This document shows, one piece after another, positions 1-64,000 of a stretch of 64,000 nt of DNA. The DNA is from a virus (Duplodnaviria > Caudoviricetes): the IMG/VR virus record IMGVR_UViG_3300021399_000122, positions 1 through 64,000 of that record; one strand, given 5' to 3'. The notes under the pieces are model-generated. The model ran no database searches. It had not been told where the DNA came from and saw only the letters and a list, made by a program, of their open reading frames with translations. A program made the position numbers and the translations under genes. Position 1 is the first letter of the stretch. Each line of letters opens with the position of its first letter.

Positions 1-109
1 CCTTAGTGGCGCAGGTGTGTACCCTTGCACCTTAGTGGCGCAGGTGTGTACCCTTGCACCTTAGTGGCGCAGGTGTGTACCCTTGCACCTTAGTGGCGCA
101 GGTGTGTAC
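1..109. repeat. 29-bp tandem repeat (CCTTAGTGGCGCAGGTGTGTACCCTTGCA), about 3.75 copies, may continue left of the window
   Basis: Identical units start at 1, 30, 59 and 88, with no spacers. Confidence 0.95.
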
Positions 110-129
110 TGCGCCTGCTCTCATATTTT

Positions 130-174
130 GCCGTTTAAGGCGGTTTCCGTGCCGTTTAAGGCGGTTTCCGTGCC
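130..174. repeat. 21-bp tandem repeat GCCGTTTAAGGCGGTTTCCGT x2
   Basis: Direct copies at 130 and 151. Confidence 0.9.
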
Positions 175-309
175 TGCCGTGATAGTTTGTTCATCCGTGC
201 CGACTCCTGCGCCTCTGCGCCTCTGTAAAGGGCATGTTTTGAAATTGCCGTAGCATGCTACATGTTAGATATGACTAACTGCCGCCCTCCAGGAAGGCGC
301 AGCAGGAAC

Positions 310-335
310 AAAAAAAGGCGGTCATTCGACCGCCT
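310..335 (-). terminator. Intrinsic terminator of the leftward gene
   Basis: Minus strand reads AGGCGGTC-GAAT-GACCGCCT then a T run, about 10 nt past the stop at 346. Confidence 0.85.
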
Positions 336-345
336 GCGCCTGTGA

Positions 346-1947
346 TTATCTGCCGTGTTTCATCTCATAGACTGCCATTCTGTGCCGTGCCTTTGCGCAG
401 GGTTTTGAAGGTCTGCGGGCATTGAGCGCATCCCTGTGATTCTGCCGTGCGTTTGCCTTCCAATAAGACTGCATTGTAAGAGTTGACCATCCGCCCATAT
501 CGTACGCTTGCTCTGCGCCTGCGCTTTCCTGTTTCCAATAATCGAAACGGTATACATCCGCCTGCGCCTGCGCTCTTTCGTTCGCTTTTTTGTTTTTCCA
601 ATAAATGAAATCCGCTCTGTGATTCTGCGCCTGCATCTGCGCCTCTGCCTGCGCCTCTGCCTCTGCCTGTGCCTCTGCCTGCGCCTGCGCCTCTGCCTGC
701 GCCTCTATCTGTTCAATCATCATAAACATTTCGGATGCGGTCTGAGCGCCTGCGGTAATCTCCTGCGCTTGTAACCATTTAAGCGCCTTAGCTCTAATCT
801 GTTCAATGCTCTTCTGAATGGCTCTTCTTGATGTTTTCTCTTCGCCTGCTATCTGTTCGATGCTATAGCCTCTTGCCTTCATCTCAAGTCTGCGCATCTG
901 CGCATCTGTCAGATGCATGCCGTCAATCATACTGCGCAATGCTCTGACCTGTGCTATTGAAGTGCATTCACCTGTGAACACATTCTGTTTCATGCGCAGA
1001 TAAATCTTTTCATCGGTGTATCCGTCTCTATCATCTGCGCTTACTGCATCGATGCACTCTGACCAACCATGCGCCCTAGTGCGTGTCTGCGCCTCGATAT
1101 ATGTGTAGCCATTGTCAACCGCCTTGATGCTTGCCTGCCGTTCAATCTCATCACGGCATGCCTTAAAGCAAAGGCTTACAAGATCTGTTTCCTTCTCAAT
1201 CATTTCATCGGTTAATTCATCCTCGCCCTTCCATGCAAGAGCAGACTTTTTGCGCCTGTCCACCTTAACCACTGTTTCAAAATCTGCGCCCCATGATACC
1301 GCCTCGAGTACCTGCGCCATGATAGCATGCATCAAATCATATCCACTGCCGAAACGTTCAGACTGATTTTTGAGAACGTTTACCGCCTGCGGGTCTGCCT
1401 CTGCTCTGACTGTATCGCCTTTGCGGTTGCGGTTCACTTCATAAGCGGTATCGCTTGCCATGCGTCTACTCATTTCCAAACGGATGTCATGACGGAAATC
1501 ATCATAGACTGCGGTTTGGTATGCATCTGCGCCCTTTGCTATAAGGTCTTTGAAGGTAGCACGAACAACACACATCCCGAAACGTTCAAGGGCATTAACT
1601 GAAATCTGTTTCCCTGTCCTGCGATGCATGACTATTTCATTTTGAAGGTCTGCGACCGCATCGGCAAAGGTCTGCCCACGGAATGAAAGCATATCCCATA
1701 ACTCCGCATCGGACTGCCTGCGCATCTGCATCTGTGCCTGTGTGCTTTCTGCCTGCGCCTGCCGTGCATAGGTCTGATCATTGAATGAACCTGCCTTGAC
1801 CTGCGGAGATACAAACGGCAGGTATTCGATTGATTCATAGGTGTGCTTTGTTCCGTTAATGTCTGTGCATGTGTTCATTGTGACTGTGCGCATCTGTGCG
1901 CCTGTCGATGTGCGCTTTTCTGCGCTCTTTGATGTAATCTGTTTCAT
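346..1947 (-). CDS. Putative transcription regulator with sigma-70 region 4/LuxR-like HTH and a low-complexity AQAE repeat
   Basis: HTH-like segment LTDAQMRRLEMKARGYSIEQIAGEEKTSRRAIQKSIEQIRAK. Start moved to ATG 1947, which follows the RBS AGAGG. Confidence 0.6.
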   Translation of the reverse strand: MKQITSKSAEKRTSTGAQMRTVTMNTCTDINGTKHTYESIEYLPFVSPQVKAGSFNDQTYARQAQAESTQAQMQMRRQSDAELWDMLSFRGQTFADAVADLQNEIVMHRRTGKQISVNALERFGMCVVRATFKDLIAKGADAYQTAVYDDFRHDIRLEMSRRMASDTAYEVNRNRKGDTVRAEADPQAVNVLKNQSERFGSGYDLMHAIMAQVLEAVSWGADFETVVKVDRRKKSALAWKGEDELTDEMIEKETDLVSLCFKACRDEIERQASIKAVDNGYTYIEAQTRTRAHGWSECIDAVSADDRDGYTDEKIYLRMKQNVFTGECTSIAQVRALRSMIDGMHLTDAQMRRLEMKARGYSIEQIAGEEKTSRRAIQKSIEQIRAKALKWLQAQEITAGAQTASEMFMMIEQIEAQAEAQAQAEAQAEAEAQAEAQMQAQNHRADFIYWKNKKANERAQAQADVYRFDYWKQESAGAEQAYDMGGWSTLTMQSYWKANARQNHRDALNARRPSKPCAKARHRMAVYEMKHGR

Positions 1948-2045
1948 GATTTTTTCCTCTCTTTTCTTTTGGCGGTCTCTATAACCGTGCCTGCATGGCT
2001 TTTGATATCGCAGGCCTGCCCTGCGGAAGGTTTCCCTTCGATCAA

Positions 2046-2074
2046 TATATAGCATTTTTGAAAATTCGTTTCAA
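2046..2074 (-). promoter_or_regulatory. Candidate sigmaA promoter for the leftward gene
   Basis: Minus strand TTGAAA-17 nt-TATATA with an extended TG. Confidence 0.5.
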
Positions 2075-2560
2075 TCCCTTTTCAGCAGAAAATTCATAAG
2101 TGGCGCAGGTGTGTACCGTCTCCCTGTACTCCAGGTCGCATCAGCAGGCTAAAGCGTTTGTGAACTAAGTCCTATTTTCTCACAAGTGGACATAGCCCTG
2201 TTTTTGGTAGCATGCTACAGAATTTTTTCCCAAAACTGTCTATGGCGTTTCATCTCACTGCCCGCATCAAAAATCTCCAGTATTTATCGAGCCTTTCCGC
2301 AAATCCGCCTTTCCTTTCTTTGACACCGCAGTTCCACAATTTTTGCAAAGCTTTCTAGTTTTTGCAACTTTTGAGACATAGGACATAGACAACCAGCAGG
2401 GCTAGACCTTTCAGCAGAAATTCATTAATCTACATCAATTTGTTCTTTCCAGCCTATATCATGGACGCTGCCCTTCCCTCTCTCAGCCGTCACAGGACGG
2501 CGCCTGTGTTTCAACATTCTTCAACCTTTTCCATGCATACATTTTCCAATAGAAAAAAAA

Positions 2561-2677
2561 GGAGCCGTCCTTTATAAATCGCTCCTTTCTTTTCTGGAAA
2601 AAATAAATATAAATTAATCAAAAGAAAGAAAAATAAATATAAATTAAATAATACTTTCTTTTATTGGAAACGGCTCC
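2561..2677. repeat. AT-rich 19-bp direct repeat pair (AAAAATAAATATAAATTAA) inside the inverted repeat GGAGCCGT/ACGGCTCC; origin-like
   Basis: Direct copies at 2599 and 2629; inverted arms at 2561-2568 and 2670-2677. Confidence 0.6.
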
Positions 2678-3033
2678 TCGTGTCCTCTCGGAGCGCAGCC
2701 TATGTATATCAGATGCGGTGTACCCGATTCCCCTGAAGGAGTGTTCCGCCGCCAGCCGCAACATGAAGCCCGGGCAATACGATCGGGTAGTGGGTGTTTA
2801 TAGTTTTGTTGGAAATACGACAAACGAGGCCACGTTATGAAAGGCTGTTGGCGTTTCAGCGGATGTATCACAAGGATGTTGCCTTGGAAAAGGGAACCTT
2901 AAATATTGTACTTTTAAGGGGGGTGGTTCCAAAAACGCCCTTGCCATGCGGGTTTTCGACACCTTCCAAACCCGTTTTAGGTAACTTTTTTGGACTTATC
3001 TGTACCTGACCTGTTTTTCCCGTTGGAAAACGT

Positions 3034-3061
3034 TTGCATAACGTTTGAAACGTGTTATAAT
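3034..3061 (+). promoter_or_regulatory. Candidate sigmaA promoter for the helicase-RNAP operon
   Basis: TTGCAT-16 nt-TATAAT with extended -10 (TGtTATAAT); AACGTTTG repeats overlap it. Confidence 0.7.
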
Positions 3062-3189
3062 TTTAGTGGATAATTATATGAATAAACCGGAGAACTCGTC
3101 CGTCCTTTGCTCAGGCCTGCCCTCCTGACTGCGGCGGTATGTTCTCCTTTCTGATATCTATTAAGGATTGAAACGAGTGGGAGGAGTTA

Positions 3190-4587
3190 ATGACAGAAGA
3201 GGATAAACACAAGCCGGAAGTGTTCGTCTGTGATGCCATCATGGGGAGCGGAAAGACTGAGAGCGCTATCACCTATATCCGTGAGCACCCCGATGAGAAG
3301 TTTATTTATATCACCCCGTACCTCAGTGAGGCTTCCCGTATCAAAGAGTCATGCCCGGAAGCTGACTTTGTTGAACCGGCACGGAATGTCCCCGGAGCAG
3401 GATTCCGAAAGATTAAACATATAGCAGCGCTGATTAACGCCGGAAAGAATATCACATCCACACATGCGGCGTTCACACGTTACACTGCTGAGATGCTCGA
3501 CGATATCCGCAGACATGGGTACACCATTATCATCGACGAGGCTCTTGATATTCTGACCGCCTATAAGCTGTCCAAGCTGGATGAGGAGATGCTTATCGAT
3601 GGCGGCTACCTCGTCAAGACAAAAAATGGCTACACGACCGCTGGCTGCCGTACATACTCCACAGACGGCACGGGACTGTTTGCGAGTGTAATTGATCTGG
3701 TCAGCCGCAGAGAATGTCTGTCTGTCTTTGAAGGTGATCAGCATGGAAACGCTCTGCTCTTCTGGCTGCTGCCCAGGCGGTTCATCTCAGCCTTCGACAA
3801 GGTCATTGTGATGACTTATATGATCGATGGTCAGGAGATTGGCGTATACCTGAAAGCGAGTGGCTATGACTATAAAAAGATCGGCGTAGCCCGTGACCCT
3901 GACGGCACATATCGTTTTGGAAAGTTCCAGGAGTATATCCCCGAATATGTGAAGTCTCTTAAAGATAAGATCCATATTCTCGACCATAAGAAGCTGAACG
4001 CCCTTGGCGAGCCGGAGAATGCGTTCTCGATGAGCTGGCTGCAAAGAGACGAAGAGAACCAACGTAAGGCAAAGAATGCTCTCGGTAATCTTTATAAGAA
4101 TATCTGGTCGGCCGACGGCGGTAAGAGACATATGATGTGGGGCACGTTCAAGGGGTACGAAGAAAAGTTCCGCGGACGTGGAATGAAGAAGTCATATCTG
4201 GTGTTCAACGCCCGTGCGATGAATGGCTATCGCGATAAGACACATCTGGCATATCTGGCAAATATATATATAAATACAGGACATAGGAACCTGTTTGTGA
4301 AACTTGGCGTTCCGATCGATGAGGACGCCTACGCCCTTTCCACACTGATCCAGTGGGTGTGGAGGTCTGCGATTCGAGATGGAAAAGACATATGGCTGTA
4401 CCTGCCCAGCAGCCGCATGAGGAAACTTCTTGCTAACTGGATTGATGAAGTCAGTAAAGGAGGTGGTGCGGTGTGTGCAAGCACAGATTCAACGAGTGCG
4501 TCTACGGCGGAGTCGTCTGTACTCCAGATGGCGACACCGGTGATGTCCCCTGCAAAGGATGCAACTGCTTTGTATCCCTGCGCATGA
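3190..4587 (+). CDS. SF2 DEAD/DEAH-like helicase/P-loop NTPase
   Basis: Walker A DAIMGSGKT, Walker B IIIDEA, motif VI-like QWVWRSAIR; RBS GGAGG. Confidence 0.8.
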   Translation: MTEEDKHKPEVFVCDAIMGSGKTESAITYIREHPDEKFIYITPYLSEASRIKESCPEADFVEPARNVPGAGFRKIKHIAALINAGKNITSTHAAFTRYTAEMLDDIRRHGYTIIIDEALDILTAYKLSKLDEEMLIDGGYLVKTKNGYTTAGCRTYSTDGTGLFASVIDLVSRRECLSVFEGDQHGNALLFWLLPRRFISAFDKVIVMTYMIDGQEIGVYLKASGYDYKKIGVARDPDGTYRFGKFQEYIPEYVKSLKDKIHILDHKKLNALGEPENAFSMSWLQRDEENQRKAKNALGNLYKNIWSADGGKRHMMWGTFKGYEEKFRGRGMKKSYLVFNARAMNGYRDKTHLAYLANIYINTGHRNLFVKLGVPIDEDAYALSTLIQWVWRSAIRDGKDIWLYLPSSRMRKLLANWIDEVSKGGGAVCASTDSTSASTAESSVLQMATPVMSPAKDATALYPCA

Positions 4588-4694
4588 TGGATGAATACGA
4601 TGTCGAAGACGAACTGAGGTCGAAAGAATATAAGCGGTTCGTCAAAGCGTGGTTTGAATATATCACAGATTATGATGAAGATCTGTTAGTATAG
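4473..4694 (+). CDS. Small Cys-rich hypothetical protein
   Basis: Strong RBS AAAGGAGGT upstream; overlaps the low-complexity tail of the helicase ORF. Confidence 0.55.
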   Translation: MCKHRFNECVYGGVVCTPDGDTGDVPCKGCNCFVSLRMMDEYDVEDELRSKEYKRFVKAWFEYITDYDEDLLV

Positions 4695-4704
4695 GGAGGT
4701 TTTT

Positions 4705-5154
4705 ATGAAAGTAATTGACTTTGCGAAGAAAGGCAACGTCTTCCGCCTTTTCCTTGGAAATGATGATTGTAACGATTACTGGGGAGACGATTGGAACGAT
4801 CGCCCTTATGAACATAATGCCGGTGAGGTCTACGATCGGTTCATGGTCGGTGCGGTCGACATTGCGATGGATTACGATGGCGCGGTCGCTGAACCCGGCA
4901 ACGATTATACATACGGCGGCAACACGCCGTTCAGCAAAGAGGATTTCAGAAATGAAGTCACACCATGTCTGGTGCTCGCCGCGCCAGTGATCGCCAACAA
5001 CTTCTGGTCTGACACCGACTATACAATGTTCCTTGGAAATAAGAATACACTGAAGATTTATTTCAATCAGCCATATGACGAAAAGTTTAAGGCTGATCTG
5101 ATTGTGAATGGGTGCACAATCCTGAACGAATATCTTGATGGATTTCACTTCTGA
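4705..5154 (+). CDS. Hypothetical phage protein
   Basis: RBS GGAGGT; motif YWGDDWNDRPYEHNAG; operon position. Confidence 0.7.
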   Translation: MKVIDFAKKGNVFRLFLGNDDCNDYWGDDWNDRPYEHNAGEVYDRFMVGAVDIAMDYDGAVAEPGNDYTYGGNTPFSKEDFRNEVTPCLVLAAPVIANNFWSDTDYTMFLGNKNTLKIYFNQPYDEKFKADLIVNGCTILNEYLDGFHF

Positions 5155-5171
5155 TAACAAGCGGGGAGAGA

Positions 5172-7928
5172 ATGAGCAAACAGCTAAGTTGTCAGAAATT
5201 TATCTTCAAGATACACAGCTCCAGACTCCGAAAGGAAAAATGGAAGCTCACCCTTCCCATTAGTGAAGCACGTAAAAATGAAGAGGTCATCGCCCTCGCC
5301 GACAGCCAGATCCTTCGCTGGATTGACGAGCTGAACGGCGTTGTCGACGCAGACTTCAAGGCGAAACGGATTAAGGCTGAGATTCGCAGGATCAATCGTG
5401 AGCCATACTCCGCAGAGAACAGAAGGCGGATTCGCAAGCTTTATTCCGATCTTGACGATCTCCAGTTCAAGCCGGATTACATGTGCCTCATTATCGACAA
5501 GCCGACTGACTACTACCGGGCTTGCAAGGGATTCAAAATCAATGATGTGAAATACGTCCGCCTTCTCGGAACGAACGGAGGCATCAAGAATTCTACAATT
5601 GTCTTCGTCAGTGAAAGGCTGGCACCTGAACTGAGAAGACGAATCGAAAACGGACGCGATCCGAATAAGGAACTCGTCACGGCGAAGCTGGAGGCGTATA
5701 AGGCACTCACGTGCAGCGCTTCCAATCCGGTGTCTATGCCGAAAGGCATCCTCATCGTTAATGACGTCGAGACTACATTTAAAGACACAGTTATCTATCT
5801 CTCCAATGAGAATGGCGGCGAGCCAGAGATGACACTGCGTGAGAACACGGATATAACAATTGATGCGTCCGATGGCTACGGGATCATGCTCCCATCGCTG
5901 GCTAAGCGTTGGAGCGAAGAACTCGGGCTTGACTACGTTACGTCTGGGGTCAACACCAGGTTCTGCTGGGAGAAAGGGATGGTCTATACATTCGACTATC
6001 TCGACTTCGCAAATAAGGTTGGCGGCGGCTACATCGTCAAGGACGCATGGGGAAATGACGTCGACGTCCGATTCACGGAATTGATCCTCACCACCTCCAT
6101 GGTCAAACTGTGGGACAGTTATAAGAATTGCGACGATTACATCCAGCAGTGCCTCGATCACGGGTATACGTTCGGTATTGCGAAGACGTGCCCGGGGGAG
6201 CTTGAGAATGAGCACACCCTGAATTATCAGTTCATTCAGTGCCTCACCATGCCAGACGAAGATATCGATGAGCTGATCGCGCCCACAATGAACGAAATTG
6301 CGGATGTGCTCGGCGGTGACTGGAGGAAAGCAATCCTCTTCCTTCGGGGCGAGCACCTGACAAGGCGCGGTGTGGAGAATATGCCAGATGATTTCATCAA
6401 GGCGACGATGATCGATCCCCGTGTTCTGGAAGATCCGTTCGTGAAGAATAATATTTATCAGCTGATCCGTAATAAGATTGACGAAGCTAAGGTCGGCGTC
6501 CTCAAGGTTCACGGCAACTATTCTATCGTATCAGGCGATCCATATCTGCTGTGTGAGCATATTTGGGGGCTCGAACCTCATGGGCTTTTGAAGGCCGGGG
6601 AGATTTTCAATAAGTACTGGGCCGATGCCGGTTCTGAAAACTTACTCTGCTTCCGGGCACCGATGTCTTGTGCGAACAACATCAGGATGGTATCACCGGT
6701 GCGAAGAAAAGATGCTCTGTACTGGTACAAATATATGCCAACGGCGACCATTCTTAATGGTTGGGACACCATTACCATGGCGCTCAACGGTATGGATTTC
6801 GATGGAGATTTAGTTTTCTTAACAGATAACGACGTTATGTTGAGGAACTTTACTCCGTTGCCAGCCCTGATGTGTGCGCAGCGAAGGGCGGAAAAATGTA
6901 TCCCTACCGAGGATGACTTTGTAAGAACGAACATTAACAGTTTCGGTAATAATATCGGGCAGATCACAAATCGCGTGACGTCAATGTATGATATCGTCGC
7001 AAAGTATCAGCCTGGGTGTCAGGAGTACGATATCCTGCAATATCGAATCCAGTGCGGTCAGCAGTTCCAGCAGGATGAAATCGACAAATCAAAAGGTATC
7101 ATTTCACACCCGATGCCAAAGTCATGGTACGATCGCCACGCGGTATTCAAGATCGAAGACGACAGCAAGCGGGAATTATATCGCCGGGTCGTTGCAGACA
7201 AGAAGCCATATTTCATGCGGTATATCTATCCCGACCTGATGCGTCAGTATAATACATATATTAAGAACACAGATCGTAAAGCTCTGCGTGAATTCGGTAT
7301 GACGGTGTCTGACCTGAAAATGGTTGATGTCGACCTGCTTACGGATCGTCAAAAAGAATTTCTGCACTATTACGATCTGCGTATGCCCGTCAGTGTAAAC
7401 GATTCTGTCATGAATGTTATCTGCAGGAAGTTCGAGGATCGTTTTGATCGTTTGATTTCGAAACAGGCTTCGACGAATACGTTCGACTATCAGATTATGA
7501 AGAGCGGAGAGCTGTATACGCCGCGAAGATATACAGAGGTCGAGCGGCTCTATAAAGAATATAGCCACCGCCTCCAGAAGTACACGCTCGCCGCCAAGCG
7601 TGAACGTGTTGATCGCGGCGCTATGAATCAAACACTGATTTCTTTGCACGATGAGTTCCGTGCTGAATGCGATTCTGTCTGTCCCAACTCGCAGGAGCTT
7701 TGTGACATCGCGTTGGATCTGTGTTATCAAAAGGCTACAACGAAAAGGTTTGCATGGGCACTATGCGGTTCAGAGATTATTATGAACCTGTTGCTCAAGA
7801 ATAACAATTCAATATCCTACCCCGTTCGGGATGACAATGGTGATTTGTATTATAACGGTAAAAAGTTTTCCGTGCAGACCATCAATGATGTGCTCATTGA
7901 ACAGGAACGAGAGGAGGAATTGTTATGA
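5172..7928 (+). CDS. yonO: YonO-like single-subunit DNA-dependent RNA polymerase (two-barrel family)
   Basis: Catalytic motif NGMDFDGD preceded by FRAP; SDGYG motif; 918 aa; lies upstream of SPbeta-like late genes. Confidence 0.85.
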   Translation: MSKQLSCQKFIFKIHSSRLRKEKWKLTLPISEARKNEEVIALADSQILRWIDELNGVVDADFKAKRIKAEIRRINREPYSAENRRRIRKLYSDLDDLQFKPDYMCLIIDKPTDYYRACKGFKINDVKYVRLLGTNGGIKNSTIVFVSERLAPELRRRIENGRDPNKELVTAKLEAYKALTCSASNPVSMPKGILIVNDVETTFKDTVIYLSNENGGEPEMTLRENTDITIDASDGYGIMLPSLAKRWSEELGLDYVTSGVNTRFCWEKGMVYTFDYLDFANKVGGGYIVKDAWGNDVDVRFTELILTTSMVKLWDSYKNCDDYIQQCLDHGYTFGIAKTCPGELENEHTLNYQFIQCLTMPDEDIDELIAPTMNEIADVLGGDWRKAILFLRGEHLTRRGVENMPDDFIKATMIDPRVLEDPFVKNNIYQLIRNKIDEAKVGVLKVHGNYSIVSGDPYLLCEHIWGLEPHGLLKAGEIFNKYWADAGSENLLCFRAPMSCANNIRMVSPVRRKDALYWYKYMPTATILNGWDTITMALNGMDFDGDLVFLTDNDVMLRNFTPLPALMCAQRRAEKCIPTEDDFVRTNINSFGNNIGQITNRVTSMYDIVAKYQPGCQEYDILQYRIQCGQQFQQDEIDKSKGIISHPMPKSWYDRHAVFKIEDDSKRELYRRVVADKKPYFMRYIYPDLMRQYNTYIKNTDRKALREFGMTVSDLKMVDVDLLTDRQKEFLHYYDLRMPVSVNDSVMNVICRKFEDRFDRLISKQASTNTFDYQIMKSGELYTPRRYTEVERLYKEYSHRLQKYTLAAKRERVDRGAMNQTLISLHDEFRAECDSVCPNSQELCDIALDLCYQKATTKRFAWALCGSEIIMNLLLKNNNSISYPVRDDNGDLYYNGKKFSVQTINDVLIEQEREEELL

Positions 7929-8680
7929 GCATTGTGCTTCACGAAAATGAATGGGCGAGGGACGCTATCCTCCGCCGTGATCTTGGCAAGAATACATTTG
8001 AGACTATCACACGTGTCGCCAGATATTATCTTGAGTCCGGCTTCGCAAAGCGTGAGGTAAGAAAGCTTCTGGACGCATTTATTATTCAGTGCGATCCAGA
8101 AGCATCTCTTCCCCTCTACTCTGATCTTATTGATAATGCGCTCAAGCGTGCATTGAAGAGAAAGTCGATCAACATCGATAAGATCGTTATCACCAAGGGG
8201 GAACTTGATGCTATCAACAAGCTTGATCAGCGTCAGGCAAAGCGGCTTGCGTTCACGCTTCTAGCACTCGCTAAATATCTGGACAAAGTTAATTCAGGGA
8301 ACGACCACTGGGTGAACATCAAGGATAGTGACATCATGAAGATGGCAAACATCAGCACCTCGATTAAGCGCCAGAGTTCGATGTATAATTACCTGCATCG
8401 TATGGGAATGGTTCAGTTTTCCAAACAGGTCGATAATATAAATACACGTGTGAAGTTTATTGACAATACTGAGCCAGAGCTTGAAATTACAGACTTCCGC
8501 AACCTCGGCTATCAGTATATGAAATATTGTGGAGAAGACGGTTATTTTGTCTGTGAGAATTGTGGTATCACAGATAAGCGTCGATCTATTCACGGGCGGT
8601 CTCAGAAGTACTGCATCGATTGCAGCGCTAAAATAAAGACACAGCGAAATGTCAATGCCGTAATGAATTTGAGACGTTAG
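7925..8680 (+). CDS. Hypothetical protein coupled to the RNAP gene, with a C-terminal zinc ribbon
   Basis: ATGA overlap with the RNAP stop; CENC...CIDC. Confidence 0.75.
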   Translation: MSIVLHENEWARDAILRRDLGKNTFETITRVARYYLESGFAKREVRKLLDAFIIQCDPEASLPLYSDLIDNALKRALKRKSINIDKIVITKGELDAINKLDQRQAKRLAFTLLALAKYLDKVNSGNDHWVNIKDSDIMKMANISTSIKRQSSMYNYLHRMGMVQFSKQVDNINTRVKFIDNTEPELEITDFRNLGYQYMKYCGEDGYFVCENCGITDKRRSIHGRSQKYCIDCSAKIKTQRNVNAVMNLRR

Positions 8681-8860
8681 TGTAAATTTGGAAAAATAGA
8701 GACTTTGTCAGGCGGCTTTTCATGCGGCCTGAGGCGGTCTGTGATGTATTGCATGTAATGATAGAGAGTATACCGCCTTCGTTTTTCGAATTAGCGTTAT
8801 ACGAGAGTAAAAGTAACGGCGTCCATCGGGCGCCTTTTATTTTGGATGAAAGGAGCATTA

Positions 8861-10096
8861 ATGGATACAGACAAAATGTTAGAACGTCAGGCTGGAGAAT
8901 CTGACCTCCAGTATCATAAGCGTTTGCTCACTGCAAAGCTTGTCGACAAGACGCTCGACCTCGACTACTCAACGCTTGCCCCTTACTTGTATGGAAAGAC
9001 GTATGCGCCAGATGTGGCACGTAGGATGGCGTACGGCTCACTGCGAACATTGAACCTTGTCGAAGAAGACGCTATTCAGAATGCAGTCAAAGATGATCCC
9101 GAAGCGGAGCAGATTCTTTCTGATATCGATATGAAAATGATCGAGCTGCAGAAGGAGCGTCAGCGATACAACGATCAGAGGCGTGAGTTTAACAAGGTCG
9201 TTGCAGCCGAAGGAAGAAAAGAGCATCTCTATGAATCTCTTGTGAATGCAGCTAACAACCTTGAAATGTCAGTCGGCCAGCTGTTCGGTTATGAAGAACG
9301 GTTAGAGGATTTATCTGACAACGAAGCGGTGCTTGTGTTTAGTGACTGGCACTATGGCCTTGTTGCCAACAATGTGTTCAACCTCTATAACAAAGAAATT
9401 TGCAGAGAGCGCGTCAAAGAAACTGTGATGCGTGCAGCCGAGCGCATTGCACTGCATGAATGTTCTGTTCTGCATATTGTCTGTCTCGGCGATGCAGTTC
9501 ACGGGTGCATCCACGTGGGGACACGTGTTGCCTCAGAAGAACTTGTCTGTGACCAGCTGATGCAGGTGTCAGAGATTCTCGCTCAGGCTATTTGTAAGCT
9601 CAGCACGGTTGTCAAAGAAACACATGTGTATATGACATACGGTAATCACGGACGTACTATCCAGAAGAAAGAAGACAGCGTACACCGTGACAATATGGAG
9701 CGACTGATTCCTTGGTGGATTTCTGAGCGCCTTTCTGGCTATGACAACATCCACATCGAAAAGGAATCTGACTCAGAGTTTATTATTTTCAACGCCGCTG
9801 GCCACGACTTTGTAGCAAGCCACGGCGATCTTGATAGCGTTAAGGCTTCACCCAAACTTCTTACCACGTTATTCAATAAGCAGTTCGGAAGAAATATTGA
9901 ATACATTCTCCTCGGCGACAAGCATCACCGGGAAAGCTTTGAGGAGCTTGGGGTAACCGCGATGATCTGCGGATCGTTATGCGGCGCTGATGATTATGCA
10001 AATGAGAAGCGTTTATATTCCACCCCTTCTCAGCTGTTGCTCATCGTCAATCCGAAGCGCGGCGTAGATGCCGAATATAGAATCAGTTTTTATTAA
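8861..10096 (+). CDS. Calcineurin-like metallophosphoesterase with N-terminal coiled coil (YonJ-like position)
   Basis: Motifs SDWH, LGD, GNH, SHGD, GDKHH; RBS AAGGAG. Confidence 0.8.
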   Translation: MDTDKMLERQAGESDLQYHKRLLTAKLVDKTLDLDYSTLAPYLYGKTYAPDVARRMAYGSLRTLNLVEEDAIQNAVKDDPEAEQILSDIDMKMIELQKERQRYNDQRREFNKVVAAEGRKEHLYESLVNAANNLEMSVGQLFGYEERLEDLSDNEAVLVFSDWHYGLVANNVFNLYNKEICRERVKETVMRAAERIALHECSVLHIVCLGDAVHGCIHVGTRVASEELVCDQLMQVSEILAQAICKLSTVVKETHVYMTYGNHGRTIQKKEDSVHRDNMERLIPWWISERLSGYDNIHIEKESDSEFIIFNAAGHDFVASHGDLDSVKASPKLLTTLFNKQFGRNIEYILLGDKHHRESFEELGVTAMICGSLCGADDYANEKRLYSTPSQLLLIVNPKRGVDAEYRISFY

Positions 10097-10110
10097 GAAA
10101 GGAGGCCTGT

Positions 10111-11136
10111 GTGGGCAGAAAGACTAAACAGAACAGTATTGTTTCACCTGAACTGCTTGCTCAGGTTAATCCAGAAAATATACAGTTAATGAACGACTTC
10201 GCCGATTACTTGAAATCGGTTCAGCGCAGTCAAGGCACTATCGATCAGTATATTAACGACCTGAAGATTGCGTTCGTGTGGTGCCTCGAACATAACAGCA
10301 ATAAGTTCTTTGTTAACTGGACAAAGCGAAATATTGTCGCATACCAGAACTGGTTGCTTAATGAAAACGAAAACAGTCCGGCAAGAGTTAGAAGGCTCAA
10401 AGCCGCGCTGTCTTCGCTGAGCAACTTTATTGAGAATGTATTGGATGACGAGTATCCAAACTTCAGAAATATTATCAACAAGATCGAGAGCCCAGTCAAT
10501 CATCCGGTCAGGGAAAAAGCAATCTTTACAGATGACGAGGTCGATAGCCTGCTTGACTATCTAACGGAGCACGGTCAGTACATGAAGGCATGTGCACTTG
10601 CACTTGCTGTGTATTCAGGTAGGAGAAAGGCCGAGCTGCCGCGTTTCAGGGTGTCTGATTTCGGAGAGGATCATCTTGTTTGCGACGGCGCTCTTTATAA
10701 GAGTTCCCCGATCAAGACCAAGGGCCGTGGCGTTAATGGAAAGATGCTTGAATGCTTTACGTTAGCAAAACAATTCCAGCCGTATTTTGATCGTTGGATG
10801 GAATATCGTAAAGAGCATGGAATTGAAAGCGAGTGGCTTTTACCAAATTTAGACGATTATTCGAAACAGCTTGAAGTGTCAACATTGAGTAGTTGGGCTG
10901 GGGTGTTCTCAAGGATTGTTGGTTCCCCTTGGTACTGGCACTCCATGAGACATAACCTGTGTTCGCGTCTGAAACGGGCCGGCATCCCAGATTCTGTTGT
11001 TCAGCAATATGTAGGTTGGGAGAGTATTGACATGGTGTCTGTATACAACGACTTAGGCGCGGACGAAGAGCTGGGTATGTATTTCACCAAGGATGGAATA
11101 GTAAAAAAAGAACAAAAGAGCTTTGATGAAATCTAA
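10111..11136 (+). CDS. Tyrosine recombinase (XerC/D-like)
   Basis: SGRRKAE (R), TKG (K), HSMRH, VGW and Y in VSVY; N-terminal SAM-like domain; GTG start after AAGGAGG. Confidence 0.9.
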   Translation: MGRKTKQNSIVSPELLAQVNPENIQLMNDFADYLKSVQRSQGTIDQYINDLKIAFVWCLEHNSNKFFVNWTKRNIVAYQNWLLNENENSPARVRRLKAALSSLSNFIENVLDDEYPNFRNIINKIESPVNHPVREKAIFTDDEVDSLLDYLTEHGQYMKACALALAVYSGRRKAELPRFRVSDFGEDHLVCDGALYKSSPIKTKGRGVNGKMLECFTLAKQFQPYFDRWMEYRKEHGIESEWLLPNLDDYSKQLEVSTLSSWAGVFSRIVGSPWYWHSMRHNLCSRLKRAGIPDSVVQQYVGWESIDMVSVYNDLGADEELGMYFTKDGIVKKEQKSFDEI

Positions 11137-11162
11137 GCTTTGAAAAATAAGGAGTGAAAGGA

Positions 11163-11645
11163 ATGAATAAAAGTGGATTGATTCGCGAAGTCGCCTCTTT
11201 GCTTAAGAAGAACGACGTGCGAAAGAACATGCCGGGTAAGAAGCATGTTTTTTATATTTCAGATGATGATGGGAACTCAAGAAAGTTCTCATTGAAACAG
11301 AATTCAAAAGGAGTTCTGTTCACGGCGGAAGACGTTGAGGCGATCGTCAACGCCACATTATACGTTATCCTTGAGACGCTTAAGCGAGGAGAGGAAGTCG
11401 GGCTTCTTGGATTTGGTTCCTTCAGGCTCAGACACATGAAAGCAATCTCAGTTTACAACTTCGAGAACGAAGAAGAAAAGGTTGAGATCCCGGAGAGATA
11501 CACTCCGAAGTTTGTACCTGGTGTCGATATGAAGAATGCCGCACAGGTATATGGTGTATCTATTGCTGATATGCGCAACATCACCCTTCCCCTCTCCTTT
11601 GTCGGCGATGACGACGACGATGAGGATGAGGACGGTGATGATTAA
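11163..11645 (+). CDS. HU/IHF-family DNA-binding protein with an insertion and an acidic tail
   Basis: MNKSGLIREVA...GEEVGLLGFGSF...PKFVPG. Confidence 0.8.
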   Translation: MNKSGLIREVASLLKKNDVRKNMPGKKHVFYISDDDGNSRKFSLKQNSKGVLFTAEDVEAIVNATLYVILETLKRGEEVGLLGFGSFRLRHMKAISVYNFENEEEKVEIPERYTPKFVPGVDMKNAAQVYGVSIADMRNITLPLSFVGDDDDDEDEDGDD

Positions 11646-12661
11646 TGGCGATTGAGCTCACTGGTGAATCCGTAGTCTGCTCAAGATGCGGAACGCGGTA
11701 TCCAAAATATAAAGGTAATTTCTATTCATGCTACGGTTCGCCTTACCGTGGTGTTGGTTATATAACAATCTGCAAGAACTGTATCGATGCCATGCATGTA
11801 GATAACCTCCTTCACGAACACAGTGCAAGGGATTCGATCAGACAGATTTGCAGAAAACTTGATTTGTATTTTGACGATACAATCTACGAGACAATCGAAT
11901 CAAAGTCAACCCCGAAGACATCCGTTGCCCAGTATATGTCAAGGCTGTCTGCGCAGAGGTATGCAGGCATGTGTTACGACGATACACTTGCGGCAGAGAA
12001 TAGGCTGTGGGATTTTTCCATAAAGGAAGAGGCGCAGCCAGAGCCAGTGTCAGTAGAGCCAGAGCATGTGGTTGAGGTTGAGCCTGAACCCGTGGAAGAG
12101 GTTGAAGAGGAACCTGCCGACCAGGCTTTGGTTGATTTCTGGGGTGCTGGTTTTACGGCAGAAGATTACGCTTCGCTTGAGCGAAGATATGACGAGTGGA
12201 AAGGCGACGCCACATTTGATGTCGCAACCGAGATGCTCGTCAAGCAAATCTGCCTGACCGAGCTAGATATTGCCAGGGAACGTTCCAAGGGTAGGGTGCC
12301 CGATAAGAACATCCAGATTCTAAACAGTCTCATGGGAAGCGCCAATCTTAAACCGGCGCAGCAGCAGAAGGCCGACGAGGCACAGGCGCTTGCGGAGATT
12401 CCCCTTGGCGTCTGGCTGTATAGATATGAGAATGAGCGTCCGCTCCCAGAGGTTGATGATTCATTAAAAGATGTAAATCGCATTCGTAAATATGTGTTTA
12501 CATGGATGGGGCATCTGTGTAAGATGCTCGATATTAAGAATGCGTACTCAGACCTGTATGATGAGGCTATCGCAAGATATTCTGTTCAGAAGCCAGAATA
12601 TGAAGGCGATGAAGATGATGACCCTCTGCCGTTGACAGAGGAGGCACATACAGATGAGTAG
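11645..12661 (+). CDS. Putative terminase small subunit (zinc-finger N-terminus)
   Basis: CSRC...CKNC; lies immediately upstream of and overlapping terL. Confidence 0.5.
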   Translation: MAIELTGESVVCSRCGTRYPKYKGNFYSCYGSPYRGVGYITICKNCIDAMHVDNLLHEHSARDSIRQICRKLDLYFDDTIYETIESKSTPKTSVAQYMSRLSAQRYAGMCYDDTLAAENRLWDFSIKEEAQPEPVSVEPEHVVEVEPEPVEEVEEEPADQALVDFWGAGFTAEDYASLERRYDEWKGDATFDVATEMLVKQICLTELDIARERSKGRVPDKNIQILNSLMGSANLKPAQQQKADEAQALAEIPLGVWLYRYENERPLPEVDDSLKDVNRIRKYVFTWMGHLCKMLDIKNAYSDLYDEAIARYSVQKPEYEGDEDDDPLPLTEEAHTDE

Positions 12662-14411
12662 ATATGAGAACGCACTAAACGGCGCTGCAACTTGGGGCGC
12701 TTTTTATCGTGAGAACGTCGACAAGTTTGTCGAATCCTATTTGCATGTTCGGTTGCATTTGTTCCAGCGCATTGTTTTGGTAATGATGTTCTGGAGCACA
12801 ACGATGGTGTTTATAGCATGTCGTGGTCTTGGAAAGACATTCTTAAGCGCCATCTATTGTGTAGTAAGATGCATACTCTACCCGGGCACACGAGTTTGCG
12901 TTGCGTCGTCTGTCCGGTCGCAATCTATAAATGTGCTCGAAAAGATCACGCAGGAACTGGTACCGAGGTCGCCCGAGCTAAGAGCGGAGATCGATTGGAG
13001 AGAAACAAAAATTAATCCAACAAATGCGATTATAACGTTTAAAAATTCAAGCGTTATTAAGGTTGTTACTGCGGGTGAGAGTGCACGCGGTAACAGAGCC
13101 AACGTCGTTCTTGTCGATGAGTTTAGATTGGTTCCAAAGGATACCATTGACACCATTCTCAGAAAGTTCCTGACACTTACGAGGCAGCCAAACTATAACG
13201 CCTTATCCGCAGAAGAACGTAAGAAAGAGTGGCGTAAGGAAAAGAACTTAACCATGTACCTGAGCAGTGCATATTGGAAAGAGAACTGGGCTTACCAAAA
13301 GTGTGTAGATACACTGCATGCAATGGTCAATCCTAATCGAAAGCAATTTATCTGCGGCTTCCCCTATCAGCTTCCAATCGCCGAAGGCATGCTTGATCCA
13401 GAGTTTGTTGCGGATGAAATGGCAGACTCCGATTTCAGCGAGATAAAGTTTTCAATGGAGATGGAGGCTTTGTTCTGGGGAGCTTCTGATAATGCCTTCT
13501 TTAATTATGATGCAATAGTTCGCAACAGAAGAATTAAGTATCCGATGTTGCCCGGGAGATTGTCTGGTAAGGTAAAAGACAATACGAATGTTCGAATCCC
13601 GCCAAAAGTAAACGGCGAGATAAGAATCCTGTCAGCGGATATTGCGCTCATGGCGTCGACGAAGCATAAGAACGACGCCACGGCGATTTGGATAAATCAA
13701 ATGTTAATGACCAAGGCTGGCAAGTTCTCCAACAATATTGTTTACGGAGACGCAGCTGAGGGCTTGAGAACAGACGCCCAAGCACTGATGATCAGAAAGT
13801 TGTTTGATGAATACGACTGCAACTACATTGTGCTTGATACCAATGGTATTGGTTTGGGCGTGTATGACGCTTTAGCCGGAGAAATTGTTGATCCAGACAC
13901 CGGCGAAATCTACCCTGCCCTGTCATGTTGCAACGATGATAACATGGCCGCGAGGTGTACAGTCATCGGTGCGCAGAAGGCAATTTGGTCGATTAAGGGA
14001 ACAGCACAGTTTAATTCAGACTGTGCAGTTTTGTTACGTGAAGCGTTACACAACGGGAGGATCAGGCTGCTGGTCAATGAGTCAGATGGCGAAGAGAACC
14101 TATCTAATTTAAAAGGGTACAGTTCGCTGACGCCCGCCGAGAGACTTATGTTACAGCTTCCCTATATTCATACAACATTACTTATCGGTGAACTCACCAA
14201 GCTACAGCATGAGCAAACCGGTTCGCGTATTCGTGTATATGAACAGACAGGAATGCGCAAGGATAGATATTCCAGCCTGTCGTACAACTATTACGTAGCT
14301 ACGCAGCTGGAAATTAAGGAATCGCGAAGACACAATTGGAATTCGCAAGAAAGTTCCATGTTCGCGATTAGAGCGCCGAAGAATCAAATTTCGAGAGGAG
14401 GTTGGCGATAG
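12654..14411 (+). CDS. terL: Terminase large subunit
   Basis: Walker A CRGLGKT, ARGNR, Walker B VLVDE; nuclease motifs SADIA, LDTNG, KDRYSS. Confidence 0.9.
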   Translation: MSRYENALNGAATWGAFYRENVDKFVESYLHVRLHLFQRIVLVMMFWSTTMVFIACRGLGKTFLSAIYCVVRCILYPGTRVCVASSVRSQSINVLEKITQELVPRSPELRAEIDWRETKINPTNAIITFKNSSVIKVVTAGESARGNRANVVLVDEFRLVPKDTIDTILRKFLTLTRQPNYNALSAEERKKEWRKEKNLTMYLSSAYWKENWAYQKCVDTLHAMVNPNRKQFICGFPYQLPIAEGMLDPEFVADEMADSDFSEIKFSMEMEALFWGASDNAFFNYDAIVRNRRIKYPMLPGRLSGKVKDNTNVRIPPKVNGEIRILSADIALMASTKHKNDATAIWINQMLMTKAGKFSNNIVYGDAAEGLRTDAQALMIRKLFDEYDCNYIVLDTNGIGLGVYDALAGEIVDPDTGEIYPALSCCNDDNMAARCTVIGAQKAIWSIKGTAQFNSDCAVLLREALHNGRIRLLVNESDGEENLSNLKGYSSLTPAERLMLQLPYIHTTLLIGELTKLQHEQTGSRIRVYEQTGMRKDRYSSLSYNYYVATQLEIKESRRHNWNSQESSMFAIRAPKNQISRGGWR

Positions 14412-15956
14412 GTGCCAGAAAATAACACAGAAACAAAAAAGAAGTACACGTTGCTGACATCAGCAAAGCCATCGCTGCTCGACCGGTTTACTTATTCGAG
14501 CCCGATCACAAGCGTGGTATTGCGGGATTTGAATAACAGATACCGCCGTGATCTTCCTTATTATTATACAAGATACTTCAACAAGGACGACGTAACCCTT
14601 TGGCTGTCCGATCCATATCGGTATGAGAAACAGCTGCGTCAAGCCGTCCGTTATATTTATCAGGTAAGCTCGCATTTTAGACGGATCATCCAGTACTTCG
14701 TTGGGTTGAGTGATATTGTCTATCTGATTGAACCGTATGGTATCGATCCAAAGAAGACCGCTGTAAGTAAGGTTAACCTTAACTACAGACGAACGCTCCA
14801 GATCCTTGAATCGATGAATCTCAAGACGCAGCTCAAAAAGATTCTTACTGTAGTTCTGAGAGAAGATGTATTCTATGGTACGCTCTGGGAAACTTCAAAA
14901 GGAGTTACCATTATCCAATTGCCATCCGACTATTGTGCGATCTCTGAAATCGAGGCAAACGTTTTTAATGTAAGCTTCAATTTCAGCTACTTCACAAATA
15001 ATGAGGACATGCTTGATTCTTTCCCTGAAGAATTCAGAGTCAAGTACATGCTCTATAAGAATAGTGATCGAAAATACATTCATCGTTGGATGACTTTGGA
15101 TTCTCCAAACTCGTTCGCTATTAAATGCAACGCGGATATTATCGAGTATGCGATCCCGCCGTTTGCTGGCGTGCTTAGAGAGATCTATGCGATAGAAGAC
15201 TATAAGCAGTTAAAGCTCGCTAAGACTGCGCTTGAAAACTATGCGCTCGTTGCTATGACAATCCCTATGTCTGATAGCGGCGAGTGGGGAATCGATCTTA
15301 ATAAAGCGGAAGAGTTCTGGCGTAACCTTGACAGCGTACTGCCAGAAGAGGTCGGTTCAGTTCTGACCCCCATGCCGTTAAATAAGATCAGCTTTGAGAA
15401 GTCTAACACTGGCGATACAGAGACGGTCACACAGGCAGAGGAAAATCTCTTTACTGCATCTGGCGTTTCGTCTCTGCTGTTCAACAATGCTAAGGCGAGT
15501 TCCAACGCTTTGCTTCTCTCTATCAAAGCGGATCAGGCGATCACATATGGAATTGTTCTGTCAATTACGGACGCATTAAATAGATACCTTGCGTCACGTC
15601 CATACGCAGAATTCTTCAGATTAAACATTCTGGACATCTCCCCTTTCAACAGAAAGGAAGCGTCCGATTCATATTTGAAGGCATGCCAGTTCGGTATCCC
15701 TATGATCAGTTACTATTGTGCAGCATCAGGTCTTGACCAGATGGCGATGGACGCAATGAGTTATCTTGAGGGAACTGTTCTGAATTTGCCTGAAAGATTT
15801 AAGCCCCTTCTGAGCTCAACGCAGATGAGCTCTAACTCGACATCATCAAGCACAAAATCCGTTACATCCGACAGTAATGGTGAGCCGGGAGCACCAGAGA
15901 AAGGCCTCGGCGAAGTCAGTGATCAAAGAGAGGCAAATAAGGAGTCTGAGCAGTAA
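14412..15956 (+). CDS. Portal protein
   Basis: 514 aa directly after terL; synteny. Confidence 0.7.
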   Translation: MPENNTETKKKYTLLTSAKPSLLDRFTYSSPITSVVLRDLNNRYRRDLPYYYTRYFNKDDVTLWLSDPYRYEKQLRQAVRYIYQVSSHFRRIIQYFVGLSDIVYLIEPYGIDPKKTAVSKVNLNYRRTLQILESMNLKTQLKKILTVVLREDVFYGTLWETSKGVTIIQLPSDYCAISEIEANVFNVSFNFSYFTNNEDMLDSFPEEFRVKYMLYKNSDRKYIHRWMTLDSPNSFAIKCNADIIEYAIPPFAGVLREIYAIEDYKQLKLAKTALENYALVAMTIPMSDSGEWGIDLNKAEEFWRNLDSVLPEEVGSVLTPMPLNKISFEKSNTGDTETVTQAEENLFTASGVSSLLFNNAKASSNALLLSIKADQAITYGIVLSITDALNRYLASRPYAEFFRLNILDISPFNRKEASDSYLKACQFGIPMISYYCAASGLDQMAMDAMSYLEGTVLNLPERFKPLLSSTQMSSNSTSSSTKSVTSDSNGEPGAPEKGLGEVSDQREANKESEQ

Positions 15957-16150
15957 TGTCAGAACCTTTTGTTATGGTCTTCTCCGAAGAAGATAGAGAT
16001 GCGCTTATTGATCGTGGATTTCAAATGATCTACGGTGATGGCAAATACTTTCTCTTCGAAAATGATGACTCTCTCGATATCGGCCTTCCAGATGGTCGAT
16101 ATGCACTGACATGCATCATGTCGTTTGTCGGGCAGCCCGATGAGGGTTGA
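15956..16150 (+). CDS. Small hypothetical protein
   Basis: TAATG coupling with the portal gene. Confidence 0.55.
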   Translation: MSEPFVMVFSEEDRDALIDRGFQMIYGDGKYFLFENDDSLDIGLPDGRYALTCIMSFVGQPDEG

Positions 16151-16183
16151 CGGAAGAAAAGGATTTATATGGAGGTTGAAATC

Positions 16184-17818
16184 ATGGGAAAAGTTATGAA
16201 CCTCACGTTCGACTCATCGGTTTCAAACCTTTGCGAAGTTAACAAGTCTTTTGACTCCGGTGTAATCAGGATTGCGTACACAGGTGAGAACAGGAATAAA
16301 ACTTATATTTCGAAAGAGGCATTTGAACATGCCATGCCGACAATCTACAACTGCCCTATCGTATGTAATTACGATATTACGACAGACGAGCTCGGCGGGC
16401 ATGATTTAGAAGTAGTAAGAGACTCTGAGGGTGAACTTAGGGTGGTCAACGCGACCGATCCAATCGGAGTCATCCCCGAGAGCGCAAAGGTTTGGTTTGA
16501 GAATTATACAGATGAAAACGGAGTAGAGCGTGAGTATCTGTATGCCGAAGCTCTCTTCTGGAAGAGACAGATTGCTTACCAGAAGTTAAAGAAGGACGGC
16601 ATTGTCAACCAGTCAATGGAGATCGCTGTTAATAAAGGTAAAAGAACAGATGGTATTTACCACATTGACGATTTTGAATTTACTGCCTTTACGGCAATTG
16701 GTGTAGAGCCATGCTTTGAGAGTTCTGCTATTGAGGTGTTCTCTCAGCGTGCCTACAAAGAACAGCTCACAGAAATGATGAACGATCTGCGAGCGTCTTT
16801 TAGTTTGGTCAGTACTCCTTCGGGAGATGACAATACACACCCACAAATTGTTATGAAAGGAGATTTAGAGACATTGGAAGACAAGATGGAATTAGCCGCT
16901 AAATACGGCATCGATGTCAATAGTCTCGACTATTCTCTGGAAGACTTCACCGTTGAAGAGCTGACAGAAAAGTTCGAAGCTATGAAGGCGTCTGAAAGTG
17001 TCGACTCCGAAGCGGAAGGTGCTGAAGCTGAAACTTTCGCAGAGACTACTCCCGAAGGAGGAGAGGCTGAAGAGGCTGTTGAGGCTGAGGCTGATGCTCC
17101 CGAAGAAGAGGCTCCTGCAGAAGAAGGATTTGCACTGGCCGGTAACGTTACAGAGGAGATCCGCCGTGAGCTGAGAGCTCACTCTATCCAGAACAGATGG
17201 GGCGAGCAGGTCACTTATTGGCTCTGCGACTACGATGCTGAGAAAGGTGTCGCATATGTCGAAGACCCGGTTGATGGCCTCTATTATGCTCTGACTTATG
17301 CAATGGATAACGATAACGTACGTGTTGATTTCGAGTCAAAGAAGCGCGTTGTCCGTACATTCGTTGAATTTGTTGAAGGCTCCGATCCGGGCATTGACCC
17401 GGCTCGTGCTCAGCTGTTTGAAGCTCTTGATGAGAAGTTCTCCAAGATTGAAACACTGATGGCCGAGAATGAATCACTGCAGTCTAAGTTCGATGCGCTT
17501 GAAGCATCTAATGCTAAGCTGCGTGAATTCAAAGCTAACGTTGAAGCAGCCGCTGCGGAAAAGGAACGCAACGAAGTCTTCGCCAAGTTTGAAGATCTTA
17601 ACGATGTTGAAGCATTCAAAGAACTTCAGGCTAAAGCCTCTGAATATGATATCGAAACACTGGAAGAAAAGTGCTATGCGATCAGAGGCAGACAGGGAGC
17701 GAACCTGAACTTCAGTTTAGAAAGTTCTGCTCCAAAGATTAAAGTAAATCAGAAACACAGTTCTGCTCCGAAGCCTTATGGCGGTGAAGTCGAAAGACTC
17801 CTCGGAGAGACTGAATAA
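16184..17818 (+). CDS. Prohead protease/scaffold fusion (YonD-like)
   Basis: N-terminal GGH...QSMEI protease-like motifs; acidic coiled-coil C-terminus; lies between portal and capsid. Confidence 0.7.
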   Translation: MGKVMNLTFDSSVSNLCEVNKSFDSGVIRIAYTGENRNKTYISKEAFEHAMPTIYNCPIVCNYDITTDELGGHDLEVVRDSEGELRVVNATDPIGVIPESAKVWFENYTDENGVEREYLYAEALFWKRQIAYQKLKKDGIVNQSMEIAVNKGKRTDGIYHIDDFEFTAFTAIGVEPCFESSAIEVFSQRAYKEQLTEMMNDLRASFSLVSTPSGDDNTHPQIVMKGDLETLEDKMELAAKYGIDVNSLDYSLEDFTVEELTEKFEAMKASESVDSEAEGAEAETFAETTPEGGEAEEAVEAEADAPEEEAPAEEGFALAGNVTEEIRRELRAHSIQNRWGEQVTYWLCDYDAEKGVAYVEDPVDGLYYALTYAMDNDNVRVDFESKKRVVRTFVEFVEGSDPGIDPARAQLFEALDEKFSKIETLMAENESLQSKFDALEASNAKLREFKANVEAAAAEKERNEVFAKFEDLNDVEAFKELQAKASEYDIETLEEKCYAIRGRQGANLNFSLESSAPKIKVNQKHSSAPKPYGGEVERLLGETE

Positions 17819-17838
17819 ATTAAGGAGGAATATACTTA

Positions 17839-18366
17839 ATGGCATATGCAGTTGTGCGTACCGATAAAATGTTCGGTACACAGGTTAAGTCTGGTCTTCA
17901 GTCCTTCAGATTCTTCAAAGAAGTTGAAGGCGAAGAAACACAGGCTGAAATTGAAAATGGCAACGTTGTTATGATCGACGGTCTGCTTTCCGAAGAAGTT
18001 GAAGGCGAAACCGTTGTTACTAACCGTGAGCAGTACCACGCAGTCACACCGACCGCTACCGCTGACAAGAAGGACATCCTGCTCGTCGCCACACCGGAAG
18101 TTGTGTTTACAAAATCTCATAACGCTCTGGATGAATTCATCAACAGAGCTGACATGCCGGCTCGTGGATATCATCTCCACGAGAATGACATCTTCTCCGT
18201 CACAGATGAAGCTCTGGACGGCAAGGCTGCAGTTGGCAAGTTCGTTGAACTGCAGGCTGGCACAAAGCTGAAGGTCGCTGCTGAGGCTGGCGACGCCACA
18301 ATCGGCAAGATCATTCAGATCGAGCAGGTTGGTCGTTACAAGTACAACGTAATTCAGGTTGCTTAA
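17839..18366 (+). CDS. Capsid decoration/head stabilising protein
   Basis: Strong RBS and highly biased codons; position before the MCP. Confidence 0.6.
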   Translation: MAYAVVRTDKMFGTQVKSGLQSFRFFKEVEGEETQAEIENGNVVMIDGLLSEEVEGETVVTNREQYHAVTPTATADKKDILLVATPEVVFTKSHNALDEFINRADMPARGYHLHENDIFSVTDEALDGKAAVGKFVELQAGTKLKVAAEAGDATIGKIIQIEQVGRYKYNVIQVA

Positions 18367-18385
18367 TAGAAAGGTGGTAAAACTA

Positions 18386-19402
18386 ATGACAGATATTAAA
18401 GAACTCAGAAAGCTTGCTATCGATGGTCATAAGGGATCTGTTGAAAAGTATTCTGTTAAGCAGTCCCAGGATGCGCTGAGAGAAGCTCTTATTGAACTCA
18501 ATGGCGGTAGCACAAAGCTCGACTACAGAGCTGTTCGTGACGGCAAGTGCGCTGGTCTCTTCACACTCGTTGAAGAACTGCTGGCTGCTACTGTTTCCGA
18601 CGAACTCTCCGCAAACGATTTCTTCAACTCCGTTGTTGATTATCGTAATGTTGCCGAAGGCGACGAAGCTGAATTCGATGTTGAAGACAGCACACTGTTT
18701 GTTGTAGAGGAAGTTGCCGATGGCACACAGGCTCTCCGCAGACAGAGACTTGGTGATCTGACAAGAGTCACCATCCCTACAACCATGAAGATGGTTCGTA
18801 TTTATGAGGAACTGAACCGCATCCTCGCTGGTCGTGTTGACTTTAACGACATGATCAACAAAGTTGCTAGATCCTTCGAGCAGAAGATCCTCAGCGACGT
18901 TTACACACTGTACAGCGGCCTGACAGCAGAGCAGCTGGGCGGTGTTGCTTACTTCCCGACAGCATCCAACAAGTGGGATGAAGCTGACCTCCTCGATGTC
19001 ATTGCACACGTTGAAGCAGCTGCTGGCGGAAAGACAGCTACAATCATCGGCACAAAGCGTGCCCTCCTCAAGCTGATCCCGTCCATTCAGGCTGACAGCT
19101 ACAAGGAAGACACATACAATGCTGGTTATGCTGGCAAGTTCTATGGCACACCGGTCATCGCTATGCCGCAGCGCCATAAGATGGGCACAACCACATTTGC
19201 GTTCCCGGACAACATGGTCACCATCGTTGCTGGCGACGAGAAGCCGATCAAGGTTGTCAGACGTGGTGAACCGATCGTTCTGCTCGGCGACCCGATGACA
19301 AATGCTGACCTGACTCAGGAATATCTGTACGGCGAAGCTTACGGTGTAGGTCTCGTTGCTGCAGCTAACTCTGGAATCGGTCGCTTCGAGATTGCTGAAT
19401 AA
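18386..19402 (+). CDS. Major capsid protein
   Basis: About 338 aa, strong codon bias, GKFYGTPVI motif, followed by a terminator; synteny. Confidence 0.8.
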   Translation: MTDIKELRKLAIDGHKGSVEKYSVKQSQDALREALIELNGGSTKLDYRAVRDGKCAGLFTLVEELLAATVSDELSANDFFNSVVDYRNVAEGDEAEFDVEDSTLFVVEEVADGTQALRRQRLGDLTRVTIPTTMKMVRIYEELNRILAGRVDFNDMINKVARSFEQKILSDVYTLYSGLTAEQLGGVAYFPTASNKWDEADLLDVIAHVEAAAGGKTATIIGTKRALLKLIPSIQADSYKEDTYNAGYAGKFYGTPVIAMPQRHKMGTTTFAFPDNMVTIVAGDEKPIKVVRRGEPIVLLGDPMTNADLTQEYLYGEAYGVGLVAAANSGIGRFEIAE

Positions 19403-19421
19403 GCAATTCTGAAAGTTAATC

Positions 19422-19456
19422 AAGGGGCATCTTTGACGATGCCCCTTTCGATTTTT
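19422..19456 (+). terminator. Intrinsic terminator after the capsid gene
   Basis: Stem AAGGGGCATC/GATGCCCCTT with a T-rich tail. Confidence 0.75.
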
Positions 19457-19474
19457 GAGTGAAAGGAAGATTTT

Positions 19475-20029
19475 ATGGCTACAAAAAGCACAACAAGAGC
19501 TGTTAAAACAGAACTGAACGGTGACGAAGAAACAGTTGCCGAAGTAAAAAGTGCCAAGGCAGACAAGCCGATTGTTCCTAAGGCTGTAGACCTCTCCGAA
19601 TTGATTACAGTCAAGAGCGGCTATAGTGGAAAGCTGATTTATGTCAGCCCGCGTACAAGGGAACGTTTTGTCTGGGACAACCTTGGCGATGAACAGGAGA
19701 TCGAACTGCGCGAACTTCGCAACGCAAGATCCTCTGCTAAAAGTTATTTTCTGAACAACTGGTTTATGTTCGGCCCGGAGTTTGAGTGGGTTGTTGAGTA
19801 TCTCGGAATGGGCAGATACTACAAGAACGCCATCAAGCCCGATGAGTTCGACGATTTCTTTGAACTGCCCGCAGATGAGCTCCGTGAAAGACTCACGAAG
19901 CTGACAGACGGTCAGAAGAAGACTGTTGGCTATATGGCCAGACAGAAAGTCGTCGACGGTGAAATCGATTCAAGAAAGACGATCTCAACACTTGAGGAAG
20001 TTCTGAACATTCAGCTTATTGAGAAATAA
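19475..20029 (+). CDS. Head-associated hypothetical protein
   Basis: ORF with RBS directly after the MCP; synteny. Confidence 0.7.
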   Translation: MATKSTTRAVKTELNGDEETVAEVKSAKADKPIVPKAVDLSELITVKSGYSGKLIYVSPRTRERFVWDNLGDEQEIELRELRNARSSAKSYFLNNWFMFGPEFEWVVEYLGMGRYYKNAIKPDEFDDFFELPADELRERLTKLTDGQKKTVGYMARQKVVDGEIDSRKTISTLEEVLNIQLIEK

Positions 20030-20042
20030 GAGGTATTTATAG

Positions 20043-20492
20043 ATGAGCTTACCTTATGATGTATTTACTGCGGCATTCCTCGCCAAGATCACAGAATATG
20101 ATTTCTTGGAGATGGATGATGCGGAGCGTACTGAAATTGCCGAAGGTTTTATGAAGCGTGCAGTCTCCGCATTCAAGCATGTCTGCAAATACGATTTGAC
20201 CAGTAGCGCCGACGATACTCTTAGGGAGTTCAGTATTGATATTAACGAAGCCGACGAAGATGAGCTCGTTGAGATCATCTCCGAAGGAATGGTTCTCCAG
20301 TGGCTTAAGCAGTACCTGTACAAACAGGAACTTCTGGAGATGGGACTTAACACAAGAGACTTTACCGCCTACTCCCCTGCTGAATTGCTGAGGCGAGTTG
20401 GCGAAGCTTATGATCGTGTAAAGAAGGATTATGTACAGATGTGCAGGGAGTATTCGTACAATCATGGCGATCTTACGAGGTTACATCTGTAA
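20043..20492 (+). CDS. Putative head-tail adaptor
   Basis: 149 aa, helical; neck-module position. Confidence 0.55.
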   Translation: MSLPYDVFTAAFLAKITEYDFLEMDDAERTEIAEGFMKRAVSAFKHVCKYDLTSSADDTLREFSIDINEADEDELVEIISEGMVLQWLKQYLYKQELLEMGLNTRDFTAYSPAELLRRVGEAYDRVKKDYVQMCREYSYNHGDLTRLHL

Positions 20493-20857
20493 TGGCCAAT
20501 CAGGGAACTAAAACACGAATCAATACTGTTGTTGATAATGAACTTATCCGAAACTACTTCAAATCGCTCGTTAACAACTTTTTTAAAATACTCCCCATGC
20601 GAGAGAACGAGGAGAGCTCATTAACAACATACCTTGAGAGTCTGCAGTCGGAACTTGCTGGTGCCGGCAAGTTTATTCCAGAACTCGATAGTGACGCACG
20701 CCTTTTGAGCCTGCTCGCTATCCTTGAGTTTTTGAAGGATAACCCGGACTACCCTGTAAATAAAGTTCGCAGAGAAGTGTTCAAAGCAATTTCAATCTGC
20801 AACAAACTGAAGACTCATTACATGGAGGCTTTGGATGACAGCGTGGAGCAATTATGA
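20492..20857 (+). CDS. Hypothetical neck-region protein
   Basis: TAATG coupling at 20492. Confidence 0.6.
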   Translation: MANQGTKTRINTVVDNELIRNYFKSLVNNFFKILPMRENEESSLTTYLESLQSELAGAGKFIPELDSDARLLSLLAILEFLKDNPDYPVNKVRREVFKAISICNKLKTHYMEALDDSVEQL

Positions 20858-21282
20858 ATCTCGTGCCGCAGTACACGGTACGACGAAAAGAAAGACGGCT
20901 CTGCGTCGCGAAATTCATGACCTTAATAAAAGATTGCCGGACTCCCTGTCCTATCATTCAGTCGAGATCTTCGACTGTTATCATGGGTACAATATCGACG
21001 ACCGAATGATTCAGTCGAAGTGGATGTCCGAGCAAAATGTAGCAATCATAAATTCAGATAACTTAAACGAGAAGTATATCTTCTCGCTTCCCGGTGAAGA
21101 TATTCAGGACGGCTCACTGGTTCATTGGATGGACAACTACTGGCTCGTTACTGAAAGAGATGCCAACACAACCGTGTATACACGTGCTAAATTACTCCAG
21201 TGCAATTTCCTGTTAAAGTGGGTGTCAGGAGATAGTAAGGAGATTATTAGGCAGTGGTGCGTAGTTGAGGACGGCACAAAGT
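20835..21282 (+). CDS. Putative head-closure/neck protein, exon 1
   Basis: Reads ...VVEDGTK plus T and joins exon 2 in frame to give EDGTKYLTGEYEDRN (265 aa in total). Confidence 0.8.
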
Positions 21283-22281
21283 TGAGCGTGTGTAACCGCA
21301 CACGACACAGCTTGGCGTACGGGAAACTGTACGTAAAAACTACTCCCTTAATTGCTGGAAATTCCTTAGAGCATTATTCGCTACAGCGTAAGCATGAAAC
21401 AGCTAAGCGCGAACGCGTGAAAAGAATAATGATTGGACAATCAGCAGCCAAGCTCCGAACAGGAGAAGGTTCAACGATCAGCCGCAGCAGGCGTAGGAAT
21501 AAGCATTCCGAAGTGGGGAGCCCTAAACCACATTTAGTTTGTGGCATGGCGAAGATATGATCTGCGCTCTATAGAGATATAGAGGAGTACAAATATAGTA
21601 CCGATCAGGGTTAGCGACCCTGTTTTTATTATGCAAAAACGGAGGATAAATGGAAAAGAAATGGTTCGTATATATGCATGTTAACAAAGTTAACGGCAAG
21701 AAATACGTTGGTATAACATCAAAGCCAAAGCCAGAACATCGTTGGAATGGCGGTCGCGGCTATCGTGAGAATCCTCATTTCTTTTCTGCCATCCAAGCAT
21801 ATGGGTGGGACGGTTTCGAACATAAAATCTTGTTGCGTAATGTTGATGAGCGAACGGCAAAGATCGCTGAAAGAATGCTAATCAGCATACTGCACACGCA
21901 AGATAGAGAGTTCGGATATAACGCCACCTCTGGCGGTGATGGCACACCAGGATGCCACCCGTCAGATGAAACGAGACAAAAGCTTTCAAGAGCAAGGCGA
22001 AAAGAAAACCTGTCAGACGAAACACTTCGAAGAAGATCTGAAGGACTCAAAGGCCGGCACTTTTCTTCGGAGCACAGGAAGAAAATTGGAGACGGCAACA
22101 GCAAGCAAATCAAAATGTACGCAAAGGACGGTACATTTATAAAGTCTTTTCGCGCCGCAAGAGATGCGGAGGTAGAGCTTGGAGTTTCGCACGCACATAT
22201 ATCTCAATGCTGTAATGGTAAACGCAACACAGCCGGCGGATATATTTGGAAGTTTGCATAATAATATATCGAACATAACGG
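21283..22281 (+). mobile_element. Group I self-splicing intron, 999 nt
   Basis: P AATTGCTGGAAA (21350), Q AATCAGCAGCC (21439), R GTTCAACGATCAG (21469), S AAGATATGATCT (21552). The 5' exon ends in U paired to G in P1, the intron ends in G, and removal restores the frame. Confidence 0.9.
21650..22261 (+). CDS. Intron-encoded GIY-YIG homing endonuclease with NUMOD3/NUMOD1-like DNA-binding motifs
   Basis: FVYMHVNKVNGKKYVG, GYN, SDETRQKLS, ISQCCNGKRNTAGGYIW; RBS GGAGG. Confidence 0.9.
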   Translation: MEKKWFVYMHVNKVNGKKYVGITSKPKPEHRWNGGRGYRENPHFFSAIQAYGWDGFEHKILLRNVDERTAKIAERMLISILHTQDREFGYNATSGGDGTPGCHPSDETRQKLSRARRKENLSDETLRRRSEGLKGRHFSSEHRKKIGDGNSKQIKMYAKDGTFIKSFRAARDAEVELGVSHAHISQCCNGKRNTAGGYIWKFA

Positions 22282-22631
22282 ATCTTACCGGCGAGTATGA
22301 AGATCGTAACTTCATCGTAGCGCGTGGTGACTCAAGAATCGCGATCACCATCGCACGCAATTTAGAGACCGCAAAATTAGGCAGAAGGAACAGATTCCTC
22401 ATTGACGATGAATATGCTCCGGTCAAACTAGCCTATACCCTTTCCAAGCCTCTGAAGTTTACAGGGGTTTACAACAAAGAAGGCGTCTTCAAATGGGTTT
22501 TACAGGAAGTTCAAACTACTGTTGATGATAATCAGGATCTTATGATCGCTGACTATTACAAGTACTTTCCCAAAGAAGACGGCAACGATGATGACGGTGG
22601 TGACACCGGCGGAAAGAAGGTGTGGCTCTAA
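22282..22631 (+). CDS. Putative head-closure/neck protein, exon 2
   Basis: In frame with exon 1 after intron removal; abuts the next gene. Confidence 0.8.
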
Positions 22632-23138
22632 GTGCAGTTAGCTGACTTTTTTGATTATAAAAACCAGTTGATGAAAGACATTCTTACAACCGAAGAGATT
22701 GTCAAGCTTATCAACGGAGATATTGATTTCGCTGACGCGAAGTCGCTGGCGTACACTCAGGTCTTCCCTTACGAGTTTGTCCCCGAGACAACCGAGGAAG
22801 GCAAAACATATATCTGCTTTGATGTCGATGTGTATGAATCTATGAGTTCAACATTCCTCATCCCGCAGTTATACATCTGGGTTTTTACGCACAGGAGTCA
22901 ATTACGTCTACCGCAAGGTGGTGTCCGAGTAGACGAATTGTGTAATGCTATTTGCAAAAAGATTAATGGTAGTCGTTTCTATGGACTCGGCGAATTGAAC
23001 ATTTATATGTGTAAAAGATTCGCACCACAGACTGACTATCAGGGCAAAGTCATTGCGTTCAGAACCAGAGAGGTTAACAGGTTCTACGATCCGAAGAAGA
23101 AGACACCTGTGAACAGAAAGACTGATGACAACTCTTAA
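22632..23138 (+). CDS. Putative tail completion/terminator protein
   Basis: Size and position before the tail tube gene. Confidence 0.5.
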   Translation: MQLADFFDYKNQLMKDILTTEEIVKLINGDIDFADAKSLAYTQVFPYEFVPETTEEGKTYICFDVDVYESMSSTFLIPQLYIWVFTHRSQLRLPQGGVRVDELCNAICKKINGSRFYGLGELNIYMCKRFAPQTDYQGKVIAFRTREVNRFYDPKKKTPVNRKTDDNS

Positions 23139-23850
23139 TTTACTGTATGCAAAGGATCTACGGGTTAATGATAAGATCCATGTGACCATCCCTACTGTCG
23201 GTGACATCATCGACGACGAAGATGGGTACTACGGACTCGTGTCAATGCTCACTGCAATGCCGATTGACTATATGGTGCAATTGGACGAATGGGGGCTCGA
23301 CTTCACTGAGATGACCGCGTTCGATCTTTTTTTAATGTTCTTTCCAGTTATTCAATCCCAAGATACTTCACTCGTATTTGGCGATATGAGTCTTGAGCAT
23401 TTTACAAGAATGACGAACGAAAAGAATGGTCTGCAGGTGCTTGTCGATCCTGTCAATGACATCGTAATCGATCGTGCCGTACACAGTCAGATTCAGAGTG
23501 CCTTAAGAAAGATTCACCACCTTAAGAAAAATAACAAGCGCCCCGGCAACGAGGCTGCCAAAGAATATATGCTCGAGAGAGCACGTGTTAAATTACAGAG
23601 GCGCCGAAAGCGCCAACAGGATTCCATGTTGGAATCGCTCATAGTCGCAATGGTCAACACTGAGCAGTACAAATATGATTACGAAAGAACTTTGGGTCTT
23701 TCTATTTATCAGTTCAATGAGAGTGTTCGACAGATACAGAGAAAGATCGACTATGACAATCGAATGATCGGCGTTTACGCCGGTACAGTTGATACTTCCA
23801 AGGTTGACCCGAGTGACCTCACTTGGATCGGCCCTAGTGATAAAAAATAG
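23125..23850 (+). CDS. Hypothetical tail-module protein
   Basis: Overlapping ORF within the operon. Confidence 0.65.
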   Translation: MTTLNLLYAKDLRVNDKIHVTIPTVGDIIDDEDGYYGLVSMLTAMPIDYMVQLDEWGLDFTEMTAFDLFLMFFPVIQSQDTSLVFGDMSLEHFTRMTNEKNGLQVLVDPVNDIVIDRAVHSQIQSALRKIHHLKKNNKRPGNEAAKEYMLERARVKLQRRRKRQQDSMLESLIVAMVNTEQYKYDYERTLGLSIYQFNESVRQIQRKIDYDNRMIGVYAGTVDTSKVDPSDLTWIGPSDKK

Positions 23851-23867
23851 GAGGAAAATATACTCAA

Positions 23868-24650
23868 ATGAAAGACCTTATTATTACAAGTCTTGAGACA
23901 ATTACAGCCTTCGATCCGGCATCCGGTGCATACTTATTCACCCTCGATGAACTGCAGAATGCATCTATTGCCAACACTGAAGAGAAGGTTGATATCACAG
24001 GTAAGCAGGGTCGTAAGCTCAGCTCCCTGAAGAGAAATAAGGGCGTTACTGTTAGCGGCGCTAACGGTCTGCTCTCCGGCGGTCTGATGGAACTCCAGTC
24101 CGGTGGTAAGTTCGAGAACAAGGCCACAAACGTTATGTGGACTGACTATCTGTCCGTATCCGGTAACAAGGCTACAAGCTCCTTCAAGGCGGTTGGCACA
24201 GCTGGCGCAGAGATCAAAGGTCTGTATGTCAGAAATGCCGATGGCACACTGGGCGAAGCTCTTGTGCAGGATGCTACCGCAGCAACAGGTAAGTTCGCCT
24301 ATGATCCGTCCTCCAAGGAACTGTCCTTCAGCGGTCTGGCAGACGGAACTGAAATCGTAGCTTACTACGAGAGAAAGATCACAGCTGACGTTCTGGTTAA
24401 CGAGTCCGACAAGTATTCCAAGAAGGCTATGCTTTACATCGATGCAATTGGCGAAGACAGATGTGCAAACATCTATCACGTTCAGTTCTTCATCCCGAAA
24501 GCTGACTTCAATGGTGAATATTCAATCGACCTCGGCGATGACCAGGTTGTTCAGAACTTCGAAGCTGAAGCACTCGCTGGTGCTTGTGGTGTCGCAGGTG
24601 TCCTGTGGACATACACAGTCTTCGGAGAAAACGCTGCTGACGCAGAATAA
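23868..24650 (+). CDS. Major tail (tube) protein
   Basis: 260 aa, strong RBS, highly expressed codon bias, beta-rich; synteny. Confidence 0.7.
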   Translation: MKDLIITSLETITAFDPASGAYLFTLDELQNASIANTEEKVDITGKQGRKLSSLKRNKGVTVSGANGLLSGGLMELQSGGKFENKATNVMWTDYLSVSGNKATSSFKAVGTAGAEIKGLYVRNADGTLGEALVQDATAATGKFAYDPSSKELSFSGLADGTEIVAYYERKITADVLVNESDKYSKKAMLYIDAIGEDRCANIYHVQFFIPKADFNGEYSIDLGDDQVVQNFEAEALAGACGVAGVLWTYTVFGENAADAE

Positions 24651-24913
24651 TGGCTTCCGTAATTAAAATCTGCAAGGTCTGTGGTAAGGAGTACGAATAC
24701 TGCCATACCAACAGACCTGCAGGTTTGTTCAGATGGCAAGATGTAGCCTGCTCGCCTGAGTGCGGTGCGGAGTATTTCCGCAGAGTCGCAATTGCGAGAG
24801 GTGAACTCCCCGCTGATGCTGCGGAGGTTACTGAACAGCCAGCTCCCGAAGCTAAGACAGAAAAGAAAGTAACTAGGCGGCGTAAGAGGAAGTCTGAAGC
24901 AGAGGAAGAATAA
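24650..24913 (+). CDS. Small zinc-binding hypothetical protein
   Basis: CKVC...C...CSPEC; TAATG coupling. Confidence 0.7.
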   Translation: MASVIKICKVCGKEYEYCHTNRPAGLFRWQDVACSPECGAEYFRRVAIARGELPADAAEVTEQPAPEAKTEKKVTRRRKRKSEAEEE

Positions 24914-24915
24914 TT

Positions 24916-24952
24916 AAAAGCGTGTCCATTGTAATGATGGCACGCTTTTTTT
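24916..24952 (+). terminator. Intrinsic terminator
   Basis: AAAAGCGTG..CCAT/ATGG.CACGCTTTT followed by a T run. Confidence 0.8.
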
Positions 24953-25008
24953 CACGTCACATACATTATACCTAGACTTATAGAAAATACTTAGGAGAGA
25001 AAAAGAAA

Positions 25009-27204
25009 ATGGTTATTTTAAAGCGAGACGGTGCGAAGCGCGAATTCGACAAGCACAAAATTGAGAATGCGGTTTTAGCCGCCTTTAAAGATGTTGACGG
25101 CGAAGTGACGGACTATGCAAGGTTAAAAGCTAACAACATCGCAACATTTATTGAAGAAGCAATCAACAAGGCCGACCATGAAATCAACGTCGAAGAAATT
25201 CAGGACATGGTCGAGAACGGCCTTATGTCATGCAAGCGGAAGGACGTTGCGCGAGCATATATTATCTATAGAAACGAGCGTAATAAAGCTCGTGGTAATC
25301 TGATTGACCCGGTTATCAAACGAATTATCTCAGGGACAGATGATTACTGGAAGTCTGAGAATTCAAACAAGGACGCCCAGACAGCCACGACGATGCGTGA
25401 CTATATGGCCGGCGCAATCAGTACCGACTTAACAAAGCGTGAGTATCTCCCGAAGGATATTGTCGAGGCTCACGAAAACGGACTGATCCATTTCCATGAC
25501 GCAGACTACTTCCTCCAGCCGATCCATAATTGTGATCTAGTTAATCTGGAAGATATGCTCCAGAATGGCACAGTCATTTCAGGTACTAAGATCGAGAAGC
25601 CGCACAGCTTCGCAACCGCATGCAACATTGCCACACAGATCGTTGCTCAGGTGGCTTCGAGCCAGTACGGCGGGCAGACAATCACACTCGCGCATCTCGC
25701 CCCTTTCGTTGACATTTCTCGTCAGCGCCATAGAAAGATTGTTCGTGAAGAACTGGAGCGTGCAGGTGTGCAGTGCACTTACGATCAGGTGAATAAGATC
25801 GCAGAAGACAGAGTCCGCGCCGAAGTTGCTGATGGTGTGCAGACAATTCAGTATCAGGTAATCACGCTGATGACCACAAACGGACAGGCGCCGTTTGTTA
25901 CTGTGTTCATGTATGTTGACGAGGTGCCTGAAGGCCAGATCAGAGATGATCTTGCAATGATCATTGAAGAGACACTCAGACAGCGCATTCAGGGCGTTAA
26001 GAACGAGAAAGGCGTATGGATCACGCCTGCCTTCCCGAAGCTCATCTATGTGCTTGATGAAGATAACATTCGCGAGGATTCAAAATATTACTATCTCACA
26101 AAGCTTGCAGCAGAATGCACTGCCAAGAGAATGGTTCCCGATTATATCTCCGCAAAGATCATGCGTGAGCTTAAGGGAGATGTCTACACATGCATGGGCT
26201 GCCGGTCATTCCTTACGCCGGACAGATTCACGGATGCCGGAATTGTCAACCCCTCTAACGCCGGCAACTGGGATGGTAAGCACAAATATTACGGGCGTTT
26301 CAATCAGGGTGTTGTCACTCTGAACCTCGTTGACATTGCATGCTCATCTGGCAGAGATATGGAGAAGTTCTGGAAGATTTTTGACGAACGTCTCGATCTT
26401 TGCTATCGCGCACTCATGATTCGTCACAAGCATCTGCGTGGCACTCCGACTACTGTCGCCCCTATCCTGTGGGAACATGGCGCACTTGCAAGACTGCCGA
26501 AGGGCTCTACGATTGATCCCCTTCTCTATAATGGATACTCAACGATCTCCCTCGGCTATGGCGGACTGGCAGAGTGTGTTCGCTATATGCTCGGCGTCAG
26601 CCACACATCTCCCGAAGGCGAAGAGTTCGGCCTGAAGGTCATGCAGTACATGAATGATGCATGTGCGAAGTGGAAAGCTGAGACCAATGTAGACTTCAGC
26701 GTTTACGGAACTCCGATGGAGTCTGTTACATATAAGTTTGCGAAGTGTTTACAGAATCGTTTCGGCATCATCGAGGGTGTCACAGATAAGGACTATATCA
26801 CAAACTCCTATCACATTCATGTTACAGAGCCGATCGACGCATTCAGCAAGCTGACAAAGGAAGCGAAGTTTCAGAAGCTTTCCCCGGGCGGAGCCATCTC
26901 CTATGTAGAAGTCCCGAACATGCAGAACAACATCCCGGCGGTTCTTGCTGTCATGAAGCACATCTATGACAACATCATGTATGCGGAACTGAATACTAAG
27001 AGTGACTACTGCCAGGAATGTGGTTACGACGGAGAAATTCAGATCAAGGGTGAGCCTGGTCATCTTTACTGGGAGTGCCCTAATTGCGGCAACCGCGATC
27101 AGAATAAATTAAATATCGCAAGACGCACATGTGGGTACATTGGTTCTAACTTCTGGAACCAAGGTCGTACGCAGGAAATTAAAGACCGTGTGCTGCACCT
27201 TTGA
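25009..27204 (+). CDS. nrdD: Anaerobic (class III) ribonucleoside-triphosphate reductase
   Basis: N-terminal ATP cone (ILKRDG), IHFHD, MGCRSFL, CxxC...CxxC zinc site, glycyl-radical motif RRTCGYIG. Confidence 0.95.
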   Translation: MVILKRDGAKREFDKHKIENAVLAAFKDVDGEVTDYARLKANNIATFIEEAINKADHEINVEEIQDMVENGLMSCKRKDVARAYIIYRNERNKARGNLIDPVIKRIISGTDDYWKSENSNKDAQTATTMRDYMAGAISTDLTKREYLPKDIVEAHENGLIHFHDADYFLQPIHNCDLVNLEDMLQNGTVISGTKIEKPHSFATACNIATQIVAQVASSQYGGQTITLAHLAPFVDISRQRHRKIVREELERAGVQCTYDQVNKIAEDRVRAEVADGVQTIQYQVITLMTTNGQAPFVTVFMYVDEVPEGQIRDDLAMIIEETLRQRIQGVKNEKGVWITPAFPKLIYVLDEDNIREDSKYYYLTKLAAECTAKRMVPDYISAKIMRELKGDVYTCMGCRSFLTPDRFTDAGIVNPSNAGNWDGKHKYYGRFNQGVVTLNLVDIACSSGRDMEKFWKIFDERLDLCYRALMIRHKHLRGTPTTVAPILWEHGALARLPKGSTIDPLLYNGYSTISLGYGGLAECVRYMLGVSHTSPEGEEFGLKVMQYMNDACAKWKAETNVDFSVYGTPMESVTYKFAKCLQNRFGIIEGVTDKDYITNSYHIHVTEPIDAFSKLTKEAKFQKLSPGGAISYVEVPNMQNNIPAVLAVMKHIYDNIMYAELNTKSDYCQECGYDGEIQIKGEPGHLYWECPNCGNRDQNKLNIARRTCGYIGSNFWNQGRTQEIKDRVLHL

Positions 27205-27242
27205 TTTATATTAGAATGCGCTTTAACAGCGCTTTATAGTAT

Positions 27243-27623
27243 ATGTCTTTTAAATTTTATAATGCGAACCCGGACAACAATCTTGTAATAGATTGTACCG
27301 TCCGGGCGATTTCAAAAGTAACAGGCCAGAGCTGGGAACAATGCTACATTGGCCTAGTTGCCAAGGGGTTTGAGATGCACAACATGCCAAACGCAAATGT
27401 TGTTTGGGGTGCTTACATGCGCGATCTTGGCTATGAGCGGGATTCGATCCCGAACATGTGCCCTGATTGCTACTCGGTAAGAGAGTTTTGCGCAGACAAT
27501 CCCAAAGGCACTTTTTTATTGGCGACCGGAGACCATGTCGTCGCTGTCGTTGACGGCGACTACTTTGACACCTGGGACTCTGGCGACGCCATTCCTATCT
27601 ATTATTGGTTCAAGAAAAAATGA
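27243..27623 (+). CDS. Conserved phage protein, possible papain-like Cys peptidase fold
   Basis: DCTVRAI...HVVAV...YFDTWDS gives Cys-His-Asp order. Confidence 0.65.
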   Translation: MSFKFYNANPDNNLVIDCTVRAISKVTGQSWEQCYIGLVAKGFEMHNMPNANVVWGAYMRDLGYERDSIPNMCPDCYSVREFCADNPKGTFLLATGDHVVAVVDGDYFDTWDSGDAIPIYYWFKKK

Positions 27624-27644
27624 GAACCATAAGTAAGGAGGACT

Positions 27645-30449
27645 ATGAAAGTAACTACACGCGAAATTAAGTTTCGCGACCCTAACGGGCGGATGGTGAG
27701 CTCGCTCGTTATTGGCAATGGATCACTCCATGACGAAGTCGCCGATTATCTCGATAATTCGACGGCGATCGAAGATGCAGTAGCAAGTGCTACCGGAGAA
27801 TGGCTCACCGAAAATATTACACAGCCCACTACACCTGTGGTAGACGCCTCCCTCTCAGTCAGCGGAGCAGCAGCTGATTCCAAAAAAGTCGGAGATGAAA
27901 TCTCCGACTTAAAGCACGATATAGATTCTATGGGCGGAGGCGGTCAGCCAGTGCCAGTCACTCTTGCTTCTGAAATGAGTGATACTGAAGCTATCTATCT
28001 GTATCTCGGCGAAGAAACAGGATACACATACGGTCATGTCTATGCTTATATTGACGAGGAATGGAAAGATACAGGGCTGTACGGCAGAGGACAGAACGGT
28101 TCAGACGGTGCTGATGGCTTTTCTCCGACAGTTTCAATAACAAGCACAGCAACTGGAGCGACAATCTCTGTTACCGACAAAAATGGCACAACAACAGCAA
28201 GCGTATCGAACGGAACAGCAACACAGGCACAGGTTGACGCTTGGCTTGATGCACATCCCGAAGCAACCACAACGGTTGGGGACGGAGCAATTACAAAGGT
28301 AAAACTTGACAGTGATTTGCAGAATGATGTTGATATTGTAAATCTCATTCAGAACGGTTTTACCATTAAGAAGAAGGTTATCGGCAAGGGCGAAATTTTA
28401 CCGATTGAGTTTGATGTGAAATACTTCCCATATACAAATTCAAACGGCTACGAATACATGCGCTTTCTTAATGAGAGCAAAGAAATAATTAAAGTTGCAG
28501 AGGGTGCTTCGTTATCTGCCCCATTTAAAGCGCCACAATATCCGTACAATTCTGATGCAAACTATGCGTTAGCGTACTCAACAAGCGGTTCAAACCTCGC
28601 TTATTATCGTAGTTTTTCTGTAACAGATAACATTGTGACTTGTTATAAAAATGACGGGACACAAGTCAGTACTCTTGAACTCGCCAGTACTCCTGTTTAC
28701 ATTCAGCTTGGTATAGCAAAACTTAGCGGTTCACCGACATTTCTTTGGACTGTTGGAGAAAAGTATTCATATGGAACGCTTTCCGAAGATAGTGTTACGG
28801 TTATCCCTAATGACGAAAATCTCGATGGTTTTTATGATGCGCTTAGAAATGCCGATGTTGTAAGTAATGGTTCCATTACAAAAGCAAAATTTGACTCCGA
28901 ACTTATCACCGATATTTACGGAAGTGCTAAATATAGATTTGACTACGTGAACGTGCAGGAGTCCGATAATGTAGATATTAATTTTTCGGATTATCTTTAT
29001 AAAAACGGACTATATGTTGAAGGTGAAAAATTTGATTTATCAACTGGAGAACCTGTAGTTGATGCTACGCAAAATCGGTCAACCTTAATTCCTGTTATTC
29101 CTTTAACCCAAATTAAAGTAGGTCAGTTAAAAACACTGGTTGTATTTGATTTGGCTTTGAATGTTATTGATTCAGTAACAACAGCGTATGCAAAAGTTGA
29201 TTATACTATTCCGGAAAATGCCGCATATATAGGGATGTATGGACAAAGTGCTAATTTCCCAAGAACAACGACTTCAGTTCATTCAACAGCTGTGAATAAA
29301 CTTGTAAAAGTTGCTAACAAAAAAGCGGACGATCTCCATGTTAATTGGGAAAATGTTGATAACAAAGACTTTTACTCAGAGCTTACGCAAGGAGAAATGT
29401 CAAGGCTCTTGTCATTTAAGTCAATCAAGACAGTCAACCAAATGCGTCATGCTTTCAGAGTTGCATCATTCAATACATATATTGGCAATAGAAATAAGTG
29501 GGTAGAATTAAAAGAGTTCCTTCAGTCTTATGGGATCGACATTATTGGTTTCCAAGAGGTTCACACTCCTCTGAGCGAAAACTCATCGGGGTTGACGTTC
29601 GAACAAGCACTGACTAGTTGGCATTTATCGCAGTTTGCCATCATCGAAACAGAAGACGTTCCGACAAATTGTCGCCCAGTTGCGGCTACATCTGAGTTTG
29701 AAGTTGTGAGCATCGAAGAAACAAAGTATACTCAGCAAGGCGGTTGGGGAAATCGTCACTTCACAAAAACGCAGTTGAAGCTACCACGTTGGAAAGATAA
29801 GAAGGCTTCGGAAAACTTCATGGTTTCTGTATATAACACACAGCTTGAACCGGGTGTAACGGATAATTTATTATCAATAAGATTATCGCAAGTTAATCAG
29901 CTCCTTGCTGAAGTGGCAAGAGACACGAATCCGTTCGTTATCATCTTAGGAGACTTTAATGAGATGGCAACTGACCTCAGTACGATACAAACTATTATAA
30001 ATGCCGGATATACTCCTCAGTTGACCGATACTTCTACACCTACAGCAGGAAGAGGTTTCTATGATTTCATTTTCGTTAATGATCGAATTGAAATTGTTGG
30101 GGATGATGTAATTCCATATGATCTGCACAATAATATATCTGACCACGACCTTGTATTCGCTGATGTCGTATTCGATTATTCAAATCTTATTTCTGTTAAA
30201 ACTTCCTTGCCAAACTGCACACTAAGCGGTGGAACATACTGGTTAGATAGAAGACAGACTGAGCCAGTTGTTTACACTGTGACTGCTGATAGTGGTTATA
30301 CGATCTCTGCCATATCAAGCGGACAGGGCGACAATGATCTAATTTACGAAAACGACGCAGTGGTTATAGACGGTAATACTGTAACTATTACTCCAAATCT
30401 TGTTGTCGGAGATGTGTGGATTAACGTAACTACAACTGCAAATGAATAA
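27645..30449 (+). CDS. Modular virion-associated protein: fibre-type anchor modules plus an endonuclease/exonuclease/phosphatase (EEP) domain
   Basis: DASLSVSGAAAD and WLDAHPEA anchors; EEP motifs SFNT, FQEV, LGDFN, YDFIF, SDH. Confidence 0.75.
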   Translation: MKVTTREIKFRDPNGRMVSSLVIGNGSLHDEVADYLDNSTAIEDAVASATGEWLTENITQPTTPVVDASLSVSGAAADSKKVGDEISDLKHDIDSMGGGGQPVPVTLASEMSDTEAIYLYLGEETGYTYGHVYAYIDEEWKDTGLYGRGQNGSDGADGFSPTVSITSTATGATISVTDKNGTTTASVSNGTATQAQVDAWLDAHPEATTTVGDGAITKVKLDSDLQNDVDIVNLIQNGFTIKKKVIGKGEILPIEFDVKYFPYTNSNGYEYMRFLNESKEIIKVAEGASLSAPFKAPQYPYNSDANYALAYSTSGSNLAYYRSFSVTDNIVTCYKNDGTQVSTLELASTPVYIQLGIAKLSGSPTFLWTVGEKYSYGTLSEDSVTVIPNDENLDGFYDALRNADVVSNGSITKAKFDSELITDIYGSAKYRFDYVNVQESDNVDINFSDYLYKNGLYVEGEKFDLSTGEPVVDATQNRSTLIPVIPLTQIKVGQLKTLVVFDLALNVIDSVTTAYAKVDYTIPENAAYIGMYGQSANFPRTTTSVHSTAVNKLVKVANKKADDLHVNWENVDNKDFYSELTQGEMSRLLSFKSIKTVNQMRHAFRVASFNTYIGNRNKWVELKEFLQSYGIDIIGFQEVHTPLSENSSGLTFEQALTSWHLSQFAIIETEDVPTNCRPVAATSEFEVVSIEETKYTQQGGWGNRHFTKTQLKLPRWKDKKASENFMVSVYNTQLEPGVTDNLLSIRLSQVNQLLAEVARDTNPFVIILGDFNEMATDLSTIQTIINAGYTPQLTDTSTPTAGRGFYDFIFVNDRIEIVGDDVIPYDLHNNISDHDLVFADVVFDYSNLISVKTSLPNCTLSGGTYWLDRRQTEPVVYTVTADSGYTISAISSGQGDNDLIYENDAVVIDGNTVTITPNLVVGDVWINVTTTANE

Positions 30450-30459
30450 GAGGTGACAC

Positions 30460-30519
30460 ATGTCAGATATTAAACCTATCACAAGAGAGGAAGTCCTTAT
30501 GAACTGGTGGGCAGAGTGA
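30460..30519 (+). pseudogene. Remnant of the 5' end of a paralog of the 33289 gene
   Basis: GAGGTGACACATGTCAGATATT...ATCACAAGAGAGGAAGTCCTT is near-identical to 33279-33327; it stops after about 19 codons. Confidence 0.75.
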
Positions 30520-30619
30520 TCAACTGCTGATGCCAGTGTTCTGTATTTATGCTATATTTTGGAGCTTTTAACGCTGACGGACGCCAACAATGTCAATAAA
30601 TAAGCAGCGGCTGTAAATC

Positions 30620-30810
30620 GGCCTCGTAAGAGTGCTGTGCGGTATGCGGAGTACCGCGAGCACGGGATGTATATATGCTCCGCAGTTTGAATTTTATTCG
30701 GGAAATTACGATCGGTTTTAGTAAGCATCGATGGCACGGACGATAATTGACGAGGCCTATATGATCGTAAATGGCGCACAGGTCTAACAGCTAGGCCTAG
30801 CGCCATTTTT
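30620..30810 (+). ncRNA. Candidate structured ncRNA with pseudoknots and a terminal terminator hairpin
   Basis: Several 6-9 bp helices including a loop-downstream pairing (see findings); family not recognised. Confidence 0.5.
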
Positions 30811-30856
30811 ATGCTTACGCGCATAAATCCTGGTGATAGTAAGGAGGGAAAACTTT

Positions 30857-32206
30857 ATGGCAGAAGTGTCCCAAATCAGAGTAAGAGGCACTTTATATGA
30901 TATTAAGGATGCGGTCGCCAGACTTTCGACTGGCGCCCCTGCTACAGCCGCAACTGTCGCAGCAATGACCGACACATCCAAGATTTACGTCTATACCGGT
31001 TCCGAGAGCGGATATACTAAAGGCAACTGGTATTATAACAATGGCTCCTCGTGGGTCAGTGGCGGCGTGTATAACAGCGCCGCAGTCGAAACAGATACAA
31101 GCCTGTCCGTTAGCGGTGCCCCAGCGGACGCAAAGGTTGCTGGCGACGCAATCAATAATATTGTTTACGTCGGTACAGCGGCATCAGATAGTCATACGCA
31201 GGTTCTTGTCTCTCCTAACAGTCAGGAGATTGAACTTGTTACACATGCAGAATTCGACTCGGAGATCTCTGATTTACAAAGCCTTATACGCGGCGGAGGA
31301 ATGAGTGCAGAGTTTAAAGTTGCACTGGAAACGCTTCTTTCAAACGTGGTATATAAAGGCAACGATCCGACAGGTAGAACATATTTGACAGCTTTACACA
31401 ACGCTATGTATCCACCTGCAAATTTGTCAAGAATCACAGCCGTTTATACACAGAGTGGCAATGTTTATGTTACAGATTCACTTGATGTTCTGAAGGCTGA
31501 TCTTGTGGTCACTGCTTTTTATGACAATGGCACTAGCGAAATCATTAGCACTTATGTGTTAAGTGGAACGCTGATAGAAGGAATAACCACAATAACAGTA
31601 ACTTATGGCGGTAAATCAACAACATTCAACGTAACAGTTACCGATCCAACTGCATTACCATCTGAATATCAGAAAGTTGAATGGATTGGTGTTGAAAATT
31701 CAACTACTACTCCAACAGCTTACTTGACCGATGAAGGAGCCATTGGTGAAAATTCAACATTACATGCAGAGTTTAAGCCGTTTAGCTTGGTCGGACAGTA
31801 TGATTCACCTCTTGGCTCTTACCCTTCTGACCTCGAAAACGGACGGGTCTCATTTGAAATTTATTACAACAATTCACTGAACGAGATAAAGTTGGACTCT
31901 CCCCCTTCGACTAAAGTAACGAAACCAACTTTAGATAGTTATGTAATTGGTGACTCTTGGGATAGCATCGACATGTCATTTGTGTCGGGATCAAATCTAC
32001 ATATATTAGTTTACCGCACCAATACGTATGCGTTTAACGGGAAGTTTAAATCATTAACTATCACAGATTCAAACGGAGGTTTGACACACAATTACATTCC
32101 GTGCTACAGAAAGTCCGATTTAGAAATTGGAATGTACGATGTAATAGCGGGTAAATTCCTTACAAACGCAGGAACTGGAAGTCTTGTTAAGGGCAATAAC
32201 GTATGA
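30857..32206 (+). CDS. Modular virion-associated protein: anchors, Ig-like domain and C-terminal beta-sandwich
   Basis: YDIKD and DTSLSVSGAPAD anchors; Ig-like segment LVVTAFYDNG...TVTYGGKSTTFNVTV. Confidence 0.7.
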   Translation: MAEVSQIRVRGTLYDIKDAVARLSTGAPATAATVAAMTDTSKIYVYTGSESGYTKGNWYYNNGSSWVSGGVYNSAAVETDTSLSVSGAPADAKVAGDAINNIVYVGTAASDSHTQVLVSPNSQEIELVTHAEFDSEISDLQSLIRGGGMSAEFKVALETLLSNVVYKGNDPTGRTYLTALHNAMYPPANLSRITAVYTQSGNVYVTDSLDVLKADLVVTAFYDNGTSEIISTYVLSGTLIEGITTITVTYGGKSTTFNVTVTDPTALPSEYQKVEWIGVENSTTTPTAYLTDEGAIGENSTLHAEFKPFSLVGQYDSPLGSYPSDLENGRVSFEIYYNNSLNEIKLDSPPSTKVTKPTLDSYVIGDSWDSIDMSFVSGSNLHILVYRTNTYAFNGKFKSLTITDSNGGLTHNYIPCYRKSDLEIGMYDVIAGKFLTNAGTGSLVKGNNV

Positions 32207-33255
32207 TTTACGATATTGATGGAGTCAAGATTAATCATGCATATGATCTTGATGGAACAGATTTAGCCGAAGCATTCGATATTGATGGTAATTCAATATT
32301 CAGAAGGGGCAAAGCCACAGGCTATTCAATCGAAAATGTTCAGTCCTACTATCAGCCGAGAACGTTAGAGGTAACCGAACAGATAAATGCACTAAGCGAT
32401 GATTGGCAATCATTTATATTTGTCACCGATCCGCATTATCCATCAAATGAAATGCATTCACAGTCAATTGCGCTATATCTGTTAAGCAACTCATCTGCAT
32501 CAATGATTGTTCTTGGAGGCGATTATTGTGAAGGCTCATACAACTCTTCACGGTATAAAACATGGACTGCTGAATTTAGGGAAAGCGAAAATAAACACTA
32601 TATTCATGCACTGTTTGGGAATCACGAACGCTTTGGCGGAGATCAATCAATGCCAACAGCGTTGAACGATATTTATAGTGATTTTCTTTCTGATAAAGTT
32701 GATGATTTGGTTGGCAATCTTGAACAAGACTACTATTATTTTGACGATTCAGTCCGCAAAATAAGATACATGTTTATAAATACATCAGATGGAACGGATG
32801 CATCGACAACGGCAGAGAACGCAACTACCATTTCCGCAACACAGCTTGCTTGGGTTAGAGAGGTTGTGCAGTTGCCAGATTCAACATGGTCGCTTATCGT
32901 ATTGGCACATGTCAACATGATGTACGGAACTGGTTTGTTAAAAAATAAAGCGGATTTGATAGCCGTCATCGAAACCTGCAATGGCTCCATCGTTGGCTAT
33001 ATCTGCGGTCATCAGCACGCTGATAAAATATCGAAAATATCAGATGGCTTTTATGAATTAACACTTTTGTGTGATAGATTTTCTGAAACATATCCCGAAT
33101 CAGAAACAGAGGGAGGACATAGAGAGGCGGGAACGTATACCGAGCAGGCGGTTTCCGTTGTTTCATTTAATACGATAACCAAACAGGTAGTCATGAGAAG
33201 AATCGGTGCAGGTAACGATCAAGTGTTAAGTTATTCGTATGCGGTTGAAAGTTAA
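32203..33255 (+). CDS. Calcineurin-like metallophosphoesterase
   Basis: Motifs TDPH, GGD, GNHE, AH, GHQH. Confidence 0.85.
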   Translation: MIYDIDGVKINHAYDLDGTDLAEAFDIDGNSIFRRGKATGYSIENVQSYYQPRTLEVTEQINALSDDWQSFIFVTDPHYPSNEMHSQSIALYLLSNSSASMIVLGGDYCEGSYNSSRYKTWTAEFRESENKHYIHALFGNHERFGGDQSMPTALNDIYSDFLSDKVDDLVGNLEQDYYYFDDSVRKIRYMFINTSDGTDASTTAENATTISATQLAWVREVVQLPDSTWSLIVLAHVNMMYGTGLLKNKADLIAVIETCNGSIVGYICGHQHADKISKISDGFYELTLLCDRFSETYPESETEGGHREAGTYTEQAVSVVSFNTITKQVVMRRIGAGNDQVLSYSYAVES

Positions 33256-33288
33256 AGGAAACATTAAATCAAAGACAGGAGGTGACAT

Positions 33289-34482
33289 ATGTCAGATATT
33301 GAACAAATCACAAGAGAGGAAGTCCTTCTGAACTCCATTGCAGAAGGAACTGGCTCAGAAATTAAACCGATCACACGGAAAGAAATGTACCTCTCGGCTA
33401 TCGCAGGAGAAACCGAACTCCCTGCCGATATGAAGCCGATCACTAGAGAAGAAATCTTTCTTCAGAAAGTACTGGATAACGGAACTGGTGGAGGCGGTGG
33501 CATCACACCGACAGGAACGATTGATATTACGTCGAATGGCGACCATGATGTAACCGATTATGCTACTGCTCACGTCGCTGTTCCTCAGCCGAGTGGAAGT
33601 GTGAACATTACTCAGAACGGAACACACGATGTTACTGATTTCGCTTCAGCAGAGGTGAGCGTCCCTAATTCCTATACATCCTCAGATGAAGGCAAGGTAG
33701 TTTCAAGCGGAGCATTAGTCAGCCAGTCAAGTCAGACAGTTACCGAAAACGGAACATATGACACAACATTGAAGAATGAGGTTGTTGTTAATGTAAGCGG
33801 AAGCGGTGGCGGCTCAGATGTTCTCAAAGCGATTGTTGAGAGAACTGCTGCTGACATAACATTGCCGAACGGTTTGACAAAAATAGGAAATTACGTATTC
33901 TACGGTTATGCAATTTTACGATCTATAGTATTGCCAAGCAGTTTAACAAGCATTGGACAATATGCATTCAACAATTGCACAGGCTTAACATCTATAACAT
34001 TGCCGAACGGTTTAACAAAAATTGAAACAAGTACATTCCGAGACTGCATAAGCTTGGCATCTATAACAATACCAAGTGGAGTTACAAGCATTGGAACATA
34101 TGCATTCAACAATTGTTCAGGCTTAACATCTATAACATTGCCGAACGGTTTAACAAGTATTGGAAACGACGCATTCAGCAATTGCTCGAGCTTGGCATCT
34201 ATAATAATACCAAGTGGAGTTACAAGCATTGGACAATATACATTCAACGGTTGTAGGAACTTAACGACTTTGGTATTACGCAGAAGTGATGCTGTTTGCG
34301 CTCTTAGTAATAAAAACGCATTAATAAGTACCCCTATTAGAGGTTATAACGGCTTAACAGGCAAAGTTTATGTTCCTTCTGCTTTGATAGAAAGCTATAA
34401 GACGGCTACCAACTGGTCAACAATTTACAATGAAGGACATATGGAATTTGTTGCGATTGAAGGAAGTGAATACGATGATTAA
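33289..34482 (+). CDS. BspA-like leucine-rich repeat protein with PITR N-terminal repeats
   Basis: 23-aa repeats (LTSITLPNGLTSIGxxAFxNC), visible as DNA repeats around 33855-34250. Confidence 0.85.
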   Translation: MSDIEQITREEVLLNSIAEGTGSEIKPITRKEMYLSAIAGETELPADMKPITREEIFLQKVLDNGTGGGGGITPTGTIDITSNGDHDVTDYATAHVAVPQPSGSVNITQNGTHDVTDFASAEVSVPNSYTSSDEGKVVSSGALVSQSSQTVTENGTYDTTLKNEVVVNVSGSGGGSDVLKAIVERTAADITLPNGLTKIGNYVFYGYAILRSIVLPSSLTSIGQYAFNNCTGLTSITLPNGLTKIETSTFRDCISLASITIPSGVTSIGTYAFNNCSGLTSITLPNGLTSIGNDAFSNCSSLASIIIPSGVTSIGQYTFNGCRNLTTLVLRRSDAVCALSNKNALISTPIRGYNGLTGKVYVPSALIESYKTATNWSTIYNEGHMEFVAIEGSEYDD

Positions 34483-34696
34483 AACAGAAAACTTAACGAT
34501 TGGCGGTAAGACCTTCATCCGTACATATTCTGATGCAGGCATGAAAATCCATGGTGGCAGTCCTGCTTCTGATTACGATGAAGCAGTTGATCCTGCTGAA
34601 CTCGGAAGAACCTACACAGAGACAAATATTCCGATCGAAACAGATGCAACCGAAGCAGAGGAAATTCTTTCCATCCTCACAGGAGAATCTGTATGA
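34475..34696 (+). CDS. Small hypothetical protein
   Basis: IRTYSDAG...YDEAVDP...RTYTET; overlaps the LRR gene stop. Confidence 0.65.
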   Translation: MIKTENLTIGGKTFIRTYSDAGMKIHGGSPASDYDEAVDPAELGRTYTETNIPIETDATEAEEILSILTGESV

Positions 34697-35088
34697 TTAC
34701 GATTGAGAAAGCAAGACAGCTTAGAAAGCTGATTGAAAAGGCATCTGCATCACTGGACGATGAACAGGCATTAAACGGTGTTGAACTGTTCCCTAAGTGG
34801 AGCGAATCAGCGAGCTATGCAGTTGGCGACAGAGTTCAGTACGAAGGCACACTGTATAAGTGCTTACAGGCTCATGATGCACAGGCTGATTGGAAGCCTT
34901 CTGAAGCCGTGTCTTTATGGGTTAGGGTTGACGATCCTTCCATTGAATACCCTGCTTGGATTCAGCCTGTAGGAGCACAGGATGCATATCCGAAGGGAGC
35001 AAAGGTCAGCCACCTTGAAAAGCACTGGATCAGCGATGTTGATGGTAACGTGTGGGAGCCGTCAGTTTACGGGTGGTCTGAAGTTTAA
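34693..35088 (+). CDS. CBM5/12 (chitin-binding-like) domain protein
   Basis: WSESASYAVGDRVQYEGTLYKCLQAH and a second AYPKGAKVSH...W repeat. Confidence 0.8.
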   Translation: MITIEKARQLRKLIEKASASLDDEQALNGVELFPKWSESASYAVGDRVQYEGTLYKCLQAHDAQADWKPSEAVSLWVRVDDPSIEYPAWIQPVGAQDAYPKGAKVSHLEKHWISDVDGNVWEPSVYGWSEV

Positions 35089-35114
35089 AGGAAACTTTAA
35101 ATCAGAGAATTACA

Positions 35115-35380
35115 GGGACGCTTCGCCTAGTCAAAGCCGTGATCCGTGGCTGAAGTAACGGATGGAGCGAAGCAAAGGCAGACTGTTGGGAGAAGGCTTG
35201 GTCTGCTATAATTAGCATTGTGTTGCAACTGATGTTAGATACGGCTTTCGGTCACGATTACTAACAGAGAAAGACAAAGGGCGTCTTTGAGACGTCAATG
35301 ACCGAATTTAAAATCTGAGGCCGGATGTGCGCACATCTGGGGCAACCTGCCGCCTGAAGATGCATAGTGCAGTCCTCAGA
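35115..35380 (+). ncRNA. Candidate structured ncRNA (multi-stem, one pseudoknot); strand uncertain
   Basis: At least eight helices in 270 nt of ORF-free sequence (see findings); family not recognised. Confidence 0.45.
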
Positions 35381-35409
35381 AACTTTAAATCACCAACCCA
35401 AAAGACTTT

Positions 35410-35432
35410 GGCCATCATATGATGGCCTTTTT
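35410..35432 (+). terminator. Intrinsic terminator
   Basis: GGCCATCA/TGATGGCC followed by TTTTT. Confidence 0.75.
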
Positions 35433-35511
35433 AATTGTAAACAAATTTGTAGAGCGAGCTTAATCAGCCCGCCCTTTTATTTATTTCTTAAATTTATGAA
35501 AGGAAGTAATT

Positions 35512-36000
35512 ATGGCAAATTTTAACAACCCCTATGTACCCGTACCCGGATGGCCGCAGTCTTCTGCGCTCGCCTACCCCGCTTCGGGTCAGCCCTACCA
35601 GCAGATGTCTTACACGCAGCCGTATCAGGCGCAGTACGCATCGCCTCAGATGTCACAGGCAAATTATGCCTACGCAAACTCTGTTAACAACAAGAATATT
35701 ATCTGGGTCGCCGGTCAGGCTGGCGCTGAAGCGTATCAGATGGAACCGGGCTCGCGGGCTGTTTTGCTCGACTCTAAAGATCAAGTTTTCTACATCAAAG
35801 TGGTTGGCCCGGACGGACGGCCCGAACCACTTATGGCATTTAAGTATGAACCTTTGAACCTGAACATGCAGAATGAGAGTTCACAGGCTTCGCAGGCAGT
35901 TGACACAAGCAACTTCGCCACGAAGGATGATCTGAACCAGATCATGGAATATGTCAAGAAGCTTTCTCAGGGACAGAAAGGATCTAAGACTAATGGCTAA
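35512..36000 (+). CDS. Gln/Pro/Tyr-rich conserved hypothetical protein
   Basis: IIWVAGQAGAEAY...LLDS...FYIK motif; RBS. Confidence 0.75.
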   Translation: MANFNNPYVPVPGWPQSSALAYPASGQPYQQMSYTQPYQAQYASPQMSQANYAYANSVNNKNIIWVAGQAGAEAYQMEPGSRAVLLDSKDQVFYIKVVGPDGRPEPLMAFKYEPLNLNMQNESSQASQAVDTSNFATKDDLNQIMEYVKKLSQGQKGSKTNG

Positions 36001-36223
36001 TCCTCTTTTCGATAAGTTAGGGGGATTGTCATACCCTCAAGTTAACTCGCATCTCGGCGCCTACAACGATTTACTTAATCGCGCCCAACAGATGGCACAA
36101 ACCTTACCTCCTACATTTAATCCACAATCAATTATTCAAAACATGTTAAACTCCCATCAGGTTTCGCAGGATCAGCTCAATCAAGCTATGAGCATTGCGA
36201 ATAAACTGACGGGCAGAGGGTAA
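35993..36223 (+). CDS. Small Gln-rich hypothetical protein
   Basis: MANPLF...NPQSIIQNMLNS...SQDQLNQA; overlaps the upstream stop. Confidence 0.65.
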   Translation: MANPLFDKLGGLSYPQVNSHLGAYNDLLNRAQQMAQTLPPTFNPQSIIQNMLNSHQVSQDQLNQAMSIANKLTGRG

Positions 36224-36270
36224 AAAAGAATTCTATTAAATTAACATAGAAGGAGGAAATTCTTTTTATT

Positions 36271-37050
36271 ATGTCTTTATCATATGACAATGCAAATGGC
36301 ATGGTTATGCCTGTTTCACCGATGCCTTATGGCGGTAACGGCGGTTTTGGTTTCGGCGGCGACGGAGCTTGGTGGCTCATCGTCCTGCTCCTCATCGGTT
36401 GGGGCGGCAACGGATTCGGTAACGGATTCGGCGGCGGAAGCGGTCAGGCTGAAGTCCAGCGTGGCTTCGATCAGTCTGCTGTTATGAACGGTATCTCAGG
36501 CGTAACATCTGCAATCACAAATCTTGGAACAGCGATGAATGCTGGTTTTGCTAACGCAGAGACAGCTGACAACGCTCGTCAGATTGCGAATATGCAGCAG
36601 GCCTTTGCGGCCCAGACAGCCATGACAAGTGGAATGAACACACTTGCCTCTCAGATTTCTAACTGCTGCTGCCAGTCACAGCTTCAGACAGCAAATCTGA
36701 ACTCGACAATTCTCGCAGAGAATTGTGCCGATCGTGCGGCACTTTCTGACGCACTCCGTGATGTTATCACAAGTCAGAACGCAGGCGTCCAGAGAATTCT
36801 CGACACTATGTGCCAGGATAAGATCGATGCTAAGAACGAGAAGATCGCAGACCTCCAGAACCAGCTGGCCATGGCTCAGCTCGCGGCTTCTCAGAACGCA
36901 CAGACAGCTTCTATCATTGCAAACAACGAAGCACAGACAGGTATTCTGGAACGTTATCTCGCTCCGTCACCCGTCCCCGCTTACATCGTTCAGAATCCTA
37001 ACGGATGCGGTAACTATTTCAACGGATACGGTTGCGGATGTAACGCCTAA
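36271..37050 (+). CDS. Gly-rich, single-TM, CCC-containing coiled-coil protein of unknown function
   Basis: WWLIVLLLIGWGG hydrophobic segment, NCCC, C-terminal GCGC; strong RBS. Confidence 0.8.
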   Translation: MSLSYDNANGMVMPVSPMPYGGNGGFGFGGDGAWWLIVLLLIGWGGNGFGNGFGGGSGQAEVQRGFDQSAVMNGISGVTSAITNLGTAMNAGFANAETADNARQIANMQQAFAAQTAMTSGMNTLASQISNCCCQSQLQTANLNSTILAENCADRAALSDALRDVITSQNAGVQRILDTMCQDKIDAKNEKIADLQNQLAMAQLAASQNAQTASIIANNEAQTGILERYLAPSPVPAYIVQNPNGCGNYFNGYGCGCNA

Positions 37051-37064
37051 CAGGAGGTGGCATA

Positions 37065-37532
37065 ATGGCTGAATACAGTGCAAATGCCGTCCAGACTGTT
37101 AACCCCGGTGAGGTTGTTGTCTTCACCGCCTCAGATGCTCCTTGCATGAGGAACTTCGTGAGGCACAGAGACGGCACAGGCAGTTTCCTTCTCAGCGGTT
37201 GGCTCCCGCCCTTCATGCACGGTTGCCCTTGCAACTCAAGAACAGCCGAGTATCTTGTAGACTTTGGAGCCAATATCGCTGTGCCTACCGGTGGAACAGC
37301 CGGAGAAATCTCCGTAGCCATCAGCGTTGATGGGACAACTATTCCCGCCAGCACAATGAGAGTCACCCCTGCCGCCGTTGAAGAATACTTCAATGTCAGC
37401 AGATCAATCTCCGTGCCGGTGTGGCGTGGCTGTTGTGAAACAGTCGCAATTCGCAACACAAGTGATCAGCCGATCCTTGTTGAGTCTGCCAACATCAGAT
37501 TCACAAGACCTGATCTGAGCGTTACTTATTGA
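37065..37532 (+). CDS. Beta-sandwich protein, possibly BclA-C/C1q-like
   Basis: Beta-rich pattern YLVDFGANIAVP...VAIRNTS; RBS AGGAGGT. Confidence 0.6.
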   Translation: MAEYSANAVQTVNPGEVVVFTASDAPCMRNFVRHRDGTGSFLLSGWLPPFMHGCPCNSRTAEYLVDFGANIAVPTGGTAGEISVAISVDGTTIPASTMRVTPAAVEEYFNVSRSISVPVWRGCCETVAIRNTSDQPILVESANIRFTRPDLSVTY

Positions 37533-37542
37533 GGAGGAACTT

Positions 37543-37914
37543 ATGGAACTGGAAAAGGTTTTAGAGAATCTTGAAGATTCGGTGAGTTCCGAGCTCGAGA
37601 AACTTGCCAAGAAAGGCGAACTTAACCCGGCAGAGATTAAGAACGCCACCGATGCATTATGCTTACTCGCTAAGATTAAGATGGTCGAAGACGGTGACTA
37701 TTCCGATGAAGAATACTCTGAGACTGACCATGCTTACAGAGGAAGCTATGCAAGAGGCAGAAGTTACCGGAGCCGTAGATATTCAAATGGTTCTAGTAGA
37801 CATAGCATCAATGACCGCATCGTTGATCAGCTTGAAAGAATGATGGACAGTGCAGGCAGTGAGTACGAGCGCAACGTGCTCTCTGGCTGGATCGCAAAAG
37901 TAGAAGCCGAATAA
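37543..37914 (+). CDS. Hypothetical protein with an Arg/Ser/Tyr-rich segment
   Basis: RBS GAGGAGG; YRGSYARGRSYRSRRYS. Confidence 0.75.
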   Translation: MELEKVLENLEDSVSSELEKLAKKGELNPAEIKNATDALCLLAKIKMVEDGDYSDEEYSETDHAYRGSYARGRSYRSRRYSNGSSRHSINDRIVDQLERMMDSAGSEYERNVLSGWIAKVEAE

Positions 37915-38035
37915 TCGGCTGCTTGTCATTGCACCGGATTAACAGCTTGTAGGGTGCTGTTATCCGTTATTAGTTAGCTTGAGGAAGAGGGCTCTTTGTA
38001 GGGAGCCCTCTTATAATCCTACACGAGACAAAGAT

Positions 38036-38536
38036 ATGGCAAAATCTAAAGCAAGGACTAAGACTATTAAACTCGTCATCGACAACAAAGTCTTGGACAG
38101 GTATGCAGAATATTATTTCACGGAACACCCCAAGGCAAGACTATACCCGATAAAACATCCCTTTCATGAAAGCATTAATACGTGGATGGTGATGCGTCGG
38201 CCGATGATGAATGGTTTAAAACAGAAATGGAAGGACTTTATTAAATGGTTTGTCGATGATCAAGGTTGTTCCAACCTGCGCATCAGCAGATGCGAGATTT
38301 CACAGACGATTTATTACGACACAAATCGTAGGCACGATCTCGACAACGGCGTCCCGAAATTTATTTTAGACGGATTGGTCGAGAGCGGAATGATCGTTGA
38401 TGACGATTCAAAACATATAACAAAGTTAACACTTCAGTGCGCGACTGATACTGAACGCCCGAGAACAGAGCTCAGGATCAAGATCGCTGAATATGAGAGT
38501 ACGGCAGAGGATGATTCCCCTGCCCTTTTTATTTAA
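38036..38536 (+). CDS. RusA-like Holliday junction resolvase
   Basis: RRHDLDN...KFILDGL...IVDDD. Confidence 0.75.
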   Translation: MAKSKARTKTIKLVIDNKVLDRYAEYYFTEHPKARLYPIKHPFHESINTWMVMRRPMMNGLKQKWKDFIKWFVDDQGCSNLRISRCEISQTIYYDTNRRHDLDNGVPKFILDGLVESGMIVDDDSKHITKLTLQCATDTERPRTELRIKIAEYESTAEDDSPALFI

Positions 38537-38557
38537 CAAGGATAAAAGGAGAAGACT

Positions 38558-39142
38558 ATGGTAGCTATTAGCAAAGATATTATCTACAAAGACGCAACTA
38601 TTACAGATACATGGAACGGTGTTGAAATTGAAATCAAGCGTTCCCTCACTGCTGAACAGGCCGCGGCTTTTATCAGGTTTGTTTTTGGTAGCTCTATTAC
38701 CGATGACGGCAACTACCTCCCCGAGGTAGAACACACACTCGCAAGGATTGCGACAATTGCCGCATATACAAATATCGAACTGCCGGAGGATGCAAACGAG
38801 CAGTATGACCTGGTTTATGGAACAGACATCTGCGATTGGATCACCGACAGAATCAATTACGACCAGTTTGCAGCCATTGAAGATGGCATCAGAGAACGTC
38901 GCCTCGCATTCAACCGCGACAAGTCAAATGTTGTCGAGAGACAGATGAACGATATGTATGCATCGCTGAGCTCGCTCGTATCAACACTCGAATCAACGGT
39001 TGGTGAGGTCAGCGGCGAACAGCTGGAAGACTTCCTGAAGCTGCTTTCAAATACGAATATCGATGAGAAGAAAGTTGTCTCAGCAGTGTTCGATGAGAAG
39101 GCAAAGCGCAAACAGGTTAAACCTGCGAAAGAATCAGAATAA
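38558..39142 (+). CDS. Hypothetical protein, possible tail assembly chaperone
   Basis: RBS AAGGAG; upstream of the TMP; paralog of the next gene. Confidence 0.6.
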   Translation: MVAISKDIIYKDATITDTWNGVEIEIKRSLTAEQAAAFIRFVFGSSITDDGNYLPEVEHTLARIATIAAYTNIELPEDANEQYDLVYGTDICDWITDRINYDQFAAIEDGIRERRLAFNRDKSNVVERQMNDMYASLSSLVSTLESTVGEVSGEQLEDFLKLLSNTNIDEKKVVSAVFDEKAKRKQVKPAKESE

Positions 39143-39185
39143 TTGAATTAAGGAAGGAGGAGGTGCCGATCGGCACCATTTAATT

Positions 39186-39581
39186 ATGGGACAAATTAAA
39201 AGACTGTCTGCTAATGATGTGATGCGCGTAACCGGCGTCTCCGGGAAGCAGGCAAGGAAGGTTACGTGGCATACTGCCGAATTTATAATGCGACCACTTT
39301 TATCAATTGAAAGTTATTCCAGCCTCGTGGATAGAATCATCAATGATTGTTTTGACGAAAACGGTGTATTTAATTTGGGCGTTTTGGATTTTTCATTACG
39401 CAAAAATATAGTTTCAGCGTATGCATTTGTCGATCTCCCCACCGATGTTGATGATCTTTACAGGGTTTTATACTCATCAGACTTGTTTGATACGGTTTGT
39501 CGATACGCAAACCAAGCGCAGCTTGAGTCAATACTAAGGGTAGTAACAATTTATGTAGGTGAAGTGTATGGACGAAATTGA
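39186..39581 (+). CDS. Hypothetical protein, paralog of the 38558 gene
   Basis: Shared AY....LP.D....Y...Y..D pattern. Confidence 0.6.
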   Translation: MGQIKRLSANDVMRVTGVSGKQARKVTWHTAEFIMRPLLSIESYSSLVDRIINDCFDENGVFNLGVLDFSLRKNIVSAYAFVDLPTDVDDLYRVLYSSDLFDTVCRYANQAQLESILRVVTIYVGEVYGRN

Positions 39582-40290
39582 TGCGTATATAAACCAAATA
39601 GAACAAGATGTGATTAATTTTAAAAAAGCTGTTAGGGCTGAAGAGGCAAAACAGGTCGCCGAAATCAAAGAAAAACTTGCAAAAGATATGGCCAAGAAGC
39701 AGGACGCCGTATACGAGAAGCTGTTTAAAAAGGTAATAAAGAATTATTACGCAGCATACGATCCGAAGTTTTACAAAAGACTGGCAGGGAACAATAGCGG
39801 CGGCTTATTTGAGGTGCTGGATTTACCCGACGACGAGATGACAGACAGATCCACTGTTGGGGTTATGTCGCTTGTTGACGGTGGGCAAATGAGTATTTCG
39901 AAGTATGAGGATGGTGGATTTGTAAGCGAACAGGCACCAGCAGAATTGTTCAGAACTACATTTGAGCTTGGCTACCACGGAGGCGCTACAAAAATTAAAA
40001 AAGGAAAAGCTAAGGTCTGGGGCGAGCACCCAAGTCCCGGCACACCATTCTGGCGTAAAGGTGGCGTAGTCACAGCTAAGAACGGCAAGAAAATTAGACA
40101 CCGATGGGCAAGGTGGCACGTGGCGGCTTTCCAATCAGAAGCGCCTAAAGATTTATTTGAATCGGCAATTCAGGAGGCAGAAGACAGCGAAATTCAAACA
40201 TACTTTATTAAAACAGGGACTAAGTACTGCCAAGAGGTGGAGAAGAATATTGCAGCCTATGCCACCAAACTTGCCCAAGAAACATTTTAA
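39568..40290 (+). CDS. Hypothetical tail-region protein
   Basis: YYAAYDPKFYKR...GYHGG; directly before the TMP. Confidence 0.6.
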   Translation: MDEIDAYINQIEQDVINFKKAVRAEEAKQVAEIKEKLAKDMAKKQDAVYEKLFKKVIKNYYAAYDPKFYKRLAGNNSGGLFEVLDLPDDEMTDRSTVGVMSLVDGGQMSISKYEDGGFVSEQAPAELFRTTFELGYHGGATKIKKGKAKVWGEHPSPGTPFWRKGGVVTAKNGKKIRHRWARWHVAAFQSEAPKDLFESAIQEAEDSEIQTYFIKTGTKYCQEVEKNIAAYATKLAQETF

Positions 40291-40314
40291 TCAACATAAG
40301 GAGGCGATGATGGA

Positions 40315-43300
40315 ATGAGCAATAACGGTAGCAGAGACCTACATTACCATGCCGGTGATATTAATATTGACCTCAATGCAAAATTAAAAGCAGAATTAGC
40401 CGAGGCCCGTGCGGATTTAACTGCCACAAAGGCGCAGCTCGAGGCTAACAATCAAAGCTTAGAAACATATAAGATTAAAGCGGAAGCGGCGGCGGATTCG
40501 CAACAAAGACTGAACAATCAGATCGCAGCCTTGCGATCATCACTTGCCGCCGCCGAGGAAGGTCTCGAAACACTTAAATACGAAACAAATTTCGATCAGT
40601 ACGCAGCTACGGCAAAAAGAGCGGTGGCTGAGTTTAAGGCGTTTTTAACAACCGTAAATTTCAGTGACGTCGATGGAACCTGGCACGACGACGTAAGCCT
40701 GTGGCTTGAAGATCTTGAGAACGGTGCAATGACCGCTGGGCAGGCAATTGCCGAGTTCAAAGCAGAATACACATCATATTTGAATGAAGTTTCTTCTGGC
40801 GGAGGAGGCTTAGACTTACAATCATTTCAATCCTTGTTGGCTACGCTAGAAGAACTAAAAGATTCGCTCGAAAGCGTACTGGAAGAGGTTCGTTTAATCC
40901 GCGAGGAAGGCGTTACCACCGTACAGTCGCAGAGCGGCGTCGGTGGCGTCCTTGAGCAGCTTCAACAGGCCACGCAGGGACTATCGGAAGAATCTAAAGA
41001 GGCATATGATACAATTACCAAACTCGTTACAGGGCTGAACGATTATGGAAATATCGATGCCTCTAAATTATATGCAATAACTAATGCGTTCATTAGTTTG
41101 CAAAATATTGGAAGCGGCACATTTTCAACTAAGACAGTTGAAAACATTATTAGCATGGCTAAGCAATTGGCCGCAGTTGGCCAAGCCGGCCCGATCACCC
41201 TGTCGCTTGATGTTAGTGCCATTGATGGTATTAAGGTCAGCAAAGCGTCCTTAAAGGCACTTGCTGAAAATCTGCCAGAGATTTCTAAGGCGGATGGCGA
41301 TCAGCTCCAAAAAATATTCGCCGCCGACCCTACAAATGGCATAAATAATATTAATGTTAGTAAGGCGAGCCTGGAACATCTCGCAACGAAGTTGCCTGAG
41401 ATTACAAAGATCAACTCTAAAAAGCTCGCAGATATACTTAACGTAAATACAGCCGGGATCAACAGTTTAAAAGTAAGTAAGGCATCTGTAGAAAACATCG
41501 CCAATCTTGCGCGGGCTGCTCAGATATTAAAAGAAAACAATGTAGACCTAACACTAAAAGGCGACCCTAGCGAAGAGCTTAATAAGATAGCGCAGAAGAT
41601 GAGCCAGATCGGCGATGCGGCTGAAACTGCCGCTGACGCCGTCAACGATCTATCGGGTGCATTAGGTTCTCGGGATCTTGAGCCTACCGAGCCAGATGGC
41701 TACAGCCCATTAAATGGAAAAGACTTGGCGGGTAGTGTAAAGAGTGCTTTAAGGTTGCAGGAAGTTCCCGCAGAAAATATTAAAGAAGTTACCAAAGCGG
41801 TTGCTGGAATGCGTGGCGAATTTGTCAGCGCAACAGCGGCATGGCGTGATTACGGGGAAGAAGGACGACACGTCACATCAGTTGTCGTACAAACGGCTAC
41901 TGAGGCGGAAAACGGTATCCAGAAGCTGACTTCACAGGTTGTCGAATTCAAAAGAAATGTGAACGAAGAGACCGGAGAGGTAACGTGGACGTCTAAGCTT
42001 GCCAGCGGAATAGAAAAAATCAAAGCAGTTGCAGACAGTGCAGCGCAATCGACCGATAAGTTAATCAAGCAAAGTGACGCACTCTCCCTAGCCAAGTTGG
42101 ATGATCTTCGTTTAAATGCCGAAAGGGCGATCCAATCAGCATTACGGTCGGGTGTTGGCGACGATAACGATTCTATTGATGCTTTGCGGACGCTTCAGTC
42201 TGTCCTTGGCGATGTGGAATCTGAGTTGAGAAATGCAGATTATTCGCAGAGTGCCTTTAACGAAATCACAAAAGAAGCAAGCGCATTGATTAGTGTTCAC
42301 TCCAAGCAACTCGGTTTTGCGGTACAACAGCAAAAGGAAGAAGCGGCGGCTGTCCGTGAGGCTGAAAAAGCAAAGGCGGCTCTCGTAGATAGGACTAAAG
42401 CTCAAGCAGCCGTAGAGGCAGAGCTTAATAAAGTAATCGGGCCGCTCTATGGCGACGCTATTAAAAACGGCATTTCAGAGAGCGACCCGGGCATGCAGCA
42501 GTTGCAGGCTTATGCATCTGAGCTCTACGCGCTTTATGACTGGATGCAGAATGACGCCAATATGACACAAGCGGAGTTCGAAGAGCATCTTAAAAATATC
42601 AAAGCTTACTATTCAAGTTCAACATCGGCAGTCAAGCAAAGTATTGCTGTTACCAAAGAAGCGGCAAAGGCCGAAAAGGAATTAAATAAGAATCTTGCCT
42701 CTTCCGCGAAAGTTCGCGAATCGGTTGCATCTGCTGTTGAGAGGTATAAGAAGGCAGAATCGTCTTCCGACGAAAACGTTCGGCAGAGTTATTTGAACAT
42801 CCAGTCTCTGACTAACAAGCTGGCAGTCCTTGAAACGAGATATAAAAAAGGAGACATCTCGGCAGAGCAGTTCAAAAAGGGAATTGCAGACGCGAACGCG
42901 GAGCTTCGTAGGAGTTCTCAGTCGCTTGATGACGCTGGCTACGGTGTAGACGGCCTGTCAACAAAGTTCGCAAGGCTCACGCAGGAGCTCGGCCGATTCC
43001 TCTCCCCTTTCCTCCTTGCGCGTCAGGCATGGCAGACCATCAAGCAGATGGCGAACGTGGTCATCGAATTGGAAGATGCGTTTGCCCAGTTGCAGATTGT
43101 AACCGGCGCAACAGATAAGGAACTCGAGGAGTTCTATTCGACAGCTTCTGATATCGCAACAAACCTCGGTAAGAGCATCACCGATATTGCGAAGTCTATT
43201 GAGGTCTTCTCAAGATTGGGTTACTCCCTTCCGGACGCAACAGTGCTTGCAGAGTATGCAACCATGTTGTCAAATGTTGCGAGCGTAACAACTGACCAGG

Positions 43301-46300
43301 CTACTACCGGTCTCACCTCTATCATCAAAGGTTATAACATGCACGTCGAGGACGCCGAACACGTCTCCGACGTTTTAGTTAGCATCGGTCAGAAGTACGC
43401 GGTCTCTGCTGGTGAAATGATGGAGGCCTACGAAAAGGCTGGTGCGGCATTAGCGGCAACCAACACATCATTTGATAAATCGGCGGCGTTAATTGCTGCG
43501 GCAAACGCTGCAGTGCAAAACTCGTCTATTGTAGGAACTGCCCTGAAAACAATTTCTGCAAGAATCAGAGGTTCTAAAACAGACCTCGAGGAGCTTGGTG
43601 AAAGTACAGAAGACCTCGCCGACGGTTTCTCTAAATACGCAAAAGAAATTAAGGCATTAACCAATGTCGACATCATGGTTGAAGGAACAACCAATCAGTT
43701 CAAAGACCTGTACGACATCATGGATGAAATCGCCGAGGTATGGGACGACCTCACCGATACACAACAAGCAAGAACCGCCGAGATCCTTGGTGGCACAAGG
43801 CAGTTGCAGGTTATTGCATCTATCATCAACAACTGGAAAGACGCGCAAGGCGCTTATGTGGACGCGCAGAATTCGGCTGGCGAAGCCGCCCGCGCAAACT
43901 CCATTTATATGGATACTGCAACGGCACACATGAACCAGTTCAAGGCCGCCTTCCAAGAATTAGCACACACAATTATTGATAGTGATTTCCTTAAGCAGGT
44001 TATTGACATTGGAACGGCGATGCTTAAAGCGGCAGACGCCGTTACAAGGTTCATTGAGTCGGCTGGAGGATTGGCGCCTCTTTTAATCAATATTTCCGGG
44101 TTGCTCCTTGTCCTAAGAGGAAATGACATCATCAAATTGCTCAGCAAGGCTGGCACTGCTATGGCAAGCCTTATTAGTACCGTTGGTACTTGGCTAGGGA
44201 CGTTAACAACGGCTGGCGCAGGTGTTATTACGACACTGGATATGGTCGAAGTAAGCGCAACATCCGCAGCGGCTGCAACTGCGCCACTGACAGGAATCAT
44301 TGGTGCGGTAATGGTTGCTGCATCTGCACTTGCCGCAATGGTTATCAGAACAAAGAACAGCATTGCACAAGCTCGTGAAGAGACTATTAGAGCTGGTGAG
44401 GCAGCGGCCACCGAAAGTGCTGAGCTTGTAAACCTTACACAAGCGTATGAAGAACTTGTTAAAGTTGGTTCTGACAGCGCCGCAATTATTGAAGCTAGAG
44501 ACAAGGTACTTGATAAACTGCATGTTGAGTATGACGAGCTCCAGCGGCTGATTGCCGAGTACGGATCATATGAAGAGGCAATTAAACACGCAGCAGCGTC
44601 ACAGGTAGCAGCACAGCGTGCTACATTGCAAGGCGCGTATAACAACGCGGCAAAGAATCTTACGTCGAGCGGATATGAGAGTGCTGGGGCAGCGCACAGA
44701 ATTGATTATGGCGACAACCCAGCTGCAGATAGACGTGCGATCAAAGCTTTGTCTGGCGCAGGATATATAAGCGGCTCTTCCAACGGATTCGGAGGGAGCG
44801 TCGTTAACTATAACCTTGGGGATCTTTCTACAACCGAAGGCATCATCGAAGCGTATGGCAGACTGCACGACATGATGAATATGTTGATCGATGATGGCCA
44901 TGCAAATACAGCCGTATATCAGGATCTTTATAATCTGTATACACAACTCCAAGTCGGTGTAGATTCTTACAATAGCGCACTGAACAACTTAATCGCAAAC
45001 GAGCTGCAGCAACAATACCTTGAGCAAGGTGTTCCTCAGACTGCCGCCGAGTATTCCAACCTCCGTAATCAATTGATCTCAACAGTAATGGCATCGGATC
45101 AATTCTCTGGGTCTATGGCCGAGGCCGGTGCAGTTGTTGACGACTTCCTTGGCAAACAATACGGGCTCGAAGAATTCTCTAACGGCATTCAAGGTGCATT
45201 TAGTAATATCACAAGCGGAGCCGACGCAATCAATGCAGTGCATGATGCGTTTAAGGGTGTCAAGGATACAATCGATGGAGTCACGAGCTCATTGCAGGCG
45301 GTCAGCTCGGTACAAGATCTTGTAGCCAATGGCTTTGTAGTCGATGCTCAGAAAGCTATGGAACTTGCGGCCGCCTACCCCGAAATTCTTGATAACGCAA
45401 CTGTTACCGCAGAAGGTCAGCTTCAATTAAATGAAGCGGCGGTAAACTCGTTTATTGAAGGCAAAGAGAGCGAGATCAACGCGTCAATTGACGCAAAGAT
45501 TGCCGACCTTCGAGCAGACGAAGCTGTGTTGGAGGCGAAGAAGGAATTCGCAACAGGTCAATTACAGATGGCTCAAGCGGTTGCCGAGGGCGAAGATGCT
45601 ATTACGGTATCGCAGTTAAAGAATAGACTTGAAAATTCAAATAAAGTTGTCAACGCCCTTATCCAGATGGGGTACGATGAGGCAACAGCTTATCAGATGG
45701 CGTTGGAGGCAATGTCTGAAAACGTTAGTATCTTCGACGGTAACGTAGGTGATGCGGCGCAAAATATTGCTGACAACTTCGCATCTGCCTCTGAAAGTAG
45801 CGCCAACTCTCTGAACACCAACACGATCCTCATGAATTCCAACATTAACAAGATTACCTCTCACGCCCACGAAGCGGCTAAGGCCGTGAATGGAATCGGA
45901 AGTGGTAATGTTGCTGGTAACGTTTATGATGATGGTGGAGCCGGATCTGCGCATGTCAAAAACTTTAACAAAGCCACAAATAAAAGGGCGCTTGTCAATG
46001 CTGCAGTCAGAGAGAGCAACCGCAACAATGTCGACCTTCAAAATCTGATTTCTAACATTAAAGCGGATATCAGCGGGTACACCGCAGCGATCGGCGCCAT
46101 CCACGGCCAGATTAGTGCGTTAGAGGGGTTGCGCAACTCTGCAATAAGCGGTATTCGAAATTATAAGCCGAGCTCATCTGGCGGCTCCGGAGGTTCCGGT
46201 GGCGGTGGTGGAGGTGGCGGTGGCGGAGGCGGAGGTTCTGGCTCTGGCTCTTCTGAGAAAGAAGAGACTTGGTTCCAGAAACAATACAAACTCCACCAAC

Positions 46301-47784
46301 ACTACGTCAATATGGATCAGGAGACAACCGCCGACTTCCTGAAATGGTTGGAAAAGGCCTATAAGCAAGCGTACAAGGAAGGTATCATCACACTTGATGA
46401 ATACTACAAGTACGAAGAGGAAATTTACAACGGCTACAACAAGATTAAGGAAGCGGCCAAGTCTACCTTTGATGCGCTCGTTGACTACCGCGTCAAGATG
46501 CTTAAGCAGGATCGTGAGAATCAGAAGGATTCAATCAACGACCAGCTCAACGACCTCAAGGATTTCTACAACAAGCAAAAAGAAATGTTGCAGAAACAGC
46601 AGGATGAGGAAAAGTATCTTGATGAGCAGACGGAGAAGCGAAAGTCTGTAAATGACATTAAACAACAGATTGCACAACTCCAGTTCGATACGTCTGCTTG
46701 GGCACAGAAACGTCGTCAGGAGTTGCTGCAGGAACTGTCTGACGCCGAAAAGGATCTGCAGGATTTTGAAGATCAGCATGCTTTAGAAGAAGCTTTGAAT
46801 GCTCTGGATGAAGCATATAATGCCGAAGAGGAAAGACTCAACAAGCAGATCGAAGCAATCGATGAAGTGTTGAATGATCCTAACGCCCTTTACAATCAGG
46901 CGCTCGCGGATATCAAAGGCAACACAGAAGATTTGTTTAAGGCGTTCATCCTGTTTAATAAAAAGTACGGCGATGGCGACGACGAGACAATCAAGAAGCT
47001 GTGGGAAGAGGCTTTCAAGAACAATGAGGACTATAAGAAGATTGTCGGCAAGTATTACGAAGATACGAAGATCGGCAATTATACAGGATATAAAGCCCCT
47101 ACCCCGCCGACAAATCCTCAGCCTCCGACCAGCAGTAGCAGTTCTTCAAAGAGCAGTAGCAGTAGTAGCAGCTCTTCAAGCAGAAGTTCCGCCCCTTCCC
47201 TTTCATCTGGATCAACCGTACAGGTGAAAACGTCTGCGACACATTTCAGCCCCAAGAGCGGAAGCGTGCGCATGGCGTCATTTGTACCGGGCGGTCAATA
47301 CACCGTGTATCAGACTAGCGGCAATGAAGTTCTCATTGGCCGTGGCGGTGTATATACTGGATGGATTTATCGCTCTGACATTGTTGGCTATAAAAAGGGA
47401 ACGAAGAACGCGACACCTGGTCTGCATAAGATTAACGAGGAAGGCACCGAAGCTATCTTCTCATCTGGTGACGGCAACCAATACCGCATGTTCAACGGAG
47501 GAGAAAAAGTTCTCAATGCAAAGGCTACAAACTTCCTGTATGAGTTTGCGATGGCCGGCGCAGAGATTCTCGACAAGATGCGTGGCGCATCTAAGGATGT
47601 GTTCAGGGGTGTGGGCACTATCAATCAGCCCATTGATATCAACATGGGTGACATTATTATTAATGGAAATATTGATAAGCAGAGCGTTTCTGACATCCGC
47701 CGTGCACAGCGTGAACAGGTTAACGATGTCCTTAAGGCATTCAATAAATATCAAATCACTCTCTACAGAGGGGTTAGAAAATAA
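40315..47784 (+). CDS. Tail tape measure protein with a C-terminal SH3-like domain
   Basis: 2489 aa, Ala-rich and helical; TP901-type core (VGTALKTISARIRG); Gly/Ser linkers. Confidence 0.9.
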   Translation: MSNNGSRDLHYHAGDINIDLNAKLKAELAEARADLTATKAQLEANNQSLETYKIKAEAAADSQQRLNNQIAALRSSLAAAEEGLETLKYETNFDQYAATAKRAVAEFKAFLTTVNFSDVDGTWHDDVSLWLEDLENGAMTAGQAIAEFKAEYTSYLNEVSSGGGGLDLQSFQSLLATLEELKDSLESVLEEVRLIREEGVTTVQSQSGVGGVLEQLQQATQGLSEESKEAYDTITKLVTGLNDYGNIDASKLYAITNAFISLQNIGSGTFSTKTVENIISMAKQLAAVGQAGPITLSLDVSAIDGIKVSKASLKALAENLPEISKADGDQLQKIFAADPTNGINNINVSKASLEHLATKLPEITKINSKKLADILNVNTAGINSLKVSKASVENIANLARAAQILKENNVDLTLKGDPSEELNKIAQKMSQIGDAAETAADAVNDLSGALGSRDLEPTEPDGYSPLNGKDLAGSVKSALRLQEVPAENIKEVTKAVAGMRGEFVSATAAWRDYGEEGRHVTSVVVQTATEAENGIQKLTSQVVEFKRNVNEETGEVTWTSKLASGIEKIKAVADSAAQSTDKLIKQSDALSLAKLDDLRLNAERAIQSALRSGVGDDNDSIDALRTLQSVLGDVESELRNADYSQSAFNEITKEASALISVHSKQLGFAVQQQKEEAAAVREAEKAKAALVDRTKAQAAVEAELNKVIGPLYGDAIKNGISESDPGMQQLQAYASELYALYDWMQNDANMTQAEFEEHLKNIKAYYSSSTSAVKQSIAVTKEAAKAEKELNKNLASSAKVRESVASAVERYKKAESSSDENVRQSYLNIQSLTNKLAVLETRYKKGDISAEQFKKGIADANAELRRSSQSLDDAGYGVDGLSTKFARLTQELGRFLSPFLLARQAWQTIKQMANVVIELEDAFAQLQIVTGATDKELEEFYSTASDIATNLGKSITDIAKSIEVFSRLGYSLPDATVLAEYATMLSNVASVTTDQATTGLTSIIKGYNMHVEDAEHVSDVLVSIGQKYAVSAGEMMEAYEKAGAALAATNTSFDKSAALIAAANAAVQNSSIVGTALKTISARIRGSKTDLEELGESTEDLADGFSKYAKEIKALTNVDIMVEGTTNQFKDLYDIMDEIAEVWDDLTDTQQARTAEILGGTRQLQVIASIINNWKDAQGAYVDAQNSAGEAARANSIYMDTATAHMNQFKAAFQELAHTIIDSDFLKQVIDIGTAMLKAADAVTRFIESAGGLAPLLINISGLLLVLRGNDIIKLLSKAGTAMASLISTVGTWLGTLTTAGAGVITTLDMVEVSATSAAAATAPLTGIIGAVMVAASALAAMVIRTKNSIAQAREETIRAGEAAATESAELVNLTQAYEELVKVGSDSAAIIEARDKVLDKLHVEYDELQRLIAEYGSYEEAIKHAAASQVAAQRATLQGAYNNAAKNLTSSGYESAGAAHRIDYGDNPAADRRAIKALSGAGYISGSSNGFGGSVVNYNLGDLSTTEGIIEAYGRLHDMMNMLIDDGHANTAVYQDLYNLYTQLQVGVDSYNSALNNLIANELQQQYLEQGVPQTAAEYSNLRNQLISTVMASDQFSGSMAEAGAVVDDFLGKQYGLEEFSNGIQGAFSNITSGADAINAVHDAFKGVKDTIDGVTSSLQAVSSVQDLVANGFVVDAQKAMELAAAYPEILDNATVTAEGQLQLNEAAVNSFIEGKESEINASIDAKIADLRADEAVLEAKKEFATGQLQMAQAVAEGEDAITVSQLKNRLENSNKVVNALIQMGYDEATAYQMALEAMSENVSIFDGNVGDAAQNIADNFASASESSANSLNTNTILMNSNINKITSHAHEAAKAVNGIGSGNVAGNVYDDGGAGSAHVKNFNKATNKRALVNAAVRESNRNNVDLQNLISNIKADISGYTAAIGAIHGQISALEGLRNSAISGIRNYKPSSSGGSGGSGGGGGGGGGGGGGSGSGSSEKEETWFQKQYKLHQHYVNMDQETTADFLKWLEKAYKQAYKEGIITLDEYYKYEEEIYNGYNKIKEAAKSTFDALVDYRVKMLKQDRENQKDSINDQLNDLKDFYNKQKEMLQKQQDEEKYLDEQTEKRKSVNDIKQQIAQLQFDTSAWAQKRRQELLQELSDAEKDLQDFEDQHALEEALNALDEAYNAEEERLNKQIEAIDEVLNDPNALYNQALADIKGNTEDLFKAFILFNKKYGDGDDETIKKLWEEAFKNNEDYKKIVGKYYEDTKIGNYTGYKAPTPPTNPQPPTSSSSSSKSSSSSSSSSSRSSAPSLSSGSTVQVKTSATHFSPKSGSVRMASFVPGGQYTVYQTSGNEVLIGRGGVYTGWIYRSDIVGYKKGTKNATPGLHKINEEGTEAIFSSGDGNQYRMFNGGEKVLNAKATNFLYEFAMAGAEILDKMRGASKDVFRGVGTINQPIDINMGDIIINGNIDKQSVSDIRRAQREQVNDVLKAFNKYQITLYRGVRK

Positions 47785-47905
47785 TTTCAAACGGAGTGTC
47801 TCGCCAATCATCCATTTGATTGGCGGGGCATATCCGCCCTATCAAGCCCGTATGGGCATTTTTATGTATATGAAAATATCATTTTAGAAAGGAGCCCGAA
47901 GAACT

Positions 47906-48754
47906 ATGGCAGATATATATGGATCGCACTTCACCTATGGTGGAACGCTTTCATCGACATATGGCATTATGATTGCCAGCGTTGAGTCCGAACGGTTCAC
48001 TCAGGTTGCCGGTACGATTGCCGGCGTGACGATCTTTAACAAAAGCGGCAAGCGGAATTATCTGATTGACGATGACTACTCTGGGTCTCCGCTTTCATTT
48101 GATGTTGATATTGTTACAGATGACGGCAGGACGTTAAGCAACTCTGAATGTCGTGCCATCGAGAAGTGGCTGTTCAATCGCCACAGGTATCGCAAGCTCT
48201 ACGTCGATCACTTGGACGAATGTGGGCTTGCCACAGAGGACTACTCCGCCGAGACAATTGACGGTGAAGAAAAGCGCCTGTATCTGAACTGCCGATTCAT
48301 CAACACATTCTACCTCGAGTACGAGGGCGGCATTGTTGGATATCGGGCAACGCTCGAAGCTGATAATGGCTACTGGTATCAGGACGCTATCACCAAAACC
48401 ATCGATGTCAATAACACATCAGCCTCTGCGACATCTACATTCACTATCGATGTTGACACAGATATCGACGATTACACCTATCCGCGAGTTACCATCAAGA
48501 TGGATAGCGCTGGCGGCGAGGTCACACTTATTAACCAGACAGACAACAGCGCAAGATTTACTTCGTTTGTTGATATTGCTGGTGGTGCAACCGTAATCAT
48601 TGATAGCGAATATAACTATATCAACGATCAATACTATCTGAAGTTTTCCAAGCAGAACTTCCCTCGCCTTCTTGACGGCCCGAACAACTTCACCGTCATC
48701 GGCGCAGTTAAATCAATTACGTTTACTTATAGTAACAGGAGGAACCTTCGGTGA
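47906..48754 (+). CDS. Distal tail protein (Dit)
   Basis: Follows the TMP; C-terminal FPRLLDGPNNF motif. Confidence 0.75.
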   Translation: MADIYGSHFTYGGTLSSTYGIMIASVESERFTQVAGTIAGVTIFNKSGKRNYLIDDDYSGSPLSFDVDIVTDDGRTLSNSECRAIEKWLFNRHRYRKLYVDHLDECGLATEDYSAETIDGEEKRLYLNCRFINTFYLEYEGGIVGYRATLEADNGYWYQDAITKTIDVNNTSASATSTFTIDVDTDIDDYTYPRVTIKMDSAGGEVTLINQTDNSARFTSFVDIAGGATVIIDSEYNYINDQYYLKFSKQNFPRLLDGPNNFTVIGAVKSITFTYSNRRNLR

Positions 48755-51700
48755 TCGTTAAGTATGATTCACTTAACCGTTTTGAGAAGCCGAAGTTAAT
48801 ACTCTGTAACCCCGGTGCTAAATACACCAATGGGCGATTGACAAATGTTCTAGGCACCCTTTCTGATTATGATTCTGAAGAAATCGTCTTTAATTTTAAT
48901 TCAACGTCAGACTTGAACTTCCGCATTTATAAGGTCGAACACGACGATCCTGAGCGTAACGCTCACAGTGCGTTCCTTTACAACGCCATCAAGAATAAGC
49001 GATTGATTTTTGCGGAGAACATCGGGTTCTTTGTAATCGATGATATCAATGTTGGATACGAAGGATTAATTGATTATATTGACGTTACGGCACACTCTGC
49101 AGAGGCAGAGATCGAGCAGAAGAAGGTGCCGTATATTGAGAACAATACATATCGCTTCAGAACCGGCGTTGGCTCTGAGGCGCAGCAAGAAGGCCTATTC
49201 GATACACTCGTATCCCTCCTCCCCCAGTGGGAGATTGGAGAGGTCGATGATGCGGTCGCTGAGAGATATAGAACATTCGAAGATGTCTCCATCGATGCGA
49301 ACATCCTTTCGTTTATGCTTCAGGACATGCAGAATGCATACGAGTGTATCTTTGTCTTCGACACCATTAACAGGGTTATTAATGTATACGATCAGAATAA
49401 TTATGTACGTTTGACCAACATTCATCTTACTAAAGATGATCTGATCGATACGTTGCACATCGAGGAAAACTCCGGCGATGTATATACTGCCGTCAGTGTG
49501 TTGGGCGGCGAAAACATTACCATTGGGGCGGTCAACCCATTGGGAACAAATACGATCTATGATTTCTCGTATTATCTGGATTGGATGAGCGAAGGCTTGT
49601 CTGCGAAGGTGCGCAGGTGGCAACAGCTTGTTGCCGACAAGGAGAGCGAGTATTACAGCTATAGCCTGCAATACTACAATAAGCTCAACGAGTGTTCCGG
49701 CTCTTCGCAGTCTATTCAGCAACTGCAAACGCAGATCACAATCTACAAGAGGCTTCGTGCGAACATTGTCGCCGGGTCAAGTGCATACGCTTTGGCAGAG
49801 TATAACCAGGTTATTCTGGAGAATGGCGGAACTGTAGTTCCGATTACAGAGAACATCTCTGCAATGCTTGCACAGATTGATAGATTGATCGGTGAATGCC
49901 AGACACAGATCGACACGTTGAATCAGGAGCTTGATGCAGCCAACGAAGAATTGGATGCGCTCGAGGCCTCCATTAAAGGCATTGTCGACTCGGTCGCTCT
50001 GACAAGTTACTTCACCCAAGAAGAGTATGATGAGCTGTATTACTACATCTTCGAGGGAAGCTATACAGATGAATACGTGGTTATCACGGACATCATGACC
50101 CCGATCGAACGCTTTGAACAGATGAAGATTCTGTACGATCGTGCGCAGTCACAGCTGAAGCGCGTGAGTAAGCCAACCCAGCAGTTCACGCTGGACGTTG
50201 AGAACTTTATCTTTGCAAAGGAATTCGAGCATTGGTCAGGACAATTAGAGACGGGTTGCCTCATTAATGTCGAACTTGACAACGATGATATAGCGCCCCT
50301 TTTCTTAACTAACATTACAATCAACTATGACGACCATGCATTATCAATGACGTTTGGAAACAGGTTCAACAAGTATGATCCGAAAACGTTATTTGAAAAT
50401 GTCCTTGGCGGAATTAATAAATCTGCCAATACACTTAATTATTTGAAAGAGACTGTCTACCCCATCAAGAGCGGTGAGTTCAACGCAATGCGCGAACAGA
50501 TTCAGGCTTCCAGAGACTTGACGATGGATGCAGCTCTGTCTTCTGAGAATGAAGAAGTCACTATCGATGGCTCCGGTTACACCGGCAGAGAAAAGATTAG
50601 TGATGACGAATATGACCCGAGGCAGGTTAAGCTGACGGGTAAGAGCCTCGTCTTCACCGATGACGCATGGGAGACTTGTAAAGTCGCCATCGGTCAGATT
50701 ATTCTTGGTGACGGTACAGTAACATACGGCGTTAATGCAGAGACAATCATAGGCGACTTGATCATTGGCAATCAGCTTGTCATTAAGGACAACGACGGCA
50801 ATGATCTTTTTACTATTATTGACAACAGAGTCTCATCGGAAGTTTCTACAATCAGTGAGCGGCTGAGCCAGATGATTGTAGACACGCAGTACACTTACTG
50901 TGTTCGCGATTACGGAACGGCACCAGCTGCTTCTGATGCAGACTGGACAACTGCTTTCCCTGAGACGTGGGGTGAAGATCAGCGCGTGTGGCGCAAAACA
51001 ACCATCACCTATGAGGACGGCGATACAGAGGTTAAGGCAATTGAGGATATTACTGGAGCAAAAGGCGATGATGGTGTAAGCGTCACCAGTGTTGTAATTG
51101 AATACATATTGAGCGGATCAAAAGAACGCATCACACCGTTAATCTATCCGAGCACTTCGACAATTGTTGGAAGCGATATCTACCCTTCTGCTTCGGAGGA
51201 ATGGAGCACTACGCCACAAGACTATGTTGAGGGACATTATTACTGGCATAGGCTTGTTACCACATACAGTGATGGCAAGGTCGTCTATGGAGACCCGACG
51301 CTTGATAAAGAACTGAATGATCTCTGGGAAGTGACGTCATTGACTCGGTCTTCGCTCACGCAAACACAGGATGCTATCACGGCACTTGTTGAGCGTGTGA
51401 CAACCGGCGAGAGCAACGTGGATAGTCTTTCTCGCGACGTGTCGGCAATTAATCAGCGTGCAGACTCTATCGAGATGAGCGTTACAGACGTTAGACGCGA
51501 CTATGTCACTAAAGACGAGCTTGGCTATAATTCGGCGACGCAAACTTTCGAACAGGGATCTATCTTAGACATGACGTCTCAGACGATTACTGCAAGTGTG
51601 TGGCGTACTGAAGAAGGTCAGTACATTTACGACACGGTTGCGAATCTCGACGAGAACGGTTTATCTGTTTCAACAAAGAATAGTGATAGTACATCTACAA

Positions 51701-51969
51701 TCAATGGTGACGGCGTACTAGTCACCAAGCAGGTCGAAGGAGAAACGGTTACTGTTGCAAAGTTCACAAAGGAAATCGCATACACCAACAATTTGCAGAT
51801 TGCCACTTTCGCAACTATCGGTGCGCATAGATTTGAAGCTATCGAAGGCCGCGAATGGGACTACCCAGAAAATGGTACTGCTGAAGAAAAGGCTGAGAAG
51901 ACAACCATGGGCACAGGCCTTGCGTGGATCGGTAAGCAGCAAGAATTGATAGAAAATATGGAGTCGTAA
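48751..51969 (+). CDS. Baseplate hub/Tal-like tail protein
   Basis: Follows Dit; VNPLGTNTIYDFSYY; coiled coils; fibre-type repeats (YYWHRLVTTYSDG). Confidence 0.7.
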   Translation: MIVKYDSLNRFEKPKLILCNPGAKYTNGRLTNVLGTLSDYDSEEIVFNFNSTSDLNFRIYKVEHDDPERNAHSAFLYNAIKNKRLIFAENIGFFVIDDINVGYEGLIDYIDVTAHSAEAEIEQKKVPYIENNTYRFRTGVGSEAQQEGLFDTLVSLLPQWEIGEVDDAVAERYRTFEDVSIDANILSFMLQDMQNAYECIFVFDTINRVINVYDQNNYVRLTNIHLTKDDLIDTLHIEENSGDVYTAVSVLGGENITIGAVNPLGTNTIYDFSYYLDWMSEGLSAKVRRWQQLVADKESEYYSYSLQYYNKLNECSGSSQSIQQLQTQITIYKRLRANIVAGSSAYALAEYNQVILENGGTVVPITENISAMLAQIDRLIGECQTQIDTLNQELDAANEELDALEASIKGIVDSVALTSYFTQEEYDELYYYIFEGSYTDEYVVITDIMTPIERFEQMKILYDRAQSQLKRVSKPTQQFTLDVENFIFAKEFEHWSGQLETGCLINVELDNDDIAPLFLTNITINYDDHALSMTFGNRFNKYDPKTLFENVLGGINKSANTLNYLKETVYPIKSGEFNAMREQIQASRDLTMDAALSSENEEVTIDGSGYTGREKISDDEYDPRQVKLTGKSLVFTDDAWETCKVAIGQIILGDGTVTYGVNAETIIGDLIIGNQLVIKDNDGNDLFTIIDNRVSSEVSTISERLSQMIVDTQYTYCVRDYGTAPAASDADWTTAFPETWGEDQRVWRKTTITYEDGDTEVKAIEDITGAKGDDGVSVTSVVIEYILSGSKERITPLIYPSTSTIVGSDIYPSASEEWSTTPQDYVEGHYYWHRLVTTYSDGKVVYGDPTLDKELNDLWEVTSLTRSSLTQTQDAITALVERVTTGESNVDSLSRDVSAINQRADSIEMSVTDVRRDYVTKDELGYNSATQTFEQGSILDMTSQTITASVWRTEEGQYIYDTVANLDENGLSVSTKNSDSTSTINGDGVLVTKQVEGETVTVAKFTKEIAYTNNLQIATFATIGAHRFEAIEGREWDYPENGTAEEKAEKTTMGTGLAWIGKQQELIENMES

Positions 51970-51972
51970 AAT

Positions 51973-53934
51973 ATGGCTAACATTACAAGCAAATGGGCGG
52001 AGGTAGATTGGTGGTCTGACGCCACGAGCGACGCCAATGTTAAAGCTTATTGGAGAGTTATTGCGCGGTGCGAAGAGAGTAACTCCGATAACTATTCTAA
52101 CGTATACTTTTATGTCCAAAAAAGCATAACGAATACAGCAGGCGGATGGGCAAATTATCCAGCAACTAAATCTATAAAAATCACGGGTACGGGTGCAGCA
52201 AACGATACGCATAGCGCAACTGCAACGTGGAACTTTGGATACTGCGATAGTTCAGAATGGGTAGATGCATCTGGCAGCTACTCTGATTTTTATTGGAGTA
52301 AGGTAAGGCATAACAATGATGGCACTCTAACTGTACAAGCGCACATCACTGGCGACCGCATCACGGCAGGCTTCCCTATTGACACTTATATCACCCTGAC
52401 CTTTCCGACTATTCCAAGGGGTTCTACGATCACATCGTTCAGTAATTTTACTGTTGAGAACGGTTTTACCTTTTCGTACAAAGATATGCTCGATGGCAGG
52501 GCGCTTACGCTTGGTTGTGCAATAGGCAATACGAACGTGCTTTCGAAAACATACACATCATCAGCAGGTTCACACTCCGATACTATTACATTTACCAAAG
52601 CGCAGCTCAATACTATTTACAGCGCAATTGGTTCAAAGGCAAACTCCGCCAACTTTACCCTAACACTATCGACTGGCAGCATCAGTGGGTCTTCCTCCGC
52701 GACTGCAAGAGGGTCGCTCGCCGCAGCTTCTAACAAGCCAACGGTAAGTTCACCAACTATGGCTGAGGCAAACAGCACTATGAAGACCTGTGGGGTCGCA
52801 GACACTGAGATTGTGCGGTATCTTTCGCAGAAAAGAATAACCGTCACCGTGTCTGCGAGAAACGGAGCGTCTATTTCGTCTGTCAAGGTAAAAAATGGTG
52901 ACAACGGAACTAATGTCACAATGAGTTTGGTGTCTGGGAACACCTATTCTGCCATCGTTAATAATCCGTCGGTGGCAAAATATATTGTTACGGCGACTGA
53001 CTCCCGTGGTTTTTCAACAAGCGCTAACGCTACTGGTACGCTAAAGCAGTATACGTACCCTTCAATCACCAAGGTGGCATTCGACAGAGACTCGGCTGTC
53101 GTGTCGACCGGCTTTATCCAGCCCACTGGTTCTTATTGGGGTGGCACCGCTGGTAACACGACAAATTCGGTGACGTGGAATTATCGAATTAACTCCGGCG
53201 CGGTATCGGCGAATTACACGCCCGCCCAAGCTGGTGGCACATGGAGCGGAGGAGTAACCCTCCCAGATGAGACCTTGTTAAGGGATCACACTTATTATTG
53301 CGACGTCACTGTCAAGGACTCGTTTGGACAAACTGCTACATACAGAGCGAGCATTGGTATCGCAGAGCTATCCGTCTGGATTGGAAAGCGCACAGTCAAA
53401 GCCGAAGGTTTTGTTGGGGAGCATTTCATTGGCGGCGAAGCAGACTGCGATAAGTATCTCAATGTATTCCCCGTTGGCGCAATCTACATGAGTGTTACAG
53501 ATGTGAATCCGAGCACATATTTTGGTGGTACTTGGGTTCAAGTTGCACAGGGTCGTGCATTAATTGGTGCGGGCAGTTTGCAAGCAAATACAGTTAACAC
53601 TTGGGGTGATGTCACAGTTGGAGGATTTAATCCTGCTGTAAATGAACGCGGTGGTACATATACTCATAGACACTTTATGGACGGTCAGGATGCAGATGGC
53701 CCGCGTGCCGCAGTCGGTGCCACAGATAGTGATGTTAACTCAATTGGCTATGTCAGCTCACCACCAAGTGCTTGGGGGCCTTCAAGTACTAAACAGTATT
53801 CACTTTCTGCAACGATGAAAGACAAAACAGTTGATCATTCATTTAACCACTACACGCCGGTATTTGGTTATACGCGTGGTTCAACGCTCGTAGAACCGTA
53901 TCTAGCGGTGTATATATGGCAACGCACAGCTTAA
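51973..53934 (+). CDS. Siphovirus minor tail/baseplate protein (DUF859-like with a gp10-like C-terminus)
   Basis: HNNDGT, TIPRGS and FPVGAIYMSV...NPSTYFGGTW...PYLAVYIWQRTA motifs. Confidence 0.7.
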   Translation: MANITSKWAEVDWWSDATSDANVKAYWRVIARCEESNSDNYSNVYFYVQKSITNTAGGWANYPATKSIKITGTGAANDTHSATATWNFGYCDSSEWVDASGSYSDFYWSKVRHNNDGTLTVQAHITGDRITAGFPIDTYITLTFPTIPRGSTITSFSNFTVENGFTFSYKDMLDGRALTLGCAIGNTNVLSKTYTSSAGSHSDTITFTKAQLNTIYSAIGSKANSANFTLTLSTGSISGSSSATARGSLAAASNKPTVSSPTMAEANSTMKTCGVADTEIVRYLSQKRITVTVSARNGASISSVKVKNGDNGTNVTMSLVSGNTYSAIVNNPSVAKYIVTATDSRGFSTSANATGTLKQYTYPSITKVAFDRDSAVVSTGFIQPTGSYWGGTAGNTTNSVTWNYRINSGAVSANYTPAQAGGTWSGGVTLPDETLLRDHTYYCDVTVKDSFGQTATYRASIGIAELSVWIGKRTVKAEGFVGEHFIGGEADCDKYLNVFPVGAIYMSVTDVNPSTYFGGTWVQVAQGRALIGAGSLQANTVNTWGDVTVGGFNPAVNERGGTYTHRHFMDGQDADGPRAAVGATDSDVNSIGYVSSPPSAWGPSSTKQYSLSATMKDKTVDHSFNHYTPVFGYTRGSTLVEPYLAVYIWQRTA

Positions 53935-53972
53935 AAAGTGCGTTTTTATTTTTCTTTCGGAAGGAGGAACTC

Positions 53973-55775
53973 ATGCCCTATATAAAAACAGAATGGGTAG
54001 ATAACGAAACAGCAATTACAGCCAAACGATTAAACAAAATGGAGGCTGGAATTGAATTGGCGAGCAGTGTGCTCCCGGACAACGATGGTGCGGTTGGCCA
54101 GGTTCTCACCAAAACTGAGGACGGTACGCGTTGGGCCGAGGGTGGACGGCCTGCGACTGTGACCGGAGAAACGCTTGACCTGAATGGATCATCGTGGAGC
54201 GGTGGAGGAGATCACGGTGTTGCAGTCGAAGTAGATACGACCCTGTCAGTTAGCGGTGCGGCGGCAGACGCTAAAACGGTTGGCGATGCAATTGGTGATC
54301 GTTCAAAACTGGAAACAACCGCCAAGACCGACCTCGTATCTGCTATCAATGAAGCAGCTCAGAGAGGCGGAGCTGATATTACTTATGATGGCGACACGAT
54401 GATCGTCGACAAAAAAGGCGAAGGTGGATCGAGCGAATGTGAAGCAGTCGATAAGGTAGCAAGAAAAGCTATCGGCAATGTGGCAAGCACAGCCGATCCA
54501 GTGTCAGATGACTATCGCTATAACAAACTTCTAATTTCCGAAACAGATGTATCTCCATCTGAACAGTATTATTCAACTGTTGTTGAAAACGGTGAGTTGA
54601 GGAAAGTCATTAATCCATCAACTTCAACATTTTTTAACAACGGAGTGAATGATGTGTGCGCAGCATTAACCATTGCCGATGACTATCTGAAGAACTGGGA
54701 TCAGTTTTACTATGACATGTCAATTGGCGGAAAGGGAGGATTCGTTTATAACGGAACATTCGACAATCCAGAAGAGGATGCTCCTGCGCTTAATCAAAAC
54801 GGTCAGAAGGCAATGAATTGTGCTATATTCACAAATTTAGTGCTGCAAGGAGTGCCGTACACTTATTCAACGTACAGTAAACTCACACCGACCTATAAGA
54901 ATTTAGCAACGAATCCGGTCTTTGCTCCGAAGTCCAAAGATGCTATTGCTTACGGTCTTGAAAACCAGTATACATATCCGAATCTTTCACATCATGGTCT
55001 GTATACTTGGAAACTTGCAAGATATTTATATGATATGGGAGTATTAAGACCTGTTGGCGATAACATGATCATGAACACTGGACTCGGCTATCAAGCAGAA
55101 GGCACTTATAACCCAGGCGATATTCTTTTCTTTGCGCAGGATGGAAGCGTTAATGATTATTTCATGGGTGTTCGTCATTGTGCACTGTTAGCAGGCTTCA
55201 TTGGCTATTCAACTCTCAAGAAAAATATGTTGATTATTGAATGCTCATCTGTGAATAGTAGCCCAAATATTTCTGCATTGAAAGTCCGTACATTAAGAGA
55301 CAGCGATAATATTGTCGCTGCTTTTACTCCCGGCTACAACAACGGACTGAATTTAATGGCGCAGCCTACTACTAGTTTTGATGAAGACAATCAAGCATTT
55401 TCAACAAATCTCGTTGTTGAAAGAAATAACGTTGCTTGTCACGGATCAGATAACGCAATAAGTGTAAACAGTCAGTTTAGCGGGGTATTTAGCCATGCCA
55501 AACAATACAGAGGTGCATGCGTGCTTGTTGTTGATCCTATTTACACTAACAGTGTTGCTGCTGTCAAATGGGTGATCACATATCATAATACACTTGATTC
55601 ATGGTCGGATTCGATTCTCAACGGATCTGGCGAACATGCGATGGTGGGAGTTGGAAAGTTTATGATTCCGATTCCATATGGAACTGAAGTCAGCCTGTAT
55701 ACAGATTCGGATTATGTATCTGCTGCAAATTTGAAGCTGAATATTGTCACTTCAGATAAGTTCTTGAAAGTTTGA
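53973..55775 (+). CDS. Fibre/spike protein with anchor modules and an NlpC/P60-like domain
   Basis: YIKTEW...LNKMEAGI anchor; MNCAIF...PGDILFF...HCAL. Confidence 0.65.
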   Translation: MPYIKTEWVDNETAITAKRLNKMEAGIELASSVLPDNDGAVGQVLTKTEDGTRWAEGGRPATVTGETLDLNGSSWSGGGDHGVAVEVDTTLSVSGAAADAKTVGDAIGDRSKLETTAKTDLVSAINEAAQRGGADITYDGDTMIVDKKGEGGSSECEAVDKVARKAIGNVASTADPVSDDYRYNKLLISETDVSPSEQYYSTVVENGELRKVINPSTSTFFNNGVNDVCAALTIADDYLKNWDQFYYDMSIGGKGGFVYNGTFDNPEEDAPALNQNGQKAMNCAIFTNLVLQGVPYTYSTYSKLTPTYKNLATNPVFAPKSKDAIAYGLENQYTYPNLSHHGLYTWKLARYLYDMGVLRPVGDNMIMNTGLGYQAEGTYNPGDILFFAQDGSVNDYFMGVRHCALLAGFIGYSTLKKNMLIIECSSVNSSPNISALKVRTLRDSDNIVAAFTPGYNNGLNLMAQPTTSFDEDNQAFSTNLVVERNNVACHGSDNAISVNSQFSGVFSHAKQYRGACVLVVDPIYTNSVAAVKWVITYHNTLDSWSDSILNGSGEHAMVGVGKFMIPIPYGTEVSLYTDSDYVSAANLKLNIVTSDKFLKV

Positions 55776-55783
55776 GGCGACTT

Positions 55784-57271
55784 ATGGCAGAAAAAAAGAT
55801 ACTACGTAAAATCTACGATAAAGAATCTGACGTCTTGTATGACATTGGTGGCGCTGTTGATGCTTCTATCGATGGCGATGCGCTGGTGATTGATACTGAT
55901 ACATCTGATAATACTTTTTCAAATGACGATACAGTTGCATTTGCCCCAATCTATAAAGGTGACTATCTCACAAAAGATCTTCCTAGTTCGTGTCTGTTAA
56001 TTGACGGATATTTTTATACATTTAATGCAACAACGAATACCGACAATAAAGGAACGTTACGAGCATTTAATGTTTCAAATAATTCCGAGGATACTGGTAA
56101 AGCTAAGAGTATAAAACTTGGTCATGCAAATTCGGCAGCGTATGATCCGGATAATGGCAAAATTTATATTGCTCCGATTTGGGATTATTCATCCGGAAAT
56201 CCGGTTAACATCAACGAGTTATATGTTTATGGTACTAGCTTTACAACCGTTGACTCTGTAACACTTCCTACTAGGGCATTGGGTGTGTCATATGACGACC
56301 ATACCGGCACGTTATATTACATCGACTATAACTATGATGTTTATAAAATTAAATCGGAAAATGAAATTGTAAAATATTCAACGGTCGATGTCGACAATTC
56401 GGATTTGCAGTTTGCCACAAACGACACAGATTATAGTTTTAACCAAGATTTTGCCGTGAACAATGGGCGTTTTTATCTTTCATCGCCAGTAGGTATTATA
56501 GCAACTGGCGTTCTAGAAAAAGGCAAGACCTCAAAAATAGATGGATTCTATCACATGCTTCATAACGACACTTGGAATAGATATTTCATCGGAGAACTTG
56601 AAGGAATGGAATTCGTTGACGATCATCTCATTGCCTCTGTTTACAGCGATTTGAATCTCGGTTATAAAAACGGAATGGTTGTAGAACTTCCAATAACCAG
56701 CGTGGCGCCAACTCAGGGAGCATTCGGTTGGGGATTGACGAATAATACATTTTCGATCAACAACACCACGATTAACAAATTTAGACTGGCATCGAACGAA
56801 CTTAGAAGTCTTAATCAGCTGACTAACTGTATTTTTAAACCGTCAGCTATTAATGTTGGAGAATCTGGGGGATCATTTACAGATCCTTGTGATGAACCTA
56901 TTATTACAAGTTCGGCGCTGATTAGAATTAAAGGCAAATATTCAGTCAAGAATATTACAGTTTTTAATGGCGAAGTAAATTTCCATTTTGATGCTTCTGA
57001 TTCAGTTCTCGAATTACGTGCCACAAGCGGTGTATGTATTGGGAACGATCGGAATGGGATGATACATTTCAGCAGTCCTAATAACCAGATAAACATCTCA
57101 ACTCCAAACTATAGTGCTAGTTCTGTATCGCTTCTTGGAATCGGATATGTTGGGCCTGTTACGGTTATTCATAAGCCATTAGCATCTCTTGAAAATAAGA
57201 GCGCTTTAAACATCGGTTCTACGAATGTAATAGGCGAAACCGGTATATTTGTAGGAAGTGTCAAGAAATAG
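55784..57271 (+). CDS. Fibre/receptor-binding-like protein with a shared N-terminal docking peptide and a beta-propeller-like domain
   Basis: KKILRKIYDK...YDIGG N-terminus; GHANSAAYD and GELEG motifs. Confidence 0.6.
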   Translation: MAEKKILRKIYDKESDVLYDIGGAVDASIDGDALVIDTDTSDNTFSNDDTVAFAPIYKGDYLTKDLPSSCLLIDGYFYTFNATTNTDNKGTLRAFNVSNNSEDTGKAKSIKLGHANSAAYDPDNGKIYIAPIWDYSSGNPVNINELYVYGTSFTTVDSVTLPTRALGVSYDDHTGTLYYIDYNYDVYKIKSENEIVKYSTVDVDNSDLQFATNDTDYSFNQDFAVNNGRFYLSSPVGIIATGVLEKGKTSKIDGFYHMLHNDTWNRYFIGELEGMEFVDDHLIASVYSDLNLGYKNGMVVELPITSVAPTQGAFGWGLTNNTFSINNTTINKFRLASNELRSLNQLTNCIFKPSAINVGESGGSFTDPCDEPIITSSALIRIKGKYSVKNITVFNGEVNFHFDASDSVLELRATSGVCIGNDRNGMIHFSSPNNQINISTPNYSASSVSLLGIGYVGPVTVIHKPLASLENKSALNIGSTNVIGETGIFVGSVKK

Positions 57272-57282
57272 TGAGGTGACTT

Positions 57283-58677
57283 ATGACAGAAAAAAAGATA
57301 CTACGTAAAGTCTATGATAGAGCGTCCGGCATCTGGTATGACATTGGTGGATCTGTCAATGCTTCTATCGATGGCAATTCGCTGGTAATCGGTAGCGACA
57401 AGATTGATGCGAACGCGTATCCGTCATCAACTCTTGATATTCTGACGACTCAAGTCATCTATAATGCGATGATGAGCTACCACATGCATATTTGGTCTAT
57501 AGGAAGCAACAACAAATTTAGTTATGGCAACTATCTGACAAACAATACTTCTGGTAATAGCATGACCGCATTAGATCCTGAAGGAAGCGGAACCGTATAC
57601 GACAAGCTTGATTGTTCGACATTTGTGCTTCTTTGTTTGATGGGTATACCATTTCAGGATTCTCCTTATAACGGAAAAACAAACATTAGTCCAGTTACAA
57701 CATTCGAACGGTTCTTCAAAGTTGATCCGGAACGAAATCCTTCAGGACGAATCAGATGGGCTGGAGAACTGTTGGAATACGCAGAGAGCAACGGCCTTGT
57801 TTACAAATACACTGACCCGAAGCAGGTAAAAACAGGCGATGTGGTCTTTTATATTTGGGACGACGATAAATGGGCAGAATTCCCATCGACAAGTTTCGCC
57901 AAGAAGGGATACGGGGCGTATAAACACTGTGCGCACGTAGGAATGCTCATTGATGGTTGCACCATGGATGGCTATACGAATGGGATTGGCATCATCCAGG
58001 CCATGAGCACTGATGCACTTATCGATTTACGTCCTTGGGAGGGCTTTGAAATCCCAGGACAGCATTTATATCCTTACATCATGAGACCTAATCTGAAACT
58101 GATCGGTGATGTATGGGCTCGTGGATTATGGAAATTCAGAAGTCCTGGCGACAGAACGAATCCGGACAAACTGTTTCTGAATTACTATATGGATTCGCAA
58201 GCAGTCAGATTTTCTGGCAACAGGATTCCGTCAAACGCTTTTGACTTTGGTCTTACAAGCGGCGCGCCGGACGACACTAAAACAGGAAGATTGACGACAT
58301 ACTACATTCCATATTCGCCATCGATTGTAATTGAAGGATTTCAGTCCGGAACAAAGTACATTGCATCGTATTACAACGCTAATCAGGAATACATTGATTT
58401 AACGACTAATACGATCGATCGAACAAAGAAGAACACCGCTTATATTCGACTGTCTTTCGAGAGCGCTACGAATGATGGAGTTCTTACGGCAGATCAGAAA
58501 ACGGCTCTCATCAATAACATCGTCATTCGTTATCACAACGAGAGCATGGCATATGTAAGAGATGAGAATATAAATTCGCATTTGCCAAGTTACAACGGAG
58601 TTGATAGCGTATTTTACTTTACGACTCCGACGCTGATTAATCCGCAGGTTGTGTCTGGTAATTTATATTTGGAGTAA
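57283..58677 (+). CDS. NlpC/P60-like domain protein with the shared N-terminal docking peptide
   Basis: LDCSTFV...GDVVFY...HVGM. Confidence 0.7.
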   Translation: MTEKKILRKVYDRASGIWYDIGGSVNASIDGNSLVIGSDKIDANAYPSSTLDILTTQVIYNAMMSYHMHIWSIGSNNKFSYGNYLTNNTSGNSMTALDPEGSGTVYDKLDCSTFVLLCLMGIPFQDSPYNGKTNISPVTTFERFFKVDPERNPSGRIRWAGELLEYAESNGLVYKYTDPKQVKTGDVVFYIWDDDKWAEFPSTSFAKKGYGAYKHCAHVGMLIDGCTMDGYTNGIGIIQAMSTDALIDLRPWEGFEIPGQHLYPYIMRPNLKLIGDVWARGLWKFRSPGDRTNPDKLFLNYYMDSQAVRFSGNRIPSNAFDFGLTSGAPDDTKTGRLTTYYIPYSPSIVIEGFQSGTKYIASYYNANQEYIDLTTNTIDRTKKNTAYIRLSFESATNDGVLTADQKTALINNIVIRYHNESMAYVRDENINSHLPSYNGVDSVFYFTTPTLINPQVVSGNLYLE

Positions 58678-58680
58678 TCT

Positions 58681-59859
58681 ATGGCATTTGTTAATAAAAT
58701 TTACGATAAAGATAATGATGTTTGGTACGATATTGTCGGGAATAAATCAAATCAGAATAGTTTCCCAACGGCATCCGGCCCAAACTATGATTTTCTTCCA
58801 TGCTTAAAAACATGGCTTTATAACAACGATAAACTTAGGTATTCAAACCTAGGAGGAAATCCGAATAGTTTTAATAGAGTCAATAAAGTAAACTCGATGA
58901 TTACGGAGCCATTAGCGAGTTCGGTTGTCGACGGGAAGTATCCGATCGACTGCCAGTCGTTAGTTATGATATGCTTAATGGGTATAGGCTTTGAAGAATC
59001 TGTATTTGGAGATAGGTCAAATACTCCAAAATATCCTAGAGCCCCTATCAATTTCCTTTCTGATGACTTTTGCAAGTATACGTTGATCGTTGGTCACGGC
59101 GAAACAAAGTCATTACCGGATAATATTTCGTACAGACGACTAGCAACTTGGCAATTTGCAGAATTCTTGGACAGTATTGGCATGTACTATCATGTTGGAG
59201 AAGGGTTCTCTTTAGATAGTCTTCAGCCTGGGGATATTTTGTTCGAAGGAAGAGATGAATATTTGCCCAAACTTGATGGTATTTTTCACGCAGAATTTTA
59301 TGTTGGTAAAACACATCTTGATGGTGTTTGGGTGGCAGAATCAGCAAGTTCCCAAGACACTTATCCAGTTCATATAAGACATAAATCAATAAGCACCCTA
59401 AAAGAAAAACTTGTTGGTTATGCAAGAATTCCACTTGGTTATAACAATTACGGTAATGTGAACGACAATATTGCAACATTCACTAGTGGGAATACTGCAT
59501 ATAAGCATACAGCTACACTTGATGCTCCGGCAGCAAATTGGGACTTATATGAGGTAACGGTTAAGTACACATATAAGGATGCCAACGCTATTGGAAATGC
59601 TTTCCCGGCCATTGATATTGGCATGTGGATCTATTCAAGATATAGTGACGATACAATGCCTAACGTCAAGGTAAACGTCCCGATTGTAATTAAGCACATC
59701 GTATGCGTTAATCCAGAGTATCACGAATTAACGGCCGATAATGTTACGACATTAACAGCGACTTTATATGTACCTAGTGACAAATCTTATACAGTAACTG
59801 ATTCATCAGGAACCACGCAGATTATTTCTGTGAAAGCTCTTATGAGAAAGAACGGGTGA
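58681..59859 (+). CDS. NlpC/P60-like domain protein with the shared N-terminal docking peptide
   Basis: IDCQSLV...LQPGDILF...HAEFYVG. Confidence 0.7.
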   Translation: MAFVNKIYDKDNDVWYDIVGNKSNQNSFPTASGPNYDFLPCLKTWLYNNDKLRYSNLGGNPNSFNRVNKVNSMITEPLASSVVDGKYPIDCQSLVMICLMGIGFEESVFGDRSNTPKYPRAPINFLSDDFCKYTLIVGHGETKSLPDNISYRRLATWQFAEFLDSIGMYYHVGEGFSLDSLQPGDILFEGRDEYLPKLDGIFHAEFYVGKTHLDGVWVAESASSQDTYPVHIRHKSISTLKEKLVGYARIPLGYNNYGNVNDNIATFTSGNTAYKHTATLDAPAANWDLYEVTVKYTYKDANAIGNAFPAIDIGMWIYSRYSDDTMPNVKVNVPIVIKHIVCVNPEYHELTADNVTTLTATLYVPSDKSYTVTDSSGTTQIISVKALMRKNG

Positions 59860-59862
59860 CTT

Positions 59863-60066
59863 ATGACTTATATTTCAAAAATTAATGACAAAGACAATGA
59901 TATTTACTACGATATCGCAGATGTACAAGCGAGAGCTGGCATTGAAGATTTAAAGAGCCAATTTGATGAGACCACTATCGGTGGTATTGATGAAATTGTA
60001 AACGCATGGCTCGATAAACACCCCGAAGCAATAATGACTGTGACCGGAGAGGTACTCGACTTATGA
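59863..60066 (+). CDS. Anchor-only mini-protein
   Basis: Made up only of the YDIAD, EDLKS, WLDKHPEA and TVTGEVLDL modules seen in larger neighbours. Confidence 0.65.
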   Translation: MTYISKINDKDNDIYYDIADVQARAGIEDLKSQFDETTIGGIDEIVNAWLDKHPEAIMTVTGEVLDL

Positions 60067-60398
60067 CGGCGAGAATTTCTGGCAAGACTATCACCCTCAC
60101 AAGAGGTGATACATTTAAGGCTACGGTAGAGATTTTCAACGAAGATGGTAGTGTATACGTCCCTCTCCCAGGGGACGAGGTACGCTTCGCTATGAAGCAA
60201 AACTATAACTCAACCGAAATAAAGCTTGAAAAAGAAATCCCAATTGACACCTTGTTACTCGAAATTGACCCTGCAGACACAAAGTGGTTAAAACAGCCGG
60301 CTGATTATGTTTATGATATTCAACTGACGCATATCAACGGAGACATTGACACCTTCATCGCCAATGGAAAGTTTAGAATTATCGAGGAGGTAGATTGA
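60063..60398 (+). CDS. BppU-N-like baseplate protein
   Basis: ITLTRGDT...YVYDIQL...DTFI. Confidence 0.65.
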   Translation: MTARISGKTITLTRGDTFKATVEIFNEDGSVYVPLPGDEVRFAMKQNYNSTEIKLEKEIPIDTLLLEIDPADTKWLKQPADYVYDIQLTHINGDIDTFIANGKFRIIEEVD

Positions 60399-60658
60399 TG
60401 CCTGATAAGCTTAGTGGAACACTGTCGCAAAACGGAAAGCTCAGCGGTGTCTTGTCGACGAAGAACAGACTTACAGGGCAACTTTCGATGGCTGTTGATG
60501 CCGTTTTTAATGATGACTACAACAAACTAAAAGAGGATACGCTCCCTCAAATAAACAGCGTGGCTTTAAAGGGAAATAAACTCTCGTCTGAACTGCATGT
60601 TCAACACGAGATGAATGCAATTTCATATCAGGATATTGATGAATTGCTTTTTGGATAG
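60395..60658 (+). CDS. Small fibre-associated protein
   Basis: LSGxLS repeats; LPQINSVALKGNK. Confidence 0.6.
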   Translation: MMPDKLSGTLSQNGKLSGVLSTKNRLTGQLSMAVDAVFNDDYNKLKEDTLPQINSVALKGNKLSSELHVQHEMNAISYQDIDELLFG

Positions 60659-60674
60659 ATTGGAGGAAATGAAC

Positions 60675-61511
60675 ATGTCCGATAGTTTTCTGAACTTAAC
60701 TGGTCTCAGGTATTATCACGATAAGTTGAAGAGTTTATTTGCAAAAAAGTCAGATGTCGACACAGCGCTTTCCGACAAAGTTGACAAAGAAACCGGCAAA
60801 GGATTATCGACAAATGACTATACAACAACAGAAAAGAATAAGCTGAGGGATATCGCTACCGGCGCTCAGGTAAACGTAATCGAGTCTGTTAAGGTTAATG
60901 GAAATGCTTTAAACATTACGGCTAAGGCTGTTGACGTGAATGTGCCGACGGCAGTTTCTCAGCTTACAAATGATGGTAACTTTGTAACAGATGCAAGCTA
61001 CGTTCATACAGACAACAACTTCACTGATACATTGTTATCAAAGCTTAATGGTATTGCAGATGGCGCAACAAAAACAACAATCGATTCAGAGCTGAACTCC
61101 ACCAGCGCCAACCCCGTACAAAACAAAGTAATCAACACAGCTCTTGGTGCGAAGGCCCCGCTTGCAACCCCTACGTTCACAGGAACGCCTAAGGCTCCAA
61201 CTGCGGCTGCAGGAACAAATACAACTCAGATCGCAACCACCGAATTCGTGACAACAGCAGTTGCAAATGCAATTGCTGGCGTTACATCTATCAGCTATCA
61301 AGTCGTTACAAGCCTGCCGGCAACAGGTGAAAACGGTGTCATTTATCTGGTTGCTCACTCACACGGAGCCGGAGATGCATATGACGAATATGTCTGGGCT
61401 GGTACATCGTTTGAGAAGCTTGGCAATACAGACATTGACCTGTCTGGCTATATGCTGAAGACAGACATGATTGCAATTACTACGGCTGAGATCGATACAT
61501 TATTTGCGTAA
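60675..61511 (+). CDS. Head/tail fibre protein
   Basis: KVDKETGKGLSTNDYT, PTFTGTPKAPTA...TQIATT and YDEYVW motifs. Confidence 0.75.
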   Translation: MSDSFLNLTGLRYYHDKLKSLFAKKSDVDTALSDKVDKETGKGLSTNDYTTTEKNKLRDIATGAQVNVIESVKVNGNALNITAKAVDVNVPTAVSQLTNDGNFVTDASYVHTDNNFTDTLLSKLNGIADGATKTTIDSELNSTSANPVQNKVINTALGAKAPLATPTFTGTPKAPTAAAGTNTTQIATTEFVTTAVANAIAGVTSISYQVVTSLPATGENGVIYLVAHSHGAGDAYDEYVWAGTSFEKLGNTDIDLSGYMLKTDMIAITTAEIDTLFA

Positions 61512-61525
61512 GGCGGTGACGCTCT

Positions 61526-62773
61526 ATGGCAAATAAGTATTTAGATCCTAATAGCTTATCATATTTTTTAAATAAAATAAAAACATTTTTAGCCAACCAA
61601 GCCGTTGTGCATAAAACCAAATCCATCCCATTCGGTCAAGTTGATAGTACATCCACAGCCACCGTTTTTACAGCAACGGTTGATGGCATAACCGAATTGG
61701 CGGATGGTGTATGTGTGATGCTTAAGAATGGTGTGATAACCTCGGCATCTGGATGCACTCTTAATGTAAATAATTTAGGTGCAAAACCTATTTATCACAC
61801 GAATGGAGAAGAAAGTAGAGTTGGCACGTCTTTCAATGTAGCATACACGTGGTTATTTGTTTATAACAGCACTCGTGTTGATGGTGGATGTTGGGACGCA
61901 TATTGGGGATATAATTCTGATTCGAATGATACAACAACTGGATATGTACGAATTGCTTACGGTCAGTTTAAACCAACAACAAATTTATACCGTTATCAGG
62001 TATGTTTGACAAAAAACGAAGAAGAAATAATACCTGTTACTGAAGTATCAAATAACACTGGTACCGCAAAAGCACTGACAACAGAGTCATTTAACCCGTT
62101 CGCTCCAGTTTATTATTACTCTTCAACAGCAACCGTTACTGCTGGAACGCTTATAACTGCCTCTTATATTTGGTCGGCATACGCGAGAGTAAATATAAGG
62201 TATTCGTTTAATACTGGCGCCACTTTGACGGCAAATAAAGACGTTTATATTCGAGCAACATTAACAAATGGTATTGAGGCGAAACTTGCGGCCGATCCAA
62301 TTACACAGGAATTACCATCAAGCGATGATGGCTATATTTACATTAAACTTGGTCATTCATGTGACAATTATAGAGTTTCGTTGACATATGATCACCCAAT
62401 ATATATTTATAAAAACGGAGCAATTAGAACATTGTCCGGATATAGCGAGTATGCACAATATGTTAATGGGCACACCGTTAGCTCGGACGTTCCGGCGAAT
62501 GCCGTGTTCACAGATACAGTAACAACGGTCGCAGCAACAGGCACAGGTAATGCAGTCACAGACTTGTCCGCAACAAACGGAGCCATCACAGCAACATATG
62601 GTGCAACTTTCCTCACAGAACATCAGGATATTTCTGGGAAAATGGATATTCCTGCCGGCGGTAGTGCTGGACAGGTGTTGACTAAAACAGCAAATGGATA
62701 CGAATGGGAAGATCCAATTTTGCTTGATGCTTACGTTGCAGGTGAAGTGATCACATTTACAGATAATAGGTAG
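61526..62773 (+). CDS. Tail fibre-like protein
   Basis: TLNVNNLGAKPI, VPANAVFTDT, HQDISGK and GQVLTK motifs. Confidence 0.7.
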   Translation: MANKYLDPNSLSYFLNKIKTFLANQAVVHKTKSIPFGQVDSTSTATVFTATVDGITELADGVCVMLKNGVITSASGCTLNVNNLGAKPIYHTNGEESRVGTSFNVAYTWLFVYNSTRVDGGCWDAYWGYNSDSNDTTTGYVRIAYGQFKPTTNLYRYQVCLTKNEEEIIPVTEVSNNTGTAKALTTESFNPFAPVYYYSSTATVTAGTLITASYIWSAYARVNIRYSFNTGATLTANKDVYIRATLTNGIEAKLAADPITQELPSSDDGYIYIKLGHSCDNYRVSLTYDHPIYIYKNGAIRTLSGYSEYAQYVNGHTVSSDVPANAVFTDTVTTVAATGTGNAVTDLSATNGAITATYGATFLTEHQDISGKMDIPAGGSAGQVLTKTANGYEWEDPILLDAYVAGEVITFTDNR

Positions 62774-62817
62774 ACACAGTTTAACTGTGGAAATCAGAAC
62801 CGTCCACCCTACTGGGC

Positions 62818-62841
62818 GACCGTGATAGTCGGTCTTTTTTT
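62818..62841 (+). terminator. Intrinsic terminator after the fibre genes
   Basis: GACCG/CGGTC followed by T7. Confidence 0.7.
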
Positions 62842-62909
62842 ATGGCAATACATATCGCTTGGCCAAGGTTAGCCGGCCATGCGGTAAACAGCTGAATATT
62901 TATACAAAC

Positions 62910-62936
62910 GGGAGCCACGCAAAGGCTCCCTTTTTT
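62910..62936 (+). terminator. Terminator/attenuator immediately before the endolysin RBS
   Basis: GGGAGCC/GGCTCCC followed by T6. Confidence 0.75.
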
Positions 62937-62954
62937 AATGGAAGGAGAACTATT

Positions 62955-63722
62955 ATGGCTAAATCATATGCCGCTTTTAAGAAGTCTCACCTTGGCCTGA
63001 AGATTGATCTTGATGGATTCCCCGTACAGCAGAAATTCCAGTGCTGGGATTTGGCAAACAAGTATTTTCTCTACATCGGCGGCCACAAGATTCATTGTGG
63101 CCAGACTGGTTATGTCAAGGACATTGCGAATCAGCGTTCCACAAATGGCATCCTGGATTTCTGCGTCGATATCGGCCTTAAGGCTGAGATGCAGCCGGGC
63201 GATATTGTAGTGTGGACAAACCGTTCACCTCACTGCCCGTATTCCCATATCGCCATTTATGACCATGACAACGGTCAGGAAGAAATCTATTTCTTAGGGC
63301 AGAATCAACCTTATCCGTATGTAACAGTCGCACGTATTCCTTGGCAGGGAATCATTGGTGTGTTCCGTCCGAAGATTTTCATGGATCAGACGCCGACACC
63401 GGCACCGGCAAAGCGTCCCGATCAGATCCTCACTGTTGGTTCAAAGGTCAAGAGCTGGGGCTTCTATATCGAGAAGATCGATTACATCCGCCAGTGGGGA
63501 TACAATAGCTGGGTTGGTGGTTGGTTCCCGCTGAAGGACGTTGACGAAGTTGACGCATTGGACGGCAAAAAGGATCAGATCGTGCATGTCGGATCCGGCT
63601 GCGCGTTCCCGAAGACCTACACCGTTACCGCCGTTGACGTCAAGAATGACCGTGCTTTCTTAAAAGAGCTTGGCTATTGGGTCAAGTGCCGCTGTCTTAA
63701 CGAGGTAGAAGAAGGCAACTAA
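62955..63722 (+). CDS. Endolysin, CHAP domain plus a C-terminal putative cell-wall-binding region
   Basis: FQCWDL, PGDIVVW, SHIAI, LGQNQ; ATG 62955 after AAGGAG. Confidence 0.85.
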   Translation: MAKSYAAFKKSHLGLKIDLDGFPVQQKFQCWDLANKYFLYIGGHKIHCGQTGYVKDIANQRSTNGILDFCVDIGLKAEMQPGDIVVWTNRSPHCPYSHIAIYDHDNGQEEIYFLGQNQPYPYVTVARIPWQGIIGVFRPKIFMDQTPTPAPAKRPDQILTVGSKVKSWGFYIEKIDYIRQWGYNSWVGGWFPLKDVDEVDALDGKKDQIVHVGSGCAFPKTYTVTAVDVKNDRAFLKELGYWVKCRCLNEVEEGN

Positions 63723-63821
63723 GGAAAATGGGGAGATTATTCTCCCCTTTCGTTAAAAGCAAGTTAATCCAAGATCTTTCGTACTACATTTTACGCGGTT
63801 GAATCGGACAGGAGGTTAAAC

Positions 63822-64000
63822 ATGATCGATTGGAAACGAAAGCTGTCCAGCCGTAAATTATGGCTGGCAATCGCCGGATTTGTATCCGGTCTGATGGTAT
63901 TCTTTGGCCGCACAGAATCAGAAGCTACTCAGGTCAGCGCTCTGATTATGTCTGCTGCATCCGTTATCTCTTATATTGTTTCGGAGGGACTCATCGACTC
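63822..64000 (+). CDS. Holin (truncated by the window end)
   Basis: MIDWKRKLSSRKLWLAIAGFVSG... with two hydrophobic segments; RBS AGGAGGT; follows the lysin. Confidence 0.8.
   Translation, partial: MIDWKRKLSSRKLWLAIAGFVSGLMVFFGRTESEATQVSALIMSAASVISYIVSEGLID

Follow-up and report, generated by a model that had tools for sequence, protein, structure and literature searches.

Short conserved boundary sequences flank putatively exchangeable fiber modules at a hypervariable locus of an SPbeta-like metagenomic phage

We describe a phage locus in which distinct modules meet at exact break points, both module boundaries are conserved at the nucleotide level, and anchors and payloads are found in many combinations. 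The locus lies within a 64,000-nucleotide stretch of DNA, called the window. Its variable island occupies window positions 27645-35500 and is absent from most relatives. We judge it somewhat probable that this region is a hypervariable accessory locus for fiber or receptor-binding proteins of an SPbeta-like metagenomic phage. On balance, we also favor the view that its modules are exchanged by recombination at short conserved boundary sequences, in a manner similar to the PeSL or His-box systems considered below.

The island is flanked by a conserved gene on its left (27243..27623, + strand, 126 aa, phrog_3754) and another on its right (35512..36000, + strand, 162 aa, phrog_21718). Because homologues of these two genes directly adjoin each other in most of about 80 related loci, the island is dispensable. 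Phages of this group are metagenomic, with genomes of roughly 100 kb. The island has a GC content of 41.9%, versus 45.8% in the remainder of the window, in agreement with an earlier impression that the enclosed DNA is richer in AT than the backbone. All island genes are on the + strand, and the ORFs of the minus strand are short and nested within + strand genes. A search of the island for long inverted repeats found none, and comparison of the island with the genome revealed no repeat pairs except LRR repeats, a gene remnant and the anchor motif. A diversity-generating retroelement was rejected, as this comparison gave no template/variable repeat pair.

The first island gene (27645..30449, + strand, 934 aa) encodes a fiber protein in which anchor A carries a C-terminal endonuclease/exonuclease/phosphatase (EEP) payload (Pfam PF03372). 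It is followed by a remnant (30450..30505, + strand), recognized by repeat and homology, of an LRR-type gene, of which the ribosome-binding site and the 15 initial codons survive. This sequence matches 33279-33334 at 91% identity and contig L178 at 94.8%, and the gene remnant suspected near 30460 is therefore real. The second fiber gene (30857..32206, + strand) combines anchor B with a Big_3 Ig-like domain and has an ATG with a ribosome-binding site at 30857; the ORF call begins upstream of this ATG, at 30833. PHROG matches annotated "virion structural protein" cover residues 25-86 of the protein from the 30833 ORF, and the Ig module that the window has in common with L007 begins at about 31301. 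Next come a calcineurin-like metallophosphoesterase gene (32203..33255, + strand), whose start overlaps the preceding stop, and a BspA-type LRR gene (33289..34482, + strand; domain match) whose N-terminus carries a triple PITR-E repeat. Homology of the LRR module begins at the ribosome-binding site of the latter gene, at 33279. The LRR-CBM module also includes an 88-aa ORF (34430..34696, + strand) and a gene for a CBM5/12 carbohydrate-binding protein (34693..35088, + strand; domain match), whose homologues in L098, L106 and L148 are followed by the same 3' element. All five payload domains named in the first-pass annotation (EEP, Ig, phosphoesterase, LRR and CBM) had been called correctly. The last cassette slot is occupied by a noncoding unit of about 290 nt (35105..35378, + strand) that has no Rfam match and a fold z-score of -1.0, and that is 94% identical in L108, where its context is different. 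Between the same two element copies, L250 carries an 82-aa gene, and L251 carries nothing.

The left boundary of the payloads is formed by a protein motif, SGAAADSK..GD..LK, that closes the N-terminal anchor and occurs three times in the genome. What had been described as forward sites are the final codons of this motif. At junction F1 (motif at 27855..27923, + strand), the Asp-Leu-Lys codons are GAC-TTA-AAG (27906-27914); at F2 (31271..31279, + strand), the Asp-Leu-Gln codons are GAT-TTA-CAA; and at F3, within a 67-aa ORF that encodes only an anchor (59863..60066, + strand), the codons are GAT-TTA-AAG (59947-59955). All three are in frame, as had been claimed, and every string quoted in the first-pass annotation was found where it had been placed. 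The anchor motif occurs in tail-module genes, at 53916 and in L094, L097, L102 and L150. A search for a solved homologue of the anchor returned none; to judge from sequence, the anchors would dock payloads onto the virion.

Comparison with relatives places the break points precisely. In near-identical phages (95-98% identity in the flanks), homology stops at F1 (27915-27923) and at F2 (31269-31271), and it resumes at a decayed 3' element at about 30557-30570 and at element copy R4 (35379). For example, L250 is 95-97% identical to the window at 26302-27922, at 30565-31269 and from 35379 onward (94.8% up to 27922, and 95.9% over 30565-31269), and L251 is 97% identical from 35379 onward; the stretches between these shared segments are unrelated to the window. 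Homology with L007 stops at 27898, and that with L009 at 27915. At F3, L108 has a 688-aa protein on the N-terminus of the 59863 ORF, and homology stops at 59966. Alignments with close relatives thus break at F1, F2 and 35379, as predicted, and the forward copies coincide with ends of homology. The position at which identity returns in close relatives may be the edge of non-orthologous content rather than the crossover itself.

At least six distinct payloads are joined to a single anchor (82-95% identity over 93-100 residues); they include EEP, M14 peptidase, metallophosphoesterase, SGNH and unannotated domains. Anchor A is joined to other payloads in P0002-P0009, where divergence begins right after Leu-Lys. 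In six independent pairs of contigs, anchors show 86-100% identity in the last 120 nt before the junction, payloads are unrelated, and the change-points fall between +5 and +18 nt relative to the Leu codon. In L189, the anchor of L150 is joined to a payload of the L102/L097 type. These cases confirm that payloads are exchanged between phages at these positions while remaining fused to a fixed N-terminal anchor. As in modular receptor-binding proteins, close relatives have near-identical N-termini with unrelated C-terminal domains, and break points are concentrated in a short conserved in-frame motif.

It is conceivable that illegitimate recombination occurs everywhere, and that selection retains those joints that fall at domain borders or gene ends, with no direction from sequence. 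Several module borders (33279, 30505, 31645 and about 28316) lack both hinge and element, being plain ribosome-binding sites or domain ends, as this explanation would predict, and the exchange mechanism does not look exclusive to the two boundary sequences. However, independent junctions have up to 21 identical nucleotides within differing flanks (L097 versus L150), and no length variation was seen at the joints. We consider this explanation unlikely.

The hinge is also constrained at synonymous positions. Among 50 homologues, the junction Leu is encoded by TTA in 33 and by CTA in 10 (43 of 50 together), versus 13 and 0, respectively, for a control Leu (Fisher p = 1.5e-9). Where Ile is used, its codon is ATA in 11 of 15 cases, versus 3 of 29. 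The sample is unbiased because the search pattern was placed upstream of the junction. Constraint on the D-L-K codons, which had been proposed as a check, is thereby supported for Leu-Lys. If joints were simply retained by selection after illegitimate recombination, the hinge codons could be constrained for translation, for example as slow NTA codons that make the ribosome pause between domains, and the favored codons TTA, CTA and ATA are indeed all NTA. Programmed frameshifting or termination at the hinge would likewise explain the codon constraint without DNA recombination: T-TTA-AAG is a -1 slippery heptamer, and a TAA in the +1 frame would give an anchor-only product. The heptamer is found at 31271, at 59947 and in several homologues, and there are anchor-only ORFs at 59863 and in L250. 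However, the Leu codon is preceded by T at only about half of 37 junctions (T 17, G 14, C 5, A 1), and the break points would be left unexplained, which makes frameshifting a highly improbable account.

The right boundary of the modules is a separate element of 20-22 nt, TTAAAGGAAACTTTAAATCA. In many contigs it is found where modules end, lying on the stop codon. Copy R2 (33246..33275, + strand) includes the TAA stop of the phosphoesterase gene, and copy R3 (35079..35108, + strand) includes that of the CBM gene. At R3, homology with L098 extends as far as 35104, whereas that with L108 begins at 35084. R4 (35379..35393, + strand) consists of the right half only and forms the right island border, at which identity with L250 and L251 resumes exactly; L007 has an element copy at the same place. 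Thus, of the reverse copies first assigned to cassette ends, those at 33252 and 35085 do overlap TAA stops, within a 30-nt repeat, and that at 35379 is an exact boundary. The copy at 30611 is not a boundary: it lies inside the segment shared with L250, whose left edge is a decayed element copy about 46 nt upstream (30557..30570, + strand).

An exact 17-mer of the element is present in about 15 contigs of the sample series that holds the relatives. From contig to contig, these copies have different sequences on both sides, and nearly all of them adjoin a stop codon. The element closes an anchor gene together with one to five helper genes in the window and in L007, L009, L094, L097, L102 and L150, and it closes an LRR-CBM module in L098, where no anchor motif was detected. 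An expression role in addition to that of a boundary may be suggested by its stop codon, its Shine-Dalgarno-like AAAGGA and a terminator that sometimes comes next. In the window, an intrinsic terminator hairpin (35410..35427, no strand assigned) lies downstream of R4; a terminator follows only this copy at 35379 and the matching copies in L250, L251, L007 and L094. Against such a role, no sigma-70-like promoter was found at any element copy, and a genome or locus has only 1-5 copies. Retention of illegitimate joints would make the element purely an expression signal (stop codon, ribosome-binding site and operon end). Its left half is indeed the usual stop/Shine-Dalgarno/start junction of a small-gene array at 67-68 kb of the genome, and it resembles the 27243/35512-type junction of island-free relatives. 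However, the right half is conserved over 10 nt and has no start codon or obvious signal, and a 310-nt unit has moved between phages exactly from element to element.

We therefore return to recombination at short boundary sequences. In the exchangeable unit, a conserved anchor at the N-terminus would be followed by a short hinge that ends in Leu-Lys, by a payload (an enzyme or a binding domain, in some cases accompanied by helper genes) and by the stop-bearing 20-22-nt element. Co-infecting phages or prophages would recombine within the two boundary sequences to create new combinations. The in-frame hinge would keep each new payload fused to the anchor, and the 3' element would end the module and divide it from its neighbors, so that units could be gained, lost or replaced from element to element. 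We infer that crossovers occur by general or relaxed homologous recombination, in which the patches serve as homology, rather than through a dedicated enzyme. Some observations sit uneasily with this proposal. Tight clustering of break points and strong third-position constraint are also expected of a dedicated site-specific system, 14-22 nt of homology is short for ordinary homologous recombination, and general recombination requires no common core, yet hinge and element have TTAAAG in common.

In a dedicated cassette-exchange system, a phage recombinase or nuclease would recognize this TTAAAG core in both boundaries and carry out in-frame swaps, insertions and excisions. Such a system would be integron-like or RMCE-like, in frame, with the payload fused to a resident virion anchor. 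Besides the common core and the nucleotide-level conservation of both boundaries, it is consistent with the variable segments between the window and L250, which have a forward junction on the left and a 3' element on the right twice in succession, and with a 6-4-6 dyad in about half of the element copies. The first-pass annotation had gone further and taken hinge and element for one site in two orientations. However, a degenerate 11-mer, allowing up to two mismatches, occurs 24 times in the window versus 24.6 expected, and is thus no commoner than background. Within the island there are 11 copies versus 3.6 expected, with a consensus derived from the island itself and with 5 of the 11 copies inside genes and without a boundary role. 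Forward and reverse sites match at 12.9 versus 13.1 of 22 positions in the two orientations, because the shared core is nearly palindromic, and their likeness reduces to this core. The one-site view is not supported, and neither is the idea that the two work as a pair. Eight of ten anchor-bearing contigs searched have no 3' element within two mismatches; these include both members of the swapped pairs L172/L183 and L193/L214, and the other two contigs, L178 and L211, have weak matches and belong to a further swapped pair each. Hinge swaps without an element at this threshold extend to G017, which is 97% complete. Moreover, the left arm of the dyad is not conserved among element copies, flanks beyond about 22 nt are random, and the other borders carry neither sequence.

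The genome encodes three tyrosine recombinases, one of which (10111..11136, + strand) had been proposed as the exchange enzyme. Homologues of it occur in the two other full-length relatives that have an island at this site, a co-occurrence that is confounded by relatedness (n = 3 vs 3). This protein is a generic family member encoded 17 kb from the island, to which no link was found. The element is present in G008, which is complete and lacks a 10111 homologue, and in G010, which is 99% complete and has no gene in common with the window phage. No gene was found that is common to all element-bearing genomes and missing from element-free ones. The recombinases score far below cut-offs for integron, Xer and invertase models, and the genome contains no serine recombinase (PF00239). 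We could link no dedicated recombinase to the exchange and regard a dedicated system as quite improbable.

The distal parts of fibers and spikes determine phage host range and the degradation of surface polymers. At this locus, the re-equipping of a fixed anchor within one phage lineage can be followed at single-nucleotide resolution; the anchor receives phosphoesterases, esterases, peptidases, lectin-like modules and LRR modules. Both cassette borders are conserved as DNA, beyond the protein level. The locus provides a concrete sequence rule by which exchangeable receptor-binding modules can be found and delimited in metagenomic phages, and a testable system for asking whether mosaicism arises from short homology patches and selection or from dedicated machinery.

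Several known systems resemble this locus in part. In the Gin and Cin systems of phages Mu and P1, and in Rci shufflons, a dedicated invertase flips a segment whose opposite strand encodes alternative C-termini. The likeness is an in-frame recombination site between constant N-terminal and variable C-terminal parts of a fiber. However, alternatives on the opposite strand, a serine invertase and a pair of inverted repeats are all lacking here, and tyrosine-invertase models match at 19-25 bits (cut-offs about 221 bits). Integrons carry arrays of cassettes, each ending in a recombination element (attC, 57-141 nt), and use an IntI-type integrase. Here, too, each cassette is closed by an element, and single units are gained or lost between elements. 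However, the three tyrosine recombinases score 32-43 bits against integron-integrase models (cut-offs 265-435 bits), the nearest being 17 kb away; the 22-nt element does not resemble the imperfect palindrome of attC; and cassettes are joined in frame to a resident gene. The first-pass annotation had set shufflons and integrons aside, and we agree with both exclusions.

Tetart et al. (1998) reportedly described swapping of tail-fiber domains between conserved motifs in T-even phages. A report on gp38 places adhesin or tail-fiber swapping in T-even phages between conserved motifs, namely His boxes or glycine-rich motifs (PMC3157838). The likeness is that short conserved in-frame segments act as crossover points flanking variable receptor-binding parts, with the frame kept. 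Here the motif is instead SGAAADSK..GD..LK, the phage group is another, payloads are mostly enzymes, and synonymous-site constraint was measured. Scholl et al. are said to have described tailspike cassettes in SP6, K1-5 and K1E in which both the N-terminal anchor and the intergenic sequence downstream are conserved. E. coli tailspikes are reportedly modular as well (PMC10408124). Common features are a fixed N-terminus, particle-binding there and putatively so here, with exchangeable enzymatic C-termini, and conserved sequence after the tail gene. The likeness is drawn from module layout. SP6, K1-5 and K1E are, unlike the present phage, podoviruses of Gram-negative hosts.

PeSL cassettes of T4-type phages combine a sigma-70-like early promoter with a stem-loop terminator (Arbiol et al. 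2010, PMC2839356; Comeau et al. 2014, PMC4122927). The motif is repeated at the borders of nonessential genes in hyperplastic regions and bounds insertions, deletions and replacements (PMC2839356, PMC4122927). Similarly, the 3' element, a short and conserved intergenic motif, lies at variable-gene borders and bounds indels between close relatives, and units from motif to motif can move. Unlike PeSL, it is about 22 nt long, comprises a stop codon and Shine-Dalgarno-like stretch with no promoter consensus at any copy, and has as its counterpart an in-frame junction within a structural gene. The locus is a very sharp example of already known phage mosaicism.

Payloads are exchanged in a cassette-like manner behind a fixed anchor; this exchange is real and recent, and its limits are sharp. 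Here, the anchor is the conserved N-terminal part of a fibre protein, the payload is the swapped C-terminal enzyme or binding domain, and the hinge is the in-frame Leu-Lys junction that closes the anchor. The window covers the first 64 kb of an IMG/VR virus record of 104.8 kb and contains a variable payload locus (the island, 27645-35500). Its genes encode a 934-aa EEP-domain protein (27645-30449), a 457-aa Big_3-domain protein (30833/30857-32206), a metallophosphoesterase (32203-33255), a BspA-type LRR protein (33289-34482) and a CBM5/12 protein (34693-35088), with an 88-aa ORF (34430-34696) between the last two. A clear terminator (35410-35427) ends the non-coding DNA 3' of the CBM5/12 gene. 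The first-pass annotation assigned all payload domains correctly, and its observations that the island is AT-rich (GC content 41.9% versus 45.8%) and contains a gene remnant (30450-30505) were confirmed.

By using the conserved gene at 36271, we collected approximately 80 related loci. In most of them, a homologue of 27243-27623 is followed directly by homologues of 35512, 35951, 36271 and 37065. Only two (contigs L007 and L009) have an island in the same place; these islands open with the window's N-terminal module (80% and 69% identity, respectively), and their remaining contents differ. By these gene orders, the island is dispensable. A megablast search of GenBank phages with 25000-37000 found no match, nor did an Rfam search with 30400-35600, either at the gathering cut-off or at E<=1. 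In the closest relatives of the window phage, tail genes of the SPbeta type (YomU, V, W, X) lie just 5' of nrdD, and because window 22472-26300 is 96% identical to these relatives, the annotation was transferred to the window. The nrdD gene (anaerobic ribonucleotide reductase) is uninterrupted in the window (25009-27204), and is split by a NUMOD4/HNH_3 homing-endonuclease ORF in two relatives with 95-98% identity, contigs L250 (2538-5561) and L251 (2523-5595). In L250, approximately 830 nt of extra DNA separate the positions that match window 26300 and 26302. In the structural gene region, a group I intron (21205-21584; Rfam RF00028, 56 bits, above the gathering score) overlaps the 3' end of ORF 20835-21560 and lies 5' of ORF 21650-22261.

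When residues 1-100 of the 934-aa protein were used as a protein query, the matches showed the anchor, at 82-95% identity, joined to otherwise unrelated sequence. In these proteins it carries an M14 peptidase, a metallophosphoesterase, an SGNH hydrolase or one of several payloads without a family, and the proteins diverge directly after Leu-Lys. Two of them are encoded by L250 and L251, whose closely matching backbone resolves the edges. Identity between L250 and the window covers 26302-27922, 30565-31269 and 35379 onward and is lost between these segments; that of L251 resumes exactly at 35379. At the nucleotide level, the first edge is directly 3' of the Leu-Lys codons of forward junction F1 (27906-27914), and the second is a decayed copy (approximately 30557-30570) of the 3' element, a 20- to 22-nt boundary sequence on stop codons. 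The third is at the Asp-Leu-Gln codons of F2 (31271-31279), and the fourth is the left edge of 3' element copy R4 (35379-35393). A further copy, annotated at 30611, is not a boundary, because it lies inside a segment common to the window and L250. The remaining forward junction, F3 (59947-59955), is supported by contig L108, which matches 59698-59966 at 88% and diverges beyond.

Six independent contig pairs have anchors that are 86-100% identical over the 120 nt 5' of the junction and payloads that are unrelated, with change-points at +5 to +18 nt relative to the Leu codon. In one contig, an anchor from one lineage is joined to the payload type of a second lineage. Module borders also occur at plain ribosome-binding sites or domain ends, namely at 33279, 30505, 31645 (an Ig domain end) and residue 224 of the 934-aa protein. 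Comparison with the anchor-bearing protein P0004 places a second-level break point at window 28300-28320, with 74% identity up to residue ~224 and unrelated sequence past K-L-D-S-D-L. Because Leu is encoded by TTG at this border, the hinge DNA signature is missing.

The three forward copies are the codons that close the motif L-[ST]-[VI]-S-G-A-A-A-D-[AS]-K-x-x-G-D-x-[IL]-x-x-L-K, which occurs three times in this genome. A degenerate scan with only the upstream part of the motif, and therefore blind to the hinge codons, returned 78 distinct homologues. Among 50 hinge Leu codons, 33 are TTA and 10 are CTA; the control, an invariant Leu that these sequences have 19 codons farther upstream, gives 13 and none, respectively. 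This NTA excess is significant (Fisher p = 1.5e-9); the sequences are related to one another, and the control columns have the same phylogeny. In sequences with the hinge Leu, 29 of 35 hinge Lys codons are AAG, compared with 27 of 46 for the control Lys, and the Ile three codons past the hinge Lys is ATA in 11/15 versus 3/29. The annotation had predicted that alignments would break at its sites and that the codons there would be constrained at synonymous positions. For the forward site, both were found, given the break points at the hinge and the NTA preference at its Leu. The forward site is a protein hinge whose DNA is conserved too. PHROG labels and the presence of the motif in tail modules suggest that the anchors dock payloads on the virion; PDB sequence searches with the anchors found no match. 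Another gene with the motif, the third SGAAADAK..GD gene (53916-55775), follows a Gp10-like baseplate gene in a tail module and is without the Leu-Lys hinge. A second anchor type consists of N-terminal P-I-T-R-x-E repeats on the LRR protein (33289-33480; also 30460-30505 and in L097, L098 and L178), and homology of the LRR module begins exactly at the ribosome-binding site. With 94.8% identity, L178 is a closer match to the remnant at 30450-30505 than the window's own LRR gene is (91%), and the remnant thus derives from another phage's arrangement.

The proposal of a single degenerate site present in both orientations did not hold. Its 11-mer, with <=2 mismatches, occurs at chance frequency across the window (24 observed versus 24.6 expected); the local excess in the island (11 versus 3.6) is post hoc, and five of the copies are inside genes. 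Moreover, direct and inverted matches between the hinge consensus and the 3' element are tied, because the common TTAAAG/TTTAAA core is nearly palindromic. The reverse site is a different element from the forward site. Eight of 10 anchor-bearing contigs searched have no 3' element at <=2 mismatches, among them both members of the L172/L183 and of the L193/L214 swapped pair; the other two contigs, L178 and L211, have weak matches and belong to two other pairs, one contig to each. By this distribution, the hinge and 3' element boundaries are separable.

The copies at 33252, 35085 and 35379 (R2, 33246-33275; R3, 35079-35108; and R4) represent a discrete element of ~22 nt with core TTAAAGGAAACTTTAAATCA, and conservation falls to background on either side. 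When IMG/VR was scanned for an exact 17-mer of the element, approximately 15 contigs from the same sample series as the relatives matched. The flanks on both sides vary by contig, and nearly all copies touch a stop codon. In the window, L007, L009, L094, L097, L102 and L150, the element closes modules that consist of an anchor gene and one to five additional genes; its L098 copy closes an LRR-CBM module, which yielded no anchor motif. There are five island copies in L250 and one in L251, and only one to four copies in whole island-bearing records. Preceding the last copy is a slot that is occupied by a 290-nt non-coding unit in the window and by an 82-aa DUF6275 gene in L250, and that is empty in L251.

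The element's left half is the stop plus Shine-Dalgarno junction that also precedes ATG within an array of small genes (genome 67-68 kb), and it resembles the 27243/35512-type junction of island-free relatives. The element probably has an expression role as well. We rejected a general late promoter, given one to five copies per genome or locus, some directly followed by a terminator, and an ATC-initiated ORF, since frames following the copies are short and inconsistent. Outside the window, at genome 66900-69100 (minus strand), very small genes are joined by a stop, AAAGGAAAC, WTT and ATG. A full copy at 67154-67171 overlaps the last codons and stop of a 90-aa ORF, and a 420-aa tyrosine recombinase gene (70768-72030) lies upstream of the array on the same strand. 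Contig L091 (record G010; 34.8 kb, 99% complete) has an exact copy of the element, with a stop codon on one side and the following ribosome-binding site on the other.

In L108, a contig of otherwise unrelated context, window 35084-35393 recurs element to element at 94% identity. The non-coding unit within it (~290 nt; window 35105-35378, L108 11450-11720) is likewise 94% identical, its first 240 nt being identical. One hairpin (~35321-35340) differs between these two copies, and the changes on its two sides preserve pairing. An exact 26-mer from the unit was found in L108 only, and a distant search with 35084-35440 gave just one 31-nt chance match. Folds of 35089-35440 (z = -1.0) and 30506-30832 (z = -0.4) were no better than those of shuffled sequences; therefore, we make no structured-RNA claim for either stretch. 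The non-coding stretch 30565-30832, 5' of the anchor-B gene, is 96% conserved in L250 and ends in a terminator-like hairpin (~30774-30812); taken alone, its fold energy gives no support for a pseudoknot.

Break points this tight, patches this short and the constraint on third codon positions would all be compatible with a dedicated enzyme acting on the shared TTAAAG core; we nevertheless consider such an enzyme quite unlikely. The recombinase proposed for this role (gene 10111-11136, plus strand) is a generic tyrosine recombinase that scores far below Xer, integron and invertase cut-offs. Its gene is 17 kb from the island, between phosphoesterase-like and HU-like genes and just 5' of the terminase gene (12654), and the genome has two further recombinases of this kind. 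Homologues are present in two full-length island-bearing relatives and not in three island-free ones, which are much more distant phages, so this association is confounded by relatedness. The complete 40-kb phage G008 has the 3' element and lacks a homologue. G010 has the element, and none of its ORFs matches the window phage at E<1e-5. A candidate enzyme gene that every complete genome with the element has, and that genomes without it lack, was sought and does not exist. Searches for a serine recombinase and for a template/variable repeat pair found none.

The most economical mechanism, which we favour on balance, is recombination within two short conserved boundary sequences. Of the other readings, a purely selective or translational explanation is unlikely, and frameshifting is very improbable. 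The conservation of the two boundary sequences at the nucleotide level would arise because exchange is limited to lineages that keep the patch, to which the probable expression role of the 3' element would be added. Recombination within conserved in-frame boxes has been described for fibre genes of T-even phages, and exchange in the window phage would be similar. It would likewise resemble that of PeSL motifs, for which recombination within short conserved boundary sequences has been described (PMC2839356).
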